A stretch of 59,585 bases of DNA, taken from a virus. Taxonomy: Duplodnaviria; Caudoviricetes. The notes under the pieces are model-generated. The model had not been told where the DNA came from. It searched no databases and saw nothing but the letters and a program-made list of their open reading frames with translations. This document shows positions 1-59,585 of this stretch, one piece after another. The translations under genes were made by a program, and so were the position numbers. Within the stretch, counting starts at the first letter, position 1, and every line of letters starts with the position of its first letter. The stretch is taken from positions 1 to 59,585 of the IMG/VR virus record IMGVR_UViG_3300011409_000288. One strand, given 5' to 3'.

Positions 1-534
1 ATCGACATAGGCGGCGCGACATTTCCGGCCAGTGGCGTTAGATCGGGCCGCATCCGCAGGGATACGCAGGTGAACGAGTACGCCGCTGCGGCAGAGTTTC
101 CAGCCGTCGAACGTGCCGCTTTCTGGCACAATGGAGGTACGGGCCTGGGCAAGTGCGGCATTTTTGGCACCGTGCAGGTTGGCACCGTGCAGGTTGGCAC
201 CGTGCAGGTCGGCACCGTGCAGGTCGGCACTGCGCAGGTCGGCACTGCGCAGGTCGGCACCGCGCAGGTCGGCACCGTGCAGGTCGGCACCGCGCAGGTC
301 GGCACCGCGCAGGTTGGCACTGCGCAGGTCGGCACCGCGCAGGTTGGCACTGCGCAGGTCGGCACCGCGCAGGTCGGCACCGTGCAGGTCGGCACCGCGC
401 AGGTTGGCACCGTGCAGGTCGGCACTGCGCAGGTCGGCACCGCTTTTCAGTGCCGTTTCGATAGCGAGCCGTACTGATCCTGCTTTGATCTTGAACAAAA
501 TAGATTTCGTCCATCGATGCGTAATTTCAGTCAT
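1..534 (-). CDS. Pentapeptide-repeat protein with C-terminal DUF5758-like domain (3' end runs off the window; frame absent from ORF track)
   Basis: ATG at 534 with GAGGAG RBS; my translation MTEITHRWTKSILFKI...[A(D/N)L(R/H)(G/S)]x~18...GWKLCRSGVLVHLRIPADAARSNATGRKCRAAYVD is open to base 1. Confidence 0.85.
   Translation of the reverse strand, partial: MTEITHRWTKSILFKIKAGSVRLAIETALKSGADLRSADLHGANLRGADLHGADLRGADLRSANLRGADLRSANLRGADLRGADLHGADLRGADLRSADLRSADLHGADLHGANLHGANLHGAKNAALAQARTSIVPESGTFDGWKLCRSGVLVHLRIPADAARSNATGRKCRAAYVD
166..435. repeat. 15-nt tandem repeat (~18 units) encoding the pentapeptide repeats
   Basis: GGCAC(C/T)G(C/T)GCAGGT(C/T) repeated contiguously. Confidence 0.95.
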
Positions 535-638
535 ATGCGATCTCCTCTTCGTAGTTGCCACCCACGACTACTGCCTCGCCCGTCAACCACAGGCCATCCT
601 CTTCCGCATTCTTCAGCGTGCACAGCGGGCAAATGCGG

Positions 639-1013
639 TTAAACGTGGTATCGACGCTGGCGAAGAGCGCATCGCAGCGCCGACACGCGAGCTTCCCGGA
701 GCGTGCCGGCTTGACGTACCCCTGCCGTGGCGGGTACGGTGCCCCATGTGGGACAGGCCGTCGCCGGCGCATTGGCAGGCCAGTCTGCTGGCTGGCGCGT
801 GCCGGTCGAGAGGACGTTGCGCACCTGGTCGGCGATGAGCTTTTCATCATCGCTGCTGAGCTGTTCGACCTTCATCAGCACAGCCTGGCCGATTTCGTGA
901 GGGCTGGTAAAGACAATCTGAAGGAAGCCGCGCCAGGACTCGACATACGCCGTGATGTTGATGGTTGTCCCTGTGTATGGACCAGGAATGGTGCAATCAT
1001 ACAGACTTGCCAT
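639..1013 (-). CDS. Hypothetical protein
   Basis: Start abuts the ParB stop; 3' part overlaps an alternative CxxC-CxxC ORF ending at 527, so boundaries are uncertain. Confidence 0.45.
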   Translation of the reverse strand: MASLYDCTIPGPYTGTTINITAYVESWRGFLQIVFTSPHEIGQAVLMKVEQLSSDDEKLIADQVRNVLSTGTRQPADWPANAPATACPTWGTVPATAGVRQAGTLREARVSALRCALRQRRYHV

Positions 1014-1840
1014 CAGGGCAGCTCCCCTGTCTCTAAGAAGTGAACCACGACCGCTTTGGGAATGATTTCAAAGATAATCCCAAGCGCTAGGTCGCGGGGG
1101 ATGGTGGTCAGGATGTTTTTTAAGGTAGCTTCGTGTACCTCGTAGGGCGCTGGCGTCAGCGTTTCCACAGGCGAGAACCCTTTGGTAATCGCACGCCTGG
1201 CGGCTTTGATGGTGTCATTCTTTTGCCGTACTACCTGCAGGGCTTCTTCCTGGGGTACCTCAGCACGGTCGGCATGGCGCACCGCTTGAATCACCTCCGT
1301 CATCTTTGCTTGCCCGTTCTGGAGCATATCCTGGATGGCAGGCGTGGCCGTGAGGAGTTTCAGCAGATCACGGATGTGGTTCGCGCTGTGCCCCAGATGG
1401 TCAGCAACCTCCTCCACCGTCCATTGAAAATCCACAATAAACCGTTCGACACCACGCGCCAGGTCAAGGGGGACCAGCGGGTCCGACTGGTTTTTGACCA
1501 TGGCGGTTAAGAGCAGGTCTACGGGCTTGCTGCGGGTCTGTGGTTGAACCGTCGCTTTGATATGGAGGAATTGGTCGCCGTAGCCTTCGCCAATCAGTTC
1601 TAACACACAGCGGTGCCGGCGTTCTCCATCCACCAGGTAAATCGCATCCTCGTCTTTGACAATCGTAATCGGCTCGCGCACGCCATTTTTTAGGATAGAC
1701 GCTTTGAGCGAAGCGAGCTTGTCAGGATCAAACACCGTCCTGGGGTTATGCCCAGGGCGAATCTTGACAATGCGCGGGTCCACCTTAAACATGTCTTCTC
1801 CGCGCTCCACACCATCAATCTTCAGAATCGTACTGGCCAT
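1013..1840 (-). CDS. ParB/Srx-family protein
   Basis: HNPRTVFD, LKASILKNGVREPI, LVDGERRHRC, followed by HTH (TVEEVADHLGHS). Confidence 0.88.
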   Translation of the reverse strand: MASTILKIDGVERGEDMFKVDPRIVKIRPGHNPRTVFDPDKLASLKASILKNGVREPITIVKDEDAIYLVDGERRHRCVLELIGEGYGDQFLHIKATVQPQTRSKPVDLLLTAMVKNQSDPLVPLDLARGVERFIVDFQWTVEEVADHLGHSANHIRDLLKLLTATPAIQDMLQNGQAKMTEVIQAVRHADRAEVPQEEALQVVRQKNDTIKAARRAITKGFSPVETLTPAPYEVHEATLKNILTTIPRDLALGIIFEIIPKAVVVHFLETGELP

Positions 1841-1982
1841 GAGTCATACTCCTTCGTAGATGTAATGAGGGCATCGTTGCCCCCTCGCCTGTGGACGTCT
1901 GTGAGCCCTGGTGGGCTCTGGGTTGTGGTCGCTAGGGGTTGAGGTTTTGGAGTGGAGGGGGCTTACCGCCCCCTTCCTGGCC

Positions 1983-2618
1983 TTATCCTTTCTTGAACAG
2001 ATGTGAAAAATCGGTCACACCGAGTCCTCTCAGTAAGCCATCCTTCGCTGCTTCTGGGACATAGCCGACATACTGACCATCTTCGGCCCAGGCACACCGA
2101 GCATGAACGACCAGCCTGGCATCGTTTGGGAGCACCACCCGAAAACCTCCTTCGTATTGGAAGGCGTATCCGCTTCCTTCAGGGAGGGCATGGAGGAAGC
2201 CGTACACATCGACGCTCTCTGGATTGTGCGGGTCCGCCTGATAGGTGGCGGTACTCATCTTCTCTAAGAGAATGAGAGCGCGGAGGTACAGCGCCTTGGC
2301 CCATTTATGTGAACAACGGTAGTGTTCATCGCCGCGTTCTTTGGCCCATCCCGTCGCTTCACACTGACACGAACCATTGACCGTGTAGGTTTTGCCGGTT
2401 TCGGGTCGACTGGAGCAGACCTCGGCATGGGTGGTAGCATGGATGGTGACGTGCCCCTGCGTAATCAGATCACGTCCGCTTTTAATCCGTTCGGTATCGC
2501 TCGGGTACTTGTCCATTGCCCGCAGTACGGCGTTCTCTAGTGCAACTGTCCAGGCAAGCTGTGGGGTCAGACAGTCAACGGTCTGCATGGTGCTGATGGC
2601 GGCTTTCTTGGCTTTCAT
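1983..2618 (-). CDS. SWIM zinc-finger-like hypothetical protein
   Basis: YTVNGSCQC...CSHKWA (CxC-xn-CxH); promoter and RBS upstream. Confidence 0.65.
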   Translation of the reverse strand: MKAKKAAISTMQTVDCLTPQLAWTVALENAVLRAMDKYPSDTERIKSGRDLITQGHVTIHATTHAEVCSSRPETGKTYTVNGSCQCEATGWAKERGDEHYRCSHKWAKALYLRALILLEKMSTATYQADPHNPESVDVYGFLHALPEGSGYAFQYEGGFRVVLPNDARLVVHARCAWAEDGQYVGYVPEAAKDGLLRGLGVTDFSHLFKKG

Positions 2619-2662
2619 CGGGAGGCTCCTTTCAGTGTGACGTTGCCGACTTGGTACCTAAG

Positions 2663-2691
2663 AGAATAACAGGTATTGAGAACAATGTCAA
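2663..2691 (-). promoter_or_regulatory. sigma70-type promoter
   Basis: TTGACA-17 nt-TATTCT on the minus strand. Confidence 0.7.
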
Positions 2692-2701
2692 CACTTATTT
2701 T

Positions 2702-4132
2702 TCAAGGTAACGCTGGAATCCCGTCAATGAGGGCGTCAATCCGTTCCTGTTTGGCGACCAGGGTGGCCGAGATGTGCGCCTCCAGGGAACCCTCGAAGAC
2801 CAGATGGTGAATCCGTACCGGCCTGGTCTGTCCAATGCGACACGCCCGGTTTTCACATTGGCGCATGACGCTTGGCGACCAGTCAATTTCCGCAAAGACT
2901 TCCAGGTCCGCAGCAGTCAGCGTCAGCCCCTCGCTGGCGACTCTGAGCGAGCCCAGGAGCATCCTGCAGGTAGGGTCGCGTTGAAAGGTGTCGGCTGCGC
3001 TGTGTCGCTCCTTGAGGCTGACAGAGCCATCTATTGTGACGAGATTGATATGGGCAAATGCCTCCTGGAGCCGTGTGATCACGGCGCGGTGCCAGACAAA
3101 CACAATAATCTTTTCGGTGTCCTCTAGACAGTTGGTGAGATGTGTAATCACTTGTGGCAGCTTGGCGAGCGCGGTCGCCTGGCGCAGCCGCGCTAGGTCT
3201 GCCCTCGCAGCCGTGCGGCCGGCGCGAAGCTGCTCGACCGCTTTTCGGTATGTCTGGGTATCGGCGGCTTGCTTGGCGAGCTTGACCTGTTTCCGTAAGG
3301 TTTCCGTGGTGGTCTTGTAGCGCGCATGCTCCTCTAATTCCTTGGTGATAACAGTGGTGTGGCCATCGGCAGGGAGTTCGATCACCTGCCGAATTTTTTC
3401 TGGCAGCTCAGGCAAGACTTCCTCCATGGTGCGCCTGAGCATGAGGGTACTGCTGATCGTGGTATGCATGGCATGGACCGCTGAGGGGTTCCTGCATGCA
3501 TCCATGTAACGATGGATGGATTGCCAGGTCAGCGGGTCCAGGTAATTCAAACATGCAAAGAGGTCGGGCAGATGGTTACACAACGGTGTGCCCGACATGA
3601 GGAGTTTCCGTGTAGCGGTAATGCTTCTGGTGGTAATGGAGCGGATGGTGTCCATATTGCGGAGAGCATGACACTCATCAATAATCACTTGATCCACCAC
3701 ATTGCCACCCAGAAATGCGGCGGTGCGTATCGGTTTCCCGAGGGTGGGAAGGTTTGTCAGGGTACAAAACCTGGCAACCTGTTCATAGTGAAGGATCACC
3801 AGAAGGCGTTGGCCCGTCCTTGCGCTCCGTAGCCTAGCCTGCAATGTGGCTGGCGTCTCAGTCTTCCCTATGAGATGAATGGCGTATTCCAGGTGTGGCA
3901 GAAGCCAGTCTACCGCCATCGTGGCCCACATCCGCTTGAGAGTGACAGGGCAGACCAGGAGAACGCTCCTGATCTGGGGCATGGCGTTGAGCATGCCAAG
4001 GGCCTGAATACTTTTTCCAAGGCCGGGTTGATCCGCCAGGAGGGTTGCCTGCTGATCTATCAGAAAGCGGATACCTGTTTCCTGAAAGGGTTTATACTGT
4101 TTACCTGCTGGCGCAACCAGTGGTGGTATCAT
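2702..4132 (-). CDS. SNF2-family (SMARCAL1/HARP-like) helicase/ATPase
   Basis: LLADQPGLGKS, IIDECH, MSGTP, SEGLTLTAA, QCENRACRIGQ; start placed at MIPPLV. Confidence 0.92.
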   Translation of the reverse strand: MIPPLVAPAGKQYKPFQETGIRFLIDQQATLLADQPGLGKSIQALGMLNAMPQIRSVLLVCPVTLKRMWATMAVDWLLPHLEYAIHLIGKTETPATLQARLRSARTGQRLLVILHYEQVARFCTLTNLPTLGKPIRTAAFLGGNVVDQVIIDECHALRNMDTIRSITTRSITATRKLLMSGTPLCNHLPDLFACLNYLDPLTWQSIHRYMDACRNPSAVHAMHTTISSTLMLRRTMEEVLPELPEKIRQVIELPADGHTTVITKELEEHARYKTTTETLRKQVKLAKQAADTQTYRKAVEQLRAGRTAARADLARLRQATALAKLPQVITHLTNCLEDTEKIIVFVWHRAVITRLQEAFAHINLVTIDGSVSLKERHSAADTFQRDPTCRMLLGSLRVASEGLTLTAADLEVFAEIDWSPSVMRQCENRACRIGQTRPVRIHHLVFEGSLEAHISATLVAKQERIDALIDGIPALP

Positions 4133-4357
4133 CGGCGTGTGCCTTTGTGAAGATGCACGTCCCATATAAATATGTACAACAGACCGATTTGCAACCGGAG
4201 GTGGGCGATCTGTGCAGAGGTAGCATCCCCGTAGAGAAACGCAACTGCATATTTGCTCAGTCCTGCGAAAAACGAGCCTCCTGCGGGAAGGAGAAAAATC
4301 CAATGGTACATAGTAGGCCTTTCGTCTGCCGCGCCTGAGCGCGTGCTATAGTGAAGA

Positions 4358-4909
4358 TCCTCACGAAAAGCTCATGAGGACGGTGTGACGCCGTGGGAGA
4401 CGCATGGAGGGGTGGTGCCTTCTAGAAACAATGCGTCTCCAGCCGGCTAGAACCTCGGTGCCGTAGACCGCAGGCGTAAACGCTTGGGATATAAGGCACT
4501 CTCCTTCGCCTTCAGGCACATCCCACAAGCTTTGTTCAACGTTTTAAGTGACTTGTTCACAGTTTGTGCCCTGTTGTGGGATACTTTCCCATGGTACAAT
4601 TTCTACAATTCGATATGGCGTCAACGGAAAGCAGTGTCACAACTCATCCGTTGCCATATGCGGCTCTTTGAAACTCAACATAGGGCGTTAGAGCAGGCAG
4701 TCTGCTCTGTAAAATGTTGAACGCTGTAAGAGAGAACGATGGTGCACGCGATGCATCTCCTTCGGGCGATGCACCCATGGTCGGGGCATCGAACCATTGT
4801 GGAGAGGTGGAGGTAAGACCGTACACACGGCAGCCACCGTTTGATCCCAGAATCACAAGGTCTCTGACCTTGTGAGTATGTCAATAGCAATGCGTCTCTA
4901 ACCGGCTAG
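4358..4909 (+). ncRNA. Candidate large structured non-coding RNA
   Basis: No convincing ORF; extended -10 TGCTATAGT at 4344-4352; many consecutive 6-10 bp stems. Confidence 0.4.
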
Positions 4910-5451
4910 GGGTCTGTGCGCACGCTGGCCTTGAGCGCAGCGGCCTCTTCCTCGCGCAAGCCCTCTTCCATCGCTCGGTAGAAGTGCTCCATCGGTTCCA
5001 GCATGCGGGCGGCAGACGCCGCTTCCTTTTTGATTTTCTTCATGTACTCGATCCCTTCCCGGTACAGTAAGCGTCCATTTCTCGCATTAAAGGGAAAACG
5101 ACCTGATTCCATATGTCGGTAATGATCCCTGGTGCAATCCAGGATGCGCGCCATGGCCTGCCAGCCTTGGATCTTCGTCTTTCCGGGAAAGAGATATTCC
5201 CGAAAGGCTCTAAGGTCTGCTGCCGTGGTGGGCATGGGCGGGTAGGGAGGGTAGTCTGTCCGCGCCTGGAGGCGTCGTTCGTAGAAATCGACTCGCACTT
5301 GCACCTCTGTCCAGGTGCCTCCGTCAATAGGCTTCGGCAGGATGCTGCTCCCAAGCGTGGTACGGGGACTCACGGTCCATTGCTGCCAGCCGTGGCGTAA
5401 GGTGAAGTTGGGTGTCTGGCACAGGCCAGATTCAATTCGTGTCAGTGCCAT
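4906..5451 (-). CDS. Putative HTH DNA-binding protein
   Basis: XRE-like QAMARILDCTRDHYRHMESGRFP segment. Confidence 0.5.
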   Translation of the reverse strand: MALTRIESGLCQTPNFTLRHGWQQWTVSPRTTLGSSILPKPIDGGTWTEVQVRVDFYERRLQARTDYPPYPPMPTTAADLRAFREYLFPGKTKIQGWQAMARILDCTRDHYRHMESGRFPFNARNGRLLYREGIEYMKKIKKEAASAARMLEPMEHFYRAMEEGLREEEAAALKASVRTDP

Positions 5452-5658
5452 TGTTTGCCCTTTCTGAAGTTTTCTCCATCTGCCATGCCTCATAGACAGC
5501 ATGGAGCTTTGCCGTGCCGGTGGTACTCAGGGCAACATGCCTTGTTATGGTGCGTGGATCAATGTCAGCGAGAAGACTGTTGCGGATGATTCTTCGTAGT
5601 CGAGCGTTGCTAGGTCCGCTGAAAGCCCTAATGGCTTTTTCGGTCTCTGTGAAGCTCG

Positions 5659-5853
5659 TCATGCGTGGGGCTCCTGTGTGTGTAAGGTTGTGGCTCGCGC
5701 CTTGTCCAAGCGCAATAGTGCCCATACGGTCGGTTGCCAAGGTTTGCCCATAATGAGCCGGCGCAGATAGGGCGCGGTATTTGTGACAATGTCCTGATCA
5801 TCGACCTGGACCCAACAGGTAAAGCGGGGGGTGGAAATCTGATACTCGTGCAT
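5659..5853 (-). CDS. Small hypothetical phage protein
   Basis: AAGGAG RBS; first gene downstream of the promoter at 5944-5972. Confidence 0.6.
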   Translation of the reverse strand: MHEYQISTPRFTCWVQVDDQDIVTNTAPYLRRLIMGKPWQPTVWALLRLDKARATTLHTQEPHA

Positions 5854-5943
5854 GCATGCTCCTTTTGTTGAAGCGATGCACGGACACCCCTTGCCGTGCT
5901 TCCGGTTCGGGACAAGCCCTCACACTCCAGCACAGCTTCATTT

Positions 5944-5972
5944 AGAATACGGGGTATCTTATCCCTTGTCAA
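5944..5972 (-). promoter_or_regulatory. sigma70 promoter with palindromic operator in spacer
   Basis: TTGACA-agGGATAAGATACCCcg-TATTCT, 17-nt spacer. Confidence 0.8.
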
Positions 5973-6123
5973 GTGGTAGATGCATAGAGTGCGACCGTGC
6001 GCCCTGAACCTATGGCGTCCCCAGGGTGTGGCGACTTGTGGCAGGCTATGGAGCGCGACCGTGCGCCCACCACTGAAGTGCTCCATCCTGGCAGCACCCC
6101 AGGCAGGCGGCATGTCCTAGCAG

Positions 6124-6682
6124 GGCTTTGCACCAAAAAGCCTACTTTTCCACAGACTTTAGTGCAAGACGTGCTTCTGCACCAAAATTCGGAGTAATCC
6201 CAAACTCGTAAAATCCCTGGATGATCACGCAAATATTATGGCATAGCACCTTGCATAACACCTCATACCCATATGCCATCTGACCACGTGGGGTCTTAAA
6301 GCGTATAGGGGCAGCGGTCACCTCTAGCAACTCTTTGTTTACAAAAGGCTCCAAGGTTTTTTGGCTGACAAAGTATGCTAAGCGGTCACCCCCTCCACGA
6401 GAACTGCCACCGCGTGACATTCCAAGTGCCGATACCATTCCTCTTTCTGGTGACTATCGTCAAACCGCTGGTATCCTTGATTTACAGAGGGAACTCCCCG
6501 AAGACCTTCTCAGGAAGCTCCGCGATGCCTCCGCTTAAACCCCCTCGGTTTTATTGGGATAGTCAGGGCTTTTTGGATAGGAAAGACGTGTAAGAAGTAT
6601 TAGTATTTCCTATGCATTTATGCGCTGGCTTTTGGTGCAGATTCCTCCTTTTTGGTGCAAAAGGCACTTGTGGTGCAAAGCC
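6124..6682. mobile_element. Non-autonomous IS derivative (MITE) carrying a P63C-like gene fragment
   Basis: Perfect 12-bp TIR GGCTTTGCACCA (6124-6135 / 6671-6682); 9-bp direct repeat TCCTAGCAG at 6115-6123 and 6683-6691. Confidence 0.85.
6250..6460 (-). pseudogene. Fragment resembling the N-terminal half of P63C-domain proteins
   Basis: MVSALGMSRGG...GGDRLAYF...LEPF...PIRFKTPRGQMAYGYE; truncated; similarity judged from memory of the family. Confidence 0.5.
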
Positions 6683-6684
6683 TC

Positions 6685-8148
6685 CTAGCAGCGTGTGTGT
6701 TGCGTGTCACTGCCAAGCCAGGCCTTTCCCTTGGCCGCAGTAATGTTGAACTGCTCACACAGTTTTATATCTCTCCATACTAAATGCACGGTTCCCTTCT
6801 TAAAGAACCGGATATCAAAGTACCAGCTCTGCGCGGTATTATCGAACGACCCATGTATGCCAGTGCCGAGCGCGTAAAACTTCGCCTGCATCGCTCTGCC
6901 AATGGTCAGACATTCGGTAAAATCTGTCCCGTCGAGGACACATAAGGCGCGGTCTAGGTCGTTATAAATGTCCATGTCCCGCGAGTAGAGCATGCTGAAG
7001 TCGTGGCTGTATTTATGGTCAAAGCGACAGCCCCACGGGAAAATGAGCTTCCGGTTGACCTTGAAATTGTCGTTGGTCTTCCAGCCTTCGGTGTGGCAGG
7101 TGTTGTCAGCATGGTACTTCGTGAGGGCATCGAAAATGTTGGCTACGGACTGCTCAAACAATTTATTCCGTTGGAGATAGATATTTTCCAGGGTTCCCTT
7201 GATGTTCTCCTTCGTAAAGGGGATAGTGCTTTCCCGCTCCACATCGCGCAAGAAGGTTTCGGTCTGGGCCTGATCCAGCCACTTGCGAAATTCCATCTTC
7301 TGAAAGACCTGGAGCCAACTATCCTTGCGATGCTGCCGGCTAAACTCAGCGCGGGCGTCGTGGACGTTCCGCAGCGCGAGCCCTACAATCTTTTCATACT
7401 CATCTTTGTAGGTACCTGTGATGCCGTTCGCCTGCATGTACAATGCAGCTCGGCGGAGGTGGGTAAATGCCTGAAGCATTTCCTGGGTGGCTTCGTTGTA
7501 GAAGTGCTCCATATTGCCGAGGGTATCGACAATCGCCAGCCATTGCGGATCTTTGCTTTCATCGGCTGGGGTACGTTCCTGGGTGCTGGTGTCCCACAGG
7601 CCCAGGGTGTCATCCTCCGATATCTTCTTGAGATAGACCAGCGTCACGTTGACACCCGTCTGTCGCTCGGCGGTGCGAAAACACGGACCCAGATCTTCTG
7701 TCGTGCCGTGATCCTTGATAAGGTAGTGGAGCCGCATGCGCGCTGAGGTGTAGGGATTCGTAATAGTCTCACTATTTACGAGACAGACGATTTCTCCATG
7801 GTGCAGGAAATCCCAGGCTTTGAGGAGGTGGTCGACCCCGTTACTAAAAGGTGGGTTCATCACAACAGCGTCATAGTACGAGACGCCGGTATAGGTCAGC
7901 CAGTCTGCGCCGACGACCGGAAATCCCTTGTCTCGTAGAATCGCTGCAAGCTCAGGATCAAGCTCAATACAATCGACTTGCTTCCTGCTATAGCGTTCAT
8001 TCCCTCGAATCTGCTCCGCTATCGCGCCCTTCCCTGCGCCAATGTCGAGAAAATACTTGGCGTCCTTGGAAACGTAGCCAAGCATCTTGGTAATAATCGC
8101 CGGAGGTGTTGGGAAAAACTCTTTGTCAAATGTCTGTGGTGCTGCCAT
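6685..8148 (-). CDS. DUF4942-domain SAM-dependent (adenine-type) methyltransferase
   Basis: FFPTP, LDIGAGKG, VMNPPF, EGWKTNDNFKVNRK, FFKKGTVHL. Confidence 0.88.
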   Translation of the reverse strand: MAAPQTFDKEFFPTPPAIITKMLGYVSKDAKYFLDIGAGKGAIAEQIRGNERYSRKQVDCIELDPELAAILRDKGFPVVGADWLTYTGVSYYDAVVMNPPFSNGVDHLLKAWDFLHHGEIVCLVNSETITNPYTSARMRLHYLIKDHGTTEDLGPCFRTAERQTGVNVTLVYLKKISEDDTLGLWDTSTQERTPADESKDPQWLAIVDTLGNMEHFYNEATQEMLQAFTHLRRAALYMQANGITGTYKDEYEKIVGLALRNVHDARAEFSRQHRKDSWLQVFQKMEFRKWLDQAQTETFLRDVERESTIPFTKENIKGTLENIYLQRNKLFEQSVANIFDALTKYHADNTCHTEGWKTNDNFKVNRKLIFPWGCRFDHKYSHDFSMLYSRDMDIYNDLDRALCVLDGTDFTECLTIGRAMQAKFYALGTGIHGSFDNTAQSWYFDIRFFKKGTVHLVWRDIKLCEQFNITAAKGKAWLGSDTQHTRC

Positions 8149-8217
8149 GGTTGTATCTCCTTGGTTATAAAAAGTATGGCGACCCTGGGGTGTGGCCCCC
8201 AGAGCCGCCACATGGCG

Positions 8218-8643
8218 TTAATTCGAGGGAAGCGTACAGGTATAGACCGCAAACCGCATGGTGGTATAGACGCCGTTATGGGCCGTGTGCCAGTCATGGT
8301 GAAAGAACCAGACAGCGCCCTCTCGCGTCTCGCCTGTCAGTGTCAGTGTCTCTATTGGAATACCAGGTCGTATGACATTGTTCCAGCCGTGATAGAGCCC
8401 GCCAGAATACGAGAGGGAGCCGTTGGCCAGGTAAAAACTACCGCCGTCGCTGGTCTGAACGGTGATATCTCCAAAGGTCCACACATGGCTGATTCGGCGC
8501 GTGACACCATCGGCAAAATCGATGTAATCTCCAACGGCCGGCCCGTGGTGCTGGACCCAAAACCGGCTTGCCCGTTCACTCAGGATCGTCATATCGACAT
8601 CATCAAGGTTGAAGCGGTCTGTGCATACAAATGTCTGTTGCAT
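8218..8643 (-). CDS. Hypothetical phage protein
   Basis: GPAVGDYIDFADG...QTSDGGSFYL...VWFFHHD; RBS; in operon. Confidence 0.7.
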   Translation of the reverse strand: MQQTFVCTDRFNLDDVDMTILSERASRFWVQHHGPAVGDYIDFADGVTRRISHVWTFGDITVQTSDGGSFYLANGSLSYSGGLYHGWNNVIRPGIPIETLTLTGETREGAVWFFHHDWHTAHNGVYTTMRFAVYTCTLPSN

Positions 8644-8666
8644 GGTGAGTCCTTTCTTTTGGTGTG

Positions 8667-8949
8667 TTACTCGCCTTCATAATGGGCAATTTCTTCCCGG
8701 ATAGCCTTTTCAAAATAATCGCCGCGCCAGGAATTTCCCTTCGCAAATGCAATGTTGCCTGCGGCTGTCTGGTCAACGTCTAAGACTGCAATAGCGCCTG
8801 CCTCGGGGAACACAGTTGCCACCATGCGCCGGTGGATGGATGGAGTAGCGTTCGTATCATGCCAGACAAAGGTGATAACGTGGAACCCGATACCAGAGAC
8901 CCCGTTGCGATGGTACGCAACTCTGACGTTCTGTAGCATCATCGACATT
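8667..8949 (-). CDS. Hypothetical phage protein
   Basis: YHRNGVSGIGFHV...GNSWRGDYFE; start approximate. Confidence 0.65.
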
Positions 8950-9004
8950 ATCCTTTCCGTTGTGGCGCTCAGTTGTGCCAAACGCCACCAGTGGAGCGTG
9001 ATCG

Positions 9005-9244
9005 CTAGAAATTCCGCAGGTTGCGCGCCAGGTCGCACAGGTCGCGCCTGGTAGGTGCATAGCTTTCGGACAGGTCGCGCAACGCCTCCGCGTAGAGGAC
9101 CTTGGGAAGGGCGTAATTGTTGTCAAAGTCGCTCAGGTTCGCTGCCCCGGCATTAAGCAGGTGTGTGACCCGTTGCACAATCGCTGCATGCGCCTTGACT
9201 TCCAGACAGGCGATTTTCTCTAAGACTTGCTCGCGTGTAACCAT
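9005..9244 (-). CDS. Small hypothetical protein
   Basis: GGAG RBS; operon context. Confidence 0.6.
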   Translation of the reverse strand: MVTREQVLEKIACLEVKAHAAIVQRVTHLLNAGAANLSDFDNNYALPKVLYAEALRDLSESYAPTRRDLCDLARNLRNF

Positions 9245-9294
9245 GGGCGTGACTCCGTTCTGTAGGTGGGGTTAGGCTCCGCGCTCTGTCAGTG

Positions 9295-9519
9295 TTAGAG
9301 GTATAGCATTAATTCAATGGCGTACCGTAGATCTTGAAAGGTCCGCGCCCGACTTGCGGTGATCCGCGCTCGTATATCGCGCTTGTCAAAATGCGGCTTG
9401 ATATGCTTATAGATTGCATGGACAGCATCAACCTCGAAATCAGTAGGCAGATCTGCCCAGGAGCGTTCTGTCGCTTTGTCCTGGATGTGTGCTAGCATCC
9501 ACTCGCGAATCGTCTGCAT
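9295..9519 (-). CDS. Small hypothetical protein
   Basis: AAGGA RBS; follows promoter 9568-9596. Confidence 0.6.
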   Translation of the reverse strand: MQTIREWMLAHIQDKATERSWADLPTDFEVDAVHAIYKHIKPHFDKRDIRARITASRARTFQDLRYAIELMLYL

Positions 9520-9567
9520 GGCGTATCCTTTCAGTCTCAGGAAATTGCTGTTGCCGAACTGCCAGAG

Positions 9568-9596
9568 ATATTACAGGGTATATTATCCTTTGTCAA
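9568..9596 (-). promoter_or_regulatory. sigma70 promoter with palindromic operator in spacer
   Basis: TTGACA-aaGGATAATATACCCtg-TAATAT, 17-nt spacer. Confidence 0.8.
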
Positions 9597-10067
9597 GAGG
9601 TAAATGTATGGCGTCCCCAGGGTGTGGCGTCTTAGCTGTCCCTATAGCGCCGCAAGCGTGTGGCAAACCGCCGCGCTAGGTTGGCCGGAAGCCAGTCAAT
9701 AATGAGCCGAGGGTTGTTGAGATCTCGGCTCGCTCGCCATTGTTCCATAAACCACATGGAGTTATCCTTTCTCCCGCGTGACGCTGGTAGTGTGCGATTG
9801 ATCTTGTGCATCAAGCAGTCCTGAAACCAGGCGCGATACTCATTTCCGGTATAGGTTCGTGGCCAGCCTCCGGTATCCACAGCCTTGATTGTTCCTGTGG
9901 GGGTGTTCCTTGGCAAAGGCGAGTGCTGCGCGTAACTGTGGCACGGTGTACTGTGTCATGCTATGTTCTTTCTGATAGGAGGTATTCTTTGTGTGCCTTG
10001 TGCTGGCTTGTCACAGCACTGCCACATTACGGCCCGGGCAGATCGCCCGGGCTGACTCTGTATAAGG

Positions 10068-10589
10068 CTAGATACGACACCCCATAATCACACCGATGGC
10101 CCCGTTCCCGTCTGTCCCCTTTACACGCATAGTGTAGTTCTCTGGATTAAGGCTCAGAACAATGACGGTATTGTCTGAAAGTGTTTTGGCTAGGTCGAGC
10201 ATGAGCTGTGCGTTGAAGGACACCGTGACGGGCAAACTGTCTTTCTCTGGTATAACCGCCTCATACTGCGGATATTTTGGTGGAGGATCTTCCCCTTGGA
10301 ACGGGTTCGGAAACGACACCAGCCCTGTCTTCCCCATAACCTGCGTTGTCTCCTTGTAGTGGAGTAACTTGCCCCGGAAACCTTTCGGGAGCTTGGCTGC
10401 TGCTAGGATAGCCTCCGCAGGCACATAGCCGGAGACTTCTCCCTCATCGGGATCAATAGGGTATTCCACAAGTGCCGCTCCATCGGTAGCCACTGCTACC
10501 CTCTTCTCGACATTCACATAGACATGTTGAATACTGGCCTGAGACCTTTCATTACCACAAAGTGCTAAGAGAGATTTTGGGATGTTCAT
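10068..10589 (-). CDS. Truncated beta-sliding-clamp-like protein
   Basis: VAVATDGAAL, KYPQYEAVIP, VSFNAQLM, GVIMGCR resemble domains II-III of DnaN. Confidence 0.6.
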   Translation of the reverse strand: MNIPKSLLALCGNERSQASIQHVYVNVEKRVAVATDGAALVEYPIDPDEGEVSGYVPAEAILAAAKLPKGFRGKLLHYKETTQVMGKTGLVSFPNPFQGEDPPPKYPQYEAVIPEKDSLPVTVSFNAQLMLDLAKTLSDNTVIVLSLNPENYTMRVKGTDGNGAIGVIMGCRI

Positions 10590-10636
10590 TGCTCGCTCCT
10601 TTATAGGGCGTCCTGCGACGCCCTGGTGTGTGCTAG

Positions 10637-10843
10637 TTAGGCTCCGCGCTCTGTCTCCGTATTTTCAACCGCACTGATCTGCTCGTCTGTCGGGGCTGTG
10701 AGTACCCTTACGACAACCTCCTCCTCGTAGGCATACTGGAGAAGCTCTCCAATAATCGCTTCATGGATATTCTCTTCCGTGACGCGAAACCCGTCAGCAA
10801 TCCAGTTATCTGCTATCGCAATTTCAACCGTCCACTTCAACAT
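10637..10843 (-). CDS. Small hypothetical protein
   Basis: AGGAGG RBS. Confidence 0.65.
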   Translation of the reverse strand: MLKWTVEIAIADNWIADGFRVTEENIHEAIIGELLQYAYEEEVVVRVLTAPTDEQISAVENTETERGA

Positions 10844-11039
10844 ATGTACCTCCTATATGGTGTTAGGCCGCTGGCGACCCCGTGGTGTGGCGACTTGAGG
10901 CAGGCTATGAGGCAAGGGGAAGCGTCAGGGAATGCACCAGCCGCGCCTGTTCCCCTACAGCGCGACAATCGGCTACAAAGCGTTGTTGCCAATAGAAGTT
11001 GAGCAAGGTTGCGTCAGCCATGTCTGTCACTACTGTTGA

Positions 11040-11125
11040 GTGCCTATGCCAGCATGGCAGACGGTCTGCCATGCTCGTGTTCTGTCACGCAGGGCAACTT
11101 TCTGCTGCGCTCGCACACTGAGCAC
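11040..11125 (-). ncRNA. Structured intergenic repeat, copy A (four-way junction motif)
   Basis: AGTGTGCGAG-hairpin-CGTG acagaa CACG-hairpin-GGCATAGG on the minus strand. Confidence 0.65.
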
Positions 11126-11126
11126 C

Positions 11127-11426
11127 CTAGACCAATGCCAATTGGCCGATGACCTGCTCCACCAGCCAGGCCCGTGCCTCCTTGACACTGGCGCAATCCT
11201 TGTTACGATAGTTACTGTGTATTGCATAGTCCACATGGCCCGAGCTGTCATACGCCATAGCGAGCACAAACGCCGGCCTGTGCGGAAGATCTTGATAGCT
11301 GAGATAATAACCCCGCGCCCGTTCTGCGCCGTCTGCATCCTCGACATAGAGCCAGCCCCGATCTGAGGTTGCCCATTGACCGCTGTCCTGTGGGGCCGTT
11401 GCTGTATAGGTATCAAACGTATACAT
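11127..11426 (-). CDS. Hypothetical protein
   Basis: RBS; stop immediately precedes repeat copy A. Confidence 0.6.
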   Translation of the reverse strand: MYTFDTYTATAPQDSGQWATSDRGWLYVEDADGAERARGYYLSYQDLPHRPAFVLAMAYDSSGHVDYAIHSNYRNKDCASVKEARAWLVEQVIGQLALV

Positions 11427-11449
11427 GGTATGGACCTTTCTGTATGGTG

Positions 11450-11680
11450 CTAGTTTTTGTATGCGTCAGCTATCAGATCATAGGTCAGAAAAATGGCTTT
11501 CGCCTTTTCCTCATTGTTCGTGTTGAGACATGCGACCAGTTCTTGCGCCAGTGCTGGGACACAGTACGGTTTTGCTTTCTTGGTACTACTACGAAGCGGT
11601 TTTGGGTTCGCTCGCTTGTATGCCGCTAAACACATGGCGTAAATCAATTCATGGGCTTTGTTGTGCCAGGTATGCTCCAT
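11450..11680 (-). CDS. Hypothetical protein
   Basis: AGGAG RBS just after repeat copy B. Confidence 0.65.
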   Translation of the reverse strand: MEHTWHNKAHELIYAMCLAAYKRANPKPLRSSTKKAKPYCVPALAQELVACLNTNNEEKAKAIFLTYDLIADAYKN

Positions 11681-11700
11681 AACAATGCTCCTGTGTTGCC

Positions 11701-11779
11701 CCTATGCCGAACCGTCTGCACCATGCATACAATCCCCTGTTGTCTCAGGTAGGGCAGCAGAGCGCTGCCCTCGCACACT
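11701..11779 (-). ncRNA. Structured intergenic repeat, copy B
   Basis: Same architecture; central hairpin CCTG agacaa CAGG. Confidence 0.65.
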
Positions 11780-12000
11780 TAGGGTTGACCTTTCAGAAAC
11801 GCTTCCCCATGGAGAATGCACTGTGCTACACAATGCTCGTTGTGGAAATAGGAAGAGGCAAAATCACTCTTGCGCAGGGTACCATCTCCATTGGCTAGCT
11901 CTAGCACAATGTACCGCTCCGCGCAGGAGCCTGGTGTTCCACAACCCGAGCACTTATACATACCTGCCATATCTGCCACCGTCTTATCATAGATCCGCAT
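11779..12000 (-). CDS. Small Cys-containing hypothetical protein
   Basis: RBS; CxxC; stop overlaps repeat copy B. Confidence 0.6.
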   Translation of the reverse strand: MRIYDKTVADMAGMYKCSGCGTPGSCAERYIVLELANGDGTLRKSDFASSYFHNEHCVAQCILHGEAFLKGQP

Positions 12001-12015
12001 TGTCTTCCCTTTCTG

Positions 12016-12300
12016 TTAGTGGCCTGGTCGATCTGGATAATTCTGCTGTATCCCGTCCGCCTCTGCGACAAGCGATTGCCGCACCGCCGCGAGATGTACC
12101 ATCCGCTCATGAAACTGTGTCAGTGCCTGCGGAAAAAGCCCATCGACCAGATAATAATTCCGTCCGTTTGGCGCACACGCCGCCAGTGCTACCTCCGCCG
12201 CCTTGACCGCTTGATAGGCTGACTCTAAATTGTGCAAGAGCGTTTTCTTTGTGTCCCCGTTCATGTGGACAATGGGAAGGATAACCGTAGGCTTTTCCAT
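12016..12300 (-). CDS. Hypothetical phage protein
   Basis: LPIVHMNGD...APNGRNYY; GAGG RBS. Confidence 0.65.
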   Translation of the reverse strand: MEKPTVILPIVHMNGDTKKTLLHNLESAYQAVKAAEVALAACAPNGRNYYLVDGLFPQALTQFHERMVHLAAVRQSLVAEADGIQQNYPDRPGH

Positions 12301-12316
12301 GATTGCATCCTCTGAT

Positions 12317-12559
12317 TTACGTGTGATCGCACCCATATACCCATGTACTAGGCAATTCTATGTGGCATGCTTGGGTATGCACTGGTCGCACCGCTACAAC
12401 CTTTACGAGCGACTTATATTGCCGCTGGACACACCACCAAGTACGCAGCGCACCCCAACACGACCGCGCCTGGACGGTCGCACTCCACCGGCCCGAGAGC
12501 GCATGCTGTGACCTGTTCCAAACCTGGTAGTCAATCCGAAACTGATGCAACGATGCCAT
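12317..12559 (-). CDS. Small hypothetical protein
   Basis: AGGAGG RBS. Confidence 0.55.
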   Translation of the reverse strand: MASLHQFRIDYQVWNRSQHALSGRWSATVQARSCWGALRTWWCVQRQYKSLVKVVAVRPVHTQACHIELPSTWVYGCDHT

Positions 12560-12567
12560 GGTGCCTC

Positions 12568-12714
12568 CTAATCGAGAAGGAAGTAATAGTTGCGTGCGGC
12601 ATACAATGCAAATTCATACGCCTGTACGTCATAGAGCCGCATGGTATCAAAGCCTCTATAGTCAATATAGGCGTCAAGGATACTCTGTAAACACCTATGC
12701 TCTATCAGAGTCAT
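12568..12714 (-). CDS. 48-aa hypothetical protein (below ORF-track cutoff)
   Basis: MTLIEHRCLQSILDAYIDYRGF...; fills the gap between neighbouring genes. Confidence 0.45.
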   Translation of the reverse strand: MTLIEHRCLQSILDAYIDYRGFDTMRLYDVQAYEFALYAARNYYFLLD

Positions 12715-13034
12715 TATTAGATTTCCTTCTTATAGGCATAATCTGCCATGACAGTGAGTCCATGGAGAATAAACAACCGTGCCTCTGTTTGTTCGGGGGT
12801 TTCATCCCAATGGACAGCGGCATATTGTTCCCGTAGATCTGCTGCAAGCCGCTTCAGAATCACGTCAAGACCTGTGTCAATGATGTTAGGAAGGAGCATG
12901 GATGGACCTTTCATGAGGACAGCGTACCGCCCTCGCACAAGTACGCTTGTAAGTCCTGGTGGACTCTAGGTTATGGTGGTTAGGGTAGAGAGGGAGGTAT
13001 GGAGCGACTCTCAATACGCCGCTCCGCATGTCAC

Positions 13035-13253
13035 CTAGACGCTTACATGGCCGGCCATGATGTTATGGACCTTAAACACTGCGCTTGCCTTGCCTGTCGC
13101 ATCCTGCCGGATGTGCAAATATTCTGTGCCTTGCATCTCTACCACCAGACCGCGCTTGTCTGCCAATGCCGCATAGGCCTGCACATGGCATGGGCCAACG
13201 TAATACTTGACCAGGTATCCCTTGTCATTATGTGCTATGACTCTGGTATGCAT
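13035..13253 (-). CDS. Small hypothetical protein
   Basis: AAGGA RBS after repeat copy C. Confidence 0.55.
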   Translation of the reverse strand: MHTRVIAHNDKGYLVKYYVGPCHVQAYAALADKRGLVVEMQGTEYLHIRQDATGKASAVFKVHNIMAGHVSV

Positions 13254-13279
13254 CTAGCTTCCTTTCTTGGCGTAATGCG

Positions 13280-13360
13280 CCTATGCCGAACGATGCACCC
13301 TATGTACACCGCCCCGTGTTCTGTCACGTAGGGAAGGCTACTCGCCTTCCCTCGCACACT
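13280..13360 (-). ncRNA. Structured intergenic repeat, copy C
   Basis: Same architecture; begins at the DUF932 stop codon. Confidence 0.65.
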
Positions 13361-14934
13361 TAGCGCCTATTTGCCTGGATACTGTCCCATTGTGCTTGAT
13401 CGACTGCTAGGCATCCGTCAGGATACGCCGCTTGATATGCGGCTATCTGTGCCTGGACGTCGCCTACTGGTATGGTGACTTGCCGCACGACCACTACGTC
13501 AGAGATGGACTCCACAATGCACGCCTTGACCTTGGATGGTAGGTCATACTTGTCTACTGCCGTGGTATAGACCGCTGCGTGATCCGCTGGTATGCTGTCC
13601 TCGTCAACGACTGCCACTGGCGCGATGTTCGGCTGGACGTTCACCACTTCCTGGACTGCTACAGATGGCATGCTGTCCATATTATTGTCATACTTTAATA
13701 CCTCGAAATCGACAATGTCATACACCTCTTCACTGTCCTCCGATTGCGTTGGCTCCGCTGGTATGCTCGGCTGTGTTGGGATGGTGATAATAGTCTGTTG
13801 CACGCTTGCCTGCTGCTCAGCCATCGGCACCGCGCTCTCGGTGGAGCCCACCACAATTTCAGCCCATGGCTGGTATGTGGGTGTGATGTTCCTTGGAGCC
13901 ATACTCACAATGGGCGCATCCTCGCAACATTCCGACCCGTCCGCCATGACCAGAATTTTTTGGAGGGCCTTTTCCTTTAACTTCGCACCATCGCCGACCT
14001 GTGCCCGCTCAAAACGGATTTGATCATCCGTCATATTGCTTGTTTTATTTGTTTGCTTTACAAGTTGGGCATGGTCAACATAGTTTGTGACCGCTTGATA
14101 CAGCCCATAGGCCGTTTTTTTCCACTCAGGCCACCTATTGCCGTCGTTATCGTCGACCAATTCCATTACCTTGCTTTTAATGTTGTTGGTACGCCCTGTG
14201 TCTTGCTCGCCAAAGAGCGCATTAAGGATACTGATATACCCTTGCGGCTTGAGCCGGCGTTGTGCGAGCTTTTCGAGCGATGCTTTCAGATTCGCTACCG
14301 TGGCCTGTTGCTGGGCCATAAGCCGTGCGGCGTCTTTGGTATCAGAGGCAATGCGCGCCTTGATGTTTTTGGTATGCCGATAGTCCATGCTAAAATCGGC
14401 TGAGGACAGCCCCTGTCTTGTCGTATTCATACAGACCGCACGCACGCTGGACATGTACACCGTCGCCTTAAACCGGCCATTGTAGCTGTTGAGGAAACTG
14501 ATATAGGTTTTCGTAATATCGCCACTGCCTAGCACGTCAATTGCGCCAGTTCGTGCACTGAGGTTCAGGACTGCGCCACCCTGCATGGCAATGGCGGCAG
14601 CAATCGGGATCTCAGGATACGTCTGGAAAAAGGCCGCGCAGAAATCAAAGAGATCCCTCGGCTGGATGTTCCCATAATTGCCACTGTGGACCCCTAACTC
14701 TGCGCCTGTATCAGAGCGGCGTATCCCATGCTGCGCTGAGAGAGAGCCATCCGCATATTGGAGTTGCTCCTGAACCGCTCGCCATGGCCAGGCTATGGAG
14801 AAAATATCATCAAAACTCACAGGCCCTTGTAACACCTGCGCCGGCATACTGTCACTGTGCCACCAGGGAAATTCGCCATACCCAAATACCGCTTCTGCTT
14901 GTCCCATGCTGTCGAAAGCAATTTCGTGTGCCAT
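13360..14934 (-). CDS. DUF932-family phage/plasmid protein with acidic C-terminal extension
   Basis: MAHEI start, RRSDTGAELG, LNSYNG, VRAVCMNT, YRHT, TAYGLYQAVTNYVDH. Confidence 0.85.
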   Translation of the reverse strand: MAHEIAFDSMGQAEAVFGYGEFPWWHSDSMPAQVLQGPVSFDDIFSIAWPWRAVQEQLQYADGSLSAQHGIRRSDTGAELGVHSGNYGNIQPRDLFDFCAAFFQTYPEIPIAAAIAMQGGAVLNLSARTGAIDVLGSGDITKTYISFLNSYNGRFKATVYMSSVRAVCMNTTRQGLSSADFSMDYRHTKNIKARIASDTKDAARLMAQQQATVANLKASLEKLAQRRLKPQGYISILNALFGEQDTGRTNNIKSKVMELVDDNDGNRWPEWKKTAYGLYQAVTNYVDHAQLVKQTNKTSNMTDDQIRFERAQVGDGAKLKEKALQKILVMADGSECCEDAPIVSMAPRNITPTYQPWAEIVVGSTESAVPMAEQQASVQQTIITIPTQPSIPAEPTQSEDSEEVYDIVDFEVLKYDNNMDSMPSVAVQEVVNVQPNIAPVAVVDEDSIPADHAAVYTTAVDKYDLPSKVKACIVESISDVVVVRQVTIPVGDVQAQIAAYQAAYPDGCLAVDQAQWDSIQANRR

Positions 14935-14962
14935 TGTGGTATCCCATTATGCCTATGCTGCG

Positions 14963-15042
14963 CCTATGCCGAACCGTGCCCACCATGGACACAATCCCCT
15001 GTTATGTCAGGCAGGAGGCTACTCGTAGCCTCCTCGCACACT
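14963..15042 (-). ncRNA. Structured intergenic repeat, copy D
   Basis: Same architecture; central hairpin CCTG acataa CAGG. Confidence 0.65.
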
Positions 15043-15048
15043 GAGCGC

Positions 15049-15273
15049 TTATTTCCGCATACCCTGTGGATAGGTCGCTGGATTGAACCGCGCCTTACCA
15101 TCCTTCGCCATAGTGTAAATATTGACGACTACTCTGATAGGCCGTAGCTCGACCCCACAATGGAGCCGCTGTCGATTGACACGCCGATAGGCTCTATGCC
15201 AGCGTTGCTTATCGTGTTTCTCTGACCCGCGACAATGCCCGATCACCGGCACATGTTTGCTTGACCTGCTCAT
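15049..15273 (-). CDS. Small basic hypothetical protein
   Basis: MSRSSK...SEKHDKQRWHR...MAKDGK...MRK; overlapping stop/start with upstream gene. Confidence 0.7.
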   Translation of the reverse strand: MSRSSKHVPVIGHCRGSEKHDKQRWHRAYRRVNRQRLHCGVELRPIRVVVNIYTMAKDGKARFNPATYPQGMRK

Positions 15274-15599
15274 ACTGCCTCCCCTGTGACTTGATCAAGG
15301 ATGGTCTGGTACTTCCCTTTGCACGTTGGGCAGACCTTGTAACACCGATCACCATGGTACCCGTTGGCATGCCTCTTTGGTGCTTTACACCTTTTCACTT
15401 TGCCCGACTCGCACGCCTCACACACCTTGACACACTCAACTCTCGTGACTGTGTGTTGTGCACTGTAGAATGCCACTGCTTTACAGACGTCATGCTGGAG
15501 TTTCAAGAACGTCGCTGCGCCGAGACCGACCGCGCTGTCATACACCTGCCCTGCCGGTCGATACGCGACCCAGGCCCCATAGAGATATCTGTCGCTCAT
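15270..15599 (-). CDS. Zn-finger (CxxCxxxG) hypothetical protein
   Basis: CEACESG, CPTCKGK. Confidence 0.55.
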   Translation of the reverse strand: MSDRYLYGAWVAYRPAGQVYDSAVGLGAATFLKLQHDVCKAVAFYSAQHTVTRVECVKVCEACESGKVKRCKAPKRHANGYHGDRCYKVCPTCKGKYQTILDQVTGEAV

Positions 15600-16023
15600 G
15601 CTTGTTTCCCTTCTTCTGTCGCATGTATGCGTGCCCGTACTCTTGCGGCCCATTCGTCCTGCGACACTACGCGGATACCGTCTCGCTCGGCTTGCTGTCT
15701 GTAGGCTGCTGCGGTACGTTCGATAAAAGACACTTTCTGCTGGAGCATTTTGTCTGTCATTTTTCGTTTTCGTGCCATGGTCCTGTTTCCTTCCCTGTGA
15801 GAGTAGGCTTGCTTGCCATGTAGCCTTGCCACATTAGGAGGATAGGTGTCTATCCTCCGACTCTGTTGCACTCTCATGATCTATGCTGTACTCAGCTTGA
15901 TTTCTCCCTCCCGCCAGGCCTTACACCCTGTACTGATCGCCTGTGGTACTCAGAAACCTCTTTGGGCTTTTCCTATCCTTTGTCTCTAACCGCCGTCTGG
16001 CTGACCGCCAGTAGATGAACATA

Positions 16024-16052
16024 ATAATACTGGGTATCTTACCCTATGTCAA
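16024..16052 (-). promoter_or_regulatory. Leftward sigma70 promoter with perfect operator palindrome
   Basis: TTGACA-taGGGTAAGATACCCag-TATTAT. Confidence 0.8.
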
Positions 16053-16133
16053 GGGATTATTTTCCCTTGTCTTCACTTTTTTTCTTCCCCCTGTTTCGTC
16101 TGTATTCTCCATCTGTTATGGTAGACTCTCTGT

Positions 16134-16679
16134 ATGGATACGCTTTCACACACTCCCGATCATTGGCGCACTCGGATTGTTGGGTATAGTCTGGTGGACG
16201 TTGCCGATCTAGTGCCCAATGAGCGCAATTGGCGCATCCACCCGACCGCGCAACAGCTTGCCCTCACTGCTGTCCTGGATACTGTCGGCCTGCTTGCGCC
16301 GATCACCCTGAACCTGCGCACCTCCCCCTTGTGGCCACCCATGGACCGGCATGTTGTGACGCTCCTTGATGGCCATTGCCGGGTCCTGCTCGCCCTGCGC
16401 CATAGCCAGCCCCACCTCCCCGCCCTGACGGTCGATCTTTCCCCCACCGAGGAAGCCACCGCCCTTGCTACCCTGGATACCCTGACCACTCAGGCCGTCC
16501 CTGATGCCTCCCTCCTGGCGGATCTGTTAACCGATACTGTCCCACTTCAGACCAACGCCACCCTGACCGCTTTTCTGCTGTCCCTGATGCCCGATCACCT
16601 CTCATCCCCACCCCCACACAGCCACTGCCCAACCTGTCACCGCCCCTATCCTGTGTCGTATCCTGTACCAGAAGGATAA
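16134..16679 (+). CDS. ParB N-terminal-like protein preceding terminase
   Basis: DLVPNERNWRIHP, LLDGHCRV; extended -10 TGgTAGACT 6 nt before ATG (possibly leaderless). Confidence 0.75.
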   Translation: MDTLSHTPDHWRTRIVGYSLVDVADLVPNERNWRIHPTAQQLALTAVLDTVGLLAPITLNLRTSPLWPPMDRHVVTLLDGHCRVLLALRHSQPHLPALTVDLSPTEEATALATLDTLTTQAVPDASLLADLLTDTVPLQTNATLTAFLLSLMPDHLSSPPPHSHCPTCHRPYPVSYPVPEG

Positions 16680-16748
16680 CCTTCCCTTGCTACGCCCATG
16701 CAATGCTGCTATCCTAATGCATAGGCACCCTCAGAGAGGTTTCACCTA

Positions 16749-17555
16749 ATGCCGTTTCGCCACGCCCGACGTTGCCAGGGAAAGACAAAAACCGGGAACC
16801 CCTGCCAACAACCCGCTATCACAGGCCGAGACTACTGTAAAATGCACGGAGGCAAGATCCTTCGAGGCATTGCCAGTCCAAGCTACGGCAAGCTGAAACC
16901 AGGCTCCACCCACCTCCCAGGCCAGCATAGTAAGTATATCCCCGTTAAGCTTGCTGCCGACTACCGGAAAGCCCAGAAAGACCCCGACCGCCTCAGCCTG
17001 TTACACGAGATCTCCGCCTGGACGGCCCGAGAGCAAGAACTCCTCAAGCGCCTGACTCCCCACGACGCCGGCGCCACCTGGGAGACCGTGGCTCATGCCT
17101 GGGAGCAGATCACCCAGGCCAAGGCTGACCTGGATACCGCCCAGCAACAACGCGACCTCGCCGGCATGCGAACCGCGTATACGGCCTTTAGCCATGCCAT
17201 CGTCCAAGGCAGTAAGGGGATAGCCCAGGCACAGCTTGACTATGGCCTATGGCGCGAGATCAAGGCCTGTCATGAGATGCTCTTACACCTCCGCACCCAA
17301 GAGCATAAGCGGCTGATGGACCTACAGCGCTACTGGAATAGCGAGCAAGTGACGCTCCGCTGGGGACAGTTTCTGCATGCCTTGTGGGAAGCGGCGACCG
17401 CCATGCTCCCACCGGAGAGTATTCGACCCTTCCTGAGCGATTTCCAATGGCGCATCCGGGCGATAGAGGCGGAATTTGTGGAGCTACACGCCACCTCGCC
17501 GGCTTACGATGCCGAACATACCCCTGTTGCCCCTGCCGACACCACTAAAGAGTAA
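16749..17555 (+). CDS. HGGxSTG-type protein, probable terminase small subunit
   Basis: CQGKTKTGNPCQQPA...CKMHGGK; upstream of TerL; promoter TTGCTA-17-TATCCT at 16687-16715. Confidence 0.7.
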   Translation: MPFRHARRCQGKTKTGNPCQQPAITGRDYCKMHGGKILRGIASPSYGKLKPGSTHLPGQHSKYIPVKLAADYRKAQKDPDRLSLLHEISAWTAREQELLKRLTPHDAGATWETVAHAWEQITQAKADLDTAQQQRDLAGMRTAYTAFSHAIVQGSKGIAQAQLDYGLWREIKACHEMLLHLRTQEHKRLMDLQRYWNSEQVTLRWGQFLHALWEAATAMLPPESIRPFLSDFQWRIRAIEAEFVELHATSPAYDAEHTPVAPADTTKE

Positions 17556-18101
17556 CAGTAACAGCAAAAATCGCCTGTTGTACAAGCCGGCGTACCTATG
17601 CGGCGAAATGCGATTCATGCGTCTAGGCGAATCCCAGGAAGCCTATGTACCCTTTGTGATAAAACGGCCTGGAAGACCATGTTTTACGCGCCGGCACCCC
17701 CACTTTCAGGCAGGTTTTGCCTCAAAACAGGCCATTGTTCGTAGGGTAGAGGCAGAAAAGAGGCAGGACATATGGTCACAATATCACTTGTATGGCTGCG
17801 ATGGGCCTATGTCATTCCCTCCTGTAACCACGTAGAGACGACTAACCGGCCTACTGTACCCGTATGGAGCGTATTCTATGGCATATGGGAAGGAATATGT
17901 CCTCGAGGCATGGCTTCCACTGGCCGGCAGTGTGCGCCGGCTATACGGTAGGGGATAGGCAGGGTATGGTGGGTAGGGCGTAGGGTAGGCATGGCATGGT
18001 GTAGGGCGTAGGGTAGGCGGTTGCAACCATGCGCGGGGGCCGGCGACAAACCAAACGCAGGCGAATAACCAAAACGGTAGACGTATGCCTGGATGGTTCC
18101 T

Positions 18102-18316
18102 CCAGTTCAGATCTGGCCCTACCCATCAGGATTGGCCTTGTGCCTATGAATATGTACCCCGCATCCAGCTCAGATCTACCTCTCCCCATCAGGGCGAGGC
18201 TTAGAGCGACGAATATGGTACCGGCATCATAAAAAATATATCCCTCTCCCCATTGGCCGAGGCTCTATGGCTAAGAATATGTACCACCCCTTCCCATAAT
18301 ATATACCGCTCCCCAT
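18102..18316. repeat. ~63-bp degenerate tandem repeat (about 3.5 units)
   Basis: CCCAT at 18122/18185/18249/18312; GAATAT at 18148/18211/18275. Confidence 0.75.
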
Positions 18317-18926
18317 GCGGCGTGGCTGATCCTGTGGGAGGGCTCTCACCCTTTGGCATGTGAGGGGTGGGACTCCTGGAAAAATATAGACCTACCTATT
18401 GAGGGCTGGAGCGGGACCGTGCGCCCATGCTGGAGCGGGAAGGAGCAGCCATTCGTTGGCGTGGGTGACATCGACGGTACGGACGGCAGTGACATGGGTG
18501 CCGTAGTTGCCGGTGACGATGTAAGCGATGCCGGTGAGGATACTCTGGATACAGTCACCTAGGCCTGGGCGTGCAGTTCGGCGTCAGTCATCAGGCGTGG
18601 CCTTTCCAGATGTGGTCGAGGTGGGCCAGGTCTTCTGGGGAAGGATAGAGGACATAGCCAGGGCCACCATAGAGGAACAGGTGATACGACAGGCGCAGCC
18701 GGTGCCAGAGGTAGCGGAGGTGGCGAATGCCAAGGGTACGGTGCAGCGTCATGGGAGATCCTCCAGGGCGTAAGGGCACAGACAGACACCAGAAGTGTAG
18801 CACAAAACCGTTGCACATGCTTGCGGTTTGCCCATCACTCCTGCCAAACCCCTAGCGACCAGTCCTGGGTGTTTGCTATGCTCTGTGGCAGGGGAACAGG
18901 GCAGAGCTGACCTGGAAAGCACACGC

Positions 18927-20576
18927 ATGCCGACTGCCGAACCACCGATCATGACCAGTCTCATCACGTTTATGGACGCCTTCCTGGAGGGCAAACACAT
19001 CGCCGGCCTGGAGACCCCCAACCGCTGGCCGGGGGGTTGCCAGGAGGCATGGGCCGACGACCTGCGCGAGCAGTGCCGCTATGATCTGAAGGCGTTTATC
19101 CTCGCGTTCTTTCCTGATATGTGCACCGCACCGTTTACGACCATGCATGCGGCGTTTTTCGACCGGGCGAATACGATGGCCCGGGAGGGGCTGCGGGGGG
19201 TGCGCGATGTGACCGCCGCGCCACGCGGCAGCGCCAAGACGAGTACGAAGGGGAAGGCGCAACTTATCTGGGAAGGCCTCTACGGCTATGAATCGTATAT
19301 TCTGATCTGTAGTGCGACCCGCGATATGGCGCGGGATAAGACAAAGGATATTCGGGATGTCTTTGACCAGAATCTGCGGCTGATTGAGGTCTTTGGGCCG
19401 CAGCAAACCTCCACCTGGAGGCAAAACGATTTTCAACTCGCCTGCGGCTGTATCTACCGGGCGTTTACCCCGAAGACCGCCGTTCGTGGGCTCTTGCGCG
19501 ACAATAAGCGCCCGTCGAAGATTATCCCGGATGATGCGGAGGACCGGGAGACGGTCCTGACGCCACTGCGCCGGCAACGCTTCCTCGATTGGTGGAACGC
19601 CGATGTGGCGAAGCTGGGCGATAAGCAGACCAACATCGATGCGATTGGCACGGTGCTGCACCCAGAATCCCTCCTGGCGAGCCTGCTCACCAACCCTGGC
19701 TATCAGGCGCACATCTATCAGTCCGTGCAGCACTTTGCGGACACCCCGGAGGCGTGGGCGCATTGGGCCGCGTGGAGACAGATCATCCTGAACCTGGACA
19801 ATCCCAGCCGCCTGACGGATGCGCAAGCGTATTACACGACGCATGAAGCGGTCATGATGGCGAACGTGCAGGTGCTCTGGCCAGAACGCAAGAGCTACTA
19901 CGATTTGATGCTGAGCCGGATCACGGAGAGTGAGGAGGCTTTTTGGTCCGAGGAAATGAACAACCCCACCCAGGATGAATCCTATCTCTTTGACCTCAAC
20001 GAAATTGCGACGTTTACGATGGAACCCGAGGGGGTCCTGCGCCAGGACGGCCGGCTCGTGCGCTATGCCGACATGGATGCCTTCCTGGGGTTTTACGATC
20101 CTACGCCAGGCACCCAACGGGAGACGGCGGATTGGGCCGCGTGTCCCATTGTCGCGCAGGATAAGAACGGCTATCAATATGTCCTCGATGCGTATATGAG
20201 CCAGCTCGATAGTCAGGATGCGCAACTCAATGGGGTGGTCGATCTGTGCGTGCGCTGGTTGGTCCCCAAACTCGGGATTGAGAGTAATGGCTACCAGGCG
20301 AACCTGGTCGATACGCTCTATCAAAAGTTTGCGCTCCGTGGGACCTATGCCCCAACGATTGTGCCCGTGCGTCATAGTGGAGCCCGCAATAACAAAACCG
20401 TGCGGATTAGGACCCTGCAATCTCCCCTCCATAATCACTGGCTCCAGCTTGCTAGCACCTTGCCGACCCGTGCCTGGTATCAGATCTCGAACTTTACGGT
20501 GCTCACGACGCATAACGAAGACGACATTGTTGATGCAATAGCTGGGGCTCGCGCTATGTTACTGAGCGGCGGTTAA
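18927..20576 (+). CDS. terL: Terminase large subunit
   Basis: Walker A APRGSAKT, Walker B-like KIIPDDAED, IGTVLH, nuclease FYDP...GIESNGYQ...EDDIVDA. Confidence 0.93.
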   Translation: MPTAEPPIMTSLITFMDAFLEGKHIAGLETPNRWPGGCQEAWADDLREQCRYDLKAFILAFFPDMCTAPFTTMHAAFFDRANTMAREGLRGVRDVTAAPRGSAKTSTKGKAQLIWEGLYGYESYILICSATRDMARDKTKDIRDVFDQNLRLIEVFGPQQTSTWRQNDFQLACGCIYRAFTPKTAVRGLLRDNKRPSKIIPDDAEDRETVLTPLRRQRFLDWWNADVAKLGDKQTNIDAIGTVLHPESLLASLLTNPGYQAHIYQSVQHFADTPEAWAHWAAWRQIILNLDNPSRLTDAQAYYTTHEAVMMANVQVLWPERKSYYDLMLSRITESEEAFWSEEMNNPTQDESYLFDLNEIATFTMEPEGVLRQDGRLVRYADMDAFLGFYDPTPGTQRETADWAACPIVAQDKNGYQYVLDAYMSQLDSQDAQLNGVVDLCVRWLVPKLGIESNGYQANLVDTLYQKFALRGTYAPTIVPVRHSGARNNKTVRIRTLQSPLHNHWLQLASTLPTRAWYQISNFTVLTTHNEDDIVDAIAGARAMLLSGG

Positions 20577-21190
20577 AGGAGCGGCAACACAATCTGAGTA
20601 GCGCATGGAGGAGGATTGCGGTGTTTCTTCGCGTTGCAAGATCGACAGGCCGGGACGATGTTTGAGGCTGTATGGCCACCGCCCTTGGAAATTGGCACAA
20701 CGTGGTCTTTCGTGAGGCGTCGAGGCTTCCGATGACAGTAGGCACACCGATAATGGTAGGCTGCTTGAATCATGCGCCACTGCCGAGGCGTGAGGTCAAT
20801 CTTGGGCGCGTTGTTGATCCGGGCGCGGCGAATTTCATTGCGTGCAATGAAGGCGGCTTTGTTTGCACGGTAATACCCGGGCATATACGCACGCGCCAGG
20901 GCAATCTTGCGTTCAGCGTGGAGTGCCCAATAGGACTTCGCATACGCCGCACTGTGCTCGGTATGGGCGGCATGCCAGGCGTCCATATACGCTTTCACGT
21001 GTGCGACATTCTCGGCACGCCACTGCTGGCAGTACGCATGGCGTTCGTCTTTGTGCGCTGCGTAATAGTCCACAAACGCGGTGGGATACGCGGCACGCCA
21101 GGCCGCCCCATATGCTAAGCGACGTTCTCTGCGGTGCTGTGCGACTATCTTGGCGCATTCGTCGGGATCTTGCAGATTGATACGAATCAT
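20573..21190 (-). CDS. HNH endonuclease
   Basis: CAYC...TKDHVVPISKGGGHTASNIVPACRSCNAKK. Confidence 0.9.
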   Translation of the reverse strand: MIRINLQDPDECAKIVAQHRRERRLAYGAAWRAAYPTAFVDYYAAHKDERHAYCQQWRAENVAHVKAYMDAWHAAHTEHSAAYAKSYWALHAERKIALARAYMPGYYRANKAAFIARNEIRRARINNAPKIDLTPRQWRMIQAAYHYRCAYCHRKPRRLTKDHVVPISKGGGHTASNIVPACRSCNAKKHRNPPPCATQIVLPLL

Positions 21191-21322
21191 GTAGTCTCGC
21201 TCCTTGGTCAGGCGAGGGATGGTCGTCTTGGCTGAAGGAGTACGGCAACGTGCCAAGTCACGCTGTCCTCAGAGACCGTCGCCTCCAAGTAAGCCGCACA
21301 AGGAGTATACACCTTTCCCTTG

Positions 21323-21547
21323 TTACCGTCCACGCACGGCCTCCTCCCGTGCCAGAGAGGCTTCCACTGCTCGCGCTGCGGCTTCCCAGGCTGCCTGCAC
21401 GCCTGGGACCTGACGGTGCCAGGCATAGGCGTTGACGTCCCCGTAATGGTCGTCGCCAGGGGAACGCTGGTGCCACTGCGCATACGTGATCGCGTAGGCG
21501 TGCTGGTAGGCGTCATACGCTACCTGGCCTGGGGTGGGGTCGCTCAT
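21323..21547 (-). CDS. Small phage protein
   Basis: TPGQVAYDAY...QAAWEAAARAV; GGAGG RBS. Confidence 0.6.
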   Translation of the reverse strand: MSDPTPGQVAYDAYQHAYAITYAQWHQRSPGDDHYGDVNAYAWHRQVPGVQAAWEAAARAVEASLAREEAVRGR

Positions 21548-21783
21548 CGGGTGTCCTCCTTCTGTTCCTGCTGCTGCGCGTCTAGATAGGCTTCCACTGC
21601 TCGCACAAAGCCTGATCGCACCGGCTGCAATGCCTCCTCGACCGTCTGCCCATGGTTCAGTCGCCAGGCTATCGTGGACGGGGCCATCCCGACCAGCCTG
21701 GCCCAGGTCGCTAAGGGGTGGGTGACACCATCGAGGGTCAGGAGGCGTCTGGGTTTGGGTGTGCCTGGGGCTCCGCGCATCAT
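21544..21783 (-). CDS. Small HTH protein resembling homing-endonuclease C-terminal DNA-binding domains
   Basis: LTLDGVTHPLATWARLVGM...TIAWRLNHG.TVEEAL. Confidence 0.6.
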   Translation of the reverse strand: MMRGAPGTPKPRRLLTLDGVTHPLATWARLVGMAPSTIAWRLNHGQTVEEALQPVRSGFVRAVEAYLDAQQQEQKEDTR

Positions 21784-22030
21784 GCCTCCTGCTTCTGCAT
21801 CGCCGCCAGGACGAGTTCACACAGTGCCCGGCGCAGTGCGGCAGCGTCAACACCGTCGTAGAGCCACTGCAACGCGAGCGTCATACACACGGTCCAGTCG
21901 TCGGTCGGTCGGGGGAGGGGCCCCACCTGCGTGCGGTTCCGTGGAGGATGCCAGAGGTCCTGTCCATGGAAGGGGCCGACGTGGGTATAGCCCTGCGCTA
22001 GCGCGAGGGCGGTACACAGTTCGGTGTCGG

Positions 22031-22684
22031 TCATGCTCGTGATCGGGGTGTCTGTGGGCATGGGGCCTCCATGGGGGATATCCACCGAAAGGTCAGGTTG
22101 ATGCGTGGTGCCTGACAGGTGCGGTCTGCGGGCAGACTATGCAGCCAGTGCGTCTGCGTGGTGCCGCGCATCACGAGCAGGCTCCCCGGCAGCAGGGACA
22201 GCCGGACAGGGCGAGCAGATGCCAGCCCGCGCGGCTTCAAGGCAAAGACCCGTGGGGCACCCAGACTCACACTGGCAATGACCGGGGCAGGACCAAGTTC
22301 CAGCTCGTCATCCGCATGCCAACCCACCTGGTCCCTGCCGTCGCGGTAGTAGTTGAGCAGGACGCTGTTAAAGGGAGTGCCGCACGCGGTGCCGCAGCGG
22401 TGCCGTAGATCGGCCAGCATCGGCGTCCAGGGCAGCGGGACTTCACGGATGCCACTGTACGCATAGACTGCCCCAGGGTCGCCAACCCAGGCCGTCAGGC
22501 GCGGCAAGGGCATGGTCAATCCCGCCACCCGCAGGGTGCGCTGCGACCAGGGCGTGGTTGCCAGAAGAGTGGCCAGCAGGGACGCAGCCTCCGCATGGTC
22601 GAGCCAGGCAGGATGATAGGTGATGTCGGCGTCGGGAAGCCCCAGCGCCAGCGGGGAGGAACTCAGCAACATCTGTGTACCCAT
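22031..22684 (-). CDS. alkB: AlkB-family 2OG-Fe(II) dioxygenase
   Basis: PRLTAW, FNSVLLNYYRDGRD, WHADDE, IASVSLG, WLHSLP, RINLTFR. Confidence 0.92.
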   Translation of the reverse strand: MGTQMLLSSSPLALGLPDADITYHPAWLDHAEAASLLATLLATTPWSQRTLRVAGLTMPLPRLTAWVGDPGAVYAYSGIREVPLPWTPMLADLRHRCGTACGTPFNSVLLNYYRDGRDQVGWHADDELELGPAPVIASVSLGAPRVFALKPRGLASARPVRLSLLPGSLLVMRGTTQTHWLHSLPADRTCQAPRINLTFRWISPMEAPCPQTPRSRA

Positions 22685-22809
22685 GACACCTCCTTTCTGT
22701 CCACAAGTATAGAGGAAAAGTGACACCACTTCAAGAAGAATTTCCTTGTCTTTCTTCTATGTTTCTGTGTAAAATAGTGTCATGGTGTCACTCAGACGAG
22801 AGGACCGCA

Positions 22810-23010
22810 ATGGCAACACACCAGACACGCGCAACGGGGTATGTCCCCACGGAATTATGGGCCGCATTTCGCGCCGGCTGTCTCAAGCGGCAGCGCACGG
22901 CGAGTCAGCAACTGCGGGTCTTGCTGACGCGCCAGGTTGAGGCGTGGGCACTCGATGAGTTAGGGCAGCGGGAGGCCCCCCTGCCACGAAAGGATCGGCA
23001 TGAGTCCTGA
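22810..23010 (+). CDS. Ribbon-helix-helix DNA-binding protein
   Basis: TGYVPTELWAAFRAGC...TASQQLRVLL; GAGG RBS. Confidence 0.6.
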   Translation: MATHQTRATGYVPTELWAAFRAGCLKRQRTASQQLRVLLTRQVEAWALDELGQREAPLPRKDRHES

Positions 23011-23791
23011 CCCATGGTTTCACCTTGCCCGGCCCGACGGCTGGGATTTTTTCACCGGGTATACCATCAATTACCGGGACGCGCTGGGTAGCGTCGTGAC
23101 CTGTCCCGATTACACCCGAGCGCACTCCTGTGGAGGTGGCATTCACGTGACGCAGCGCCCGAACGCCTGCAACGTAGGCGCGAGCTTCCCCTGTAGTGCG
23201 TACCTGGTGGAGCCCGTTGTAGGGCTCGTGCGCATCGACGCCACGAAGAGTAAGGCGCGGGCCATCCGTGTTGTGGCAGAAATCACCGATCTGGATACGT
23301 TCTTCGGCTGGGACTATACCGGGCTGTGTGCGTTCCTCCCCACCATCCCGCAGATCCGCTGGTTGCAGCCCGATGGTGATCCAGACCCTACCTGGCATCT
23401 CACGCGCCGTGCGACATGGAGGGAGGCATGGGCGGCGTCGGGCGCGGCAGCGGGGTCGCCTGGGACGACCTGGAGGAAGGCGTGGGCGTCGGTCGAGGGT
23501 GCGGGCAGGGAGGCCATGTGCGCAGCGGCGGTGTGTGCAGCGAGAACGGCGGCGTGGGTGGCGGTGAGAGGTGTGGGCGTAGATGCTGCTGGTGGGAGCT
23601 GGAATGTGCGTGGCGCGGCAGGCTATGCGGCGGCGGGCATGGCGCTACGGTACCCCTGTGCCGGCCTACCGAGGCCCACTGCACATGTCGAACCTCTCCT
23701 GGCGCAGTGGACGGTCTGGCAGAAAGGCTATGCCCTCTACGGTGAGGTGCATGGCATCCTCCATGTGTATGCACAGAAAGGCACGGTATGA
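23000..23791 (+). CDS. Hypothetical phage protein with Ala/Trp-rich repeats
   Basis: CGGGIHV...KSKARAIRVVAE, then AW/AA-rich region. Confidence 0.65.
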   Translation: MSPDPWFHLARPDGWDFFTGYTINYRDALGSVVTCPDYTRAHSCGGGIHVTQRPNACNVGASFPCSAYLVEPVVGLVRIDATKSKARAIRVVAEITDLDTFFGWDYTGLCAFLPTIPQIRWLQPDGDPDPTWHLTRRATWREAWAASGAAAGSPGTTWRKAWASVEGAGREAMCAAAVCAARTAAWVAVRGVGVDAAGGSWNVRGAAGYAAAGMALRYPCAGLPRPTAHVEPLLAQWTVWQKGYALYGEVHGILHVYAQKGTV

Positions 23792-24165
23792 GTCCTGAAC
23801 AACAGATGGTGATGGCCTTCCATCAAATGTGTGGGCAGACGGTACAGCCGTGGCCCATGGTGGCAACGAGTGACGACCGCGATTTGCGCATTGCGCTCGT
23901 GCAGGAGGAATGTGGCGAACTGGAAGAGGCGCTCTCTGTCGGGGACCTGACAGGGATCGCACAGGAATTGGCAGATGTGCTGTATGTTGTGTACGGCACC
24001 GCTGTCACCTATGGGATTAACCTGGCCCCGGTCTTTGCGGAAGTCCACCGTGCCAACATGTCGAAACGCGAGGGGACCCGTCGCCCCGATGGCAAGTGGG
24101 TGAAAGGGACGTATCGCCCTGCCCAGATTGGCCCTCTCCTTGCGGCCCAGCGAGGTGCGCCATGA
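23788..24165 (+). CDS. MazG-like/PRA-PH nucleotide pyrophosphohydrolase
   Basis: LVQEECGEL, QELADVLYVVYG, VHRANMSK, RPDGKWVKG. Confidence 0.88.
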   Translation: MSPEQQMVMAFHQMCGQTVQPWPMVATSDDRDLRIALVQEECGELEEALSVGDLTGIAQELADVLYVVYGTAVTYGINLAPVFAEVHRANMSKREGTRRPDGKWVKGTYRPAQIGPLLAAQRGAP

Positions 24166-24455
24166 GCCAGGGACGCCACACACAGATTGTCATTATGCTG
24201 ACGCCCGCCGAACGGGCCACCCTCGAAGGCTGGCAACGTGCCTTCCTGCGTCCTACAGGGGAAGTGCGGCGGGGACGGATTATTCTCCTCGTTGCCTCGG
24301 GGATGCCGCTGCGGCAAGTGGCCGAGCGCGTCGGGATCAGTCGCAGGTTTGTCTATAAATGGGTGCGGCGGTTTGTGGCCCAGGGGATTCCCGGCCTGGC
24401 CGACACCCGCGCCGGTCGCTCTGGACGTCGGAAGCAGTCAGGAGTACAGGCATGA
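24162..24455 (+). CDS. Stand-alone IS630-like HTH protein (no DDE domain)
   Basis: RRGRIILLVASG...VAERVGISRRFVYKWVRRF...GL. Confidence 0.75.
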   Translation: MSQGRHTQIVIMLTPAERATLEGWQRAFLRPTGEVRRGRIILLVASGMPLRQVAERVGISRRFVYKWVRRFVAQGIPGLADTRAGRSGRRKQSGVQA

Positions 24456-24955
24456 GCGGGTCACTCACCAAAGCCGATTATCCGGCCAACTGGCCGGCGC
24501 TGCGTATAGAGGTCTTACGTCTGGCAGATCATCGATGCCAATGTACGGGGGAGTGTGGCAGTGATCATGCGGTCTGGGGCATCCCTGGCCACCGCTGCGA
24601 CATCCCCAATCATGCCCGCATTGTACGCGATCCCGTCACCCCTGCCCTCTGGTGGCACGAAGCGGACGCGCCCAGGCATCCCCAAGTTGATGCCTGGAAG
24701 GTCGTGCGGTGCGTGCTGACGATTGCGCATCTCTGTCAGGACAGTACCTGCGACAAGCTGGCATGCCTCCGCGCCTTCTGCCAGCGTTGTCACCTGACCT
24801 ATGATGCCAAACAGCATGCAGCCAATGGCGCGAAGACCAGGCGCGCCCTCCAGGAAGCTGCTAGACAGCTTACGCTGCTGCCTGGCTCAGGGGAGTCGGT
24901 GACATCTGTTCTTTCTCACCTGCAAGGTGGCGCGCACGTGCCCCTTTTAGAGTGA
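24452..24955 (+). CDS. HNH-like zinc-binding phage protein
   Basis: YPANW, CQCTGECG, VLTIAHL, LRAFCQRCHLTYD. Confidence 0.75.
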   Translation: MSGSLTKADYPANWPALRIEVLRLADHRCQCTGECGSDHAVWGIPGHRCDIPNHARIVRDPVTPALWWHEADAPRHPQVDAWKVVRCVLTIAHLCQDSTCDKLACLRAFCQRCHLTYDAKQHAANGAKTRRALQEAARQLTLLPGSGESVTSVLSHLQGGAHVPLLE

Positions 24956-25054
24956 ACCTGTCTGGGTCAGCTCCCCTGACCTTGCGTTCCCGTCCCAGGG
25001 AACTACCACCCCCTGGGACACACGATGCGTCACTTGTGCTCAAGGAGCCCTCAT

Positions 25055-25312
25055 ATGCCCGTTCGCAAACTCCACACCCCTGATGCTCTGCTCGCTGCCG
25101 CCAAAGAGGCGAAAGCCAAATGGTTACGCAAAGAACGCGATGCCCGAAACGCCCTGCGGGAGGCCCAAATGGGCCAGTACCTCGCCCTCGGGAAAGTAGT
25201 CGTGGATGTCGGAGGTGCGGCCCTGGATGCCGACACCCTCCGGGCCATCCTCCAGGCAGCATTAGGCCAGGGCCAAGAGGCCACTAAGACGTCAGCCGTC
25301 AGTGACTCGTAG
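25055..25312 (+). CDS. Relaxosome accessory-like protein (TraD/MobC type)
   Basis: AAGGAG RBS; coiled coil then LGKVVVDVG..LD.DTLRAIL; adjacent to relaxase. Confidence 0.5.
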   Translation: MPVRKLHTPDALLAAAKEAKAKWLRKERDARNALREAQMGQYLALGKVVVDVGGAALDADTLRAILQAALGQGQEATKTSAVSDS

Positions 25313-25370
25313 GGTCACGAGGAGGAGAAGGCGCGTTATCAGGTTTCTCGAAGGAGCGCATCGAATCGGT

Positions 25371-26372
25371 ATGGCAATTACGGTGTGTGTCATGCGCAGT
25401 TACAACGTGGGAAGGACCACCGCAGCGCGGGAAGTGGTAGCCTACTACACCCGGTCGGGGGCAGAGGCACCAGAGCCATCCCTGGCGCAGATGCTTGGGG
25501 TGTCCCAGGCAACGGGCTGGCATGATGATCTCGTCCATCAGGAGGTATGCAATATGCCCTGGTGGGCGAAGGATGATGCGGGCCGGTTCTTTGCCACGGC
25601 GCAACGCCTGGAGCGCGTGAATGGACGGTGGGCGCGGTCCTGGATGATGGCGCTCCCAAGGGAATTGGACCAGGAGGCGCAGATTGCCCTGGCGAGAGAC
25701 TTTCTCGCCACCCACTTAGCGAACCTACCGTATCTCTGGGTCATGCATGATCCGGTGAATGCGCGGGGGGAGCATCAACCACATTTTCATGTCCTCTTCC
25801 ATGAGCGTCTCCTCGATGGGATTGACCGGAGTGCCGACCAGCACTTCATGCGCTGGAATGCGGCCTATCCTGATCGGGGTGGTGCCCAGAAAGACGCCTG
25901 GTTTTGTCAGCGGAGTACAGCATATGAAATCCGCGCTGCCTGGTGTGATTGGGTGAACTATAGCCTGGAGCGGGAGGGGCATGCGGAGCGCCTCCACCCG
26001 GATAGTCTCTATGCACGGGGGTTTCGTGGTCCCACAGAACCAAAGCATGTCAGCACCAGGCACCGACTGACCATTCAGGCACAGCGTGATCCGCAGGCCG
26101 AACAACGGCAGGCAGCGGAGGCGTGGGAAATACGGAAGCAGCGGGTAGGGATCGCCGACGTGCAGACCACACCACCTGCCGCCTTTCTTGAGCAGTCACG
26201 CAACCATGCGCGCCGTGAGATGCAACACCAATGGGAAGGAGGGGCACGACAAGAACCGATCTGGACACACATTCCAGGCCTGAAACGTGATGCAGACGCC
26301 CTTGGGACAGGGCTCCGCATGAAACTCTATGAAAAGGAACAGTATGAGCAAGCCGTTAGCCTCACGCCATGA
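25371..26372 (+). CDS. mobA: MobA/MobL-family (MOBQ) relaxase
   Basis: VAYYTRSG (catalytic Tyr), NMPWWA, ERVNGR, MALPREL, HDP...QPHFHVLFHER, RGGAQKD. Confidence 0.9.
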   Translation: MAITVCVMRSYNVGRTTAAREVVAYYTRSGAEAPEPSLAQMLGVSQATGWHDDLVHQEVCNMPWWAKDDAGRFFATAQRLERVNGRWARSWMMALPRELDQEAQIALARDFLATHLANLPYLWVMHDPVNARGEHQPHFHVLFHERLLDGIDRSADQHFMRWNAAYPDRGGAQKDAWFCQRSTAYEIRAAWCDWVNYSLEREGHAERLHPDSLYARGFRGPTEPKHVSTRHRLTIQAQRDPQAEQRQAAEAWEIRKQRVGIADVQTTPPAAFLEQSRNHARREMQHQWEGGARQEPIWTHIPGLKRDADALGTGLRMKLYEKEQYEQAVSLTP

Positions 26373-26530
26373 GCAGTATACGCACGTACCATCTTCTACA
26401 GAAGACACCCAGCAGCGGTTTGTCTGGGAGAAACGCTATGAGGAATTGAAAGCCAGACTTGTGGGAAACGTCGACCTGACTCCCACCGAGCAGGATGTGC
26501 AACCAGGAGACAATATGCAGGAGGAAATGG

Positions 26531-26881
26531 ATGGCCCAGGGTTCCGACCTTAGTTTGATTACCGAACCGCTTGGGTTGCTCCTCGCCGCCCAGGCCGAAC
26601 AACGTGAGATCCTCATTCACCTGGAGCAGCGCGAGGTCCCAGACATAGCAGGCATCACCCACAGGCTGGGGGAGATTGAGGATGCCCTGGTGCGATTACA
26701 GACTACGCCGTGCACCCTCCCTCCGCTCCCGTGGTGTCGCACCCTCCTGCGGATAGGGGTGTGGGTGCTGGCGGGGTACTTGCTCTGCTGGGCAACGGCA
26801 CGGTGGGTACCAACCTGGGCGCTCCCCGCTGGGTTCACCAGGCCGGCCGCATCCGTTACTACGCAGAAAGGGAAGTTCTAA
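26531..26881 (+). CDS. Small membrane protein coupled to VirD4
   Basis: Coiled coil plus one hydrophobic helix; TAATG overlap with the VirD4 start. Confidence 0.6.
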   Translation: MAQGSDLSLITEPLGLLLAAQAEQREILIHLEQREVPDIAGITHRLGEIEDALVRLQTTPCTLPPLPWCRTLLRIGVWVLAGYLLCWATARWVPTWALPAGFTRPAASVTTQKGKF

Positions 26882-28215
26882 TGCCTGGTTATATCCCACG
26901 GAAACAGGCGCGGTGGGCCACGCGGTGGGACTGCTGGCGAAGTGGCATGCTCAGTCGAAATGGTATTGTGCTCGGGAAACGCGGAGGCCGCGTCCTCTTC
27001 AGTAACCGGAAAGAGCATGCCCTGGTGGTTGCTACAACACAATCAGGGAAGACGACCTGTTTTGCGTATCCCACACTCCTCAGTTGGGAAGGTAGCGTGA
27101 TTGCCCATGATCCCAAAGAGGAAGTGTACGCGGCCACCGCACCCTGGCGACAGACGTTCTCCAAAGTGGTGCGGTTGGCCCCAACATCCTCCTGTTCGGG
27201 CCACTACAACCCGCTGGATGCCATCCGTCTCAAAACAGAGCAAGAGATGCGAGATGTTCAACTTGTGAGTCAGATGCATAACGAACCAGAAGGGGATGGA
27301 CGGGAGAAGCGGAGTGGTGCGAGTCAGCACTTTTTGGAACTCGCCAATGAGGCCCTCAGCGGGCTCATCCTCTACGGCTTGTACACGCAGCGGGCGCGGA
27401 CCCCTGCCGCCTTGGATGCGCTTATCATGCAGTATGGTTTTCGCAAGATTTTTGACCAGATGCGGACCTATCCCCATGCGGGTATCCAACGGTCGGCATC
27501 CATTGTCCTGGGAACCACCGGAAGGGATGAGAGCAGTGGTATTTTTACCACAACCACCAGGACGCTGCGGCTCTACACCGATCCCCTGGTGGCACGGATG
27601 ACCGACCAGAGTGACTTTACCTTGCGGGACCTGCGCGAGCGGGCGCGACCCATGAGCCTGTATCTGAGCATCCCCTTTGGCGACCAGGAACGGTTGCGGG
27701 TGATCAGTCGCCTGTTGCTGCGGCAACTCCTCGAATACTGTGTGTCGAAACAGGAGGGGTGGACCCATCCGATGCTCGGCATGATTGACGAAGTGCCCGG
27801 GCTCAAACGGTTAAACATCCTCACCGAAGGACTGAACTATTTTGCCGGTTCCGGTGTCCGGCTGGCGCTCATTACACCCAGCATGGAAGAACTGATGAAC
27901 ACCTATGGCCAACATCATAACTTTCTCGACGGGTGCAAGATTAACATTGTGTTCGGCATAGGGGACGCGAAGGTGGCAAAACTGTTTAGTGACCGGGTCG
28001 GCAAGCATCAAGTAACGCAGGTGCGCCACTACGGAGGGAAAACCAGCCGAGAGCGGGTGTGGGAGCCCTTGCTCTCGGAGACGGCGCTGATGAATCTGCA
28101 CGAACGGTATCAACTGGTGATCGTTGGGCGACATAAACTACTCGTCCAGAAAGCGTATTACAAAGATCACGCCCTGTGGAGGGCAAGGAGTGCATCATGT
28201 GGGATATCGTCATAG
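26881..28215 (+). CDS. virD4: Type IV coupling protein VirD4/TraG
   Basis: HALVVATTQSGKT, PTLLSWEGSVIAHDPKEE, YNPLDAIR, SDFTLRDLR, MIDEVP. Confidence 0.9.
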   Translation: MPGYIPRKQARWATRWDCWRSGMLSRNGIVLGKRGGRVLFSNRKEHALVVATTQSGKTTCFAYPTLLSWEGSVIAHDPKEEVYAATAPWRQTFSKVVRLAPTSSCSGHYNPLDAIRLKTEQEMRDVQLVSQMHNEPEGDGREKRSGASQHFLELANEALSGLILYGLYTQRARTPAALDALIMQYGFRKIFDQMRTYPHAGIQRSASIVLGTTGRDESSGIFTTTTRTLRLYTDPLVARMTDQSDFTLRDLRERARPMSLYLSIPFGDQERLRVISRLLLRQLLEYCVSKQEGWTHPMLGMIDEVPGLKRLNILTEGLNYFAGSGVRLALITPSMEELMNTYGQHHNFLDGCKINIVFGIGDAKVAKLFSDRVGKHQVTQVRHYGGKTSRERVWEPLLSETALMNLHERYQLVIVGRHKLLVQKAYYKDHALWRARSASCGISS

Positions 28216-28571
28216 CAAGCACAGGTGGTGGGACAGGGATTGAACCCGCGATGACCTTTATTGTACAGATGGTCCTTGCAGTGGCAGGTGGACTCATTGT
28301 TGCAGCCATCGCCTATCGTGGGATTCAAGTTGCCTGGGGGCAACGCGAAGACCTGGGCCATTGGCTCACCAATCTGGCCATCGGAGGGGGATTCATTGGC
28401 GGCAGTAAAATCATCGGAGCAGGCATTGTGGGGTTTGCGGTAGGCATGCCGCTTCAGGCGATGGCGCACACGCCGGCGCTAGCGGGGTTCCTCCTTGGGG
28501 ACCTCTTGTATTATGGCATAACCATTGGGGCAGGGATGTGGACATGGAGGAAGATGCATCGTGGAGCATGA
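28197..28571 (+). CDS. VirB2/TrbC-like pilin
   Basis: Small, Gly-rich hydrophobic helices; position directly before VirB3/VirB4. Confidence 0.55.
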   Translation: MWDIVIASTGGGTGIEPAMTFIVQMVLAVAGGLIVAAIAYRGIQVAWGQREDLGHWLTNLAIGGGFIGGSKIIGAGIVGFAVGMPLQAMAHTPALAGFLLGDLLYYGITIGAGMWTWRKMHRGA

Positions 28572-28827
28572 TGAGCCTATCAAGGGATGGATGAGTCCCG
28601 TGCGCCAGGCAATGGCCGAACCCCGGTCGCTCCTGATGGGTGGGATTCCACAGGGGGTGTGTGCAGGGATTGTGATGGGCACGGTGTGTGGGAGCCTCCT
28701 CTGGTGGAGGAGTCTCTTCCTGGGAGGGCTCGTTTATCTGATCTGTGTCACCGCAACCCAATGGGAAGTGCAGTGGTGGGATATGCTAAAGCGGTACTTG
28801 ACCTATCATCAACACTATGAGGGGTAA
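28561..28827 (+). CDS. virB3: VirB3/TrbD-like protein
   Basis: PVRQAMAEPRSLLMGGIP plus two TM helices, just before VirB4. Confidence 0.8.
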   Translation: MEHDEPIKGWMSPVRQAMAEPRSLLMGGIPQGVCAGIVMGTVCGSLLWWRSLFLGGLVYLICVTATQWEVQWWDMLKRYLTYHQHYEG

Positions 28828-28833
28828 GGGCAG

Positions 28834-31800
28834 ATGTGGATTCGAGACTATGCCCGCGAGCCGGTGCGGGTGGGGGAACTGGTCTTCTGGGACACGATGC
28901 CGACTTCGACGATCATCCATCAGAAAGATAATAGCCTGATGGCCTGTCTCCGCATACGCGGGCAGGATCTCTACAGCAGCCTGGATAGTGCGCTGGTCCT
29001 TCAGGCACGAAAGCTCAACGCCGTGTTTCGCCGTCTCACCGGAGGTTGGGGCGTGATGACCGATGCCAGGCGGCACATGGTCCAGACGTACCCGGATCTC
29101 ACCTGGCCCGACCCAGTGAGTCGGCTGGTGGATCAGGAACGGCGTACCTTCTTTCTTGCCCCTGGCAATCTCTACGACACAGACACCGTACTTAGTCTGG
29201 TCTACCGTGGCCCCCGGACACAGCAGGCCAGGTGGAAAACCCTGATGTATACCAATCTCCCCGAGGAGGATCAGGCAGAGGGACAGTATCGGTATTTTGA
29301 GGAGGAAGTGGCGCGGCTCGCTGGGCTCCTGCAGGACTGTTGTGCGAACGTGACGCGCCTCAGTGATACCGATCTCCTGACGTACCTCCATAATACCGTC
29401 AGCCCGACCCCGCACCAGGTGGCCGTGCCTGATCCTGCCGCCTATTTGGACACCTATCTGACCTATGAGGCGGATCTCAGGCGTACATGGGTACCAGGGA
29501 GCGTCATACGGTGGCCAAGGATAGGAGACCAATGGGTGCGGTGTGTTGGGGTAAAGGCATATCCCTCTGCAACCCAACCGGGCATGTTAGAGAGCCTGGC
29601 GCAGCTCCCTATGGAGTATCGGGCAACCACGCGGTATGTGCCACTCGACCGCACCAAGGCAACCAGCGAGTTGCGCAGGTATCGCAAGGCACACTACGGT
29701 CAACGTAAAAGTGTCACAGCGGTCCTCAAGGAACGCACCACGGGCGAAGAAAGTCCACTCATGGAGCAGGCCGCGCTGGATTGGGAGCAGGAAGCGAGCG
29801 AGGCACAGGCCGAGGTCCAACATGGCACCGTCAGTTATGGGTATCTGACGCAAACGGTTGTGGTGTGGGGAGAGACGTTCCAGGAGGCGACCGAGAAGGC
29901 AACCCTGGTCGAAACCACCCTCAACAATGCCGAGTTTGTTGCCAAGGTCGAAGGATTGAACACGATGGATGCCTGGGTGGGCAGTCTCCCAGGCAATATG
30001 GTCGCCAATGTGCGGAAACCCTTGCTCCATTCCCAGAACGTTAGCCATTTGATTCCAGCGACCTGCCCCACGGCAGGGGTTCCCTGGAATACGCATCTCA
30101 ATGGCCCCCCCTTGTTACGCACGGTAGGTCGCGGGCAGACCCCCTTCAATCTCGACACCTACGATGGGGATGTCGGGATGGCATATATCGCGGGTCCGGT
30201 GGGGTGCCATGCCACGGGAACAGCAATTCTTATGGCAGATGGGGAAAAGAAGGCCGTCGAAGATATTCAGGTTGGGGAGTGTGTGATGGGTCCAGATGCG
30301 CGGCCACGGTTAGTAGAGTCACTCCATCGTGGCCGCGCAATGATGGTAGAAATCCGTCCAACAAAAGGCGCTCCCTTTATTGTCAACCTTGACCATGTAC
30401 TGTCATTGCGTCGTACCAATGATGGTTCACGATTCGACGGAACGATCATGAATATCTCAGTACGGGAGTGGCTCCAGCGGAGTGAGACCTTCAAGGGGCT
30501 TCATAAACTGTACAGAACAGGAGTGGATTTTCCCCACGGCGCAGCACTGCCGCTTCCCCCATATCTGCTTGGGGTACTTTTAGGCGATGGCGATCTTCAG
30601 AGTACGCCAGTCATTGCTAACCCAGATCCTGAGATTTATGAAGCCGTCGTCTCGTATGCGGCAGTGTGTGGATATAGGGTAGGAGAGGTATATAGCAATA
30701 GTAGTGGATGTCCGCACTATCGGATCACCCATCCCATGGGAATCCGACGCCCCAAGATGAGTCGTAATCCTGTCACAGTCATACTTGAACAGCTCCAGTT
30801 GCGCGGGTGTATCAGCGCAACAAAATTTATCCCGCAGCAGTACAAAACGGGATCACGGGCCGACAGGCTCAACCTCCTAGCGGGGCTTCTCGACACGGAC
30901 GGATCATTGTCACGAAACAGTTACGACTATATAAGCCAGTCGTTAAGACTTGCGGAAGATGTCTGTTTTGTTGCGCGAAGCCTTGGGCTCGCCGCGTACC
31001 TCACACCATGTGAGAAATACTGCCAAACAGGAGGTGGTGGAACCTACTACCGCGTCAGTATCTCTGGGAATGCAGAAATCATTCCCTGTCGTGTTAAACG
31101 GAAACAGGCGGCGCCGAGGCGACAGAAGAAGTCTGTTCTCATGACAGGCTTTACCGTCCATCCCGTTGGTATGGGAGAGTATTATGGTTTTACCTGTGAG
31201 AGCGACCATTTGTATCTACTAGGAGATTTTACGGTCACACATAATAGTGGCAAGAGCACCGCACTTGCCACCATGGCGATGGCCTGGCTGCAATACCCAG
31301 GCGCGGAGGTGAAGATTTTCGATACGGGGCAGTCGTTACGGTGTACGACCTATGCAGTGGGTGGGCACTGGTATGACATCAGCGCCGAACTCGAACGCAC
31401 CATGGGCCTGGGAGGGAAACTGGACGATGCGGATACGAAGCTCTGGGGAACCCCCTGGACGCCACCCAAGGAACGGTGGCAGTGCTTTGAAATGGAGGAC
31501 CTGCTCAAGACCCCAGAGGTGATGGCGGACGTGATTCGTCCGTTGCTCCATACACTCACAGAGCGCCTGACCGGCGCTCCGGCCCTGTTTGTCTTTGATG
31601 AGGGGCATCTCTACCTGTTGCACAAGGTCTTTGAGCGGGGGATTGATGACTACATCCGTGGAATCCGCAAGAAGAATGGGGCAGTACTCTTTGCGACCCA
31701 GAGCATTGCGGATGTCGCACGGAGTGACCTGGCAGCAATTATGAGCGACTCCTGCATGACGCGCATTCTGTTGCCGAATTTTCATGCCCTGGAGCCCCAG

Positions 31801-32082
31801 ACCGCTGCGATCTACGACGGGTGGGGGGTGAATGCCAGGGAACGTGACATTATTGCGCATCTCACCCCGAAGCGGGATTACTACGTCCAGAGCCGGCAGG
31901 GGTGCCGTGCCTTTGAATTACACCTTGGGCCAGTCGCCCTGGCGTTTGCGGGCGCGAGTCAAAAGCCTGATCTCGCTTTGATGGACACCCTGTATACAGG
32001 GAATGGTGTGCAGTTTGCCCGCGAGTGGCTGCATGCCAAAGGACTCCACACCTATGCGGATACCTTAAAGGAGGACGTATGA
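28834..32082 (+). CDS. virB4: VirB4/TrbE ATPase containing an intein
   Basis: QKDNSLMACLRIRGQD, WPDPVSRLVDQERR, GSLPGNMVANVRKP, split Walker A GPVG|SGKST, FDEGH, RKKNGAVLFATQS. Confidence 0.93.
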   Translation: MWIRDYAREPVRVGELVFWDTMPTSTIIHQKDNSLMACLRIRGQDLYSSLDSALVLQARKLNAVFRRLTGGWGVMTDARRHMVQTYPDLTWPDPVSRLVDQERRTFFLAPGNLYDTDTVLSLVYRGPRTQQARWKTLMYTNLPEEDQAEGQYRYFEEEVARLAGLLQDCCANVTRLSDTDLLTYLHNTVSPTPHQVAVPDPAAYLDTYLTYEADLRRTWVPGSVIRWPRIGDQWVRCVGVKAYPSATQPGMLESLAQLPMEYRATTRYVPLDRTKATSELRRYRKAHYGQRKSVTAVLKERTTGEESPLMEQAALDWEQEASEAQAEVQHGTVSYGYLTQTVVVWGETFQEATEKATLVETTLNNAEFVAKVEGLNTMDAWVGSLPGNMVANVRKPLLHSQNVSHLIPATCPTAGVPWNTHLNGPPLLRTVGRGQTPFNLDTYDGDVGMAYIAGPVGCHATGTAILMADGEKKAVEDIQVGECVMGPDARPRLVESLHRGRAMMVEIRPTKGAPFIVNLDHVLSLRRTNDGSRFDGTIMNISVREWLQRSETFKGLHKLYRTGVDFPHGAALPLPPYLLGVLLGDGDLQSTPVIANPDPEIYEAVVSYAAVCGYRVGEVYSNSSGCPHYRITHPMGIRRPKMSRNPVTVILEQLQLRGCISATKFIPQQYKTGSRADRLNLLAGLLDTDGSLSRNSYDYISQSLRLAEDVCFVARSLGLAAYLTPCEKYCQTGGGGTYYRVSISGNAEIIPCRVKRKQAAPRRQKKSVLMTGFTVHPVGMGEYYGFTCESDHLYLLGDFTVTHNSGKSTALATMAMAWLQYPGAEVKIFDTGQSLRCTTYAVGGHWYDISAELERTMGLGGKLDDADTKLWGTPWTPPKERWQCFEMEDLLKTPEVMADVIRPLLHTLTERLTGAPALFVFDEGHLYLLHKVFERGIDDYIRGIRKKNGAVLFATQSIADVARSDLAAIMSDSCMTRILLPNFHALEPQTAAIYDGWGVNARERDIIAHLTPKRDYYVQSRQGCRAFELHLGPVALAFAGASQKPDLALMDTLYTGNGVQFAREWLHAKGLHTYADTLKEDV
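30205..31245 (+). mobile_element. Intein (347 aa) with LAGLIDADG homing endonuclease
   Basis: Starts CHATGTAILMADG, block B VNLDHVLSL, LLGVLLGDG and LLAGLLDTDG, ends VTHN followed by Ser. Confidence 0.95.
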
Positions 32083-32483
32083 AAACATGCTGGCACAAGC
32101 ATGCCTGGGATATCGTCATTCTCGGTGAACTGATCATCGTGGCCATCTTCTTCCTGAGCCTGCTGCTCGCCGGATGCACCATGATGCTGTCGGAACACAG
32201 CGCAGGGGAAGTGCGACAGGTGGTGACACATGAATCCGTGCCTGCTACCTATCAACGCGCCTACCGTGCGGCCCAAAAGATGGGTGGGAGGATTCTCCGC
32301 GAAGAACCGGAACATTATGTGTTTGTCGCTGCTGTCAAAGAGGTCGTGGCGCTGCATGTCAGTGTCGACCGAATTGACACCGGGACCCAGATGACCGTGC
32401 GTGGCTCCATCCTGCCCAAGCATGTGGCGTTTGGCTTACTCACGGAGGTGGATGATTTTGTCCAGGCATATCGGGCGAACTAA
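32079..32483 (+). CDS. Lipoprotein in T4SS operon (possible entry exclusion)
   Basis: Hydrophobic N-terminus ending LLAG|C. Confidence 0.6.
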   Translation: MKTCWHKHAWDIVILGELIIVAIFFLSLLLAGCTMMLSEHSAGEVRQVVTHESVPATYQRAYRAAQKMGGRILREEPEHYVFVAAVKEVVALHVSVDRIDTGTQMTVRGSILPKHVAFGLLTEVDDFVQAYRAN

Positions 32484-33255
32484 GTGGTGGCTCGCGGTCG
32501 GCGTGATGAGTGTGTTCCTTGGAACAAGTGAGGCTGTGGTGTTTCATGATGGAGCCAGTAACGCACAACGGATGCTGGAATTTGTCTGGCATCAAGCCAA
32601 TGAGGTAAAGAAGTACGCCCAGATGCTAGAAGATGCCCGCATGTGGGCGGAACAACTCCGCAGTATGTATACGATGATTGAGCAAAATGCGAAGCATCTA
32701 GCCGACATGCCAAAGGGGAGCAACATCCTGGATTGGGTGAGTGTGACGAATCAACGCACGATTGGCATTCTCAGTCGGGTGCAACGGATCGGGTTTGACC
32801 TGGATAGGACCAGTGCCCAATTTGAAAAGCTCTACCGGGATACCACGATGTTAATGACCCCCGAAGGACGGGAACAACGGCTCCGCGAGATGCAGGCCGC
32901 TCGGTTAGAGATGGTGGGCGTCAGTATGCAGGCGCAGAGTATTAAAGACACGTTTGTATCCATCTATACGCGCCTGACCACGTTGCTGGGCGCATCCTCC
33001 TGGGCTGAAGGGACCAGGGCACTGCAACAAATCCAGGCCCAACAGCGGGCGCTGGCGCAGCAACAAGCAGAGTTGGGCCTCACCATGCAGGCAGTGAACT
33101 TTCGGCTGCAATCGATGAAAGACGCCGAAGAGATTGTACGGCAGCGGATGGATGACGCAGCGGCACAATACAACGCACAACGATTTATGGAAGGCTTTCA
33201 CAGTGTCACCGTGCGTGGTATTGGTGAAGGACAGGGCTTTCATTTGCCCAGGTAA
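32452..33255 (+). CDS. TrbJ/VirB5-like protein
   Basis: Signal peptide, VVFHDGASN, Gln-rich helices, AEGTRALQQ; precedes VirB6. Confidence 0.72.
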   Translation: MILSRHIGRTKWWLAVGVMSVFLGTSEAVVFHDGASNAQRMLEFVWHQANEVKKYAQMLEDARMWAEQLRSMYTMIEQNAKHLADMPKGSNILDWVSVTNQRTIGILSRVQRIGFDLDRTSAQFEKLYRDTTMLMTPEGREQRLREMQAARLEMVGVSMQAQSIKDTFVSIYTRLTTLLGASSWAEGTRALQQIQAQQRALAQQQAELGLTMQAVNFRLQSMKDAEEIVRQRMDDAAAQYNAQRFMEGFHSVTVRGIGEGQGFHLPR

Positions 33256-33265
33256 GGAGAACGCA

Positions 33266-33475
33266 ATGGGATCAGGGATACGACTCGGGATAGGGATGCG
33301 CATAGGCAATGTCATCCTGAGTATTAGTAATGTGTTGCTAGGGGTGGTGATGCTCTCGGGCATTGGGTTGCTGGTCATCCGTCAATGGGTACCTGCGGCC
33401 ATCATCATCATTGGTGGGAACTGGCTCCATCACCTGCTGTGGGTGTGGCTAGAGAGGAGGCTTCGTGGGCGTTGA
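33266..33475 (+). CDS. Small two-TM membrane protein
   Basis: AAGGAG RBS; hydrophobic. Confidence 0.55.
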   Translation: MGSGIRLGIGMRIGNVILSISNVLLGVVMLSGIGLLVIRQWVPAAIIIIGGNWLHHLLWVWLERRLRGR

Positions 33476-34373
33476 ACCAGGGATCATGACACAGTTGCTG
33501 AAATCGTTTGTCTTTACGTTTAGTAGCGGGGGTGCACGGCTAGTCCCTGATGCGCTCCTCATCCTCGGGTTGCTGGCCGTGATCGAGATCGCGCTGGTCG
33601 GCCTCTGGCTCACCTGGGGGGAAGGACAATCGGTCGCGGGAGTGATTGTCAAACTGGTTGGCATCGTGTTTGTCGCGGTGCTGATTCAACACTGGCAACG
33701 CCTGACCAAATTGATCATCGATGGGTTTATCGGGTTCGGGTTGCGAGCGGGAGGGGATGCGATCAGTATCACGGATTTCACCGACCCTGGCAATATCGCG
33801 GCCTACGGCTTCTCGGTGACTGGTACCATTTTTGATCGGCTCATGAGTTATACCGGGTGGCAAGCGATCCAGAACATTCCTGAGATTCTGCTGGCAGGAC
33901 CGATTGCGCTCCTGATTGTAGCCGCGTACTTTGCGCTCGCCATCTGGATCTTTGTCACCCTGATCGAGTTCTATGCACATGCGGCGATCACAACGGTGCT
34001 CCTCCCGTTTGCGATTAGTCCCAAGGTGGCATTTCTGGCTGAGAAAGCCATCGCGGTCATCTTTGCGTCAGGCATGCGCCTGCTGGTGCTCTCGTTTATT
34101 ACCGCAGCCACCTTGCCTATTCTCGTCGCCCAACAACCTGGGCTCAACCCCAGCCTCAAGTCGCTCCTGGGGCAACTCCTGGGGGCAGCGGCAATCTGTT
34201 GCCTGGCTTGGCGGGCAGATAAGAGTGCCCAGGCATTGCTGCATGGCGCTCCACGTTTGACCATCCAAGATGTGGTGCAATTTGCACACACTGCACGGTC
34301 GGTTGCCGGAAGCATGGGTGGAGCCGCACATGCCGCTCGGGAAATCGCCATGGGAAGGAGACGGATCATATGA
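33465..34373 (+). CDS. trbL: TrbL/VirB6
   Basis: Polytopic; FTDPGNIAAYG, IFVTLIEF, LLPFA...AFLAEKA. Confidence 0.88.
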   Translation: MGVEPGIMTQLLKSFVFTFSSGGARLVPDALLILGLLAVIEIALVGLWLTWGEGQSVAGVIVKLVGIVFVAVLIQHWQRLTKLIIDGFIGFGLRAGGDAISITDFTDPGNIAAYGFSVTGTIFDRLMSYTGWQAIQNIPEILLAGPIALLIVAAYFALAIWIFVTLIEFYAHAAITTVLLPFAISPKVAFLAEKAIAVIFASGMRLLVLSFITAATLPILVAQQPGLNPSLKSLLGQLLGAAAICCLAWRADKSAQALLHGAPRLTIQDVVQFAHTARSVAGSMGGAAHAAREIAMGRRRII

Positions 34374-35008
34374 GTACCGCCAATCATTTTCTGGACGGGC
34401 GGAAATACCGCGTCGATGAGATCGGGGAAGTTGCCGCGCACCGCAACTGGTGGCGTGCCCTCGCCTTTGGGGAGCTTGGCTGTATCGCGCTCCTCATTCT
34501 CGGGATCGTCTACCTGGCGGTACTGCGCAGGGAAATTCCCTACTTCATTGAGTGGAACAGCGCCTCGGGGGATATGCGGCCTCTCAAGCTGGCTCCCCAG
34601 GCCCCAGAAGAAAATATGACCGTGCACTACTGGCTCAGTCAATTTGTCGTCACCCTGCGCGCCATTTCGACCGATAGGGATCTGATGAAGGATCGCTGGA
34701 ACACGGCCATGACCAGACTGACAAAAGAAGGCCGGGGACGATTAGTCCAGTACGAACAAGCGTTCAAACCACTGACCCAACAGGAGCCCGTCAAGGTAGA
34801 AATCCTCCAACGACTCCGACAGACCAAACGGACCTGGGACGTGCGGTGGAAGGAAACACGGTATAACGCCGAAGACCAACGGTACCTTGGGGAAGAAACC
34901 TATCGCGGGATTTTTACCTTTGAGCAGCGGAGTCCACGCACCACAGACGAACGGGAACAAAACCCGGCCGGTATCTTCTGGCACGAATGGAGCTGGTCTC
35001 CAGAATAA
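34370..35008 (+). CDS. trbF: TrbF/VirB8
   Basis: RNWWRALAF plus TM, IPYFIE, RAISTD, WDVRWKE, QNPAGIF. Confidence 0.85.
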   Translation: MSTANHFLDGRKYRVDEIGEVAAHRNWWRALAFGELGCIALLILGIVYLAVLRREIPYFIEWNSASGDMRPLKLAPQAPEENMTVHYWLSQFVVTLRAISTDRDLMKDRWNTAMTRLTKEGRGRLVQYEQAFKPLTQQEPVKVEILQRLRQTKRTWDVRWKETRYNAEDQRYLGEETYRGIFTFEQRSPRTTDEREQNPAGIFWHEWSWSPE

Positions 35009-35026
35009 TAAGAGGGAGCACAGTCG

Positions 35027-36202
35027 ATGCAGCAGACCCCACAACCCAGACTCCGCAAGAGTGCCCTGATAGCCGGAGGGGTGGTGATCGTTGGGCTCGG
35101 CGCGGCGATCCTGTATGGACCTGGGATGATTCCCCTCCCAGCGCTGCCTGACTTGCCTACCCCTGCCCCTGCGGTCGAAGTCGTACAACTCCCGGAGGAG
35201 TTTAGTCAACGCTCGCCCATATATGGCAAGGATGCGCCCAAGAAGAAGGTGGAGGTATGGGAACCTCCTATTGTAGCTCAGTCCACGCAAGGGACAGCGA
35301 GCAGCGTCCCTGCGGCCCTTCCTGGAGGAGAGAAGGGGATACTCCAGCAGATCAACCCCTTTGATGGGGTGATGAACCTTCCTAAACCAGCCCAAGATCT
35401 AGGGAACCATACAGGAGGGGGTGTGCCGAAGAATCAGGTTGCTACTCCCACGGTCAAAGAGAAGCCCAAGCCGAAACGATGGGAGGCCTTGGCAAAAGCG
35501 ACAGTAGCGTCGAAAAACACCACAGAGACCACGCAGGCCGTGGGCAGCAGTGGGACCAAGACCCCAAGCCAGGCATCGTCCCTTATCACCCCCGCTGAGT
35601 GGGCGATTCCTGCAGACCCGCTCCATACGATTTATGAAAGCATGACGTTGGAAGGCGAACTGCTCCAAGTGCTACATAGCGACATCCAAGGGCAACTGCT
35701 TATCCGATTGACGATCCCTGTCTTTGACAAATTTGGCTATGACGTCACCATTCTTCCAAAAGGCACACTCGTGGTCGCCTACCAGGATGAGAAACCGGAG
35801 TATGGGCAGACGCGGCTGAAAGTCCGTCTCAAACAACTAGAGTTGCCATCAGGGGAAGTCGTGAGATTGAGCGGGACTGTAGGTGATGAGGACGGCAGCA
35901 ACGGGCTCTCCGGCAAGGTCAATAACCACTACGGGAAACTCGCCCTGGCGACCGGGATCTCTGCTGTCCTCAACATTGGCGCACGGAGTCTGGTTGGCAC
36001 CCCTGGGACGAATCAGTTCTTCCAAAATCCTGCGCAACAGGCCGCACAAGATATTGGCAGCGATGTACAGCAAAGCGCCAAAGGTATTGTCGACCGTGAA
36101 CTCAAGATTCCACCAACGATCAGTCGTAAGGCAATGACCTTTTGTTCCATCAAACTGGACAAGAATATTCAGTTCAACCGGCCACCCATCGTGGCACAGT
36201 AG
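35027..36202 (+). CDS. trbI: TrbI/VirB10
   Basis: TM plus Pro-rich stalk, SDIQG, ILPKGT, DEDGSNGLSGKVNNHY, KIPPTI. Confidence 0.9.
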   Translation: MQQTPQPRLRKSALIAGGVVIVGLGAAILYGPGMIPLPALPDLPTPAPAVEVVQLPEEFSQRSPIYGKDAPKKKVEVWEPPIVAQSTQGTASSVPAALPGGEKGILQQINPFDGVMNLPKPAQDLGNHTGGGVPKNQVATPTVKEKPKPKRWEALAKATVASKNTTETTQAVGSSGTKTPSQASSLITPAEWAIPADPLHTIYESMTLEGELLQVLHSDIQGQLLIRLTIPVFDKFGYDVTILPKGTLVVAYQDEKPEYGQTRLKVRLKQLELPSGEVVRLSGTVGDEDGSNGLSGKVNNHYGKLALATGISAVLNIGARSLVGTPGTNQFFQNPAQQAAQDIGSDVQQSAKGIVDRELKIPPTISRKAMTFCSIKLDKNIQFNRPPIVAQ

Positions 36203-36210
36203 GAGCATCC

Positions 36211-36411
36211 ATGGAAACAGGTTGGCAACCCATTGAGACGGCACCACGCCGAAGGAAAGCGTTGCTCCTCCTGTGGAGCAAGCCCCCTGGGCTCCTGCGC
36301 GTAGGGTATTTCTCGCATGAGTACAAGAAGTGGGTCGCCCAGGAACACGGGCTCCCCATCTTTACGCAACCGACGCATTGGCATCCGCTGCCTCAACCAC
36401 CGAAAGGATAA
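36211..36411 (+). CDS. DUF551-like small phage protein
   Basis: WQPIETAP...PTHWHPLPQPP. Confidence 0.85.
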   Translation: METGWQPIETAPRRRKALLLLWSKPPGLLRVGYFSHEYKKWVAQEHGLPIFTQPTHWHPLPQPPKG

Positions 36412-36413
36412 AC

Positions 36414-37094
36414 ATGGAACATCCAACGCATCTACTGCTCTGTGCCCTGTTCGTTGGTGGCTGTACCCTCGCCGTCGAGCCCGAACCGCCTGTCCCACCA
36501 TCTGAGCTGCCAGCACAGGTGGTCGACGTGTACCAGGCTCCATACTGTCCCATTGAAAGGGTTGAAATTGGCTTACTGGAGCGTTCTCTGGCAACTCTAC
36601 CCCAGCGCCCTGCGGTATCACCCACGAAGAAAGGCGAGCGGCCTGTCACGGCTGCGCAACTGGTGCAGCACGCACAGAAAGTGGCGCGGATAGAACCGAT
36701 GGAGCGCGGCTATTTTGGGCAAAGCGGCGAGCACACCTATCCCTGGATACCAGGCAAGGTGTATACGGTGTACCTGTCGAAGCAGCAGGTCACTGGAATC
36801 TTCCTGCCGCCTGGGGAACGGTTGGTGAGTGGGCTGCATCTAGACCCGGAAGCCTACGAGGTAAAAACCGACCAGGCAGGGAAGGGGGATGGCGCGTATG
36901 ATGCCATTACGATTCGGCCTCTGGGTGATACCGGGGAAGTGGATGTGTTTCTACTCACGGAATCCAGTCGGCGCTACCTGCTCCATCTGGTCGTTGGCAA
37001 AGTGGGGATGCTTGCCGTGACATTCGAAGGGGCGCATACCACAAAACCTCCCGAGACAGCCCCACGGTTAGTATTGCCGAAACCGTCGCCGTAA
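36414..37094 (+). CDS. TrbG/VirB9-like protein (short, with lipobox)
   Basis: VGG|C; YPWIPGKVYTVY, IFLPPGE, ITIRP, TESSRRYLLHL. Confidence 0.75.
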   Translation: MEHPTHLLLCALFVGGCTLAVEPEPPVPPSELPAQVVDVYQAPYCPIERVEIGLLERSLATLPQRPAVSPTKKGERPVTAAQLVQHAQKVARIEPMERGYFGQSGEHTYPWIPGKVYTVYLSKQQVTGIFLPPGERLVSGLHLDPEAYEVKTDQAGKGDGAYDAITIRPLGDTGEVDVFLLTESSRRYLLHLVVGKVGMLAVTFEGAHTTKPPETAPRLVLPKPSP

Positions 37095-37607
37095 TGGGGT
37101 GGTCAGTTGGCAGACGTTGTAATGGAAAAGGAGTCGCGTACAGTAATCAGGTCTAGTGAACCCGGCTTGCGATACGCAAAGATCAGTTGGACAATGGGAC
37201 GCTGCGCAGGCGTCCCATGCGCATGCAGCGACAGGAGCGCGGCCATGAACGTGATTTGGGCATCGCCTTGCTCGGTCGGGATAATGTGGTAGCCTGGACG
37301 AATAGTCAGTGCCATAATGCTGCTCCTAACCAAGTTGACGCAAGGCCTTCAGATCCTGCGCAATCTCAACCTGCATCCGTTGTGCCCCGACGAGATCGCC
37401 GGCGCGCCGCATCCTGGAGGCCAATCGCCGCTTGCGGATGAGTCGACCACGCAAGGCTGTTTGGGAAGGATGGGCAGCACTAGAGCGTTGGATCAGGTCA
37501 TATTCCCATTGCAGACACGCTGGGCACCAGCCCGCGAGGGCCGTACACGTACAGGGAGAACGCCTCTCCTCGGCAGGCTCGGCAACATCAGTCTCCATCT
37601 GTGCCTC

Positions 37608-39347
37608 CTAGATCATGTTGCCAAGATCGGCATACGTCGCAGTTGCCTTCTCATACCGCAGATAGGCGACCCCTGGCGAACATCCATTGCCACGAAACCG
37701 AATCTTCTGCGAATGAAACTCCACAGGCAGCGTTTCATCATCCTGGTCGCGCCAGACGCACAGTATGTTATCTGGTTTGTTATTCCACATAGATCCACCG
37801 AAAATATCGTAGGCCGTGGGAGGCCCAACCTTGCCCACGTAAGAACCGCCCTTTTCCTTCAAGAGTTTCGTGGGATGGGCCACAATCATGGTGTGCACCT
37901 TGTTCTTCCTGGAGAACCGTCGCACTTTCGAGAGACTCTCCGAGATGTACTGCTGTTCGGTCATCCGATCAGGATAATTATGGTCAAGTTCGTTCCAGGG
38001 GTCAATCAGAAATCCCTGAATCCCCAAGCGCTCCACCTGGATCTGCGCCAGCTCCAGCAGGGCAGAGAGGGATGGGCTGTCTTCGTCGTCATCCGGAAAG
38101 AGAAACGTGAAATGATCGTGGAGCCACGCCTCGGCTTCGCACAGTTCGGGAAAACTCAGGCGGGACCCACCCACGAAAGGTTTGTACATGTATTGCGACA
38201 CGAGGAACGAGAGATAACGGTCGAGGGGATAGTTCTCGGGCGAAAAGACCGCCCACCTCCAGCCGTAGAGTTGGGCAGTACGAATCATCATATGGTTCGC
38301 CCAATTCGACTTGCCATGGGCAGGAATCCCTGTAATCACCGTAAATTCCCCGGGCTTAATGCGAAAGCGCTGGTCCAGCGCCGTCCATCCCAGGGACAGC
38401 CCAGGCTGTTCCCCTTCCAGATAGAGGCGCTCTAACGCAGGGCTCAAATCCTCCACCGTGATAATCCCCTTCACAGGCCAGGCCGTGCGGTCAGCAAGGC
38501 AATCGCGTAATCCTTCGACACCCTTTTCCTTAAACACGTCCGTTGCGGTCGTCATGCCATCCTGCCAGGCCACGCGCCAGCAACGTTTTGGCCCAAGCCG
38601 TCGTGCCAGCTCCTCACTCAGCGCCTGGCCAAGCGGGTCGGTATCCATGGCAAAGAGAATGGTGGTATAGGGGACCAGGCGGTCGTGTAAGCCGTCTAGG
38701 AAGCTAAAGGCACTCGCCAGGTTGCGCCGGCGGAGATCCTCAGAGACGGGAGGCACCGCAACGACAGACCGGAAACCCGCAACTTCCAGGGCCATCACAT
38801 CGACCTCCCGATTCGCAATAATCAGGGTCGTCCCTTCCATGGCATCGAGATTATAGAGGATGCGCTCACAGCCCGTCTCGAACCGACTGACCTGTGTGCC
38901 ATCATGGCTTGTGGTGACATAGCGACGATTGACCAGCAGGCCGTCACGGTAATAGGGAAATGTCACCGCTGTGCTCGTCTCGTCGAGTTCAGGGAAAAAG
39001 GTCCGAGTCAGCGTAATCTTGTGGGCCGTGACGACCTCAGAAGGAATGCCATGCTTCGCGTATTTCTCTAGCAGCGCGGCCTGGGGAGGAGAATGTGATC
39101 CATTCGTAGGAAGCGCCCAGATGCGTCTCGCCTGGGCCGTGCGACGCCCCTGATACAGATCCCCGCGCCAGTCACACCCAAGGTCGGTACATTGCCAGGA
39201 CTCTTTCCGCAGGTTGACAGCAAGGTACCGCAAGTGCTGCTGCTCGGTCTCCCGTGCCGTAACGCACCGGGGGCAAATGGTATAACAGACCTCTGCGGAG
39301 GGCGCGTCTGTAGGAAGCGTAATATCAAAATCGGTATAGGTATACAT
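37608..39347 (-). CDS. Twinkle/T7 gp4-like primase-helicase
   Basis: Zn finger CPRC...C-x4-C, TOPRIM DTD, ITGIPAHGKS, FSPEN, IDPWNEL, VAHPTK. Confidence 0.9.
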   Translation of the reverse strand: MYTYTDFDITLPTDAPSAEVCYTICPRCVTARETEQQHLRYLAVNLRKESWQCTDLGCDWRGDLYQGRRTAQARRIWALPTNGSHSPPQAALLEKYAKHGIPSEVVTAHKITLTRTFFPELDETSTAVTFPYYRDGLLVNRRYVTTSHDGTQVSRFETGCERILYNLDAMEGTTLIIANREVDVMALEVAGFRSVVAVPPVSEDLRRRNLASAFSFLDGLHDRLVPYTTILFAMDTDPLGQALSEELARRLGPKRCWRVAWQDGMTTATDVFKEKGVEGLRDCLADRTAWPVKGIITVEDLSPALERLYLEGEQPGLSLGWTALDQRFRIKPGEFTVITGIPAHGKSNWANHMMIRTAQLYGWRWAVFSPENYPLDRYLSFLVSQYMYKPFVGGSRLSFPELCEAEAWLHDHFTFLFPDDDEDSPSLSALLELAQIQVERLGIQGFLIDPWNELDHNYPDRMTEQQYISESLSKVRRFSRKNKVHTMIVAHPTKLLKEKGGSYVGKVGPPTAYDIFGGSMWNNKPDNILCVWRDQDDETLPVEFHSQKIRFRGNGCSPGVAYLRYEKATATYADLGNMI

Positions 39348-39407
39348 TGATGATTCTCCGCCAAGAATCAGTTGTAGACAAGACGCATCCGAAGATGCGC
39401 CAGGACA

Positions 39408-39797
39408 TCAGGCATCTCCCTTTTCTTCATCCTCTGGCAATAACAACAAGGCCAGTTTCACGCAGGCATCCAGTGCCTCCCGTGAGGTATCCCGTTTCCT
39501 GGTGGCCCTGGCAATCTTCAAGGCCGACCGGATCGTTTTCTCCGGCAAGCCCTTGTCACGCATTGCGCCATAGATCTCTGTGCGCTGCTGGCTCACATGC
39601 GTCAAGAGTTCTTCGATGGCATTGAGTTTGAGCAGGTAGTCACGGACCTGTGCCATGTCGATGCCCTCAACCACCTGGACCAGATCAAGCTGCTCACCGA
39701 ACTTTGCCGCATGGTCAGCCTTGAGCCGCTGATACTCGGCTTCTTTCCAGGCCTCGATTTGCTGAATCATCGTGTCAATACTCTCAGGATCGGACAT
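39408..39797 (-). CDS. GapR/DUF2312-like DNA-binding protein
   Basis: QRTEIYGAMRDKGLPEKTIRSALKIAR. Confidence 0.55.
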   Translation of the reverse strand: MSDPESIDTMIQQIEAWKEAEYQRLKADHAAKFGEQLDLVQVVEGIDMAQVRDYLLKLNAIEELLTHVSQQRTEIYGAMRDKGLPEKTIRSALKIARATRKRDTSREALDACVKLALLLLPEDEEKGDA

Positions 39798-39799
39798 AA

Positions 39800-42115
39800 T
39801 TAAACCCCACAGTTATCTTTGACCATAATCAGAACGACCTCGTAGTCTATTGATGGAGACCCTTTCTTTTCTGCCAACCTCCTAAAGAAACTAGCCTTCT
39901 TGGTAAAAACCCTCTCACTACTTCCAAATAACCCCTCTTGTACGCCGTGTTCTTCTACCAGGCTAGCGTGGATTTCTTCAACAAGCCTGAGTCCATGCAT
40001 CTCACATAGTTGTCTCCATTGGTCACAGAATCTTACACGTTTTTTCTTCGACACATAGTCTTTTAAGACCCATGCGGTTACTCCTCCAGGCTTCAGGACC
40101 GACACGCATGCACTTACGATGGTACTACTCGCCTTCCAAAATGTATCCTGCTCTTGGTATCCGACGTTTGAGGTTTCTTGCCCTGCTAAGGCAGGACGAT
40201 GAGCAATACTTAAATCTGCCCCCTGCAAGAGCAAACTGCTTTCCACATTGGAGGCAGGTGTATTGCTTTGCGTGTTTTTCCCTAAATTTTTTATAGGCAC
40301 GTCTGTGGACTTCTGCTCTACAGGCATCAGAGCAACACTTTCTTCTATTTCTTCCTGTTGTTTGTTTTCCACAGATGGGGCATATAGCAACGACTGGCTT
40401 TGCTCTATGATGGGAGAGATGGCATCCTGCACAGAGGGTTTCGAGATTGTCGATGTCGTTATTCCATTCGCCACCCGTTTCGTCTTTGTTTTTTTTGTGG
40501 TGGACCTGGAGGAGGGTGGTCCCGCCACATTTGACGCAGGAGTGTCCGTCGCGCTGAATAGCAGCTCGTCGTTGGATTCTCCATGCATAGCCTCTCCAAC
40601 GGTCGGAACCTCCGCGCCAGTGGGGGTGAGACTCTCCCCAACATTTAGGAGTTGGCTTGTTAAATCTAGCAGCGGCAACGTTCCTTCCGTGGCCTGGAGG
40701 TTTTGGTCTTCCTTTAAGGGAAGCACTGACATGCTTTCTACTACATGGCTTACACCATCTACTCTGCTTTGTAATTGGCGCTCCACAATCTCCGCATTGT
40801 GCCATCCACTTTCTCCTAAACAATGATTTGTTTCGTACATTCTATCATCATTTATTGTGGATGCAAGGTCTAAATTAGCTCCAGGCAGGTTTCCCAACTG
40901 GCCTTCGGAGGTGCCGTACCAATCCTGCCCTTTGCAATTATCCGCATGCTCTTTCAGCCCACTGCCTCCATGGACCACACCTGCGCCATATGGTGGGCTA
41001 GTCAGGACACAGGAGACCTCTTCCGCCATCCCACTGAGAGTGCCCTCTGGAAGTGCCGCCAGTTGCCCCTCAGATGCCACGTAGCCCTGGTTTCCACTGC
41101 CGGATGGTATATGTGATCGGCCTGTGGCCCCGCCCGTCTGTGGCGTGCCCTTGCGCTCCATTCGGGCAATATCGGCTTCCCTCGATTCGTTCGTATGCAA
41201 ACTGGCAGCATAGGGTGGCGAGGAAATAATGGCCGAGGCATCCCCTGCAGGCATGGCTCCAAGCTGGCCAGGGGAAGTGCCGTAATCGGTGTAGTCAGTT
41301 TTGACACGGTTGAGACTTATTGACAGATCAGTACCTGCGTAGGTCCCTTTGCCCTGAGAGCCTCCTGTTTGCTGGAGTGATGAAGCAAAGGGAGGGCTCC
41401 CAAGCACAGCATGTGCTTGGTCCTGGCCTAAGATCACACGGAGGTTCCTACTATCCCCCTGGAGCAACACAGGAAGCAGTACCTTTATTTTGCCGCAGAT
41501 CGTGCAGAGCGACGAGCCAGAAAGGGTTTGTTCACTTCGCGCTGTCTGGCGTGCCTGCAAGTTATCGAGGAGCAAACGATTGATGAGCGATGGGCTATCC
41601 TCCTGGGGTGCGCTCTCATCTGGAGTAATTGGCTCCGGCGTGGGCTCTGGTGGTGTATCATCTTCTTTGCTAAACATCGATGGCAGAGTGCTTGCAGGGG
41701 CCTGATCAGGCTTCGTATCCTGCGTGGCGCTCTGGGAAACAGAGGCACGGGTGGCTGCAAGAAAAGCCGCGCCGTGCTCGCCACAAATACACCATCCTTC
41801 CTGTATCCAAAAGAGGATGTTTTTGTGCCCCAGGATACGAAAAAATCCCTCCAATTCAATCCCTACCCACTGCAACCCATAATTCGCCGCATCCAAGGAC
41901 CCAAGCGACACCCCACCAAATGGATCAAGAATTGTATCACCCTTTTTGATATATCCCTTTTCAAACAAGTATAAATAGATTTGGTTTATTAAAGATCGGG
42001 AGAACTTGGCTGGATGCCGAAATGCCTCCTCACATATGACTCCTTGCCAGTTCTTTTTGTACATGCCGTTCCAGATGGTTAGCTCAGCATCGTTCCTGTC
42101 TTTGGTCATCTCCAT
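39800..42115 (-). CDS. DNA methyltransferase (SPPY type, probably N4-C/N6-A) with repeats and two insertions
   Basis: HPAKF, ILDPFGG, GIELE, QGDSRNL, SPP(F/Y) x3, VLKPGG...VLKD. Confidence 0.85.
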   Translation of the reverse strand: MEMTKDRNDAELTIWNGMYKKNWQGVICEEAFRHPAKFSRSLINQIYLYLFEKGYIKKGDTILDPFGGVSLGSLDAANYGLQWVGIELEGFFRILGHKNILFWIQEGWCICGEHGAAFLAATRASVSQSATQDTKPDQAPASTLPSMFSKEDDTPPEPTPEPITPDESAPQEDSPSLINRLLLDNLQARQTARSEQTLSGSSLCTICGKIKVLLPVLLQGDSRNLRVILGQDQAHAVLGSPPFASSLQQTGGSQGKGTYAGTDLSISLNRVKTDYTDYGTSPGQLGAMPAGDASAIISSPPYAASLHTNESREADIARMERKGTPQTGGATGRSHIPSGSGNQGYVASEGQLAALPEGTLSGMAEEVSCVLTSPPYGAGVVHGGSGLKEHADNCKGQDWYGTSEGQLGNLPGANLDLASTINDDRMYETNHCLGESGWHNAEIVERQLQSRVDGVSHVVESMSVLPLKEDQNLQATEGTLPLLDLTSQLLNVGESLTPTGAEVPTVGEAMHGESNDELLFSATDTPASNVAGPPSSRSTTKKTKTKRVANGITTSTISKPSVQDAISPIIEQSQSLLYAPSVENKQQEEIEESVALMPVEQKSTDVPIKNLGKNTQSNTPASNVESSLLLQGADLSIAHRPALAGQETSNVGYQEQDTFWKASSTIVSACVSVLKPGGVTAWVLKDYVSKKKRVRFCDQWRQLCEMHGLRLVEEIHASLVEEHGVQEGLFGSSERVFTKKASFFRRLAEKKGSPSIDYEVVLIMVKDNCGV
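40125..40805 (-). CDS. HNH endonuclease nested out of frame in the methyltransferase gene
   Basis: HPHWRGG, QRDGHSCVKCG..LQVHH...NDIDNLETLCAGCHLSHH, plus CxxC fingers; AGGAG 7 nt before ATG. Confidence 0.88.
   Translation of the reverse strand: MAQCGDCGAPITKQSRWCKPCSRKHVSASLKGRPKPPGHGRNVAAARFNKPTPKCWGESHPHWRGGSDRWRGYAWRIQRRAAIQRDGHSCVKCGGTTLLQVHHKKNKDETGGEWNNDIDNLETLCAGCHLSHHRAKPVVAICPICGKQTTGRNRRKCCSDACRAEVHRRAYKKFREKHAKQYTCLQCGKQFALAGGRFKYCSSSCLSRARNLKRRIPRAGYILEGE
40839..40866 (-). promoter_or_regulatory. Internal promoter for the nested HNH
   Basis: TTGCAT-16 nt-TAGAAT at the 5' edge of the insertion. Confidence 0.55.
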
Positions 42116-42564
42116 CTTCCCTCCAGGAAGGACATGGGGAGTCAGGTGGTTGGTTCCCATACCCGGTGGTTGTGCTGATGCAACAGGAGAATCTTTGCCA
42201 GGCCTGTCTCCCATTCCTCCGCTGGGGCTGACCAAGGCACATGACAGAACTGCAACGCACGGTGCCAGTATGCCGCATCCGTATGGTGCGACTCCAGGAT
42301 CAGGATTTCCAGGCAGGTCCGCGCATGGGGCGTGCCGTTCTGGGCAGAAGGCGTCATGGGCTCATCTCCTTCAGCATTTCATCGGTAATCTCGTAGGGAA
42401 TAGGCGTCTCGTCGATCATGCCCACCTGTTGAATCAACGAGCGGATTTTCTCGGCAATGGTATTCCTATCCGATTCCCCAAGACGATCAATCTCTTTCAG
42501 CAGATAGGCTGCGTCTGCCAGGGTCTGAATCGCTGCCTGAATGGGCGGCGTCTGAAATCCACCA

Positions 42565-42771
42565 TCACTCATATACCACCTCCTGTTGTTCAGGAATCAG
42601 GTCCATTGGGTTGCAGCCCAGGGCGGCGGCAAATGCAGGCACTTCCTGAGCGAGCAACCGTTGCTTCCCGGTCTCGATCTTACAGAGACGCGGCAGACGC
42701 ATCTCCAAGCGTCTGGCGAGTTCAGTCATAGTCATGTGGGCTTCTTTGCGTTTGGCACGGAGCGGTGACAT
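42565..42771 (-). CDS. XRE/Cro-family HTH regulator
   Basis: LRAKRKEAHMTMTELARRL...LCKIETGK...FAAALGC. Confidence 0.88.
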   Translation of the reverse strand: MSPLRAKRKEAHMTMTELARRLEMRLPRLCKIETGKQRLLAQEVPAFAAALGCNPMDLIPEQQEVVYE

Positions 42772-42772
42772 C

Positions 42773-43006
42773 CTAGGCCTCCCTATAGCGTGCCAGGTGA
42801 GAACAACGGGCCGTAGCACAATCCATTCCCGCGTGACATTCCATCATGTGTCCCTCCATACAGAACATTGCTGCCATTGGGTGTGGGCAGTGGCAGTCAG
42901 GATTCCCTGGGACCTGCATCTTCTCGGCCATCCATGGAGGAGGGGGATAGGTCTTCAGTAGTTCATCCATGAGCGGTCTCCTGTCAATGTTTATCTTGTT
43001 TGCCAT
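42773..43006 (-). CDS. Small Cys/His-rich protein
   Basis: CHCPHP...FCMEGH..ECH..MDC..ARCSH. Confidence 0.6.
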   Translation of the reverse strand: MANKINIDRRPLMDELLKTYPPPPWMAEKMQVPGNPDCHCPHPMAAMFCMEGHMMECHAGMDCATARCSHLARYREA

Positions 43007-43094
43007 GTCATGCGCTCCCTCAAGGATAGTCTGTGGTGTGTGTTCGTACACCAGAGAGTGTAGCACGATCTTTCTAAAAAAGAAAGAATTATTT

Positions 43095-43343
43095 TTATGG
43101 TCGATTCGAGACCATGCCAAGGATATAGCCAGGGAGCGGCATCCGGTGGTCTTCGTAGGTCCTCAGTGCCAGGTCGAGCGCACGCAGAAGCCGTGATGGG
43201 ACCAGGTCTTTGTGTTGCTCAAAGACCCGCAGGTAGGCTGACTTACGCTCATCAGAAAGGGTTTTCCCTTCAGAGATCAGGCTCAGGTCGTCAAGCTTGA
43301 AGTAGATGCCCATGTAATCTTGTTCCGTCCATGTGCTATCCAT
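43095..43343 (-). CDS. Helicase-loader-like small protein, paralog 2
   Basis: LDDL..EG...RKSAY...MPLPGYIL. Confidence 0.55.
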   Translation of the reverse strand: MDSTWTEQDYMGIYFKLDDLSLISEGKTLSDERKSAYLRVFEQHKDLVPSRLLRALDLALRTYEDHRMPLPGYILGMVSNRP

Positions 43344-43366
43344 CGTTGGAATCTCCTTGTGTATTA

Positions 43367-43624
43367 TTATGACTTTGTTGGAACGAGCGAGAGAATGCGC
43401 GCAGGAGACGGCATGTGATACTGCCCATCCCATGTATCAATAACCTTATGAAGCGCAGCACACATCTCTTGCGCAGTGATCGCCGCAGAATGCCGCATAA
43501 AGAATCGCATGTACGCACTTTTGCGATTATCAGGCAAGAGGCGTCCTTCCGTGAGTAAACACAAATCATCAAGGATCATCAGGACATCAAGAGCCCCTGC
43601 ATCGGTCCAATGTAACGTACTCAT
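43367..43624 (-). CDS. Helicase-loader-like small protein, paralog 1
   Basis: LDDL..EG...RKSAY...MPSPARIL; follows Rep. Confidence 0.55.
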   Translation of the reverse strand: MSTLHWTDAGALDVLMILDDLCLLTEGRLLPDNRKSAYMRFFMRHSAAITAQEMCAALHKVIDTWDGQYHMPSPARILSLVPTKS

Positions 43625-44643
43625 TGTTGGGCACCTCGTAAGTTACTCATGTGTTGTTTGATAAAAGTTATGGCATGGCCTTGGTCGTTAGAAGAAGGTT
43701 GCCTATCCTGCGTAAGTATCGAGGAATCACGTCTTGCATTTTTTGCACGCCAGGCAACAGCATTTGCACGATTCTTGTCAAAGTTTTCAGGACGAAACGG
43801 GCTATCATAGTTGAGGTATTTCTCCCGAAACTCCCCACTATACGTCGCGTTCACGTAGTCAATCACCAACAGGCACTCCTCAACGGTTGCACCATCGTTC
43901 AAACGTGCTTGAATCTTTCCAGGGATTCTATAATCGCGTTCAGCCACTCTATTGAGGTGTGCCAACACGGTCGCAGCTTCAGATGTCATGGGTTTTTTCT
44001 CGGCAGGCTTCCGTCTGGCTTTCGGATGGGAATTGTTAGTAGGGGTGGGAAGGCTGGTTTCGCCTCCGGGCGCGGTAGCGCGATAACTTCCCCCACCCTT
44101 AGCGACCTCTTCTCCGAAAGGTGGGTCTGCGGCTAGGCTGAGTTGGGCGTTTTCCGGTAAGGGGGTAGGGGGATGATCTTCTATCTTTATCTTTTGGTTT
44201 AGTTCTTCTTTCTTAGAGTTAGTTCTTACTTCTTCGGATCTAGTAATTAGACAGGTTTCCCGAGGGTCGTGTTTCCCGAGGGTCGTGTTTCCCGACGAAC
44301 AGGAAACCTGCTTCTCGGTGAGGATGTCTTTTGGGACGTTGGGATGTTTGAGGATAACATAGCGCTTACCTGCCAAGGTGCCATCGCTTTTGTAGACGGG
44401 AGATAGTGCAACATAGCCATATTCAACAAGTTCGGCCATACCTGCCTGGATAGCAACGCGGCCATCGTGATCGGAGTGGTTGAGGATGTCTTTGAAGCGG
44501 ACTTCCCATTTGCCAGCGCGACTGAGGAGGTACGCGAGGATGCCGCGAGCTTTGTAGGAAAGACGAGCGTCGGCAAGGACATCATCATGGATCTGGGTAT
44601 AGGGAATGTCTTGTGGCTGATATTCAAAGGGGAAATCAGTCAT
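43621..44643 (-). CDS. Phage replication initiator (wHTH plus conserved phage C-terminal domain)
   Basis: DARLSYKARGILAYLLS, ELVEYGY; HLNRVA...ARLNDGATVEECLLVID...FRPENFDK. Confidence 0.82.
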   Translation of the reverse strand: MTDFPFEYQPQDIPYTQIHDDVLADARLSYKARGILAYLLSRAGKWEVRFKDILNHSDHDGRVAIQAGMAELVEYGYVALSPVYKSDGTLAGKRYVILKHPNVPKDILTEKQVSCSSGNTTLGKHDPRETCLITRSEEVRTNSKKEELNQKIKIEDHPPTPLPENAQLSLAADPPFGEEVAKGGGSYRATAPGGETSLPTPTNNSHPKARRKPAEKKPMTSEAATVLAHLNRVAERDYRIPGKIQARLNDGATVEECLLVIDYVNATYSGEFREKYLNYDSPFRPENFDKNRANAVAWRAKNARRDSSILTQDRQPSSNDQGHAITFIKQHMSNLRGAQQ

Positions 44644-44645
44644 TC

Positions 44646-45053
44646 TTATTCTCCTTGTTTTTCTGTATGATTTGTCTCGAACCAGAATGAATATGAAGGA
44701 GTGTTACTTAACGGGGAAAGATCAATGCCTGCTTGTTCTAATTGGAGAATTTGTGTCTTGGTGAATCCTTTAAGTACGCGGCTTTTTGTCATGGACAATC
44801 TAAATTCTTCTATTGTTTTGTCTCTTTTTTTCAGATTGCATGTGCGGCAGGACGGGACGAGGTTTTCAAGATCGTTTGAGCCGTTGTTGTCATAGTGGTC
44901 TGCGCAAAAATCAATCCATGGATTTGTTTGGGTGCCACAGTACCAACAAGCACCACCAGTTTTTGCCCAGATTTTTGCGCGAAATTTAGTTCCGAGTGCC
45001 CAGAGTTTTTTGGTGTGATGTGCAGCCATGGTGGTAGTGCCTCCCGCAGGCAT
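44646..45053 (-). CDS. HNH endonuclease
   Basis: WAKTGGACWYCG...DH...NDLENLVPSCRTCNLKK. Confidence 0.85.
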   Translation of the reverse strand: MPAGGTTTMAAHHTKKLWALGTKFRAKIWAKTGGACWYCGTQTNPWIDFCADHYDNNGSNDLENLVPSCRTCNLKKRDKTIEEFRLSMTKSRVLKGFTKTQILQLEQAGIDLSPLSNTPSYSFWFETNHTEKQGE

Positions 45054-45267
45054 AATCCCGATTTATCCTTTGCGGTGCGGCTCCTGGAATCGGGATTACC
45101 AGTTTACACAGGAAGGATGGCCTGCGTTGCCGCACCGTAGAGCATTCTTCAACCGCGAGGATTGCGCTCTCAGGAGCACCCCGCCAAGGGCTTGCCTGAG
45201 AACTGGTCGTTGGCGGACGACGTATCCAGAGTATACCATGGCTTGTGCTTAAAGGCAAGCAAAACAG

Positions 45268-46311
45268 CTATGGTAAGACGGTCAGTGTGGAGACAAATAC
45301 CTGGGCACCAGGAAGCGGGTATCCATAGGGAGCTGGGGTGGTGTGCTGGCTGTAGAAGGAACAGAGAAAGGTGTCAGGGGTGTCGCCAGCGCAGAGCCCT
45401 GCATAGCCGGTGTCATAGGCACTTGGGAAGGTGAGGAGCTTCGTGACGGTCAGCCCGTCGAGTGCCCACAGGGCTGTATGCGCTTTCCAGGTTGTTTCTT
45501 TTACGAGGGCGCGGCCTGCCATGAGGAGGCCATGGGGGGTCTGGATCACCGCGCTGGGGTGAATCGTCTCGTAGGTCCGATGCCAGCGCCAGTCCTGGTA
45601 GGGGTGCATCGCGGAGCCGATTTCCATATCCGCCATGGAGGCTCCTGCTTCCGTGCGGAGGAGACATCCGAGCGTGTCGGGGGTGGGCTGGTACAGGACA
45701 GGCTCAGCGACAATGGTATGGGTGTAGCGATAGTCGTCTCCATCCATGGCCAGGCTGGCACCATCGTAGATGACCCCGCTGGGGGCGAGATGAAGTAGGG
45801 AGGTGCCGCTGAGGAGATGGATGCTGCTGGTTTCTCCGGGAGCGCCGACATGATAGGCCGCAGCGACAAAGAACCGTTGGAGCGGGAGGAGACTCCAGAT
45901 CCAGTAGCCTGGGCGTCCAATCGGTTCTAGGGGTGCCCAATGGCTTCCATCGGTGGTGTAGGTGAGAAACGATTGAATGAGATTCTCTGAGGACGTGCTG
46001 CCAATGCTTTCTCTGGGATAGCGCGGCAGATAGCCGGCACAGATGCAATAGAGTGTATCGTCATGAACCAGCAATCTGGGATCGCGGAGGTCAGCCTTGC
46101 CGTGGAGGAGAAAGAGGCTGGTCGGATGCCAGGTCTGGGCGTTCATTTGTGAGGCGCGGGCGATGATCAAATGGCCTGGCGGGGCAGGATGATGCGTTTC
46201 GGCGGTGCGGTAGGAGACATACCAGATGCCTTGAAAATAGGCACAGGAGGTAAAACCGTGATGGGAGGGACCGCTGGTGATTTGCTTGGGTTCTGTGTGG
46301 GCAATGTGCAT
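45268..46311 (-). CDS. BNR/Asp-box beta-propeller (sialidase-like fold)
   Basis: HHGFTS, DLRDPRL, TTDGSHW, PSAYDTGYAG, SFYSQH. Confidence 0.72.
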   Translation of the reverse strand: MHIAHTEPKQITSGPSHHGFTSCAYFQGIWYVSYRTAETHHPAPPGHLIIARASQMNAQTWHPTSLFLLHGKADLRDPRLLVHDDTLYCICAGYLPRYPRESIGSTSSENLIQSFLTYTTDGSHWAPLEPIGRPGYWIWSLLPLQRFFVAAAYHVGAPGETSSIHLLSGTSLLHLAPSGVIYDGASLAMDGDDYRYTHTIVAEPVLYQPTPDTLGCLLRTEAGASMADMEIGSAMHPYQDWRWHRTYETIHPSAVIQTPHGLLMAGRALVKETTWKAHTALWALDGLTVTKLLTFPSAYDTGYAGLCAGDTPDTFLCSFYSQHTTPAPYGYPLPGAQVFVSTLTVLP

Positions 46312-46322
46312 GGCAACTCCTC

Positions 46323-47045
46323 TCAGGGGATGGTAGCGAAGGCGCGACGGTTCACAATTTCGCTCACTTCCCCAAGACTCCGTAAGTGATATTTCTCTGC
46401 CAGCGCCTTGAGGGTGTAGGTATGAGTGGCGTGGTCCTGGCGCATGGCAATGACCTGCTCGCGGGTGAGCTTCGTATGGGAGGCGTTGACCCGGAGGTGG
46501 GTGGATTTTTTGGTACTGAGAATCGTGTGGCGCACACAGAAGTGGTTGAGGCAGGCAGGGTCGTGAATAACGTGGATGCCTGGGGGGATAGGTCCATGAG
46601 TCAATACGTGGAGGAGGCGTGCTGGTGTCCACTTGGTGCGTTGAGCCTGAAAGATGGGATAGCGGCCTTTCTCGGTGGGTCCGTGCCAGATCCAGCAGGT
46701 GGTTGGACCATCAGGTTGCTCGATGTAGCCCCAAAAGCGTGCAAGATCTTTGGGGGAGAAGTGTCGCATAGGCAAGAGAACTGTGGCGGGATCAGGGCGG
46801 GTGAGATGCGCGAGACAGCGTTTCATAAAGCAAGGAGGAAAGGTACTGAGCGCCTTGCCAGGGTGGGGCTCGCCATACCGGAGAAAATAAGCAATGCGAC
46901 GGGCAGAGTAGAAATGGTGGTCAAGATAGAACACAGGTTCTCCCGAGGACCAGGTGCCTGCTGTCCAGAGCCAGCATCCGTCACTCCCAGGGAGCTTTCG
47001 GACTTTTGCCCAAAAGCGGGCGGTGTCCTGTGGTGATAACTCCAT
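46323..47045 (-). CDS. Tandem degenerate HNH_3-type protein with C-terminal HTH
   Basis: RFWAKV..GCWLWT and RFWGYI..TCWIWH; KLTREQVIAMR...LAEKY. Confidence 0.75.
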   Translation of the reverse strand: MELSPQDTARFWAKVRKLPGSDGCWLWTAGTWSSGEPVFYLDHHFYSARRIAYFLRYGEPHPGKALSTFPPCFMKRCLAHLTRPDPATVLLPMRHFSPKDLARFWGYIEQPDGPTTCWIWHGPTEKGRYPIFQAQRTKWTPARLLHVLTHGPIPPGIHVIHDPACLNHFCVRHTILSTKKSTHLRVNASHTKLTREQVIAMRQDHATHTYTLKALAEKYHLRSLGEVSEIVNRRAFATIP

Positions 47046-47627
47046 GTCGGGCCTTTCGCCTGTAATCGTAGGATGATTTGATACTCTCTCAAGAAGAGTC
47101 ATGTTTAGCAAGGGGGAACGGGATGCCAGATCCATCTGTAGAAGAGTCTAACAGTACAGAAGCCGAAATGCTAATAGAGACTGCCGCACTGCCGGAGGCG
47201 CAGGTTGATCCTAAGCCGACGCTTGATGTGGCATTTGTCCTGCTCTGTCAGGCGATGATCGTGCGTTTGGAGGACGACCTGCCCGCACAACTCCATGCCG
47301 AAGAGATTATGGGCTGGCATGCCAATGGGAATACGGGCGTGGCCTGGGCGCATGCCATCCTACTGCTGGAGCAGGTGATTGGGGTGCGGCTCAGAGGATA
47401 GGGAAGTCTATGTCCATCGGCGCGTTGTTTCTTGTCCTAAGCTTTGTGCTTTTCTTCCTCGTCGGTATTGGTGTGCAGGCTATTCCCAAGGCGGATGTCT
47501 GGGCGCATGCGTCCCTGGTGCTAGGGTTGTTGTTGGGCGGGTATCCCTTGGCGTGGTGGGGACCCCGGGCGTAGCGACGGAATGACTGCGAACCTGGCTG
47601 CGCCACTGGTCGCGGCAGGGGGGTATT

Positions 47628-49517
47628 ATGATGCGATGGATGCTCCTTGTCCTTATGCTGTGGTTGGTGCCAGGGGTAGTGGGTGCGCAAGTTCCCTGTA
47701 CGCACTATGCGTCTCCGGCTGGCGGAGGCAACGGGCTCAGCGCGAGCACGCCCATGCGCATCAACCAATTCTGGTCGGTGGCTGGTCCTGGGAAAGTGCT
47801 GTGCTTACTGGATGGGACGTACCTGAGTGGCAATGCGCTCATTGAACCACCAACGACGCTCCACGGCACCCAGGCACAGCCGATCACCGTGCGAGCGCTG
47901 AATGACGGCAAGGTGCTTCTGGATGGACAGGGGCATTGGGTGGTGCGTATTAGAAGTAACTGGTTTGTTTTAGAGGGCTTCAATGCTCGCAACGGCAGTG
48001 AGTTTCTCCTGCTCCTGAGTGGGCAACATAACCGGGGCCGGCGCGTCGTGGGCTGGGATGGCCAAGCCGGGCAGGGCGATAGCAACATCTTTCGCGCCAT
48101 TGGGACGGATAATGTGTGGGAAGATTGCGCAGGGTGGGGGAATAACTCGCGCAAAATCTTTGACGGCGCGCAGGCGGGCAATGTGGGCGGGTCTGGCTAC
48201 CGGCGCTGTTGGGGCGAGTTTAACGACTGGCCTGGTGGAGCAAGCTGGCCCACGAATACGTACCAGGGTGGCTACAATACCACCAACCAGCTCTTTGAGA
48301 ATGTCATTGGGACGTGGCATACGACAGGCGATGTCAAAGAGCCGGAAGCTGTTATACGCTATTTCAAGGGGCATGAGCAGCACCCCAATGCCATCGAAGG
48401 CAGCAAGGTGCTCGGCTCGATCTTCTACGTGCGCCGAGGTGCCAGGTATGAGCCTGGACAAATCGTGGCAACCGACGGGATTAGTGGGCTGCTGATGCGC
48501 GACGTGGTGGCCTATGTTGCGCCTGGCTTTCCCCAAGTTGAGCCCTTCGCATTTATGAATAATGGCTGTAGTGGCAGCGATCCATGCGTCAACAATCGCT
48601 GTGAGAATTGTCTGGCGATCCATGACGGGAATGCAAGCTCGAACCAGAACGGCGCAGGCTGGACCCTCCCCGGTTTCCGTGAGGGCAATGGCCTGCAAGC
48701 CGCCACAAGCGGCATCAGCGCCTTTACGTTGCTCCCTGGTATCTGCTACCGCTCGGTCAATGGCGAGACCACGAATAAGCCGCTGTGGCCATGGCCGATG
48801 GATGACCGCATCCACGAGGCGCGGGCACTCTCTGGCAAAGCCCCAGTGGTCGTCACGGAAGAGATCGCCTCGCTCCTCGGCCCCATTCCTGTTCTGTGCA
48901 TGAACGGAGGGCCGACCGATACCACGCCGCCCACGGGCAGCATCACCGAGCCGCTTCCTGGGGCCGTCCTGACTGGCGAAGCCTTGGTCGCCATCGCTGC
49001 CGAAGACATGGGCGGCATTGCCGGGGTGCAGCTCCTGGTCGATGGGCAGCCGGTGGGGAGCGAAGATACGACCGCACCCTACGGTGCCAGTCTCAATACA
49101 GCGGCACTCTCGAACGGTTTGCATGCCCTTACCGCCCGCATCCGGGATAGTGCGGGCAACCTGTTCGTCACGGCGCCGGTGAGTGTCAGCGTCCTGAATC
49201 TGGGCGGCGCGACCCTGGCGGCGACACCCCTCATCGTCATCCCAGGGGGCATTGCCTCGATGGCGTGGAGCGGGATTCCTACGCCAAGTTCTACGGATTG
49301 GGTCGGGCTGTACGTGCCTGGCGCGGCACATAGTGCGTTTCTCGCCTGGCGCTATACCACAGGACAGGCCAGCGGGACGGTGCCCTTTACGCTCCCAGCT
49401 TCAACCGCGCCGGGCATCTACGAGGTGCGGCTTATGAGTAACGATGGCTTTACGCATCTGGCGACGAGTCCCCCTGTTACCATCGCAGCGGCCTGTATGT
49501 GCCCCTGCGCGCCGTAG
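47628..49517 (+). CDS. Secreted beta-helix-like plus Ig-like (Big_7-type) protein
   Basis: Signal peptide, YASPAGGGNG, GTQAQPITVRA, DTTPPTG...GVQLLVDG...DTTAPY...NGLHALTARIRDSAGN. Confidence 0.8.
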   Translation: MMRWMLLVLMLWLVPGVVGAQVPCTHYASPAGGGNGLSASTPMRINQFWSVAGPGKVLCLLDGTYLSGNALIEPPTTLHGTQAQPITVRALNDGKVLLDGQGHWVVRIRSNWFVLEGFNARNGSEFLLLLSGQHNRGRRVVGWDGQAGQGDSNIFRAIGTDNVWEDCAGWGNNSRKIFDGAQAGNVGGSGYRRCWGEFNDWPGGASWPTNTYQGGYNTTNQLFENVIGTWHTTGDVKEPEAVIRYFKGHEQHPNAIEGSKVLGSIFYVRRGARYEPGQIVATDGISGLLMRDVVAYVAPGFPQVEPFAFMNNGCSGSDPCVNNRCENCLAIHDGNASSNQNGAGWTLPGFREGNGLQAATSGISAFTLLPGICYRSVNGETTNKPLWPWPMDDRIHEARALSGKAPVVVTEEIASLLGPIPVLCMNGGPTDTTPPTGSITEPLPGAVLTGEALVAIAAEDMGGIAGVQLLVDGQPVGSEDTTAPYGASLNTAALSNGLHALTARIRDSAGNLFVTAPVSVSVLNLGGATLAATPLIVIPGGIASMAWSGIPTPSSTDWVGLYVPGAAHSAFLAWRYTTGQASGTVPFTLPASTAPGIYEVRLMSNDGFTHLATSPPVTIAAACMCPCAP

Positions 49518-49626
49518 GAGATGCCATAAGGTAGAGAGACTTGCGATGCACGCTAGCTAGGCGTGAACCGGGTAGAAGAGTATAACATAATGCCAAGGAA
49601 AATGGCATAGTTCTAAGGAGACGAAA

Positions 49627-50455
49627 GTGGCAGCCAGCTCGTTCATTTTTGACCATGCCAAAGCGGGATGGGGCATGTTATCCGCTCCCAGTTTGTGCTA
49701 TTGGTCATCGACCACAGCCTCATTTTACATCACATTGGTCAATGAATAAGGCCACCCTTGTTCGTAAGGACAAGGCGCAACCGGGAGAATTGCTGGAACC
49801 CCCTAAAGCCATCGGCACTACAGCATAGCTCGTAAGGGCAGGTGCGAATGTGAGAAAAGACGATGGATGACGGCAAAGCCGGAAATGGGCAATCAGCAGC
49901 CGAGCGTCCTGGAAACAGGATGAAGGTTCAACGACTAACGCAGACAGCCCTAACGTAAAGACGAGGGCGATGAAGCGACACGAGCACCCGGCCCCCTTTT
50001 TGGGGAGATGAGATAGTCTGGGCTATGACCGAAAGGCATAGAAATGCAGGATAAAGAGCCTGCATTCACACACACGCTCAAATAACTATGTGCCCGATGA
50101 GGCCCATCGCTACATGTCGGCTTTGTCTGGGGCAGAGTTGTCCAGCACTTCCTTTACCGCAGGCTCAGGCGGCACGATGCGGATTTCCCTGACAGGCCGC
50201 ATTCTGAATGTGAACACCACCTCGCATCAGGCAGAGTTTCAGGCGAACACGATCACCTGGTCGGGACTCAGTGCAGGCACCGCCCATGCGTTTGTGGTGT
50301 TCCAGTATGCGACGAGTGGGGCTACTCAGGCTAGTGATGCTACGGCTATTCTAGTTTGTTATAACAGTTTAGGAGGATTTCCCATCACGACCAACGGAAC
50401 TAACCTTACGCTATCGGTTACTTCCGCTGGCCTGTTTGCTGGTGTTGACTTTTAG
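49627..50455 (+). CDS. Putative virion-associated protein split by a group I intron (exons 49627-49739 and 50077-50455; 163 aa)
   Basis: TAAGGAG RBS plus GTG; splicing restores ...FYITLV|SNNYVPDEAHRY... in frame. Confidence 0.82.
49740..50076 (+). ncRNA. Group I self-splicing intron (337 nt, no ORF)
   Basis: P1 TGGTC/GGCCA with U.G at 49739/49751; P AATTGCTGGAA, Q AATCAGCAG, R TTCAACGACTA, S GAGATAGTC; P3 CCGGG/CCCGG; terminal G. Confidence 0.92.
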
Positions 50456-50472
50456 CCCTATGACTTAATGTA

Positions 50473-51213
50473 CTATGTAAGAATTTTAGCGCTCTTTCTT
50501 GCGTTACAAGACCTGCAAGAAGGAACGATGTTTGATGCGGTGTGGTTGCCGCCTTTGCTGAGTGGGATCACATGATCTTGCTCAAGGCGGTTGGAGCCTT
50601 CCCCGCAATAGGCGCAACGATACTCGAAGGTGGCGAGAGTGGCGAGCCATTGCTCCTTTGTAAAGTCATTGATGGGTGCGAGGGCGAGACGTTCGGCTCT
50701 CTTGGCGTTCCCTCTATCCATGATTGCCTTGGCTTTCTCAGGGTTTTTGATACGCCAGTTACGCATTCTCTCTGTGATCTTCTCGGGATCATCTGCGTAC
50801 CGCTGACGTGCACGAGTGTTGATGTCATCACGGTTATTTGAGTAGTAACGTTTCTCGCAGACTTTACCGGCTGGAGTCCTTTTCCATGCCAATTTGTTAG
50901 CCTTGACCTTTTCAGGATTGGCGATGACATATGCCTGGCGCGTGGCACAATGGCACGTCTTACAGTGTTTACTGTAGCCATCACTCCGACTTTTGTCCTT
51001 GTAAAAGTCGGTCAGGGGTTTCGGGGTGAGACATGCGGTGCAGGTACGAGGGTCTAACGCTGGCGCAGGTTTCTGGCGAGCGGTATAGCGTACCTGGTAC
51101 TTCTGAACACACGGTTTACAGTACGGAAAGAGCCCATCTCCACGGCTATGGTCAGCGGAGAAGAACTCAGGGGCTTTACGGATCTTGCATTTGCTACAAC
51201 GTTTTGTTTCCAT
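50473..51213 (-). CDS. Free-standing HNH endonuclease with two Zn-ribbon repeats
   Basis: KRCSKC..DG...CKPC repeated; CAYCG..EQDHVIPLSKGGNHTASNIVPSCRSCN; promoter TTGTAT-17-TATACT ending 7 nt before ATG. Confidence 0.9.
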   Translation of the reverse strand: METKRCSKCKIRKAPEFFSADHSRGDGLFPYCKPCVQKYQVRYTARQKPAPALDPRTCTACLTPKPLTDFYKDKSRSDGYSKHCKTCHCATRQAYVIANPEKVKANKLAWKRTPAGKVCEKRYYSNNRDDINTRARQRYADDPEKITERMRNWRIKNPEKAKAIMDRGNAKRAERLALAPINDFTKEQWLATLATFEYRCAYCGEGSNRLEQDHVIPLSKGGNHTASNIVPSCRSCNARKSAKILT

Positions 51214-51259
51214 GGATGCAAGTATAGCAAAGTTATAGGGAATATACAAGGGATATGGT

Positions 51260-51715
51260 ATGGCAGTGGAGTTAAGTGCCCTGCGGAGTGAACTCCTTGG
51301 CGACCCGGCGTCGATAGGCTATGCACCCTATCTCTCGACTGGGACGTATAGCATTATCACACACTTGATCAATGCGGTCAGTGCGAATAGCCATACGGCG
51401 GTGAGTGCGGTCTCTGTCAGTCGGGTGGGGTCGCTTGATTTGCAGGTGGCGGTCGTGGCAGCGGAGTATCTGGCACTGTCTGGTGGCCAGCAGGCGCTCT
51501 GGAATGCCGCCTTGATTGCAGCAGTGAATGGCATTGCGATTTCCAACACCACCTTTCGCCAGCAAGTCACCACCGTTTGGAGCGCAGGAACCACCACGCG
51601 GGCAAACCTGCTCCTTCTTCAAACACGCCGATGCAGCCGAGCGGAAGCGCTCTTTGGGGAAAGAGCGTCGGTGGATGTCAACGCCGTGGTGAAGGCGGTT
51701 GAGGGTGATTTTTAG
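51260..51715 (+). CDS. Hypothetical phage late-region protein
   Basis: LRSELLGDPASIGY...SRAEALFG. Confidence 0.7.
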   Translation: MAVELSALRSELLGDPASIGYAPYLSTGTYSIITHLINAVSANSHTAVSAVSVSRVGSLDLQVAVVAAEYLALSGGQQALWNAALIAAVNGIAISNTTFRQQVTTVWSAGTTTRANLLLLQTRRCSRAEALFGERASVDVNAVVKAVEGDF

Positions 51716-51733
51716 CGAGACAGGGAGCGTTTC

Positions 51734-52207
51734 ATGAATATGGTGGGATTGCCCGAGACGTATCGGTTTGGCCTCTTCAATAGTACAGGAGCCACGATCT
51801 CAAACGGGCCTGCGGCTCAGCCTGGTCCGACTGTCTCTGGCCGTCGTGTGCGTTTTGATAGTACGGGCACGCTGAGTTATGAGACGGCGAGTTTTACCTT
51901 TTTCAGTATTACCTCACTGAGCGGGGGGAATATTGGGGCGAATAGTTACCGTACCGGGTCCACCTGGAGTAACACGGTTAGTGGATGGTTGGGCGGGGAG
52001 TTCTCTATTTCGAGTTTTGGGCCGTCTGCGGCGTCTGGCAACCTGGTAGTTTACCTGGAAACCTCTGTGGATGGGGGGACAACCTGGCCATCGCCTGCGT
52101 CAGCCAATGGGGCAGGGGGAGGCATGATCGTGGCGGTGATCGGTTTTGCCTCAACGACCACGGCGAGTACCGCCTCGACGGCACGGGTAGTTGCCTTTGG
52201 GTTATAG
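51734..52207 (+). CDS. Hypothetical Ser/Thr/Gly-rich beta protein
   Basis: GGGAG RBS; LETSVDGGTTW. Confidence 0.7.
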   Translation: MNMVGLPETYRFGLFNSTGATISNGPAAQPGPTVSGRRVRFDSTGTLSYETASFTFFSITSLSGGNIGANSYRTGSTWSNTVSGWLGGEFSISSFGPSAASGNLVVYLETSVDGGTTWPSPASANGAGGGMIVAVIGFASTTTASTASTARVVAFGL

Positions 52208-52222
52208 GCAGGAGGAAGCAGG

Positions 52223-52531
52223 GTGGCGTTATACAATATTGACCGAACCAGTCCTTTGGGGAACCAGATCTTGAATTTGCTTGAACGCATAAGTGCGGAC
52301 TTTGCGCAATTGCGGCAACTCCGTCTCGCCATGATTGAACAGCGGGAAGGACAAGATGGAAGCCAGGTATCGCACTATGCCGAGGTAGCCGCAGCGTTTA
52401 AGTATCTGAATGGTATTGGTGGGGTGGCGGATAATGGCACGGTGGCGAAGGCGAGTTTTGAGGAGATCGACGCCTTTGTAGGGAACGGAGGGCCGTCGCT
52501 GGAACAATGTGCAGCGCGGCACCGGCAATAG
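52223..52531 (+). CDS. Hypothetical protein
   Basis: AGGAGG RBS; operon context. Confidence 0.65.
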   Translation: MALYNIDRTSPLGNQILNLLERISADFAQLRQLRLAMIEQREGQDGSQVSHYAEVAAAFKYLNGIGGVADNGTVAKASFEEIDAFVGNGGPSLEQCAARHRQ

Positions 52532-52543
52532 AATTGAGGTCGC

Positions 52544-53689
52544 GTGGATGCCACCCTAGTTCAACTGCTACCACCAGACCTGTATATACCAGGGGAGTAT
52601 GTCAGTGCGCCGTGCTGGGTTGAACCTGCGGCAACCTATGTCACGTTGCGGCTTGAGGGACGACCGCAGTGGCAACGACTGCGGGCTAGGGAGGATGTGC
52701 TCACTGCCTCGATTGAGGTGAATACCCATGGCACCTGGGAGATCCTTGGGGGATGTACGACAGATAGCCAGGACAAGGATGATCATAGAACGGGTATCCT
52801 GAGTACCGCAACCACACTTCGTGTTCCTTTGCCTCGTCTCCGTATCCCGCAACCCCAAGTGCGTATATGTCTCGCATGCTTCTCACCATGCCACATCACT
52901 GCAACCGTGATATTTGATGACCAGGCCAGGCCAGGCCAACAGTTCATGGAACATCACAGTGTCACCTATGATAACGATAACGAAGCGGTCGGCCTCAACG
53001 TCAGCAGTGTGACCATTGGCTCGTTTGCTGTAGCGAATAATGCAAATCGGTGTATGGTCGTTGGGGTTGGTGGATGGGATAGTATCTCGACGGATAGTGT
53101 CGTGAGTTCCATAAATCATAATAGCTCAACGGCGGGATGGGCTCAAGTCATCACAGCGACAGGGACAGACGGAGGAGGCACTTTTCGCACGTCCATGTGG
53201 CGAAAGGTAGCCCCATCTGCGGTGTCTTCTACAGTCGTTGTGACAATGGGGGGGACGTGTAGTGAGCTTGGTGCACATGCGCTCTCTGCTTATGATGTTG
53301 ACCAGACAACTCCAATGGGAACGCCTGCAAGTGTTATTGGTCCGCCTGGCGCAGGGACTCCCATTACCATGAATGTCAGCGCGGCTGTGAATGATTTGGT
53401 CTATGATGTGATGTATTTTTATGATGAAGACGAGACTGTCACGCTCACTCCTGGCGCAGGGCAAACAGAAAGAGCCGAGTCAACGATAACGCTCTATGGA
53501 GGTGCGGCACGCAGCCTCATCGCCGCAAGTACGGAGGCTGGGGCAGCAACGGTCACGATGTCATGGACGCTCACGAATAGCTTTTACTATGAGTTTGCGC
53601 TTGTAGGCTGTGCGCTCAAGGCCGCAGTGACAGGGGCAGCAACACGGTATCCGTTTCGGCAAGGCGTCTGGCGTCGATGGAGGTATTAA
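52544..53689 (+). CDS. Hypothetical beta-rich structural/tail-associated protein
   Basis: NRCMVVGV, VDQTTP, PGAGQTER; aromatic/Arg C-terminal tail. Confidence 0.65.
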   Translation: MDATLVQLLPPDLYIPGEYVSAPCWVEPAATYVTLRLEGRPQWQRLRAREDVLTASIEVNTHGTWEILGGCTTDSQDKDDHRTGILSTATTLRVPLPRLRIPQPQVRICLACFSPCHITATVIFDDQARPGQQFMEHHSVTYDNDNEAVGLNVSSVTIGSFAVANNANRCMVVGVGGWDSISTDSVVSSINHNSSTAGWAQVITATGTDGGGTFRTSMWRKVAPSAVSSTVVVTMGGTCSELGAHALSAYDVDQTTPMGTPASVIGPPGAGTPITMNVSAAVNDLVYDVMYFYDEDETVTLTPGAGQTERAESTITLYGGAARSLIAASTEAGAATVTMSWTLTNSFYYEFALVGCALKAAVTGAATRYPFRQGVWRRWRY

Positions 53690-53690
53690 G

Positions 53691-54185
53691 ATGTCTCATG
53701 TGTATGCTGTTGCGGTCCAAATTGATATTACGACAGCGGGCGGGGATATTGACTTACTGTCCTGCGTCCCTGCCGATGATAAGCCGGTAACGTTACGGGG
53801 GTTTTCCCTGTCGCAATCGACGGAATTGGGTGAGGCGCAGGAAGAGAGCTTGATTATCACCGTGCGGCGATTTGGGGCAACGGTGACGATAGGCTCCGGT
53901 GGATCGGCGGTGAGTGCGGCGAAACCTCCCGAAGACTCGGCTGATCCTGATTGGGGATTTTCGGCACGCACGAATGATACGACGGTTGCCACGACGTCTG
54001 GCACAAACTTTCTCTATGACATCTTTGCCTGGAATGTTAGAAACTCGCCGTATGAGCGATGGTATCCTGAAAAGAAAGGGTTTTGTCTCAAGGCTCGGCA
54101 AACAGAGGCAATCATTATCCGCAATGAAACGGTCATTGCCGATACGATCACCATATGTCTCACTGTCTGGCTAGAAGAAGAATAG
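53691..54185 (+). CDS. Hypothetical beta-rich phage protein
   Basis: GGAGG RBS; ends VWLEEE. Confidence 0.65.
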   Translation: MSHVYAVAVQIDITTAGGDIDLLSCVPADDKPVTLRGFSLSQSTELGEAQEESLIITVRRFGATVTIGSGGSAVSAAKPPEDSADPDWGFSARTNDTTVATTSGTNFLYDIFAWNVRNSPYERWYPEKKGFCLKARQTEAIIIRNETVIADTITICLTVWLEEE

Positions 54186-54187
54186 AT

Positions 54188-57100
54188 ATGTTGAAATACA
54201 TAAGATGGCAATTTCAACAAATACAAGATATCAACTCGTTAAAGCGAGTTGTCCTCACAATTATTCTTGCTTTTGGATGGATATGGATTATCCCACTCTC
54301 AGTTATTTGGTTTCAAAGTATTGGATGGCTCTATGTTCAAGGAATAAAAAATATACATATTGCACTTCCTGGGAAAAATATTATAGAACACCACGTTAGG
54401 ACATTACCTGAAGACGTAGGAGGAGTGGAGGGTCAAGCTGCATGTACCCATTATGCCTCCCCTAGTGGTGGTGGCAATGGACTCAGCCAGGGCTCGCCGT
54501 TCCAAATCAATAATTTTTGGTCGGTGTCAAGTTTACCAGGAAAAGTATTATGCTTGCTCAACGGAACATATACTGGCGGCAATTCAATGATTATTCCACC
54601 AGCAGGCATCCAAGGAACCAGTAGCAATCCTATTACCATTCGTGCGTTAAATGATGGGCAAGTCCTCATTGATGCCGAAAATAACGGGTTTGCGCTGTGG
54701 TTGGCGTATCATGGGGGTGGCGCAAATGATAACGCCTGGTTTGTCGTTGAAGGCATCAATGCCACAAGGGGTGACGAGGCTACTTTACTAGTCAGTGGCA
54801 GTGACAATATCTTGAGTCGTGTCATTGGCTACAACGGTACCGATACCCAGAATGACAGTAATATTTTTCGGATTGTCGGCTTTAGAAGCCGAGCCGTCGA
54901 TTGCGCTGGATGGGGAAATAGTAGCCGGAAGATTTTTGACGGCGCACAAGCCGGGAATCTAGATACGGCAGGTTTTAAGCGGTGTTGGGGGGAATGGAAC
55001 GATTGGCCTGGGGGTGGATCGTGGCCGAGTAATACCTATCAAGGTGGCTATAATAGCTTTGACCAGTTGCATGAAAACGTCTTGGGCACGACGCGCATTA
55101 CGGGCAATACTCCCCCTGGCGATTTTGAAGGAGTGATGCGGTATTTTCATGGCACTGGCATTCCTCCCTTTGACATGCAGGGCTCACGGATGCTTGGGGC
55201 AATTTTTTATACAACTCCAGGCGTAGCAAATATGGGCGATTCTCTGCTGTCTACAGATGAAGTTGCCAATCTCTATTTTGAAGACGTGGCCTTGATTGTT
55301 GATCCAGGTCGGGGTACCAGCGTTCAGCCCTATTTTATGACGAATTGTATTGTGAACGGACAATGTTTCAACAATGTCTGCCAGAATTGTCTTTTTGTGG
55401 ATGATGGAGCGCCTGGCTTTGCGTCTGGCAATTCAGGATGGTCTTTTCCTAACGTGCATCAAGGGAATAGTCTTGCGGCAGCGACAGGTGGAACAAGTCC
55501 TTTTGTGTTGTTACCAGGGATTTGCAAGCGATATGAAAATGGGGTGCTGACCAGTACCCCACTGTGGCCGTGGCCTATGAACCAGCGTATTTTGGATGCA
55601 CGCGCAACAAGTGGGTTTCCTGCCGTGGATGTCACTGCGACGATTGAAAGTATTCTTGGCACAATACCAGCAGCGTGCCGGAGTGATGGTGGGGATACCA
55701 CACCTCCTACCGTCTCTATCACTGCTCCATCAAACGGCGCAACCGTGTCTGGTGCGCTTGTGTCTGTGACGGCGAATGCGTCAGATAACGTAGGTGTGGT
55801 AGGTGTACAATTCAAACTCGATGGTGTGAATATAGGCGCAGAGGATACGGTTGCACCCTATGCGATCACTTGGAATACCACAAGCGTTGCAAATGGGGCA
55901 CATGCGTTGACTGCTGTTGCGCGGGATGCTGCAACGAATACCACCACGTCTGCCGCTGTGAATGTGACAGTGGATAATGCCGTTGCTGGTCATTATTACG
56001 TGTCTACCACAGGCTCAAATGGGAATAGTGGAACAAGTGCAGGGAATGCGTGGGCGACTCTCCAGCATGCCCATGATACGGTTGTAGCGGGAAATACTAT
56101 TCATGTGTTAGCAGGGCAATATTTTCAACGAGTCACGATCACAAAAAATAACCTTACTTGGACAGGAGAGAGTGGCACCATTATAGATGGTTCAGATGCA
56201 TTGACAGGGTGGAGTAGTCAAGGGAGTGGGATGTACCGTGTTGCCTTTCCAGGTTATGCGCCAGGGGCCTTGATTGCGACGGCGAATAAACTCTCTCTCG
56301 GGAGAATTAAAGATAGCATGATGGCTGGTACTCCAGAATCATGCGGCACTGGTTTTCAGGTGTTGCAATCCTCCAGTAGTTTTGTCTGTGAAGGGCGGAC
56401 GTATTGGGATGGGTGGGAAGCCAGTTTCGGCAATAATGGCGGCTTTGTCTATATACGTTTTCGCAATGGGGAAAACCCCAACACGATGCAGGTACGTTCC
56501 TCCCCCGGGGATGATAGTAGTACAGGAACCACGACTGGTACTTTTACCTTGAACGGCGCAGATGGGAATATTATTGAGAACATGGAAATTGGTGGGGGGA
56601 CGGATGCGATCTTACTCTATGCCGGGGCGAACAATAATATCATCCGCAATAATACACTCCGCAATGGCGTGCATCAAGTGCGTATCCATGACAGCTCTGG
56701 AAATACCGTGCTGAATAATACGATGAGTGAACGCTGGATTGGGTCTCATGCGGGCTATGCGGCAACACCCATGACTGCGGGCGATTGGTGGGACCCGACT
56801 TTTGGGGATGCTCGCATCAATCAGTACCATCATGATAAATTTGAAGGTGCGGATGGCGGAGAACATACGGGTGGCATTTATTCGTGGAACAGTAACGATT
56901 CGATTTTTGATGGCAATACGATCACAGGAGGAACGGTTGGGATTCACTTCGATGCGGGAGGCACAGGCACGCATATCCGAAATAATTACATTGCCAATCA
57001 CTCCGCTGAGGGCGTCTACTTTTCTGAGTATGACACCTTGCACATCTATAATAATCGCTTCTACAACGGCTCTCACCTGATGCGGATTCAACGTATGGAG

Positions 57101-58498
57101 TTTTCTGGCAAAACGGGCTACATCTACCGCAATCACTTCCATCAAGATTTTCCAGGCTCAAAGCATGTCCATCTATCCTTTATTGAGCGTATTCCCTCTA
57201 CGAACACTCTCTACTTTTATCATAATACCTTCACCGGAGGCGGATTTGCGACGGATTGTGGCTGCGGCGATTTCGGGACGGTTGCCTCTATGGAAAATGT
57301 GCGTGTGGTGAATAATATTTTGACAGGCCCCGATATGAACATTTCCTCCCATGGCCTCAATGGCAACCCTGGTACGACCGGCTATATTGGCATGTGGAGT
57401 TATAATCATGTGTCCAATGGGGATAATATTGGTGGGGCGAATAATTATGTGAACAACACGACTGGTGGCGTGAACCCGATCTGGAATGATCCACTCAATC
57501 AGGTCCTGCTTCCTCCCTCTGGGCACGCGGCGGAAAACTCAGCAATCCGCCTGGATCAGACCTGGACGATTGGTGGCACGCCGCGATCAGCACTTCCTGG
57601 GATGGCCGGGGGATATTATCCCGATACGACGCCCCATAAAGGGCGAATACAAGTTGCAGAAGGCGGGGATATTACACCTCCCGTGGTATCCATCACTGCA
57701 CCAGCCAATGGGGCTGCGGTTTCTGGTACTTCTGTAGCAGTCACAGCCAATGCCTCCGATAATGTTGGCGTGGCAGGTGTCCAGTTTAAGTTAGATGGAG
57801 CCAATTTAGGCGCTGAAGATACCACATTCCCTTATGGTATTGTCTGGAATACTACGTTAGCATCGAATGGTGCACATATCCTCACAGCCGTAGCGCGTGA
57901 CGCAGCGGGGAATACTGCCACGTCAACGGGGGTTGGGGTGACAGTCACTGGCGGTGTTGGGCTGACGGTGAGCCCTACAACGGTTTCGCTTGGAGAATCA
58001 GTCACAGCAACATGGTCAAACATTGTTGGGCCGACCAGTACAGACTGGATCGGGCTCTATGCCATTGGGGCGGACAATCTTGATTTTCTGACGTTTGAAT
58101 ATACAGACGGTACGGCTAATGGGTCATTGGCGTATCCTATTCCTCCTGCGCCGTTTGCTATCGGGAATTATGAACTGCGGTTATTCGCCAATGATGTGTT
58201 TACCCTCCTTGCGACGTCGGAAACGCTGACGGTCGATGATGGGACGTTAGGGTTTTTGGGGAATCCAACGGGGGTAAGTATCTCGGCAGCAGCAACCCCC
58301 ACGTTTCTTGGGAATCCCATAGGGGTCAGTGTAAGCGCGGGCGCAGTGCCAGCCCCGCTCGGAGATCCGTCCGGGGTGAGTATCTCAGCAGCAGCGGTTC
58401 CTACGTTTCTTGGGGTATCCACCAGCGTGGGGATTGTAGCGAGCGCGGCACCAACCTTTCTCGGGAATCCTACCAATGTTAGCGTAGTTTTTCCATGA
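54188..58498 (+). CDS. Large protein with parallel beta-helices and Ig-like (Big_7-type) domains
   Basis: N-terminal TM, module paralogous to 47628, two DTTPP...DNVGV.GVQFKLDG domains, YYVSTTGSNGNSG...ATLQHA, Asn-rich beta-helix, C-terminal repeats. Confidence 0.85.
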   Translation: MLKYIRWQFQQIQDINSLKRVVLTIILAFGWIWIIPLSVIWFQSIGWLYVQGIKNIHIALPGKNIIEHHVRTLPEDVGGVEGQAACTHYASPSGGGNGLSQGSPFQINNFWSVSSLPGKVLCLLNGTYTGGNSMIIPPAGIQGTSSNPITIRALNDGQVLIDAENNGFALWLAYHGGGANDNAWFVVEGINATRGDEATLLVSGSDNILSRVIGYNGTDTQNDSNIFRIVGFRSRAVDCAGWGNSSRKIFDGAQAGNLDTAGFKRCWGEWNDWPGGGSWPSNTYQGGYNSFDQLHENVLGTTRITGNTPPGDFEGVMRYFHGTGIPPFDMQGSRMLGAIFYTTPGVANMGDSLLSTDEVANLYFEDVALIVDPGRGTSVQPYFMTNCIVNGQCFNNVCQNCLFVDDGAPGFASGNSGWSFPNVHQGNSLAAATGGTSPFVLLPGICKRYENGVLTSTPLWPWPMNQRILDARATSGFPAVDVTATIESILGTIPAACRSDGGDTTPPTVSITAPSNGATVSGALVSVTANASDNVGVVGVQFKLDGVNIGAEDTVAPYAITWNTTSVANGAHALTAVARDAATNTTTSAAVNVTVDNAVAGHYYVSTTGSNGNSGTSAGNAWATLQHAHDTVVAGNTIHVLAGQYFQRVTITKNNLTWTGESGTIIDGSDALTGWSSQGSGMYRVAFPGYAPGALIATANKLSLGRIKDSMMAGTPESCGTGFQVLQSSSSFVCEGRTYWDGWEASFGNNGGFVYIRFRNGENPNTMQVRSSPGDDSSTGTTTGTFTLNGADGNIIENMEIGGGTDAILLYAGANNNIIRNNTLRNGVHQVRIHDSSGNTVLNNTMSERWIGSHAGYAATPMTAGDWWDPTFGDARINQYHHDKFEGADGGEHTGGIYSWNSNDSIFDGNTITGGTVGIHFDAGGTGTHIRNNYIANHSAEGVYFSEYDTLHIYNNRFYNGSHLMRIQRMEFSGKTGYIYRNHFHQDFPGSKHVHLSFIERIPSTNTLYFYHNTFTGGGFATDCGCGDFGTVASMENVRVVNNILTGPDMNISSHGLNGNPGTTGYIGMWSYNHVSNGDNIGGANNYVNNTTGGVNPIWNDPLNQVLLPPSGHAAENSAIRLDQTWTIGGTPRSALPGMAGGYYPDTTPHKGRIQVAEGGDITPPVVSITAPANGAAVSGTSVAVTANASDNVGVAGVQFKLDGANLGAEDTTFPYGIVWNTTLASNGAHILTAVARDAAGNTATSTGVGVTVTGGVGLTVSPTTVSLGESVTATWSNIVGPTSTDWIGLYAIGADNLDFLTFEYTDGTANGSLAYPIPPAPFAIGNYELRLFANDVFTLLATSETLTVDDGTLGFLGNPTGVSISAAATPTFLGNPIGVSVSAGAVPAPLGDPSGVSISAAAVPTFLGVSTSVGIVASAAPTFLGNPTNVSVVFP

Positions 58499-58851
58499 GG
58501 TCCGTGGATATGAAGCGTGTTCTTCTGATCGTCATATGTCTCTTGGTGGGCGCACACATGGTTGCGGCGGAACCTGCAACGGTCAACTGGACAGAGCCAG
58601 CCGCGTCCGCCACGCTCGCCTTTACCACCGTGTATTGGTGTCTCGGAACAAATTGTGCCAATTGGGCCACAGGCCCAGAACTCAAAAAAACCAGCGACAA
58701 CGGCAATGGTGGGGATGCCAAGAGTCTCATCATCGTAGTCCCCCTTGTGCAAGGCACATTGCCGGTGGTGTTCCGGGTCAAAGTGACGGCGACGGATGTC
58801 AATAATAATGAAACATCTGGGGTGATTGCCTCGCATACGTTCACTCCCTAA
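58495..58851 (+). CDS. Secreted FN3/Ig-like small protein
   Basis: Signal peptide; VNWTEP...VTATDVNNNETS. Confidence 0.7.
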   Translation: MRSVDMKRVLLIVICLLVGAHMVAAEPATVNWTEPAASATLAFTTVYWCLGTNCANWATGPELKKTSDNGNGGDAKSLIIVVPLVQGTLPVVFRVKVTATDVNNNETSGVIASHTFTP

Positions 58852-58916
58852 CGATGGCTCATTCCTGGCGCGATGCATAGATTCGCAAGAGTCGCTGGCT
58901 CTTGTAGGTGCGCGGC

Positions 58917-59585
58917 ATGCCGACTTTCTTTCGCAAATCCCTGCCGATCTATCGGCGGCACCGCTGGATACCTACCGGCCTGCGACAAGCCTTTCGTGTT
59001 GAGGTCAATCCCTCCAGGGTGGTGTGGCGGGCGCAGGCCGGCAATATCACAGAAGGATCATCCCCCACATTCGTCACAGCGAGCCCTGCCAGAGTGGTCT
59101 GGCGGGCGCAGACGCCAACACTTATTGCACCCCCCACAATAACTCCTGCCCGAGTGCGATGGCGTGCGCAATCCCCCATTCTCGGGATAGCAAGCGGCAG
59201 CAGCACCAGTCATAGGCTTCTTGCCTTGCCGTCCCGATTGCCAATGGCGTGGCCCCGCGTGCGCCTCCCGGTCCACCCAGGCACGAATGTTGCGCTGCGT
59301 TTCGATGGGAGTACCCGTCTCGACACAACGACGGATCTTCCTGCCATTACGAGCTGGACTGCGATGGCTTGGTGCAAGATCAGCGTAGACCGCAATGACT
59401 ACTCCCTCTTTTTCTCCTTCGGCGCAGTGGTAAATGAAGTCATCAACCTCGAAACAGCGGTGGACGGGACGACCTTACAGATCTGGAATGGTGGATCGGA
59501 AATTAACGGGAGCCCCTTGCTCGTTGGGCAATGGTATCACCTCGCACTGACTGTAGCAGGGACGGGTGCGGGGCAGATACGGGCG
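58917..59585 (+). CDS. LamG/concanavalin-A-like domain protein (runs off window; not in ORF track)
   Basis: My translation: three P(S/A)RV(V/R)WRAQ repeats, ALRFDG, WTAMAWCK, GQWYHLALT; open to the end. Confidence 0.75.
   Translation, partial: MPTFFRKSLPIYRRHRWIPTGLRQAFRVEVNPSRVVWRAQAGNITEGSSPTFVTASPARVVWRAQTPTLIAPPTITPARVRWRAQSPILGIASGSSTSHRLLALPSRLPMAWPRVRLPVHPGTNVALRFDGSTRLDTTTDLPAITSWTAMAWCKISVDRNDYSLFFSFGAVVNEVINLETAVDGTTLQIWNGGSEINGSPLLVGQWYHLALTVAGTGAGQIRA

Follow-up and report, generated by a model that had tools for sequence, protein, structure and literature searches.

Genomic setting of the repeated module

The DNA analysed here, hereafter the window, is a 59,585-nt stretch from an uncultured sediment phage (IMGVR_UViG_3300011409_000288) that encodes a coupling protein and VirB4. 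A consensus scan placed a sigma-70-like promoter on the minus strand at 16052-16024 (TTGACA, 17 nt, TATTAT; 11/12 positions), which probably heads a leftward operon, and this predicted promoter makes it plausible that the operon's genes are 'early' genes. All of these genes lie on the minus strand. An ORF at 15049-15273 translates into a very basic 74-aa protein with an arginine-rich stretch and has no Pfam or PHROG match; a DUF932 gene of 524 aa occupies 13360-14934 (Pfam PF06067, E 5.7e-27); and nine small ORFs fill 10905-13253 (13035-13253, 12717-12938, 12568-12714, 12317-12559, 12016-12300, 11779-12000, 11450-11680, 11127-11426 and 10905-11021), the eight of them scanned (all but 12568-12714) giving no Pfam or PHROG match.

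Set into this single operon are four copies of a structured motif, all on the minus strand, at 11040-11125 (copy 1), 11699-11784 (copy 2), 13277-13366 (copy 3) and 14960-15048 (copy 4). The 74-aa ORF ends immediately before copy 4, the DUF932 gene lies between copies 4 and 3, and copies 3, 2 and 1 split the small ORFs. A covariance model built from the four copies (R1), run over all 59,585 bases with filters off, scored copies 1 to 4 at 79.5, 97, 92 and 96.3 bits, and the R2 model gave 71.3, 75.2, 71.7 and 73.5 bits, so that the two models together span 71-97 bits against 12.7 bits for the next best window match (R1). The pattern GTGCGAG..TGACA..GGCATAGG occurs three times in the window and in none of 100 shuffles. 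The copies are only 52-69% identical in pairwise comparison, and recent duplication alone therefore does not explain their common fold.

A possible truncated remnant, read by eye on the minus strand at 12916-12940, consists of UGUGC-G followed by an AG...CU hairpin, corresponding to the 5' strand of P1 and to H1 as defined below, without H2, H3 or the 3' strand of P1. It contains an exact TGTGCGAG at 12932-12939 and received no score from either covariance model; 8-mers of the TGTGCGAG type number three outside the copies against 2.7 expected, which is within chance.

Architecture and placement of the module

The module is 71-87 nt long by the model and reaches about 90 nt with its outermost helix, P0, which has 2-6 bp. 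An asymmetric internal loop, 5'-YNAG facing a single G, separates P0 from P1, an invariant 5-bp helix (UGUGC/GCAUA) with one fixed G-U pair, and P1 leads into a nearly perfect four-way junction whose linkers are G, R, none and G. Of the three hairpins, H1 is variable with its base closed by invariant A-U and G-C pairs, H2 is invariant in length with 4 bp and an A-rich six-base loop (ANANAA), and H3 varies from 5 to 12 bp, with only 5 bp in three copies; the four arms measure 5, 6-11, 4 and 5-12 bp. About 30 bases, in P1, the junction purines, the base of H1 and H2, are invariant across unrelated phages, while H1, H3 and P0 covary, and the variable arms H1 and H3 offer no conserved loops for target pairing. 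For 16 of the 17 family members described below, the minimum-energy structure of the single sequence is this three-hairpin junction, and the folds are stable at -30 to -42 kcal/mol.

Each of the four window copies forms this junction when folded singly, and together they illustrate both the fixed and the exchangeable parts. In copy 4 (-39.4 kcal/mol, z -3.4), P0 pairs 15048-15045 with 14963-14960 (GCGC/GCGC), the loop UCAG at 15044-15041 lies opposite G14964, and P1 (15040-15036 with 14969-14965) encloses H1, H2 (CCUG-ACAUAA-CAGG) and H3. Copy 3 (-41.0 kcal/mol, z -5.0) combines the P0 GCGC/GCGC with the loop UAAG, P1 at 13358-13354 with 13286-13282 and the H2 CGUG-ACAGAA-CACG. Copy 2 (-34.7 kcal/mol, z -2.4) has CCC/GGG as P0, the loop UAAG, P1 at 11777-11773 with 11707-11703 and the H2 CCUG-AGACAA-CAGG, and copy 1 (-33.4 kcal/mol, z -1.9) has GUGC/GCAC as P0, the loop UCAG, P1 at 11117-11113 with 11049-11045 and the H2 CGUG-ACAGAA-CACG.

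Placement is equally regular, in the order stop codon, module, Shine-Dalgarno (SD) sequence and start codon. In 14 of the 17 copies the upstream stop codon is part of P0 or of the internal loop, and three are ambiguous; the next start codon follows 9-43 nt 3' of the module. Within the window, the stop is 0-8 nt upstream of the G preceding UGUGC: the stop of the 74-aa ORF (15051-15049) adjoins P0 of copy 4, the UAA of the DUF932 gene (13362-13360) and that of a 73-aa ORF (11781-11779) lie inside the UAAG loops of copies 3 and 2, and the UAG of a 99-aa ORF (11129-11127) is just 5' of P0 in copy 1. Three of these copies have an SD-like sequence on their 3' side. The first-pass annotation had described four minus-strand copies of a four-way junction with the layout TGTGC/GCATA, GAG, a variable hairpin, a central hairpin and a long variable hairpin, compensatory exchange of CCTG/CAGG for CGTG/CACG around a loop A(C/G)A(G/C/T)AA, covarying outer flanks (GTGC/GCAC, CCC/GGG, GCGC/GCGC), starts right after stop codons and a ribosome-binding site after three copies; each of these features is present.

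A small family carried by unrelated phages

With pattern scans and a search of the surroundings of DUF932 relatives, the family grew to 17 distinct copies on nine viral or metagenome contigs. Among 185,579 species genomes there were eight pattern matches, none of them a family member, and the family is small and comes from metagenomes only. Flanking genes are unrelated between loci save for one small gene family; the carrier genomes have only HNH nucleases and one ORF in common, and no phage protein partner common to all of them was found, HNH aside. Copies within one genome have parts in common in a mosaic fashion. Phage G003 has a DUF932 relative 38% identical to that of the window, with two motif copies directly before it, and it is the one locus with motif copies among 31 viral loci with DUF932 relatives. 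In two of these 31 loci a type II hammerhead lies shortly before an SD sequence and start codon, on the same strand as the gene and in a slot comparable to that of the module, which makes for a weak parallel. In one pair of loci, a gene is flanked by two copies in L043 where L050 has two genes abutting.

Covariation in the enlarged alignment bears out, more strongly than the four window copies had done, the earlier proposal of a paired structure. In the 17-copy alignment, 98.8% of the 426 cells are paired, and double changes occur at 17 of the 26 pairs. None of 500 shuffles equals the observed percentage paired, double-change cells, pair types or covariation score, and one equals the number of pairs with double changes; in slid controls only 27-48% of cells pair. 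Fitting A3 and A5 to the model inflates the pair counts of these alignments, and the single-sequence folds are independent of it. When P0 partners were swapped, own partners formed 3.27 contiguous pairs on average (about 3.5 once the 3' anchor of one row is corrected by hand) against 1.27 for 210 cross pairs, and 0 of 10,000 permutations equalled the mean of the own partners. The folded strand is the gene-sense strand, as the first-pass annotation had proposed from its G-U pairs: on that strand the alignment has 47 G-U cells against 0 for A-C. The sense strand is also the more stable in all 15 copies then known, by a mean of 9.3 kcal/mol, and all 17 copies are oriented in the sense direction relative to their flanking ORFs.

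Comparison with known structured elements

The module is a previously uncatalogued RNA family, which the first-pass annotation had likewise not recognised, and no family of Rfam 15 (4227 models) matches it. The whole window at gathering score gave only a group I intron at 49716-50041; at E ≤ 10, the region 10800-15300 gave two chance snoRNA/snRNA matches, both outside the copies, and the 116-nt stretch around copy 4 gave none. L175, with two copies, had no match, and in the other carrier loci a group I intron was the sole match.

Three classes of self-cleaving ribozyme were compared with the module. Hammerheads are three-way junctions with CUGANGA and GAAA core strands and a UH cleavage site, and their self-cleavage yields a 2',3'-cyclic phosphate and a 5'-OH; the module, unlike them, has four arms with almost no unpaired junction bases, and the window has no match to this class (CL00010). 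Presumably similar in outline is the four-way twister-sister (RF02681), which we take to have a similar closing arm with an internal loop (P0, loop, P1), an opposite arm ending in a conserved terminal loop (H2) and two other, variable arms. That class is ruled out by the lack of any sequence or covariance-model similarity (no match at E ≤ 10), and the module's internal loop is much smaller, with 4 nt opposite 1 nt. The hairpin ribozyme (RF00173) carries a conserved internal loop in each of two neighbouring junction arms (loops A and B); it is ruled out as well, with no Rfam match and with one internal loop only in the module (P0/P1), H1 and H3 being plain variable hairpins.

Processing substrates fit no better. 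In a cloverleaf the acceptor stem has 7 bp, the T arm 5 bp with 7 nt in its loop, and the anticodon loop 7 nt, dimensions that the module's arms and 6-nt H2 loop do not reproduce; ARAGORN found no genes in the window and no Rfam tRNA model matched, ruling out a tRNA or tRNA-like element. RNase III sites lie between the early genes of T7 and of the Bacillus phages SP82 and SPO1 as repeated structured elements after a stop and before the next SD, and are thought to protect mRNA ends once cut. The module resembles them as a repeated, conserved structure between cistrons with a stop codon 5' and an SD 3'. Whereas a T7- or SP82-type site forms one long irregular hairpin that spans about two turns of helix, the module is a four-way junction with length-variable arms of 4-12 bp and so lacks the form of such a site; a four-way junction with short variable arms would be a poor RNase III substrate.

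Elements that act as DNA were compared in the same way. We take the module to resemble integron attC sites as a structured, strand-specific repeat that follows the stop codons of small genes in one orientation and is conserved at its ends but variable between them, and we take those ends not to resemble attC core sites. Unlike attC, the module folds on the sense strand and stands at four of about 12 junctions, and an attC identity is ruled out by the lack of an integrase: the tyrosine recombinase PF00589 has no match in the complete window genome or in G002, and one match in G001 lies 15 kb from that genome's motif copy. A REP/RAYT or IS200/IS605-derived palindrome was rejected, with no Y1 transposase (PF01797) in G000, G001 or G002 and with an identity between window copies far from REP/RAYT-type near-identity; such an enzyme may still be encoded by the host. 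The PeSL (promoter-early stem-loop) elements of T4-type phages (Arbiol et al. 2010, PMC2839356) consist of a sigma-70 promoter and a terminator stem-loop. The module is like PeSL in being short, conserved and intergenic among small non-essential genes at junctions of gain, loss or replacement, with one such junction found in this family (L043 against L050), and unlike PeSL, which acts on DNA and transcription, in having its fold under strand-specific selection. A PeSL cassette is ruled out: none of 15 promoter-like sites and no minus-strand (sense) terminator-like site overlaps the window copies. The UG27 arrays (bioRxiv 10.64898/2026.09.22.753630) have an adjacent reverse transcriptase, two accessory genes and units of ~150 nt with AUC...UANAG and UUYA motifs. 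They are ruled out because unit length and conserved motifs differ and no reverse transcriptase (PF00078) was found in G000, G001 or G002.

Discussion

Unrelated phages carry the module, which is therefore probably a signal that divides or protects a long message. We give roughly even chances to a more specific reading, in which the modules punctuate a polycistronic mRNA of small early or accessory genes as cut sites between cistrons. They would be transcribed within this message, which at the module would either cleave itself or be cut by an RNase or protein of the host that recognises the invariant core of P1, junction and H2; the compact fold left at the mRNA end would protect that end and uncouple the neighbouring cistrons, and as a by-product the conserved module ends would mark boundaries of gene gain or swap. 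The same cut-and-protect mode has been suggested for clustered prophage hammerheads and for the RNase III sites of T7 early mRNA. Cutting is harder to reconcile with arms that are short and variable for a classic RNase III site and with arm lengths unlike those of a tRNA-like RNase P substrate. According to Perreault et al. 2011 (PMC3088659), multiple hammerheads in prophages border one gene or a short run of genes, the identity of which varies, and processing of the long transcript is proposed. Such clustered hammerheads (mostly type II, RF02276) are like the module in having several sense-strand copies per operon, between small genes and before an SD and start codon.

It is possible, though we consider it doubtful, that the RNA itself does the cutting, as a candidate new class of small self-cleaving ribozyme with a four-way fold that would cut phage early mRNA after the stop codon. 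The active site would then comprise the invariant P1 with its fixed G-U, the YNAG/G internal loop, the junction purines and the A-rich H2 loop, and the folded module would stay as a cap-like structure on the 5' end of the next cistron.

Other readings account for parts of the evidence. A passive insulator or stabiliser that is never cut, like the stable folds of REP elements in E. coli operons, would block 3' exonucleases or ribosome run-on at the stop and uncouple cistrons; modules directly 3' of stop codons, their stable folds and the lack of a common partner protein agree with it. Such a role would not need some 30 invariant bases, a fixed G-U and fixed P1 and H2 lengths across unrelated phages, and in its simple form leaves the invariant P1 sequence unaccounted for, and we regard it as unlikely. 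We assign a similarly low probability to a protein-binding site on the nascent RNA, serving nut- or boxB-like processive antitermination or as a translational operator, read either by a host factor or by a small, basic protein of the phage. At a nut site, a boxB hairpin beside a boxA is bound by an arginine-rich antiterminator; H2, a short G-C stem with a purine-rich loop, presumably resembles the boxB of lambdoid phages, and the arginine-rich 74-aa ORF ends right before copy 4, the first in the operon. This ORF has no relative in the other carriers, nor is another non-HNH protein common to all of them; no boxA-like single-stranded element was identified in the module, and four copies per operon would be unusual for nut sites.

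The first-pass annotation had left two roles side by side, a cis-acting RNA (a processing, stabilising or antitermination site, or a ribozyme) and a cassette-shuffling site. The former gains from the finding that the folded element is specific to the gene-sense strand and lies within a single operon, and the latter retains the one L043-L050 comparison, with no recombinase in the window and a strand bias that favours an RNA over a DNA site. More broadly, a DNA-level element, either a recombination or cassette-junction site or a single-stranded priming or entry signal on a conjugatively transferred strand, would suit the window's coupling protein and VirB4, G-T pairs that fit single-stranded DNA as G-U pairs fit RNA, and the mosaic copies. 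The coupling protein family is present in one of four carrier genomes and absent from the complete genome G003, no Y1 transposase was found in the three carrier genomes searched, the diverged window copies with their compensatory changes are unlike recent mobile copies, and the flanks, being complementary rather than repeated, show no direct target duplications; we find this reading quite improbable. Least credible to us is a trans-acting small RNA, in which excised modules would accumulate as stable small RNAs and bind a host factor, for instance a protein of defence or RNA processing, or act as its decoy. Its compact, stable, highly conserved core, several copies per genome and independence of the adjoining genes would suit that role, but the variable arms have no conserved loops for target pairing and the tight stop-to-SD placement suggests a role in cis.

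To our knowledge only about ten classes of small self-cleaving ribozyme exist, and several were found through genomic neighbourhoods common with hammerheads in phage operons; the hammerhead-like syntax, compact invariant core and strong covariation seen here make the module a cheap and well-defined candidate for bench tests. If it is a ribozyme, it would be a natural counterpart of the insulators that synthetic biology makes from ribozymes. If a host RNase or RNA-binding protein reads the module instead, it would be a portable adaptor common to very different phages, through which newly acquired genes would be expressed from an existing operon and gene-swap points would be marked. Either outcome would provide a natural intercistronic insulator for synthetic biology and would add a new fold to the ways in which phages punctuate their early messages.

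Recurrent module in the small-gene block

The window corresponds to a whole IMG/VR virus of 59,585 bp that CheckV rates as complete, and its minus strand, read by eye, shows four similar stretches within a block of small minus-strand genes (copies 1 to 4 at 11040-11125, 11699-11784, 13277-13366 and 14960-15048). Pairwise identity among the four is only 52-69%. Folded singly, each forms an outer stem around three hairpins (-33 to -41 kcal/mol, z -1.9 to -5.0), and the structural details listed in the first-pass annotation, including the covarying outer flanks, were all recovered in the four copies. R1, a covariance model derived from the four, scored the copies at 79.5-97 bits with filters off, the next best stretch in the whole record reaching 12.7 bits, and a combined pattern matched three times in the window versus none in 100 shuffles. 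No RNA dataset turned up for positions 10500-15500, and no indel or join was seen at the copies in four DNA contig sets, two runs of which possibly represent the source DNA. In the same samples, short contigs of other organisms stop in the 5' start of the motif beside a diverged homologue of the gene at 11779-12000, an observation that amounts to no more than a hint.

A putative sigma-70-like promoter at 16052-16024 (minus strand; TTGACA, 17 nt, TATTAT; 11 of 12 consensus positions) probably heads the block. Ten ORFs scanned here had no match in Pfam or PHROGs, with the exception of the DUF932 protein (13360-14934, minus strand). Directly before the copy that comes first on this strand (copy 4) ends a very basic 74-aa ORF with an arginine-rich stretch (15049-15273, minus strand), for which there was neither a Pfam or PHROG family match nor a relative in the other carriers. 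A 97-nt gap that follows a 72-aa ORF (12940-13035, minus strand) holds a strong hairpin, GGAGCG...CGCUCC, that has no U-tract and is unrelated to the motif. At 12916-12940 (minus strand), UGUGC-G followed by an AG...CU hairpin, lacking the second and third hairpins and the 3' strand, looks like a fifth copy cut down to its 5' half, immediately upstream of where the next gene starts, although chance could also account for it.

Conserved fold across 17 copies

The 17 copies known in total define a module with an outer helix (P0), an internal loop, an invariant helix (P1) and three hairpins (H1, H2, H3). In the 17-copy alignment, standard pairs fill 98.8% of 426 cells, and both partners have changed in 17 of 26 pairs; the covariation seen at first in four copies was stronger in this larger set. 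Among 500 shuffles, none matched the observed percentage paired, double-change cells, pair types or covariation score, and one attained the observed count of double-change pairs; when the partners were displaced by 1-3 columns, pairing fell to 27-48%. These counts are favored by the fitting of the alignment to a model, from which the single-copy folds are independent: at minimum energy, 16 of 17 copies fold into one common three-hairpin junction that includes 80% or more of the consensus pairs.

Conservation is concentrated in the core. P1 is an invariant UGUGC/GCAUA with its G-U pair in all 17 copies, and the internal-loop AG (G in 16/17 copies), a linker G, an R linker and the G preceding the P1 3' strand are likewise invariant. 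The first two pairs of H1 are fixed as A-U and G-C, H2 is a 4-bp stem with an ANANAA loop (16/17 copies), and the remainder of H1 and H3 varies in sequence and length. Outside the internal loop, which is asymmetric (5'-YNAG facing a single G), lies P0. Its strands form a mean of 3.27 contiguous pairs with their own partners (about 3.5 after the 3' anchor of one row was corrected by hand) versus 1.27 for 210 swapped partners, and no permutation out of 10,000 attained the mean for own partners. Visual inspection showed no covariation of the variable positions in the H2 loop with either the internal loop or the junction R, and no complementarity between the H1 and H3 loops. A coding role was rejected, as the changes are compensatory and the differences among module lengths (71-87 nt) are not multiples of three.

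Distribution in other phages

The 17 distinct copies lie on nine contigs. Exact-pattern scans found one copy each on the viral contigs G001 (109 kb; labelled a provirus, yet phage-like throughout) and G002 (36 kb), and a metagenome scan returned 13 stretches, seven with real copies, adding five new contigs (L040, L043, L046, L047 and L050, to which L051 is identical). Several of the viral-contig scans yielded L005 and L007 as their only real members; one of these scans gave 22 further stretches, whose scores did not exceed 19.9 bits with R1 or 23 bits with the second model (R2). A relaxed pattern gave at least 115 stretches on viral contigs, and among the matches listed the 78 new loci held no R2 match. 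Searching viral contigs with a single DUF932 protein found nothing; an alignment of 13 DUF932 relatives (A4) gave 31 loci, of which the closest relative (38% identity) is in G003, a phage whose 70.5-kb genome is complete and has terminal repeats; two copies lie immediately upstream of its DUF932 gene. They had escaped the exact patterns because the junction linker there is GG, and a GG-linker pattern on viral contigs retrieved G003 alone, two other stretches yielding no match. R2 separates true copies (53-77.5 bits) from everything else (at most 23 bits). Among one genome each of 185,579 species, eight pattern matches appeared, none real and none above 15 bits, and a 'distant' blastn of window positions 10000-16000 against 50,697 phage records gave no match.

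Placement and possible gene exchange

In 14 of the 17 copies the upstream ORF has its stop codon within the internal loop or the P0 5' strand; placement is ambiguous for L007, for L046 and for the L047 copy at the contig end. A ribosome terminating there would need to open P0 and P1. Downstream of the module are an SD-like sequence and a start codon 9-43 nt away, and the window copies contain no promoter-like or sense-strand terminator-like site.

Cassette shuffling, one of the early proposals for the motif, drew support from one comparison. L050 is ordered module-S-C, with 4 nt between genes S and C, and the related L043 is ordered module-X-S-module-Y-module-C, such that gene Y, with a module on each side, stands exactly at the S/C junction (L043 656-1684 versus L050 2175-2581). 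The three L043 copies have almost identical H1, and in the window copies 2 and 4 have similar H3 and copies 1 and 3 a common H2, a mosaic that in sequence suggests exchange between copies. Against an active shuffling system, the window encodes no tyrosine recombinase, and in the single L043/L050 case the module could be a boundary at which recombination happens to succeed. Past copy 4, at 14945-14970 (minus strand), part of the motif's 3' end recurs: GCAUAGGC is present twice, with 4 nt between, and AUAAUGG follows; this partial repeat could be a recombination scar.

Comparison with known systems

Rfam had nothing at the copies in the window or in related loci, and no Rfam 15 family matched a 116-nt query even at E<=10, which bears out the initial impression of an unrecognized family. 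In the four-way form of the twister-sister ribozyme, the closing arm is interrupted by an internal loop, and the arm opposite it carries a conserved loop. The module resembles this form in architecture, with no similarity at the level of models. Hammerhead and hairpin ribozymes, tRNA-like elements, RNase III sites, attC, REP/RAYT, PeSL and UG27 arrays each failed on defining features, and ARAGORN found no tRNA in the window.

In behavior, the nearest known system is the clustered hammerheads of prophage operons. In Perreault et al. (2011; PMC3088659), processing of a long transcript is proposed for these clusters, and polycistronic RNA fragments of ~2 kb, including the triple arrangement around ardA, are cleaved in vitro. 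Small-gene neighborhoods of DUF932 phages hold type II hammerheads, tRNA genes or Proteo-phage-1 RNA (L189 681-756, plus; L196 2503-2571, plus; L187/L188 5244-5546, plus; L186 2938-3016, minus). By Rfam, 2 of the 31 DUF932 loci have, on the same strand as the gene, a type II hammerhead a short distance upstream of an SD and start codon, and in L187 and L188 (identical matches, maybe one sequence) tRNA genes come just after the DUF932 gene; as positional evidence this is weak but consistent. The motif is undescribed in the literature found by full-text search, which includes the article on an 8,495-candidate IMG/VR RNA catalogue (PMC10690425) that could list it. The fold is new unless it is among the supplementary alignments of that catalogue; the general arrangement was already known.

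Strand, partners and function

Over the paired columns, G-U cells number 47 and A-C cells zero, in agreement with the early remark that G-U pairs favor the transcribed strand. In each of the 15 copies known at the time, the sense strand folds more stably (mean 9.3 kcal/mol), and all 17 copies are sense relative to neighboring genes. An antisense terminator flagged for copy 1 (H3 complement plus U-rich H2 complement) was rejected because none of the 47 G-U pairs survives in the antisense fold. The strand bias fits an RNA made as a segment of mRNA; single-stranded DNA of the same strand would also fit, an option relevant because the window encodes conjugation genes, namely a coupling protein and a VirB4-type ATPase with a Hint and LAGLIDADG insertion, an intein (28834-32082, plus strand). 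The coupling-protein family occurs in only one of four carrier genomes and is absent from the complete G003, and therefore the motif does not travel with conjugation. Reverse transcriptase and Y1 transposase are encoded in none of the window genome, G001 and G002. A site acting at the DNA level receives smaller weight than processing and end protection.

Flanking proteins are unrelated between loci, one small family excepted (INDEPENDENCE from gene content). In tblastn of window ORFs of at least 50 aa against G001, G002 and L040, only HNH nucleases and two isolated ORFs were common (268 aa, G001 only; 340 aa, L040 only), and a phage-encoded partner is therefore unlikely. None of the families sought tracks the motif, whether reverse transcriptase, Y1 transposase and tyrosine recombinase (window genome, G001 and G002) or DUF932 and coupling protein (these and G003). 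The conserved core must either act by itself or be read by a host-shared factor; a protein-binding regulatory site, a passive insulator and a trans-acting RNA are each given smaller weight. Group I introns are present in the window (49716-50041, plus strand; Rfam, 56.9 bits) and in G002 (L058 13029-13346, minus strand; Rfam, 68.2 bits), and HNH nuclease genes are abundant in both of these carriers.

As a candidate mechanism, we propose that the module may be a punctuation mark for processing and end protection, a reading on which we consider the balance to be even; that it cleaves itself as part of such processing is doubtful. Together, these observations strongly support the module as a real, uncatalogued family of structured RNA, one that punctuates the small-gene operons of unrelated uncultured phages.

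Follow-up and report, generated by a model that had tools for sequence, protein, structure and literature searches.

In a type IV secretion system (T4SS), the components that deal with a DNA substrate are the relaxase and the coupling ATPase, and P-type systems normally also possess the ATPase VirB11. The window analysed here, the whole of a 59,585-nt IMG/VR record (IMGVR_UViG_3300011409_000288, classed as "linear") from an uncultured freshwater sediment source, contains a 12-kb conjugation block at positions 25,055-37,094, with every gene on the + strand. The block encodes a MOBQ-type relaxase, a TraG/VirD4 coupling ATPase and Trb/VirB-like B2, B3, B4, B5, B6, B8, B10 and B9 proteins, and is bordered by a TerS/TerL pair and by a primase-helicase. 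A preliminary description had placed these genes between terminase and replication genes, in the same orientation as phage-type MazG-like and HNH genes. Both statements hold: all are on the + strand, and family matches were obtained at these positions (Pfam families for seven of ten block proteins in a profile search), the assignments of VirB5, VirB2 and VirB3 being weaker. The DNA-transfer and mating-pair module looks intact, with TrbC/D/E/J/L/F/I/G-like proteins, relaxase, TraG/VirD4 ATPase and accessory ORF. Unlike the usual P-type system, however, its machine is without VirB11, and it deviates from every model tested. The VirB11 family PF00437 was unmatched in the window and in two related IMG/VR genomes (G001, 55,645 nt, and G002, 58,743 nt, each with a 123-nt terminal repeat), apart from a P-loop scrap within G002 VirB4; the same family did match in G003 (1.1e-31). 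The best explanation, to which we give somewhat better than even weight, is a module long resident in an uncultured tailed-phage genome that would spread by conjugative transfer as well as in particles.

The first ORF of the block (25055-25312, +) encodes 85 amino acids and is a candidate relaxosome accessory protein from its position 5′ of the relaxase gene. It had no family match in a profile search, and tblastn gave only a weak match to the syntenic region of G002 (35% over 72 aa, E 0.13). The relaxase (25302-26372, +) matched Pfam MobA_MobL (2.3e-16) and the NCBIfam profiles MobQ (5.7e-14) and TraA_Ti (7.8e-15), the latter two under their cut-offs. It is 31-33% identical to MobA/MobL from small mobilisable plasmids, has an AYYTR tyrosine stretch and the histidines of HDP...HQPHFHVLFHE, and has homologues in G002 (41%) and G001 (31-33%). 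The coupling protein (26881-28215, +, in a long ORF from 26710) matched T4SS-DNA_transf (8e-55), TraG-D_C (4.1e-14) and an IncP-type TraG profile (1.2e-72), and its best plasmid TraG match was 33-34% identical. The G002 (64%) and G001 (43%) proteins align from about residue 58-66 of the long ORF onwards and share its TQSGKT and IDE motifs. No hydrophobic segment was found in the coupling protein, indicating that it is without an N-terminal membrane domain. Directly 5′ lies the gene for a conserved 128-aa protein (26495-26881, +) that has a single C-terminal membrane helix (residues 84-102 are hydrophobic) and whose stop overlaps the coupling protein start in the sequence TAATG (26879-26883). 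Homologues occupy the same position in G002 (42%) and G001 (33%), and this protein might serve as membrane anchor for the coupling protein.

The VirB2/TrbC-like protein (28176-28571, +; 131 aa, Gly/Ala-rich) is a candidate pilin on the basis of its size, two hydrophobic segments and position, and the VirB3/TrbD-like small membrane protein (28525-28827, +; 100 aa) was assigned from its size, position and single hydrophobic segment; neither matched a family in profile searches. Similar hydrophobic ORFs lie directly 5′ of VirB3 in G001 and G002, and VirB3-like homologues lie immediately 5′ of VirB4 (37% in G001, 24% in G002). The VirB4/TrbE ATPase (28834-32082, +; CagE_TrbE_VirB 1e-16, TrbE 1.2e-193, VirB4_CagE 4.1e-88) is interrupted by a 347-aa insert, and the exteins on either side align with VirB4 of G001, G002 and G003. 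The insert is a LAGLIDADG intein in the Walker A loop (30205-31245, +; Hom_end_hint 1.2e-18 at residues 458-527, LAGLIDADG_3 2e-05), with the junction GPVG|C...THN|SGKST where G001-G003 have an unbroken GPxGSGKS. As the intein retains Cys1, His-Asn and the +1 Ser, VirB4 can still be made.

A small lipoprotein-like protein at the VirB7/TrbH position (32025-32483, +) has a hydrophobic segment followed by LLAGC and a weak lipoprotein family match (3.3e-4, under cut-off), and may have the corresponding role. The TrbJ/VirB5-like protein (32401-33255, +; NF010448 TrbJ 5.1e-09, under cut-off) has an N-terminal hydrophobic segment and a weak homologue in G002. It is followed by a 113-aa small membrane protein (33134-33475, +; hydrophobic segment at 55-86) that matched no family in profile searches. 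VirB6/TrbL (33465-34373, +; PF04610 2e-22) has five hydrophobic segments and homologues in G001 (34%) and G002 (26%). VirB8/TrbF (34370-35008, +; PF04335 3.5e-32) and VirB10/TrbI (35027-36202, +; PF03743 7.2e-28) each have an N-terminal membrane segment, in VirB10 with a proline-rich linker. VirB9/TrbG (36330-37094, +; CagX 1.2e-07, 32.2 bits against a cut-off of 34.2; TrbG 9e-06) is 61% identical to its G002 homologue and 34-36% to that of G001. It contains the sequence MEHPTHLLLCALFVGGC, and its true start is probably 36414, at a lipoprotein-like signal. Between VirB10 and VirB9 is an 89-aa ORF (36142-36411, +) that had been described as a DUF551 phage gene within the operon. A match to DUF551 (PF04448) was recovered at 36325-36405 (E 4.3e-5), but it is partial, covering profile positions 43-68 of 68. 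Searches against PHROG gave weak matches only, to families of unknown function, and no counterpart lies between VirB10 and VirB9 in G002.

Metagenome contigs are sometimes chimeric, and the juxtaposition of phage and conjugation genes might accordingly be an assembly artefact, or an ICE or IME freshly inserted in a prophage, as in phage-ICE tandems. The differing TerL types of the three T4SS-bearing genomes and the tyrosine integrase of G002 are in keeping with such an origin. However, in the window, the element covered by this read- and contig-level check, per-run contigs crossed both junctions of the block, and depth was even in three samples. In run X2 a single Logan contig of 40,958 nt spans 18,828-38,800 with no differences; in run X1 three adjoining contigs share 30-nt overlaps and have depths of 19.1, 18.5 and 16.4. 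In run X3, from another sample and study, 51 of 51 contigs were at least 99% alike and covered 29 of 30 bins; depth was equally low across the TerL and T4SS parts (1.3-4.7), and a contig extends across 36,014-37,486. Comparison of the contigs from the three runs revealed no joints. The T4SS block, continuous with both TerL and the replication block, is no chimera.

The absence of an integrase and of boundary repeats, noted in the preliminary description, was confirmed. Six-frame searches found no tyrosine integrase or serine recombinase in the window (controls matched in 14/14 and 12/14 genomes), and G001 is likewise without integrase or recombinase; the G002 integrase is about 10 kb away from the module. 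Thirteen families of short direct repeats occur in 22000-39500, but none flanks the block with a copy on either side, and no long flanking repeats were found. The GC content of module versus genome is 57.0 vs 55.5%, 63.1 vs 62.6% and 54.9 vs 56.1% in the three elements. In each, the tetranucleotide distance of the module is below the median of same-size windows, with 32/48, 39/48 and 31/44 windows more deviant. The module composition is typical of its genome, that is, ameliorated. Between G001 and G002 the T4SS proteins (26-45% identity) have diverged to the same degree as those of portal, capsid and head closure (32-38%). The module has no ICE-style boundaries and a recently inserted ICE is not the explanation; artefact or recent accretion as a whole is very improbable.

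The preferred reading, a settled phage module, draws on the related genomes. Of 12 module proteins queried, 8 were matched in G001 and 9 in G002. Both encode a portal (phrog_156; 6.3e-127 and 4.9e-108, respectively), a major head protein (phrog_283; 2.5e-68 and 1.1e-68) and a phage TerL, and G002 additionally encodes head closure, adaptor, ejection and internal virion proteins. The G001 operon crosses the record ends, with VirB10 ending at 55,639 and VirB9 at 224-925. In a tree of 54 VirB4 rows, a single 27-row clade (SH-aLRT 100), separate from canonical TrbE of 808-853 aa, takes in the window, G001 and G002, which jointly span its deep split. Judged from gene content, the same streamlined T4SS lineage is present in at least two complete circular P22-like podophage genomes. 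The key new result is the same module lineage beside predicted P22-like portal, major capsid and ejection proteins and TerL in terminal-repeat genomes.

Of the three genomes that carry the T4SS, no two share a TerL type; either the module or the packaging genes move between backbones. The TerL of the window (18828-20576, +; phrog_38 2.2e-64) belongs to a Mu-like family, is 24-34% identical to TerL of Mushu, BalMu-1 and Ralstonia/Pseudomonas Mu-like phages, and is up to 75% identical to metagenomic relatives. Among 180 loci reached through TerL relatives, including L007, L012 and L014, no T4SS gene was present in the flanks examined, so most TerL kin may lack the module. One ENA contig (117,973 nt) encodes both a TerL (70%) and a VirB4 (58%) related to those of the window, and a Tectomicrobia MAG holds 69% TerL and 59% VirB4 relatives.

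Comparison of the window with G002 gave pN of 0.24-0.46 and pS of about 0.70-0.73 for Mob, T4CP, VirB4, VirB8, VirB10 and VirB9, ratios that are only rough since dS is saturated. They are like those of the virion-operon genes o52544 and o58495 and indicate purifying selection on the T4SS genes, except for the poorly conserved VirB6 (27% identity, pN/pS near 0.85). A settled module need not move the phage genome: it might mobilise other DNA, release DNA, secrete proteins, or make a pilus for cell contact or host surface change in infection or lysogeny. No oriT was identified, and no word of 12 nt or more was common with the regions 5′ of the G001 and G002 relaxases. Without VirB11, and with a coupling protein lacking its membrane part, this is not a standard conjugative machine. 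The genome also encodes many proteins directed at surface glycans, namely a sialidase-fold propeller, a LamG protein and two beta-helix proteins, which point to a lifestyle in which the cell surface is central. Speaking against these possibilities, relaxase and coupling ATPase stay beside the channel genes in all three genomes with known context, and both are under purifying selection (pN 0.38 and 0.25, pS about 0.71-0.73). We regard a module that does not move the phage genome as rather unlikely. The phage might have repurposed a T4SS, the alternative offered in the preliminary description, for which no support emerged.

Profile and PHROG searches detected no portal, major capsid, scaffold or tail-tube gene in the window; capsid and portal genes are present in the relatives G001 and G002. 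The record could represent almost all of a conjugative plasmid or "hitcher" that has no capsid but retains phage-derived TerS/TerL, replication and spike genes, and that uses helper-phage capsids or moves by conjugation only. CheckV scores it as 100% complete, its size fits the 55-62 kb span of contigs with this VirB4 clade (55,602, 55,645, 58,743 and 62,219 nt), and it encodes a ParB-like protein (4.7e-37) and a replication initiator (43621-44643, -; 1.5e-22). The CheckV figure could, however, have arisen simply because the record resembles relatives of 55-59 kb, G001 and G002 among them, and TerL relatives at 56-74% identity lie on contigs of 94-118 kb. No end repeats were found in the window. 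The final ORF (58908-59585, +) runs off the contig within a Laminin_G_3 domain (PF13385, under the family cut-off; profile 12-92 of 151 at residues 142-220 of 226), which the first bases of the record do not complete. As it is linear, has no recognisable portal or capsid gene and ends in a cut ORF, the record is probably a fragment, and a complete capsid-less element is unlikely.

The suggestion that the element may package its DNA is favoured by the TerS/TerL and tailspike-type genes and by the relatives, but not by the gene content of this record in portal and capsid. Because the latter were not detected, packaging by the record itself is argued from TerS/TerL, the spike-type genes shared with G002, and the relatives. 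In the preferred reading this particular record would also make virions. The N-terminal helix-turn-helix of the TerS-like protein (16749-17555, +) gave weak PHROG matches, one of them to terminase small subunit phrog_10899 (2.2e-4), and the protein has homologues immediately 5′ of TerL in five loci (L005, L006, L010, L013 and L033). Common to the window and G002 are an HNH protein (67%), beta-helix proteins (63% and 42%), o52544 (50%) and o58495 (51%), all except HNH having counterparts within the G002 virion operon. The 1447-aa beta-helix/Ig protein of tailspike type (54155-58498, +; Big_7 5e-36, NosD 6.9e-11, Beta_helix 1.2e-07) is 63% identical over 780 aa to G002 39843-44159 (-), and the other (47628-49517, +; Big_7 1e-14) is 42% identical over 630 aa to a G002 beta-helix region. 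The conserved all-beta protein o52544 (52544-53689, +), which matched no family in profile searches, corresponds to G002 50977-52140 (-), between internal virion protein and tailspike genes.

With a long-resident phage module, transfer from an infected or lysogenic cell would most likely begin with the relaxase nicking an oriT in the phage DNA. The coupling ATPase, whose membrane anchor may be the small protein encoded directly 5′ of its gene, would pass the relaxase-bound strand to the envelope-spanning channel, and a touching cell would receive the phage genome with no need for a virion receptor. Longer-range spread would be by particles built with TerS/TerL and head and tail genes. The substrate of the T4SS would then be the phage's own DNA, transferred by conjugation. 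Since the module is settled in a phage genome and the same set occurs in related complete genomes, such viruses may pass between touching cells in addition to travelling in particles.

Other genes around the block are also of phage type. A MazG-like nucleotide pyrophosphohydrolase (23788-24165, +; phrog_671 2.4e-27) precedes the HNH endonuclease gene (24359-24955, +; phrog_1571 3e-17), which is directly 5′ of the module; its product is 67-69% identical to that of G002 ORF 23843-24328, likewise just 5′ of the relaxase. Convergent with the module is a twinkle-like primase/helicase (37608-39347, -; phrog_239 1.3e-46), whose relatives are annotated "twinkle protein" by JGI. The ORF at 45268-46311 (-) has homologues adjoining TerL in L005, L006, L007, L018 and L030. 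It is not a portal: the predicted structure (pLDDT 95.1) is a six-bladed propeller of sialidase fold, with Foldseek matches to Dfer_1899 (TM 0.74), bacterial sialidases and phage endosialidases.

The conjugation system that the preliminary description had placed at 25055-37094 was borne out by family searches: relaxase, TraG/VirD4 coupling protein (T4CP), VirB4, VirB6, VirB8 and VirB10 all matched their families, and VirB9 fell just under the cut-off. Relaxase, T4CP and mating-pair channel are carried on one element and on one strand, all within 25302-37094. The module, encoded on the plus strand throughout, opens with a small ORF of 85 aa. The MobA/MobL relaxase scored above the cut-off of PF03389 (2.3e-16) and is 31-33% identical to plasmid MobA/MobL proteins; AYYTR and HDP...HQPHFHVLFHE stretches are visible in its sequence, and we take these to be the MOBQ N-terminal tyrosine and histidine-triad motifs. 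Its score with the NCBIfam MobQ equivalog model, 52 bits, falls short of the cut-off of 200, so that it does not count as an equivalog. The coupling ATPase matched TraG/VirD4 at 8e-55 and IncP-type TraG at 1.2e-72. Candidates for VirB2 (28176-28571) and VirB3 (28525-28827) are hydrophobic and were assigned from size and position, with no family match. VirB4/TrbE matched TrbE (1.2e-193), VirB4_CagE (4.1e-88) and, above cut-off, PF03135 (1e-16). It is followed by a lipoprotein-like ORF, a TrbJ/VirB5-like ORF with a weak match below cut-off (TrbJ, 5.1e-09), a small membrane ORF, and VirB6/TrbL (PF04610, 2e-22), VirB8 (PF04335, 3.5e-32) and VirB10/TrbI (PF03743, 7.2e-28), the last three above cut-off. 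VirB9 matched CagX at 1.2e-07 (32.2 bits, cut-off 34.2) and, far below cut-off, TrbG at 9e-06. A DUF551 gene had been reported inside the operon; an 89-aa ORF between VirB10 and VirB9 gave only a partial match, covering 26 of the 68 profile positions.

VirB4 is interrupted within the Walker A loop by a 347-aa LAGLIDADG intein with all splice residues present. The insert is in frame (Hom_end_hint 1.2e-18, LAGLIDADG_3 2e-05), and alignment with three uninterrupted VirB4 proteins places it as GPVG|C...THN|SGKST. The features of a class 1 intein are all found: a Hint domain, Cys1, a C-terminal His-Asn and a +1 nucleophile. Because of the intein, the score of VirB4 lies below the curated TrbE cut-off. 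In database searches a family of VirB4 proteins of 707-752 aa was 43-65% identical to the window N-extein, the VirB4 part preceding the intein, and canonical TrbE proteins of 806-853 aa were 34-39% identical. Another protein of the same clade, P0061 (1085 aa), also contains a Hint domain and is 53% identical to the window N-extein; possibly, the intein is being passed on among members of this T4SS lineage.

An alignment of the 707-752-aa VirB4 family matched four IMG/VR records, three of which (G001, G002 and G003) were fetched whole. A terminal repeat of 123 nt is present in both G001 (55,645 nt) and G002 (58,743 nt), and the G001 operon crosses the record ends, as it would in a circular genome. 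G001 encodes eight of the 12 module proteins and G002 nine, with the order kept. T4CP identity to the window is 43% for G001 and about 65% for G002; VirB9 is at the same position in both, and the window protein is 34-36% and 61% identical to theirs, respectively. A phylogeny of 54 VirB4 proteins placed the window, G001 and G002 together in a clade of 27 rows (SH-aLRT 100), whose deep split they span; the genomic context is known for these three of the 27 rows. Both relatives encode a P22-like portal (6.3e-127 in G001, 4.9e-108 in G002) and a major head protein (2.5e-68 and 1.1e-68), and G002 also encodes head closure, adaptor, DNA-ejection and internal virion (transglycosylase) proteins. Their TerL proteins are 37-41% identical to those of cultured phages. 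G001 and G002 are podophage genomes that encode a capsid and devote about 12 kb, one fifth of their length, to conjugation machinery. G003, the IMG/VR record of metagenome locus L183, is a linear record of 74,247 nt filed as viral; its T4SS, at 1-12,700, is more standard and includes VirB11 (1.1e-31). The portal and capsid families that match G001 and G002 gave no match in G003, which may be a plasmid or another hybrid.

Six-frame searches of the window and of G001 gave no match to VirB11/TrbB (PF00437), and G002 yielded only a 21-position P-loop scrap inside VirB4. The same search detected the family in G003 (1.1e-31) and in 14 of 14 control genomes. The T4CP has no membrane helices in any of the three modules, its conserved part beginning at residue 58-66 of a long ORF. 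Directly before it, all three modules encode a conserved protein of 123-156 aa with one C-terminal membrane helix, and in the window the stop of this small membrane protein overlaps the T4CP start codon. The small protein may tether the T4CP; the predicted-complex score of 0.01 is no evidence either way. The streamlined set, with no VirB11 and a membrane-less T4CP, is a natural minimal P-type T4SS. No word of at least 12 nt that could mark an oriT is shared upstream of the three relaxase genes, and a scan of 22500-39500 for promoters and terminators did not rise above shuffled sequence (11 against 7.2±2.8, and 16 against 11.7±3.5).

As previously described, the block lies between a terminase module and a replication block; a Mu-like TerL is upstream, and a primase-helicase and replication initiator are downstream. 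The upstream flank consists of a TerS-like ORF, TerL (phrog_38, 2.2e-64), an HNH gene, an AlkB-like oxygenase, MazG and a second HNH gene. The downstream flank is convergent with the module and contains the primase-helicase, a methylase-like ORF, the replication initiator and further HNH genes. The AlkB-like 2OG-Fe(II) oxygenase, at 22031-22729 on the minus strand, matched PF13532 (2.2e-36) and a PHROG annotated 'alkylated DNA repair'. The HNH protein encoded just upstream of the module is 67-69% identical between the window and G002. The earlier remark that the block has no integrase or boundary repeat also stood: neither the tyrosine integrase family PF00589 nor the serine recombinase family PF00239 matched in the window, and no repeat pair flanks the block. 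Of the three carriers, only G002 encodes an integrase, a single tyrosine integrase situated about 10 kb away from the module.

Chimeric assembly had been raised as an explanation for this arrangement, with continuity at ~22.7 and ~37.1 kb as the point to check. Four sequencing runs (X1 to X4) were searched for window DNA; by their metadata, the runs containing it are freshwater sediment metagenomes. In X2 an independently built contig of 40,958 nt spans 18,828-38,800, and thereby both positions, with 0 differences. In X1 three contigs abut with 30-nt overlaps and have nearly equal depths (19.1, 18.5 and 16.4). X1 and X2 are not independent of the record, because they may be its source samples. 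X3 belongs to a different study, with a sample of its own: each of the 51 contigs placed agrees with the window at 99% or more, 29 of 30 bins are covered, depth is 1.3-4.7 over TerL and T4SS alike, and a single contig bridges 36,014-37,486. X4 contained only 5% of the sampled words and covered 11 of 30 bins, and no inference on continuity was drawn from it. No assembly joints were reported in the run-contig comparison. The arrangement is not an assembly artefact.

The module does not stand out from its carriers in composition. GC content is 57.0% in the window module against 55.5% in the genome, and 63.1 against 62.6% and 54.9 against 56.1% in the other two carriers. The tetranucleotide make-up of the window block is ordinary, 32 of 48 windows of the same size deviating more, and module word usage is typical in all three carriers. 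The composition of the module is ameliorated. The preliminary description had allowed for neutral evolution of the T4SS genes; between the window and G002, pN was 0.24-0.46 against a pS of about 0.70-0.73 in six of eight module genes, figures that are rough, dS being saturated. The pN/pS of these six genes resembles that of virion-operon genes in the same comparison, and VirB6 is an exception to the low values. Between G001 and G002, T4SS proteins (26-45% identical) and portal, capsid and head closure proteins (32-38%) are alike in divergence. Among close relatives, an X4 variant contig has 11 listed sites differing from the window TerL, 10 of them at third codon positions, and an X1 variant contig has three listed sites differing from the window VirB10, all at third positions; these variants hint at purifying selection. 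An intact, conserved and selected set of relaxase, T4CP and channel lies inside phage genomes, two of which encode complete heads.

The window TerL matched 308 phage records by tblastn, and a single-protein scan of IMG/VR returned one TerL locus, at 28% identity; the same scan with the window T4CP gave no match. The window TerL profile did not match G001, G002 or G003, whose TerLs, found by tblastn, are of other families. The window, G001 and G002, the three T4SS carriers, differ in TerL family, with three families among them, and therefore module and packaging genes have been reshuffled. No T4SS genes were found within the flanks of 180 loci fetched via TerL relatives. A TerL 70% identical and a VirB4 58% identical to those of the window each lie on an ENA contig of 117,973 nt, judged to be the same contig from the equal figure alone. 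A Tectomicrobia MAG encodes a 69% identical TerL and a 59% identical VirB4 on different contigs. The primase-helicase was used as a backbone marker; its relatives are at most 54% identical, except for one fragment at 93%, and the 94- and 118-kb contigs of TerL relatives contain none of them.

The capsid and portal genes that were to be looked for are encoded beside the module in the relatives G001 and G002, and were not detected in the window. PHROGs and Pfam, applied to the window ORFs that were scanned, revealed no portal, capsid, scaffold or tail-tube gene. Neither phrog_156 nor phrog_283, both of which match G001 and G002, had a six-frame match in the window. Two loci with a TerL 40% identical to that of the window (L012 and L014) have a portal 3 kb downstream of TerL, and these portals have no homologue in the window. 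One portal candidate (45268-46311, minus strand, 347 aa) was rejected, being a sialidase-fold propeller (model pLDDT 95; TM 0.74 to 5hx0; phage endosialidases also match). The propeller is also encoded at the metagenome loci L007 (2519-3592) and L005 (6952-7683). Several relatives keep it beside TerL, in one orientation or the other, and the representative library contains 564 of its relatives at E<=0.001. A capsid candidate, the ORF starting at 52544 (o52544), was not retained; ESM Atlas suggests a beta sandwich for it, and an AlphaFold model from a two-row alignment had a pLDDT of 39.

The right arm of the window shares genes with the G002 virion operon. Identity between the two genomes is 63% and 42% for two beta-helix/Ig proteins, 50% for o52544 and 51% for a further ORF, o58495; the G002 counterparts of all four lie in a minus-strand virion operon, between the internal virion protein gene and the operon end. 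On these counterparts the right arm (47.6-59.6 kb) is best read as a putative podophage spike/tail module. The window beta-helix protein had no match among the phage records. In the same late region, a small gene contains a group I catalytic intron at 49716-50041 on the plus strand (Rfam RF00028, 56.9 bits, E 8.1e-12), and an HNH gene (50473-51249, minus strand) adjoins it.

The window (59,585 bases) is an entire IMG/VR virus record consisting of one contig, classed there as 'linear' and rated 100% complete by CheckV. No tRNA was found in it, and a megablast of 22000-40000 found no near-identical DNA among 50,697 phage and 72,556 plasmid records. The last ORF ends in the middle of a Laminin_G_3 domain (profile positions 12-92 of 151). 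Circular closure was considered and is not supported: the window has no terminal repeats, and its first bases do not supply the rest of the domain; the ORF open at the 3' end is in the same phase as the frame open at the 5' end. Contigs of TerL relatives at 56-74% identity are 94-118 kb long. The cut domain and the length of these contigs led us to consider the window a fragment, which we hold to be slightly more likely than not, with head genes that would lie outside the stretch sequenced. A capsid-less element of ~60 kb is retained as a clearly less likely rival. The CheckV rating, given despite the cut ORF and the missing head genes, may reflect likeness to the relatives of 55-59 kb. At 166-443, 165 nt from the left end, a 15-bp unit is repeated 18.5 times (91% matches), with all frames open through it; this array may have caused assemblies to stop there, or may be iteron-like.

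The module is most like the Trb/VirB (MPF-T) systems of IncP, Ti and alphaproteobacterial plasmids, with best matches to TrbE, TrbJ, TrbL, TrbI, TrbG and IncP-type TraG and a trbC-D-E-J-L-F-like gene order. Its envelope parts (VirB6, VirB8, VirB9, VirB10 and the lipoprotein) fit a two-membrane host. Unlike these systems, it has no TrbB/VirB11 and no membrane domain in the T4CP, which is 33-34% identical to the best plasmid TraG; its VirB4 belongs to a separate clade of ~707-752-aa proteins, VirB10 precedes VirB9, the relaxase is of a short MOBQ type, and the carrier genomes are phage-type. Like P1, N15, SSU5 and related phage-plasmids, the window joins phage genes with genes for a plasmid-type ParB-like protein and a replication initiator, and no ParA was recognised in it; in contrast to them, it has a relaxase, T4CP and T4SS. 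P22-like podoviruses are close to G002, whose portal shows 34-38% identity to the portals of Xanthomonas phage PBR31, Rhodoferax phage P26218 and EBPR podovirus 1, whose TerL is 39-41% identical to P22-like TerL, and which shares head-closure and ejection genes with them; a matching capsid is present in both G001 and G002. These three phages are 36-40 kb long and none is reported to have a T4SS, whereas G001 and G002, at 55.6 and 58.7 kb, carry ~12 kb of conjugation genes. The window differs from P22-like podoviruses in its Mu-like TerL and in having no detectable head genes.

In the phage-ICE tandems described by Huang et al. (Sci Adv 2026, PMC13651849), two separate elements, each bringing its own integrase, have accreted in the chromosome; the authors set them apart with the words 'rather than a hybrid element'. 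The tandems likewise link phage DNA to conjugation machinery and thereby allow phage genes to be transferred by conjugation; they differ in that the module studied here is inside one genome, circular in G001 and G002. The two elements of a tandem, each with integrase and att boundaries, are not found in the window. The literature searched gave no account of a tailed phage with relaxase and T4SS; the CONJscan phage tables of Pfeifer et al. 2021 (PMC7969092) may bear on this.

The suggestion that the element both packages its DNA and transfers it from cell to cell can be upheld in part, the dual-route idea resting on the relatives and not on the window record. The relaxase would nick the phage's own DNA, the coupling ATPase would deliver the nicked DNA to a channel of a kind that fits a two-membrane envelope, and the phage genome could thereby reach neighbouring cells with no need of a virion receptor; virus particles would provide dispersal. 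The weak points of this scheme are the oriT, not found by shared words upstream of the three relaxases, and VirB11, not found in six frames. Conjugation and virion transfer are textbook alternatives with opposite trade-offs, the former needing contact and having a broad host range and no size limit, the latter being long-range, receptor-bound and capsid-limited. We propose, tentatively and at less than even odds, that a tailed-phage lineage of two-membrane soil or sediment bacteria is self-conjugative; that an old phage T4SS module, with no VirB11 and with a T4CP split from a small membrane protein, has passed between P22-like and Mu-like TerL backbones; and that the genome spreads by both contact and particles. 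If this holds, the lineage would represent a type of mobile element for which, according to a 2025 review, no example has come to light. Should such elements use both routes, receptor limits on phage host range and gene flow between phages and plasmids would need revisiting, as would the sorting of virome and plasmidome contigs, because such records are filed as viruses. The minimal module also bears on which parts a P-type T4SS requires to function.

Only three of the 50,697 phage records matched the window T4CP, at 24-32% identity: MT835580.1 (55,141 nt), MT839752.1 and MT835635.1. All three come from human faeces, are entered as uncultured 'Bacteriophage sp.' and may be further T4SS-bearing phage-like records. 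The minus-strand left arm of the window encodes a 524-aa DUF932 protein (13360-14934; 5.7e-27; phrog_1221, 1.3e-36), of a family found on plasmids, ICEs and phages. In the same arm a 64-nt intergenic motif occurs three times (11690-11753, 13269-13332 and 14952-15015), as does a 38-nt one (6013-6050, 9609-9646 and 10872-10909); the two families are possibly repeated regulatory or structured elements of an early operon.

What the first reader, a model, noticed from the sequence alone, without database searches (positions are those of the whole stretch)
40125..40870. Complete HNH gene hidden out of frame inside a methyltransferase whose own frame stays open
Seen: the MTase ORF reads through ~240 Ser/Thr/Gln-rich codons between GQLGNLPG and QEQDTFW with no stop. 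Another frame on the same strand encodes a coherent 226-aa HNH with its own AGGAG RBS and a TTGCAT-16-TAGAAT promoter at the insertion edge. I see no intein termini and no group I core motifs. A naive (61/64)^235 estimate gives ~1e-5 for an open frame by chance. Inference: a homing endonuclease that avoids disrupting its host gene by overprinting, tolerated as a disordered loop, a route distinct from introns and inteins.
Basis: partly seen in the sequence, partly recalled or inferred. Interest (0 to 1): 0.88.

Follow-up and report, generated by a model that had tools for sequence, protein, structure and literature searches.

The report
Hidden HNH gene inside phage methylase
A selfish DNA-cutting (HNH) gene with its own promoter sits in a shifted reading frame inside a phage DNA methylase gene whose own frame is kept free of stop codons, an arrangement first published in 2023-2025 and seen here in a different methylase family.

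Summary
A 771-aa amino-methyltransferase ORF (39800-42115, minus strand) reads without a stop through a complete 226-aa HNH gene (40125-40805) that lies in its third frame.

For this window alone, chance gives about 1.6%, not 1e-5. Comparison settles the question:
- Seven diverged relatives of this HNH (36-59% pairwise identity) sit at the same site of the same methylase family with no host-frame stops, where 3-5 are expected.
- Two other HNH lineages are nested at other sites of this family, also with no host-frame stops, where 4-13 are expected.
- Codons with T in second place avoid purine endings (4/31 against 42% genome-wide). Other four-fold codons do not (40/79).
- The element has a patchy distribution on the methylase tree.
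- Its host-frame translation is predicted to be disordered and matches no Pfam family.
- No intron or intein signature was found.

It matches the "ShiLan domain" hidden HNH of mycobacteriophage methylases (Gosselin 2023; Arsenault 2025), and this scan has noted the kind in at least 53 other genomes.

New here:
- a different methylase family and HNH lineage;
- a conserved internal promoter, with a ribosome-binding site or a leaderless start;
- the cassette stands in place of the last SPPY repeat module;
- a decayed second cassette lies upstream in the same gene.

The parts
39800..42115 (-). Host gene: amino-DNA-methyltransferase ORF, 771 aa, one uninterrupted frame (stop codon at 39800-39802)
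   Evidence: ORF; PF01555, 1.9e-7; P0001 identical, 57 relatives; GGAGG lies 5 nt before the ATG at 42115 (read)
41810..42115 (-). Methylase N-terminal core with motif I (DPFGGV)
   Evidence: nearly invariant D64 P65 F66 G68; pLDDT 81-97 over residues 11-110, above 90 for nine of the ten blocks
41447..41809 (-). Site-1 segment (WCICG...CTICGK): probable decayed remnant of a second nested cassette (HNH_3 type); host frame open
   Evidence: 29 of 32 bases at the 5' edge equal L022, where an intact 228-aa HNH_3 ORF sits at this site. The 3' part also aligns, and the roughly 390-base middle with the HNH_3 catalytic core is absent; the +1 frame matches the last 57 aa of that HNH_3 (35%, E 3e-6 pairwise); the L022 ORF is PF13392, 2.3e-11
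40880..41420 (-). Three SPP(F/Y)...YGxSxGQLGxxP repeat modules. The first follows QGDSR and is the likely catalytic motif IV
   Evidence: module number varies among relatives; low confidence, pLDDT 41-56
40148..40877 (-). HNH cassette as an inserted or replacing block. Edges are good to about +/-6 bases
   Evidence: the 5' edge aligns with L022, L015 and L019; insert-free sister genes; the HNH stop lies immediately before the TFW/YW codons in five relatives and 8 codons after them in L048
40839..40866 (-). Internal promoter TTGCAT-N13-TGA-TAGAAT (extended -10)
   Evidence: 2 matches to TTG-N16-TGNTANAAT in the window against 0.09 expected; the same pattern lies directly upstream of the HNH start in L019 and L022. 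L015 has TTGACA-16-TAGAAT
40813..40817 (-). Shine-Dalgarno AGGAG, 7 nt before the HNH ATG
   Evidence: Read. L022 has AGGAG and L048 has AGGAGG in the same place
40125..40805 (-). HNH endonuclease ORF, 226 aa: N-terminal Zn ribbon, HNH core, two C-terminal Zn ribbons. The last 6 codons plus the stop run into the methylase TFW region
   Evidence: family matches; invariant C90, H102, H103, N116, N120, C125, C128, H129 in 11 of 11 sequences; C93 in at least 10 of 11; pLDDT 76 overall, 77-93 over the core, above 90 in three of its five blocks; best local structural match 5h0m
39803..40144 (-). Methylase C-terminal core (TFW...LKPGG...FFRRL), in frame with the N-terminal part
   Evidence: conserved in relatives with and without the insert; pLDDT 86-97

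Best explanation
What it is. This is a 'hidden', read-through homing-endonuclease cassette of the ShiLan type. A self-contained HNH gene lies inside a phage amino-DNA-methyltransferase gene, on the same strand and in its third frame. It has its own promoter (TTGCAT-16-TGATAGAAT), a 27-nt leader, AGGAG and an ATG. It stands where the last SPPY repeat module would otherwise be, just before the TFW helix.

How it works. Ribosomes translating the methylase mRNA read straight through the cassette. This adds about 240 unstructured residues to a loop that already varies in length, so the N- and C-terminal halves of the methyltransferase fold stay on one chain and the gene stays functional. The nuclease is made separately, from a transcript that starts at the internal promoter.

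What keeps it so. Selection on the phage removes any host-frame stop from the cassette. In this frame relation a stop can arise only from a codon with T in second place that ends in a purine, so those codons end almost only in pyrimidines.

How it spreads and decays. The nuclease presumably cuts insert-free alleles near the conserved ...AVV|SSPPY codons. Double-strand-break repair then copies the cassette in, with the adjoining module lost by gap repair. Cassettes later decay by internal deletion while the host frame remains open.

Shown here: the anatomy, the purging of stops, the conservation of the HNH catalytic residues, the patchy distribution, and the absence of known intron or intein signatures.

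Inferred: read-through translation, an active methylase, use of the promoter, cleavage and homing.
For: 1. Anatomy.

2. The arrangement recurs. Eight of the 9 loci with close HNH relatives (L001, L015-L018, L020-L022) have the host frame open across the whole HNH and on into the conserved methylase C-terminus. L048 does too. L016/L017 and L015/L020 are near-duplicates.

3. Stops are missing where they are expected. No host-frame stop was seen in 11 of 11 elements. Expected numbers are 3.0-5.1 for the 7 window-type elements (chance of none, 0.029 down to 0.0008 each) and 4.4-12.6 for the HNH_3 and HTH-HNH elements (chance of none, 0.012 down to under 1 in 4000).

4. Control: 21 of 21 loci with more distant, free-standing HNH relatives have 2-18 stops in that frame.

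5. The codon signature is specific. Codons with second-position T end in a purine in 4 of 31 cases in the window HNH, against 0.42 in the window's other genes (binomial 5e-4), and in 40 of 213 over the seven elements. Four-fold codons without second-position T end in a purine in 40 of 79 cases, against 0.50 genome-wide.

6. The HNH frame carries the amino-acid constraint. Its pairwise identity averages 44.7%, against 28.2% for the host frame of the same DNA, and it is higher in 21 of 21 pairs. The catalytic H/N/H residues and three of the four zinc cysteines are invariant in 11 of 11 sequences; the fourth cysteine is kept in at least 10.

7. The insert is absent from most relatives. By a profile of its host-frame translation, only P0001 itself and P0048 score strongly among 61 proteins; two others score weakly.

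8. Patchy distribution. The 6 methylases with the cassette need 6 gains or losses on a 48-row tree, at least 5 of them forced by well-supported branches. Each has an insert-free sister.

9. AlphaFold2 gives pLDDT above 90 for most of the cores (blocks 81-97) and 29-45 for the insert at residues about 414-656. The host-frame insert matches no Pfam family.

10. No Rfam intron match.

11. The promoter is conserved.

12. In one further sequencing study, contigs of a relative about 90-96% alike bridge both cassette junctions (records 16 and 17).
Against: - No RNA, protein or activity data exist for either product.
- For the window alone the open frame is only a 1.6% event. With the HNH's own codon usage it is unremarkable (0.41).
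- The lineages share ancestry, so the per-locus probabilities cannot simply be multiplied.
- One relative, L019, has both frames broken at one point. This is either a single-base error in a low-coverage contig or a dead allele.
- AlphaFold2 does not place any of the SPPY modules confidently. I cannot show that the enzyme keeps a usable motif IV after losing the last module.
- The consensus scanner did not call the window's promoter (its -35 matches 3 of 6).
- Foldseek gave no PDB match at E<=0.001 for the whole HNH model.
- No insert-free allele of this phage was seen.
Confidence: 0.8

Rival explanations
1. The cassette is removed at the RNA level by an unrecognised self-splicing or host-assisted intron, and the open host frame is incidental.
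For: Phage HNH genes often ride in group I introns (established knowledge; also stated in PMC11855218, section 3.5). A first-reader note of this scan (unchecked by me) reports a group I intron elsewhere in this genome. Rfam holds only described families.
Against: No intron family matched even at E<=10. The cassette is nearly all ORF plus promoter, which leaves no room for a ribozyme core. An intron has no need of an open host frame, yet 11 of 11 elements from three HNH lineages have none of the 3-13 expected stops, and the codon bias is specific to stop-forming codons.
Confidence: 0.05
2. The methylase is a gene disrupted by a homing endonuclease and is decaying. The open frame is chance plus recent insertion.
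For: The chance of no stop is 0.015-0.41 for this window alone. Phage methylases are often dispensable (argued in PMC11855218, section 4.1).
Against: The arrangement persists across elements whose HNH proteins are only 36-59% identical. The methylase cores stay conserved and in frame on both sides. Free-standing relatives always have stops in that frame (21 of 21).
Confidence: 0.04
3. The HNH is not purely selfish. It has been kept as a working partner of the methylase or of the phage, for example a nicking or restriction-like function, competitor exclusion or packaging, with nesting as a way to co-regulate the two.
For: The association between HNH genes and methylases recurs widely (57 notes in at least 53 genomes; unchecked notes). 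PMC11855218, section 4.2, raises the idea. Phage HNH proteins do have roles other than homing.
Against: Patchy presence, with insert-free sister genes. Truncated or decayed copies whose host frame is still open (L001; window site 1). Three unrelated HNH lineages sit at different sites next to conserved codons. All of this is typical of homing elements. The two genes share no regulation: the HNH has its own promoter.
Confidence: 0.09
4. The insert is removed from the protein after translation by an intein-like or protease-dependent step.
For: It is in frame and lies next to a conserved motif, as inteins do.
Against: The host-frame sequence matches no Pfam family. As read, it begins ANLDL and ends ...VGYQEQ before DTFW, without the Cys/Ser/Thr start or the His-Asn end of inteins. 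It is only about 28% conserved between relatives. AlphaFold2 predicts it unfolded.
Confidence: 0.02

Closest known systems
ShiLan domain: hidden out-of-frame HNH in the DNA methylase gp65 of Mycobacterium phage ShiLan and about nine other actinophages. Sources: Gosselin et al. 2023, PMC9957025 (abstract, outline and matched passages read); Arsenault, Gosselin and Gogarten 2025, PMC11855218 (Introduction, Results, Discussion and figure legends read)
   Same: [quoted passage not shown]
- The insert adds no stop in the host frame.
- A complete HNH with flanking zinc fingers lies in the third frame of the same strand (195 aa there, 226 aa here).
- The HNH stop lies in the last bases of the insert (TAAC there; TGA just before the TFW/YW codons in five relatives here).
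- No intron or intein signature.
- The host-frame product is predicted unstructured.
- Disjunct distribution among host genes.
- The same gene family also carries other mobile insertions.
   Different: - tblastn against 50,697 isolated-phage records found no match to this methylase.
- None of the 120 rows of 376 that I saw for this HNH lay under a DNA-methylase feature. The two therefore look like a different methylase family and a different HNH lineage, although I did not compare them with ShiLan directly.
- That paper found no ribosome-binding site and proposed leaderless initiation at a GTG on the host transcript. Here there is a conserved sigma-70-type promoter at the 5' edge, followed by either AGGAG-ATG or an ATG 6 nt after the -10.
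- Here the cassette stands in place of a repeat module rather than between two codons.
- This is an uncultured freshwater-sediment phage.
Pacc40 gp60 hidden HNH-like ORF (PMC11855218, section 3.6, read)
   Same: A second, unrelated out-of-frame nuclease ORF at another site of another methylase. It parallels the HNH_3 and HTH-HNH cassettes found here in L022, L049, L082 and L084.
   Different: It lies in a helicase-methylase fusion and its identity as an HNH is uncertain. Here three HNH lineages occupy one methylase family, and two occupy one gene (L022).
Free-standing homing endonuclease genes that split a host gene into two ORFs (Aeromonas phage Aeh1 mobE in nrdA; recalled from memory, not read here)
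   Same: A promoter-bearing endonuclease cassette inside a coding gene, with neither intron nor intein.
   Different: There the host gene becomes two polypeptides that reassemble. Here it remains one ORF read through the cassette.
Intron-encoded HNH homing endonucleases such as I-HmuI (named in PMC11855218; otherwise recalled)
   Same: An HNH nuclease that targets conserved codons of the gene it lives in.
   Different: Those depend on RNA splicing. No ribozyme was detectable here, and the host frame is under selection to stay open.
Inteins with homing endonuclease domains
   Same: In-frame residence in a conserved gene, translated together with the host.
   Different: In an intein the nuclease is in the host frame and is removed by protein splicing. 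Here it is out of frame, and the host-frame product has no splicing motifs.

Membership tests
ShiLan-type hidden (out-of-frame, read-through) HNH insertion in a phage DNA methylase | A block inside a DNA methylase ORF that is absent from close homologues | tested here: met
   insert-free relatives and sisters; only P0001 and P0048 of 61 proteins score strongly
ShiLan-type hidden (out-of-frame, read-through) HNH insertion in a phage DNA methylase | No stop codon in the host frame through the block, with the downstream host sequence in frame | tested here: met
   also true of all 10 related elements
ShiLan-type hidden (out-of-frame, read-through) HNH insertion in a phage DNA methylase | A complete HNH ORF in another frame of the same strand | tested here: met
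ShiLan-type hidden (out-of-frame, read-through) HNH insertion in a phage DNA methylase | No detectable intron or intein features | tested here: met
   Rfam at E<=10; Pfam on the host-frame insert. Computational only
ShiLan-type hidden (out-of-frame, read-through) HNH insertion in a phage DNA methylase | Disjunct distribution among host genes | tested here: met
   6 changes for 6 rows, at least 5 of them forced
ShiLan-type hidden (out-of-frame, read-through) HNH insertion in a phage DNA methylase | Sequence homology to ShiLan gp65 or to its HNH | tested here: inconclusive
   I held no ShiLan sequence. tblastn of the methylase against the phage records found no match. For the HNH, the Mycobacterium-phage matches in the 120 listed rows of 376 lie under WhiB, a Holliday junction resolvase, one annotated HNH endonuclease or hypothetical genes, and none under a DNA methylase
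ShiLan-type hidden (out-of-frame, read-through) HNH insertion in a phage DNA methylase | Host protein made full length and unspliced; HNH expressed | not testable with these tools
   No RNA or protein data
HNH endonuclease (PF01844, beta-beta-alpha-metal fold) | Catalytic His, Asn and His with CxxC...CxxC zinc ligands, and a family profile match | tested here: met
   4.7e-6, above the cut-off; C90, H102, H103, N116, N120, C125, C128, H129 invariant in 11 of 11; C93 in at least 10 of 11; core pLDDT 77-93; 5h0m, probability 1.00, rmsd 2.4 A over 70 columns, E 0.024
Homing endonuclease (functional sense) | Cuts the insert-free allele and is copied into it | not testable with these tools
   Only indirect evidence: a fixed site next to conserved codons, patchy distribution and decayed copies
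N6/N4 amino-DNA-methyltransferase (PF01555) | Motif I (FxGxG) and motif IV ((D/S)PP(Y/F)) on a Rossmann-type core | tested here: met
   (the profile matches only the motif I part, residues 47-129); DPFGGV and QGDSR...SPPF are present. Activity and target base are not testable
Group I or group II intron | Ribozyme core detectable by covariance model | tested here: not met
   no intron family at E<=10
Intein | Hint-domain motifs in the host frame, a Cys/Ser/Thr start, and His-Asn before a Cys/Ser/Thr | tested here: not met
   (no family). The insert begins ANLDL and ends ...YQEQ before DTFW
Gene split by a free-standing homing endonuclease gene ('genes in pieces') | Host gene divided into two separately translated ORFs | tested here: not met
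   A single 771-codon ORF

The most novel reading that the evidence does not exclude
Read-through nesting may be a general third way of life for homing endonuclease genes, and one that evolved repeatedly. In this one phage methylase family, three unrelated HNH lineages (best PHROG families 1271, 20891 and 7545) took it up at different sites. Each sits beside conserved codons and each has its own promoter, often placed so that the mRNA would be leaderless. That would answer the question the ShiLan authors left open, of how the hidden nuclease is expressed. The cassette's second frame may also be moulded to the host: it stands in for a deleted SPPY module as a linker, or re-supplies the strand before SSPPY as in L084. 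If so, the selfish gene and the host protein are co-adapted within the same nucleotides.
Probability: 0.4. Interest if true: 0.6.

Novelty: new member of a known kind. Interest (0 to 1): 0.45.

Why it matters
Homing endonuclease genes are usually said to survive in essential or useful genes only by riding in introns or inteins. The ShiLan papers proposed a third way, and this locus and its relatives strengthen that proposal in four respects.
- The third way is not peculiar to actinophages.
- It is maintained by measurable selection against host-frame stops.
- Several HNH lineages use it within one gene family.
- The nuclease probably has its own promoter.

There is also a practical side. Gene callers report only the long methylase ORF, so the window's HNH was absent from a 5.8-billion-protein database. 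Such nucleases are therefore systematically missed, and 'disordered inserts' in phage proteins deserve a six-frame look.

Tried and rejected
- Group I or other RNA families: none found.
- Intein or any domain in the host-frame insert: none found.
Its long insert at site 1 was therefore judged only by likeness to L022.
- Isolated-phage records: no match to the methylase. The HNH gave only weak matches: 3 records at E<=1e-3 and 376 at E<=10, of which I saw 120 rows. I could not compare directly with ShiLan, for lack of an accession.
- Foldseek of the whole HNH model against the PDB: no match at E<=0.001. The multi-zinc-ribbon architecture drew zinc-finger arrays. I did not run the wider structural search.
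- Promoter scanner: it listed no minus-strand site. I relied on conservation instead.
- Sequencing runs: 4 holders, all DNA contigs, with no RNA holder listed. Laying them gave no joint, so no empty-site allele was seen. Two of the runs may be the source of the window.
- Antisense ORF 40248..40826 (192 aa): rejected as a gene. It is in register with the HNH codons, and the absence of TTA and CTA codons there keeps it open in the window (1 stop). The same frame has 0-7 stops in the six relatives.
- The weak profile hits to P0057 and P0026 were not followed.
- Of the 61 viral loci, 6 (L079, L085, L088-L091) had no motif-bearing open stretch of 200 codons and were left out of the nested-ORF screen. 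The tree used 48 rows that carry both motifs.
- Literature: 'homing endonuclease' with 'overprinting' gave 0 papers. Two broader searches gave nothing relevant. PMC3229294 and PMC5601072 were checked by term search and are not about this. The precedent came from a lead in the scan's own notes and a search for 'ShiLan'. Supplementary files of the two ShiLan papers were not opened. They may hold sequences that would have allowed a direct comparison.


Full report
**1. What is in the window**

On the minus strand, one ORF runs from 42235 (TTG) to the stop at 39800-39802. Its likely start is the ATG at 42115, five bases after a GGAGG. That gives 771 aa, identical to database protein P0001.

It is an amino-DNA-methyltransferase. 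Pfam PF01555 matches the motif I region (1.9e-7). DPFGGV, ELE, QGDSR...SPPF, TFW, LKPGG and FFRRL are conserved among 57 relatives.

Between motif IV and the TFW helix the family carries a variable number of repeat modules of the form '...DAVVSSPPY...YGxxxGQLGxLPxG'. The window has three.

After the third GQLGNLPG, the methylase frame continues for about 240 codons of Ser/Leu/Glu/Thr-rich sequence and rejoins the family at ...QEQDTFW.

In the third frame of the same strand lies a 226-aa ORF (ATG at 40805, stop at 40125-40127). Pfam places it in HNH (PF01844, 4.7e-6) and PHROGs in phrog_1271, HNH endonuclease (6.5e-19).

The methylase frame has 0 stops across this ORF and the remaining frame has 17. 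AGGAG lies 7 nt before the ATG. TTGCAT-N13-TGA-TAGAAT lies at 40839-40866.

**2. Is it more than chance?**

In this frame relation a host-frame stop needs an HNH codon with T in second place that ends in a purine. The HNH is poor in such residues.

I resampled synonymous codons for the HNH protein from the window's own codon usage. This gives 3.3 expected stops and a probability of 0.015 of none. Shuffling the HNH's own synonymous codons gives 0.41. The window alone is suggestive but not decisive.

The reason for the 0.41 is informative:
- Second-position-T codons end in a purine in 4 of 31 cases, against 0.42 in the window's other genes (binomial 5e-4).
- Four-fold codons without second-position T end in a purine in 40 of 79 cases, against 0.50 genome-wide.

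The bias is thus confined to the codon class that can make host-frame stops.

**3. Relatives**

The HNH itself was not in the 5.8-billion-protein collection. Four relatives were.

Scans of viral and metagenome contigs gave 30 loci. Nine of them hold close relatives (L001, L015-L022). In eight of these the frame one base downstream of the HNH frame is open across the whole HNH. It continues in both directions for 254-800 codons as a methylase of the same family, rejoining at TFW/YW. L016/L017 and L015/L020 are near-duplicates. L001 holds an N-terminally truncated HNH remnant whose host frame is still open.

The ninth locus, L019, has both frames shifted at one point. That fits a single-base indel in a low-coverage contig, or a dead allele.

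A further example, L048, came from a scan for the methylase itself.

The other 21 loci carry more distant HNH genes that are not nested. All 21 have 2-18 stops in that frame.

Simulation with local codon usage gives 3.0-5.1 expected stops for the seven distinct window-type elements (chance of none, 0.029 to 0.0008 each). None is observed.

These lineages are related by descent, so the probabilities cannot simply be multiplied. But their HNH proteins are only 36-59% identical. In 21 of 21 pairs the HNH frame is better conserved than the host frame of the same DNA (mean 44.7% against 28.2%). The HNH frame carries the amino-acid constraint. The host frame is constrained mainly to stay open.

**4. 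Other nucleases do the same in this gene family**

L022, a methylase of the window's subgroup, carries two nested ORFs in one open host frame:
- the window-type HNH;
- at an upstream site after 'WCTCG', a 228-aa HNH_3 protein (PF13392, 2.3e-11; phrog_20891) in the other alternative frame.

L049 has the same HNH_3 type at the same site in a distant methylase clade.

L082 and L084 carry a third type (phrog_7545, 1e-11 and 2e-10; no Pfam match at E<=0.01), placed directly before an SSPPY motif.

For these four elements, 4.4-12.6 host-frame stops are expected and none is seen. The chance of none is 0.012 for L049 and under 1 in 4000 for the other three.

In the screen of 55 analysable viral loci out of 61, four had a nested ORF with HNH similarity. 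The L001/L078 remnant makes a fifth.

**5. Junctions**

Insert-free sister genes exist for L022 (L064), L048 (L069), L015 (L031), L018 (L086) and L016 (L035). In the three clearest pairs (L022/L064, L048/L069, L015/L031), the flank ends at ...(A/S)V(V/I). The sister continues with (S/T)SPP(Y/W/F) plus 45-60 residues up to TFW/YW. The occupied gene has the cassette there instead.

So the cassette stands in place of the last repeat module rather than between two codons. Because the modules are repeats, which one is 'last' carries some alignment uncertainty.

In L001, L015, L016, L018 and L021 the HNH stop (TGA) lies immediately before the TFW/YW codons. In L048 it lies 8 codons after them. In the window and L022 that codon reads GGA, and the ORF runs on for 6 and 14 more codons into the methylase.

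My best estimate of the block in the window is 40148-40877.

**6. Expression signals**

The 5' edges of the window, L022, L015 and L019 align. They show TTGCAT, TTGCTT, TTGACA or TTGCTA, then a 16-nt spacer, then TAGAAT or TACAAT, preceded by TG in three of the four.

The strict pattern TTG-N16-TGNTANAAT occurs twice in the window, against 0.09 expected. In only 5 of 91 loci does it occur at all, and in two of them (L019, L022) it lies directly upstream of the HNH start.
- In the window and L022, a leader with AGGAG follows.
- In L015 and L019, the ATG begins 6 nt after the -10, which would give a leaderless mRNA.
- L082 has a perfect TTGACA-17-TATAAT abutting its start.

The tool's consensus scan did not list the window's site, because the -35 matches only 3 of 6. 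Promoter use is inferred from conservation and has not been shown.

**7. Structure**

AlphaFold2 on the 771-aa protein with 51 aligned sequences gives:
- pLDDT 81-97 for residues 11-110 (above 90 for nine of the ten blocks) and 86-97 for about 651-760;
- 85-91 for the strand and helix around QGDSR;
- 29-45 with almost no secondary structure for the insert (about 414-656);
- low confidence for the repeat modules too.

It therefore cannot say which SPPY sits in the active site.

The HNH model has mean pLDDT 76, with 77-93 over the core. Foldseek gave nothing at E<=0.001. The best local match is the phage GVE2 HNH, 5h0m (probability 1.00, rmsd 2.4 A over 70 columns, E 0.024), followed by other HNH nucleases.

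The catalytic His, Asn and His and three of the four zinc cysteines are invariant in 11 of 11 sequences; the fourth cysteine is kept in at least 10.

**8. Mobility**

On a tree of the methylase cores (48 rows, insert columns dropped), the six methylases with a window-type cassette need six gains or losses. At least five of these are forced by well-supported branches. Together with the fixed site and the decayed copies, this fits homing or frequent loss. Cleavage and homing were not tested.

**9. Decay in the window itself**

At the upstream site (41447-41809), the window shares 29 of 32 bases with the 5' edge of the L022 HNH_3 cassette, and it also aligns over the 3' part. The roughly 390-base middle that holds the HNH_3 catalytic core is absent.

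The +1 frame there matches the last 57 residues of the L022 HNH_3 (35%, E 3e-6 in a pairwise test). The 'CSxxxCxxAxQRE' tail is shared with L049, whose methylase is distant. That argues the segment comes from the element rather than the host.

I read it as a deletion remnant with the host frame kept open. This is a moderate inference, because part of the match lies over sequence that is also conserved in the host frame.

**10. What is already known**

My own searches for 'homing endonuclease' with 'overprinting' and related terms found nothing. The scan's earlier notes pointed to the 'ShiLan domain', and I read the papers.
- Gosselin et al. 2023 (PMC9957025; abstract and matched passages) described an unexplained insert, without stops, in mycobacteriophage methylases, with a disjunct distribution.
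- Arsenault, Gosselin and Gogarten 2025 (PMC11855218; Introduction, Results, Discussion and legends read) showed that it encodes a 195-aa HNH with zinc fingers in the third frame. It starts at a GTG 18 bp into the insert and stops in the last four bases. They found no intron or intein features and a poorly predicted host-frame loop. They described a second case (Pacc40) and left open how the nuclease is translated, proposing leaderless initiation.

The present locus is the same kind of thing.

It is probably not the same lineage. The methylase has no tblastn match in 50,697 isolated-phage records, even at E<=1 for its C-terminal core. The HNH matches only haloarchaeal-virus HNH genes at E<=1e-3. 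A direct comparison with ShiLan was not possible.

The scan's notes list 57 findings of this kind in at least 53 genomes. One of them describes what is evidently the L048 element.

**11. Other data**

The stretch is held by DNA contigs of four studies. Two may be the source of the window. In a third, short contigs of a relative about 90-96% alike bridge both cassette junctions (records 16 and 17).

**12. Verdict**

What this case adds:
- a second, unrelated methylase family;
- quantified purging of stop codons, with a codon-class-specific signature;
- three HNH lineages, and double occupancy, within one gene family;
- replacement of a repeat module;
- a conserved internal promoter that offers a concrete answer to how the hidden nuclease is expressed.

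Noticed in passing
window 41447-41809 (minus strand): The 'WCICG...CTICGK' segment of the methylase looks like a decayed second nested cassette of HNH_3 type. Both ends align with the intact cassette of L022, the catalytic middle is missing, and the host frame is open.
   Followed up: partly
window 40880-41420 (minus strand): There are three SPP(F/Y)...GQLG repeat modules between motif IV and the TFW helix. Relatives have from about one to six. AlphaFold2 places none with confidence, so which SPPY is catalytic is open. An earlier first-reader note (e1-6282382) flags the same repeats.
   Followed up: partly
L022 1201-3600, and 137-1261 (minus strand): One methylase ORF carries two intact nested HNH genes in the two different alternative frames. 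A 374-aa LAGLIDADG_2 gene (PF03161, 1.6e-25) on the opposite strand lies where the methylase N-terminus (before ...AKFSR) should be.
   Followed up: partly
L082 104-574 and L084 4416-4919: A third nested HNH lineage (phrog_7545) sits directly before an SSPPY motif and has near-consensus TTGACA-17-TATAAT / TAACAT promoters at its edge. In L084 the host frame reads ...ADCIV before the cassette and VADIIISSPPY after it, as if the strand before motif IV were supplied a second time. In L082 a 10-base repeat (TTTGATTTGT) flanks the cassette in different frames.
   Followed up: no
L001 4881-5303 (the same contig as L078): This HNH is truncated at its N-terminus and has no plausible start before the catalytic core. 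It still sits inside an open 444-codon methylase frame, so it is a likely decaying copy.
   Followed up: no
L019 about 1000-1260: The HNH frame and the methylase frame both shift by one base at about the same place. Protein P0061 from another assembly matches the shifted ORF. This is either a sequencing error or a dead allele.
   Followed up: no
window 40125-40148; L022 about 3190-3233: Five relatives have the HNH stop TGA immediately before the TFW/YW codons. The window and L022 read GGA there, so their HNH ORFs run 6 and 14 codons further into the methylase. These two elements also share the leader with AGGAG.
   Followed up: partly
window 40248-40826 (plus strand): A 192-aa antisense ORF lies in register with the HNH codons. 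It is open because TTA and CTA codons are absent from the HNH frame. The same frame has 0-7 stops in six relatives, so it is a by-product and not a gene.
   Followed up: yes
window, whole methylase gene: The methylase family is almost unrepresented among isolated phages. tblastn found no match in 50,697 records, and only weak PHROG matches appeared (phrog_12517 of unknown function, 3.6e-9; phrog_18146 DNA methyltransferase, 1.1e-4). Yet 61 loci turned up in uncultured viral contigs.
   Followed up: partly
window 40100-40400 and 40700-40900: G+C falls to 0.42-0.47 at both ends of the cassette, against 0.555 for the window. The methylase N- and C-terminal ends are also low (0.415-0.46).
   Followed up: no
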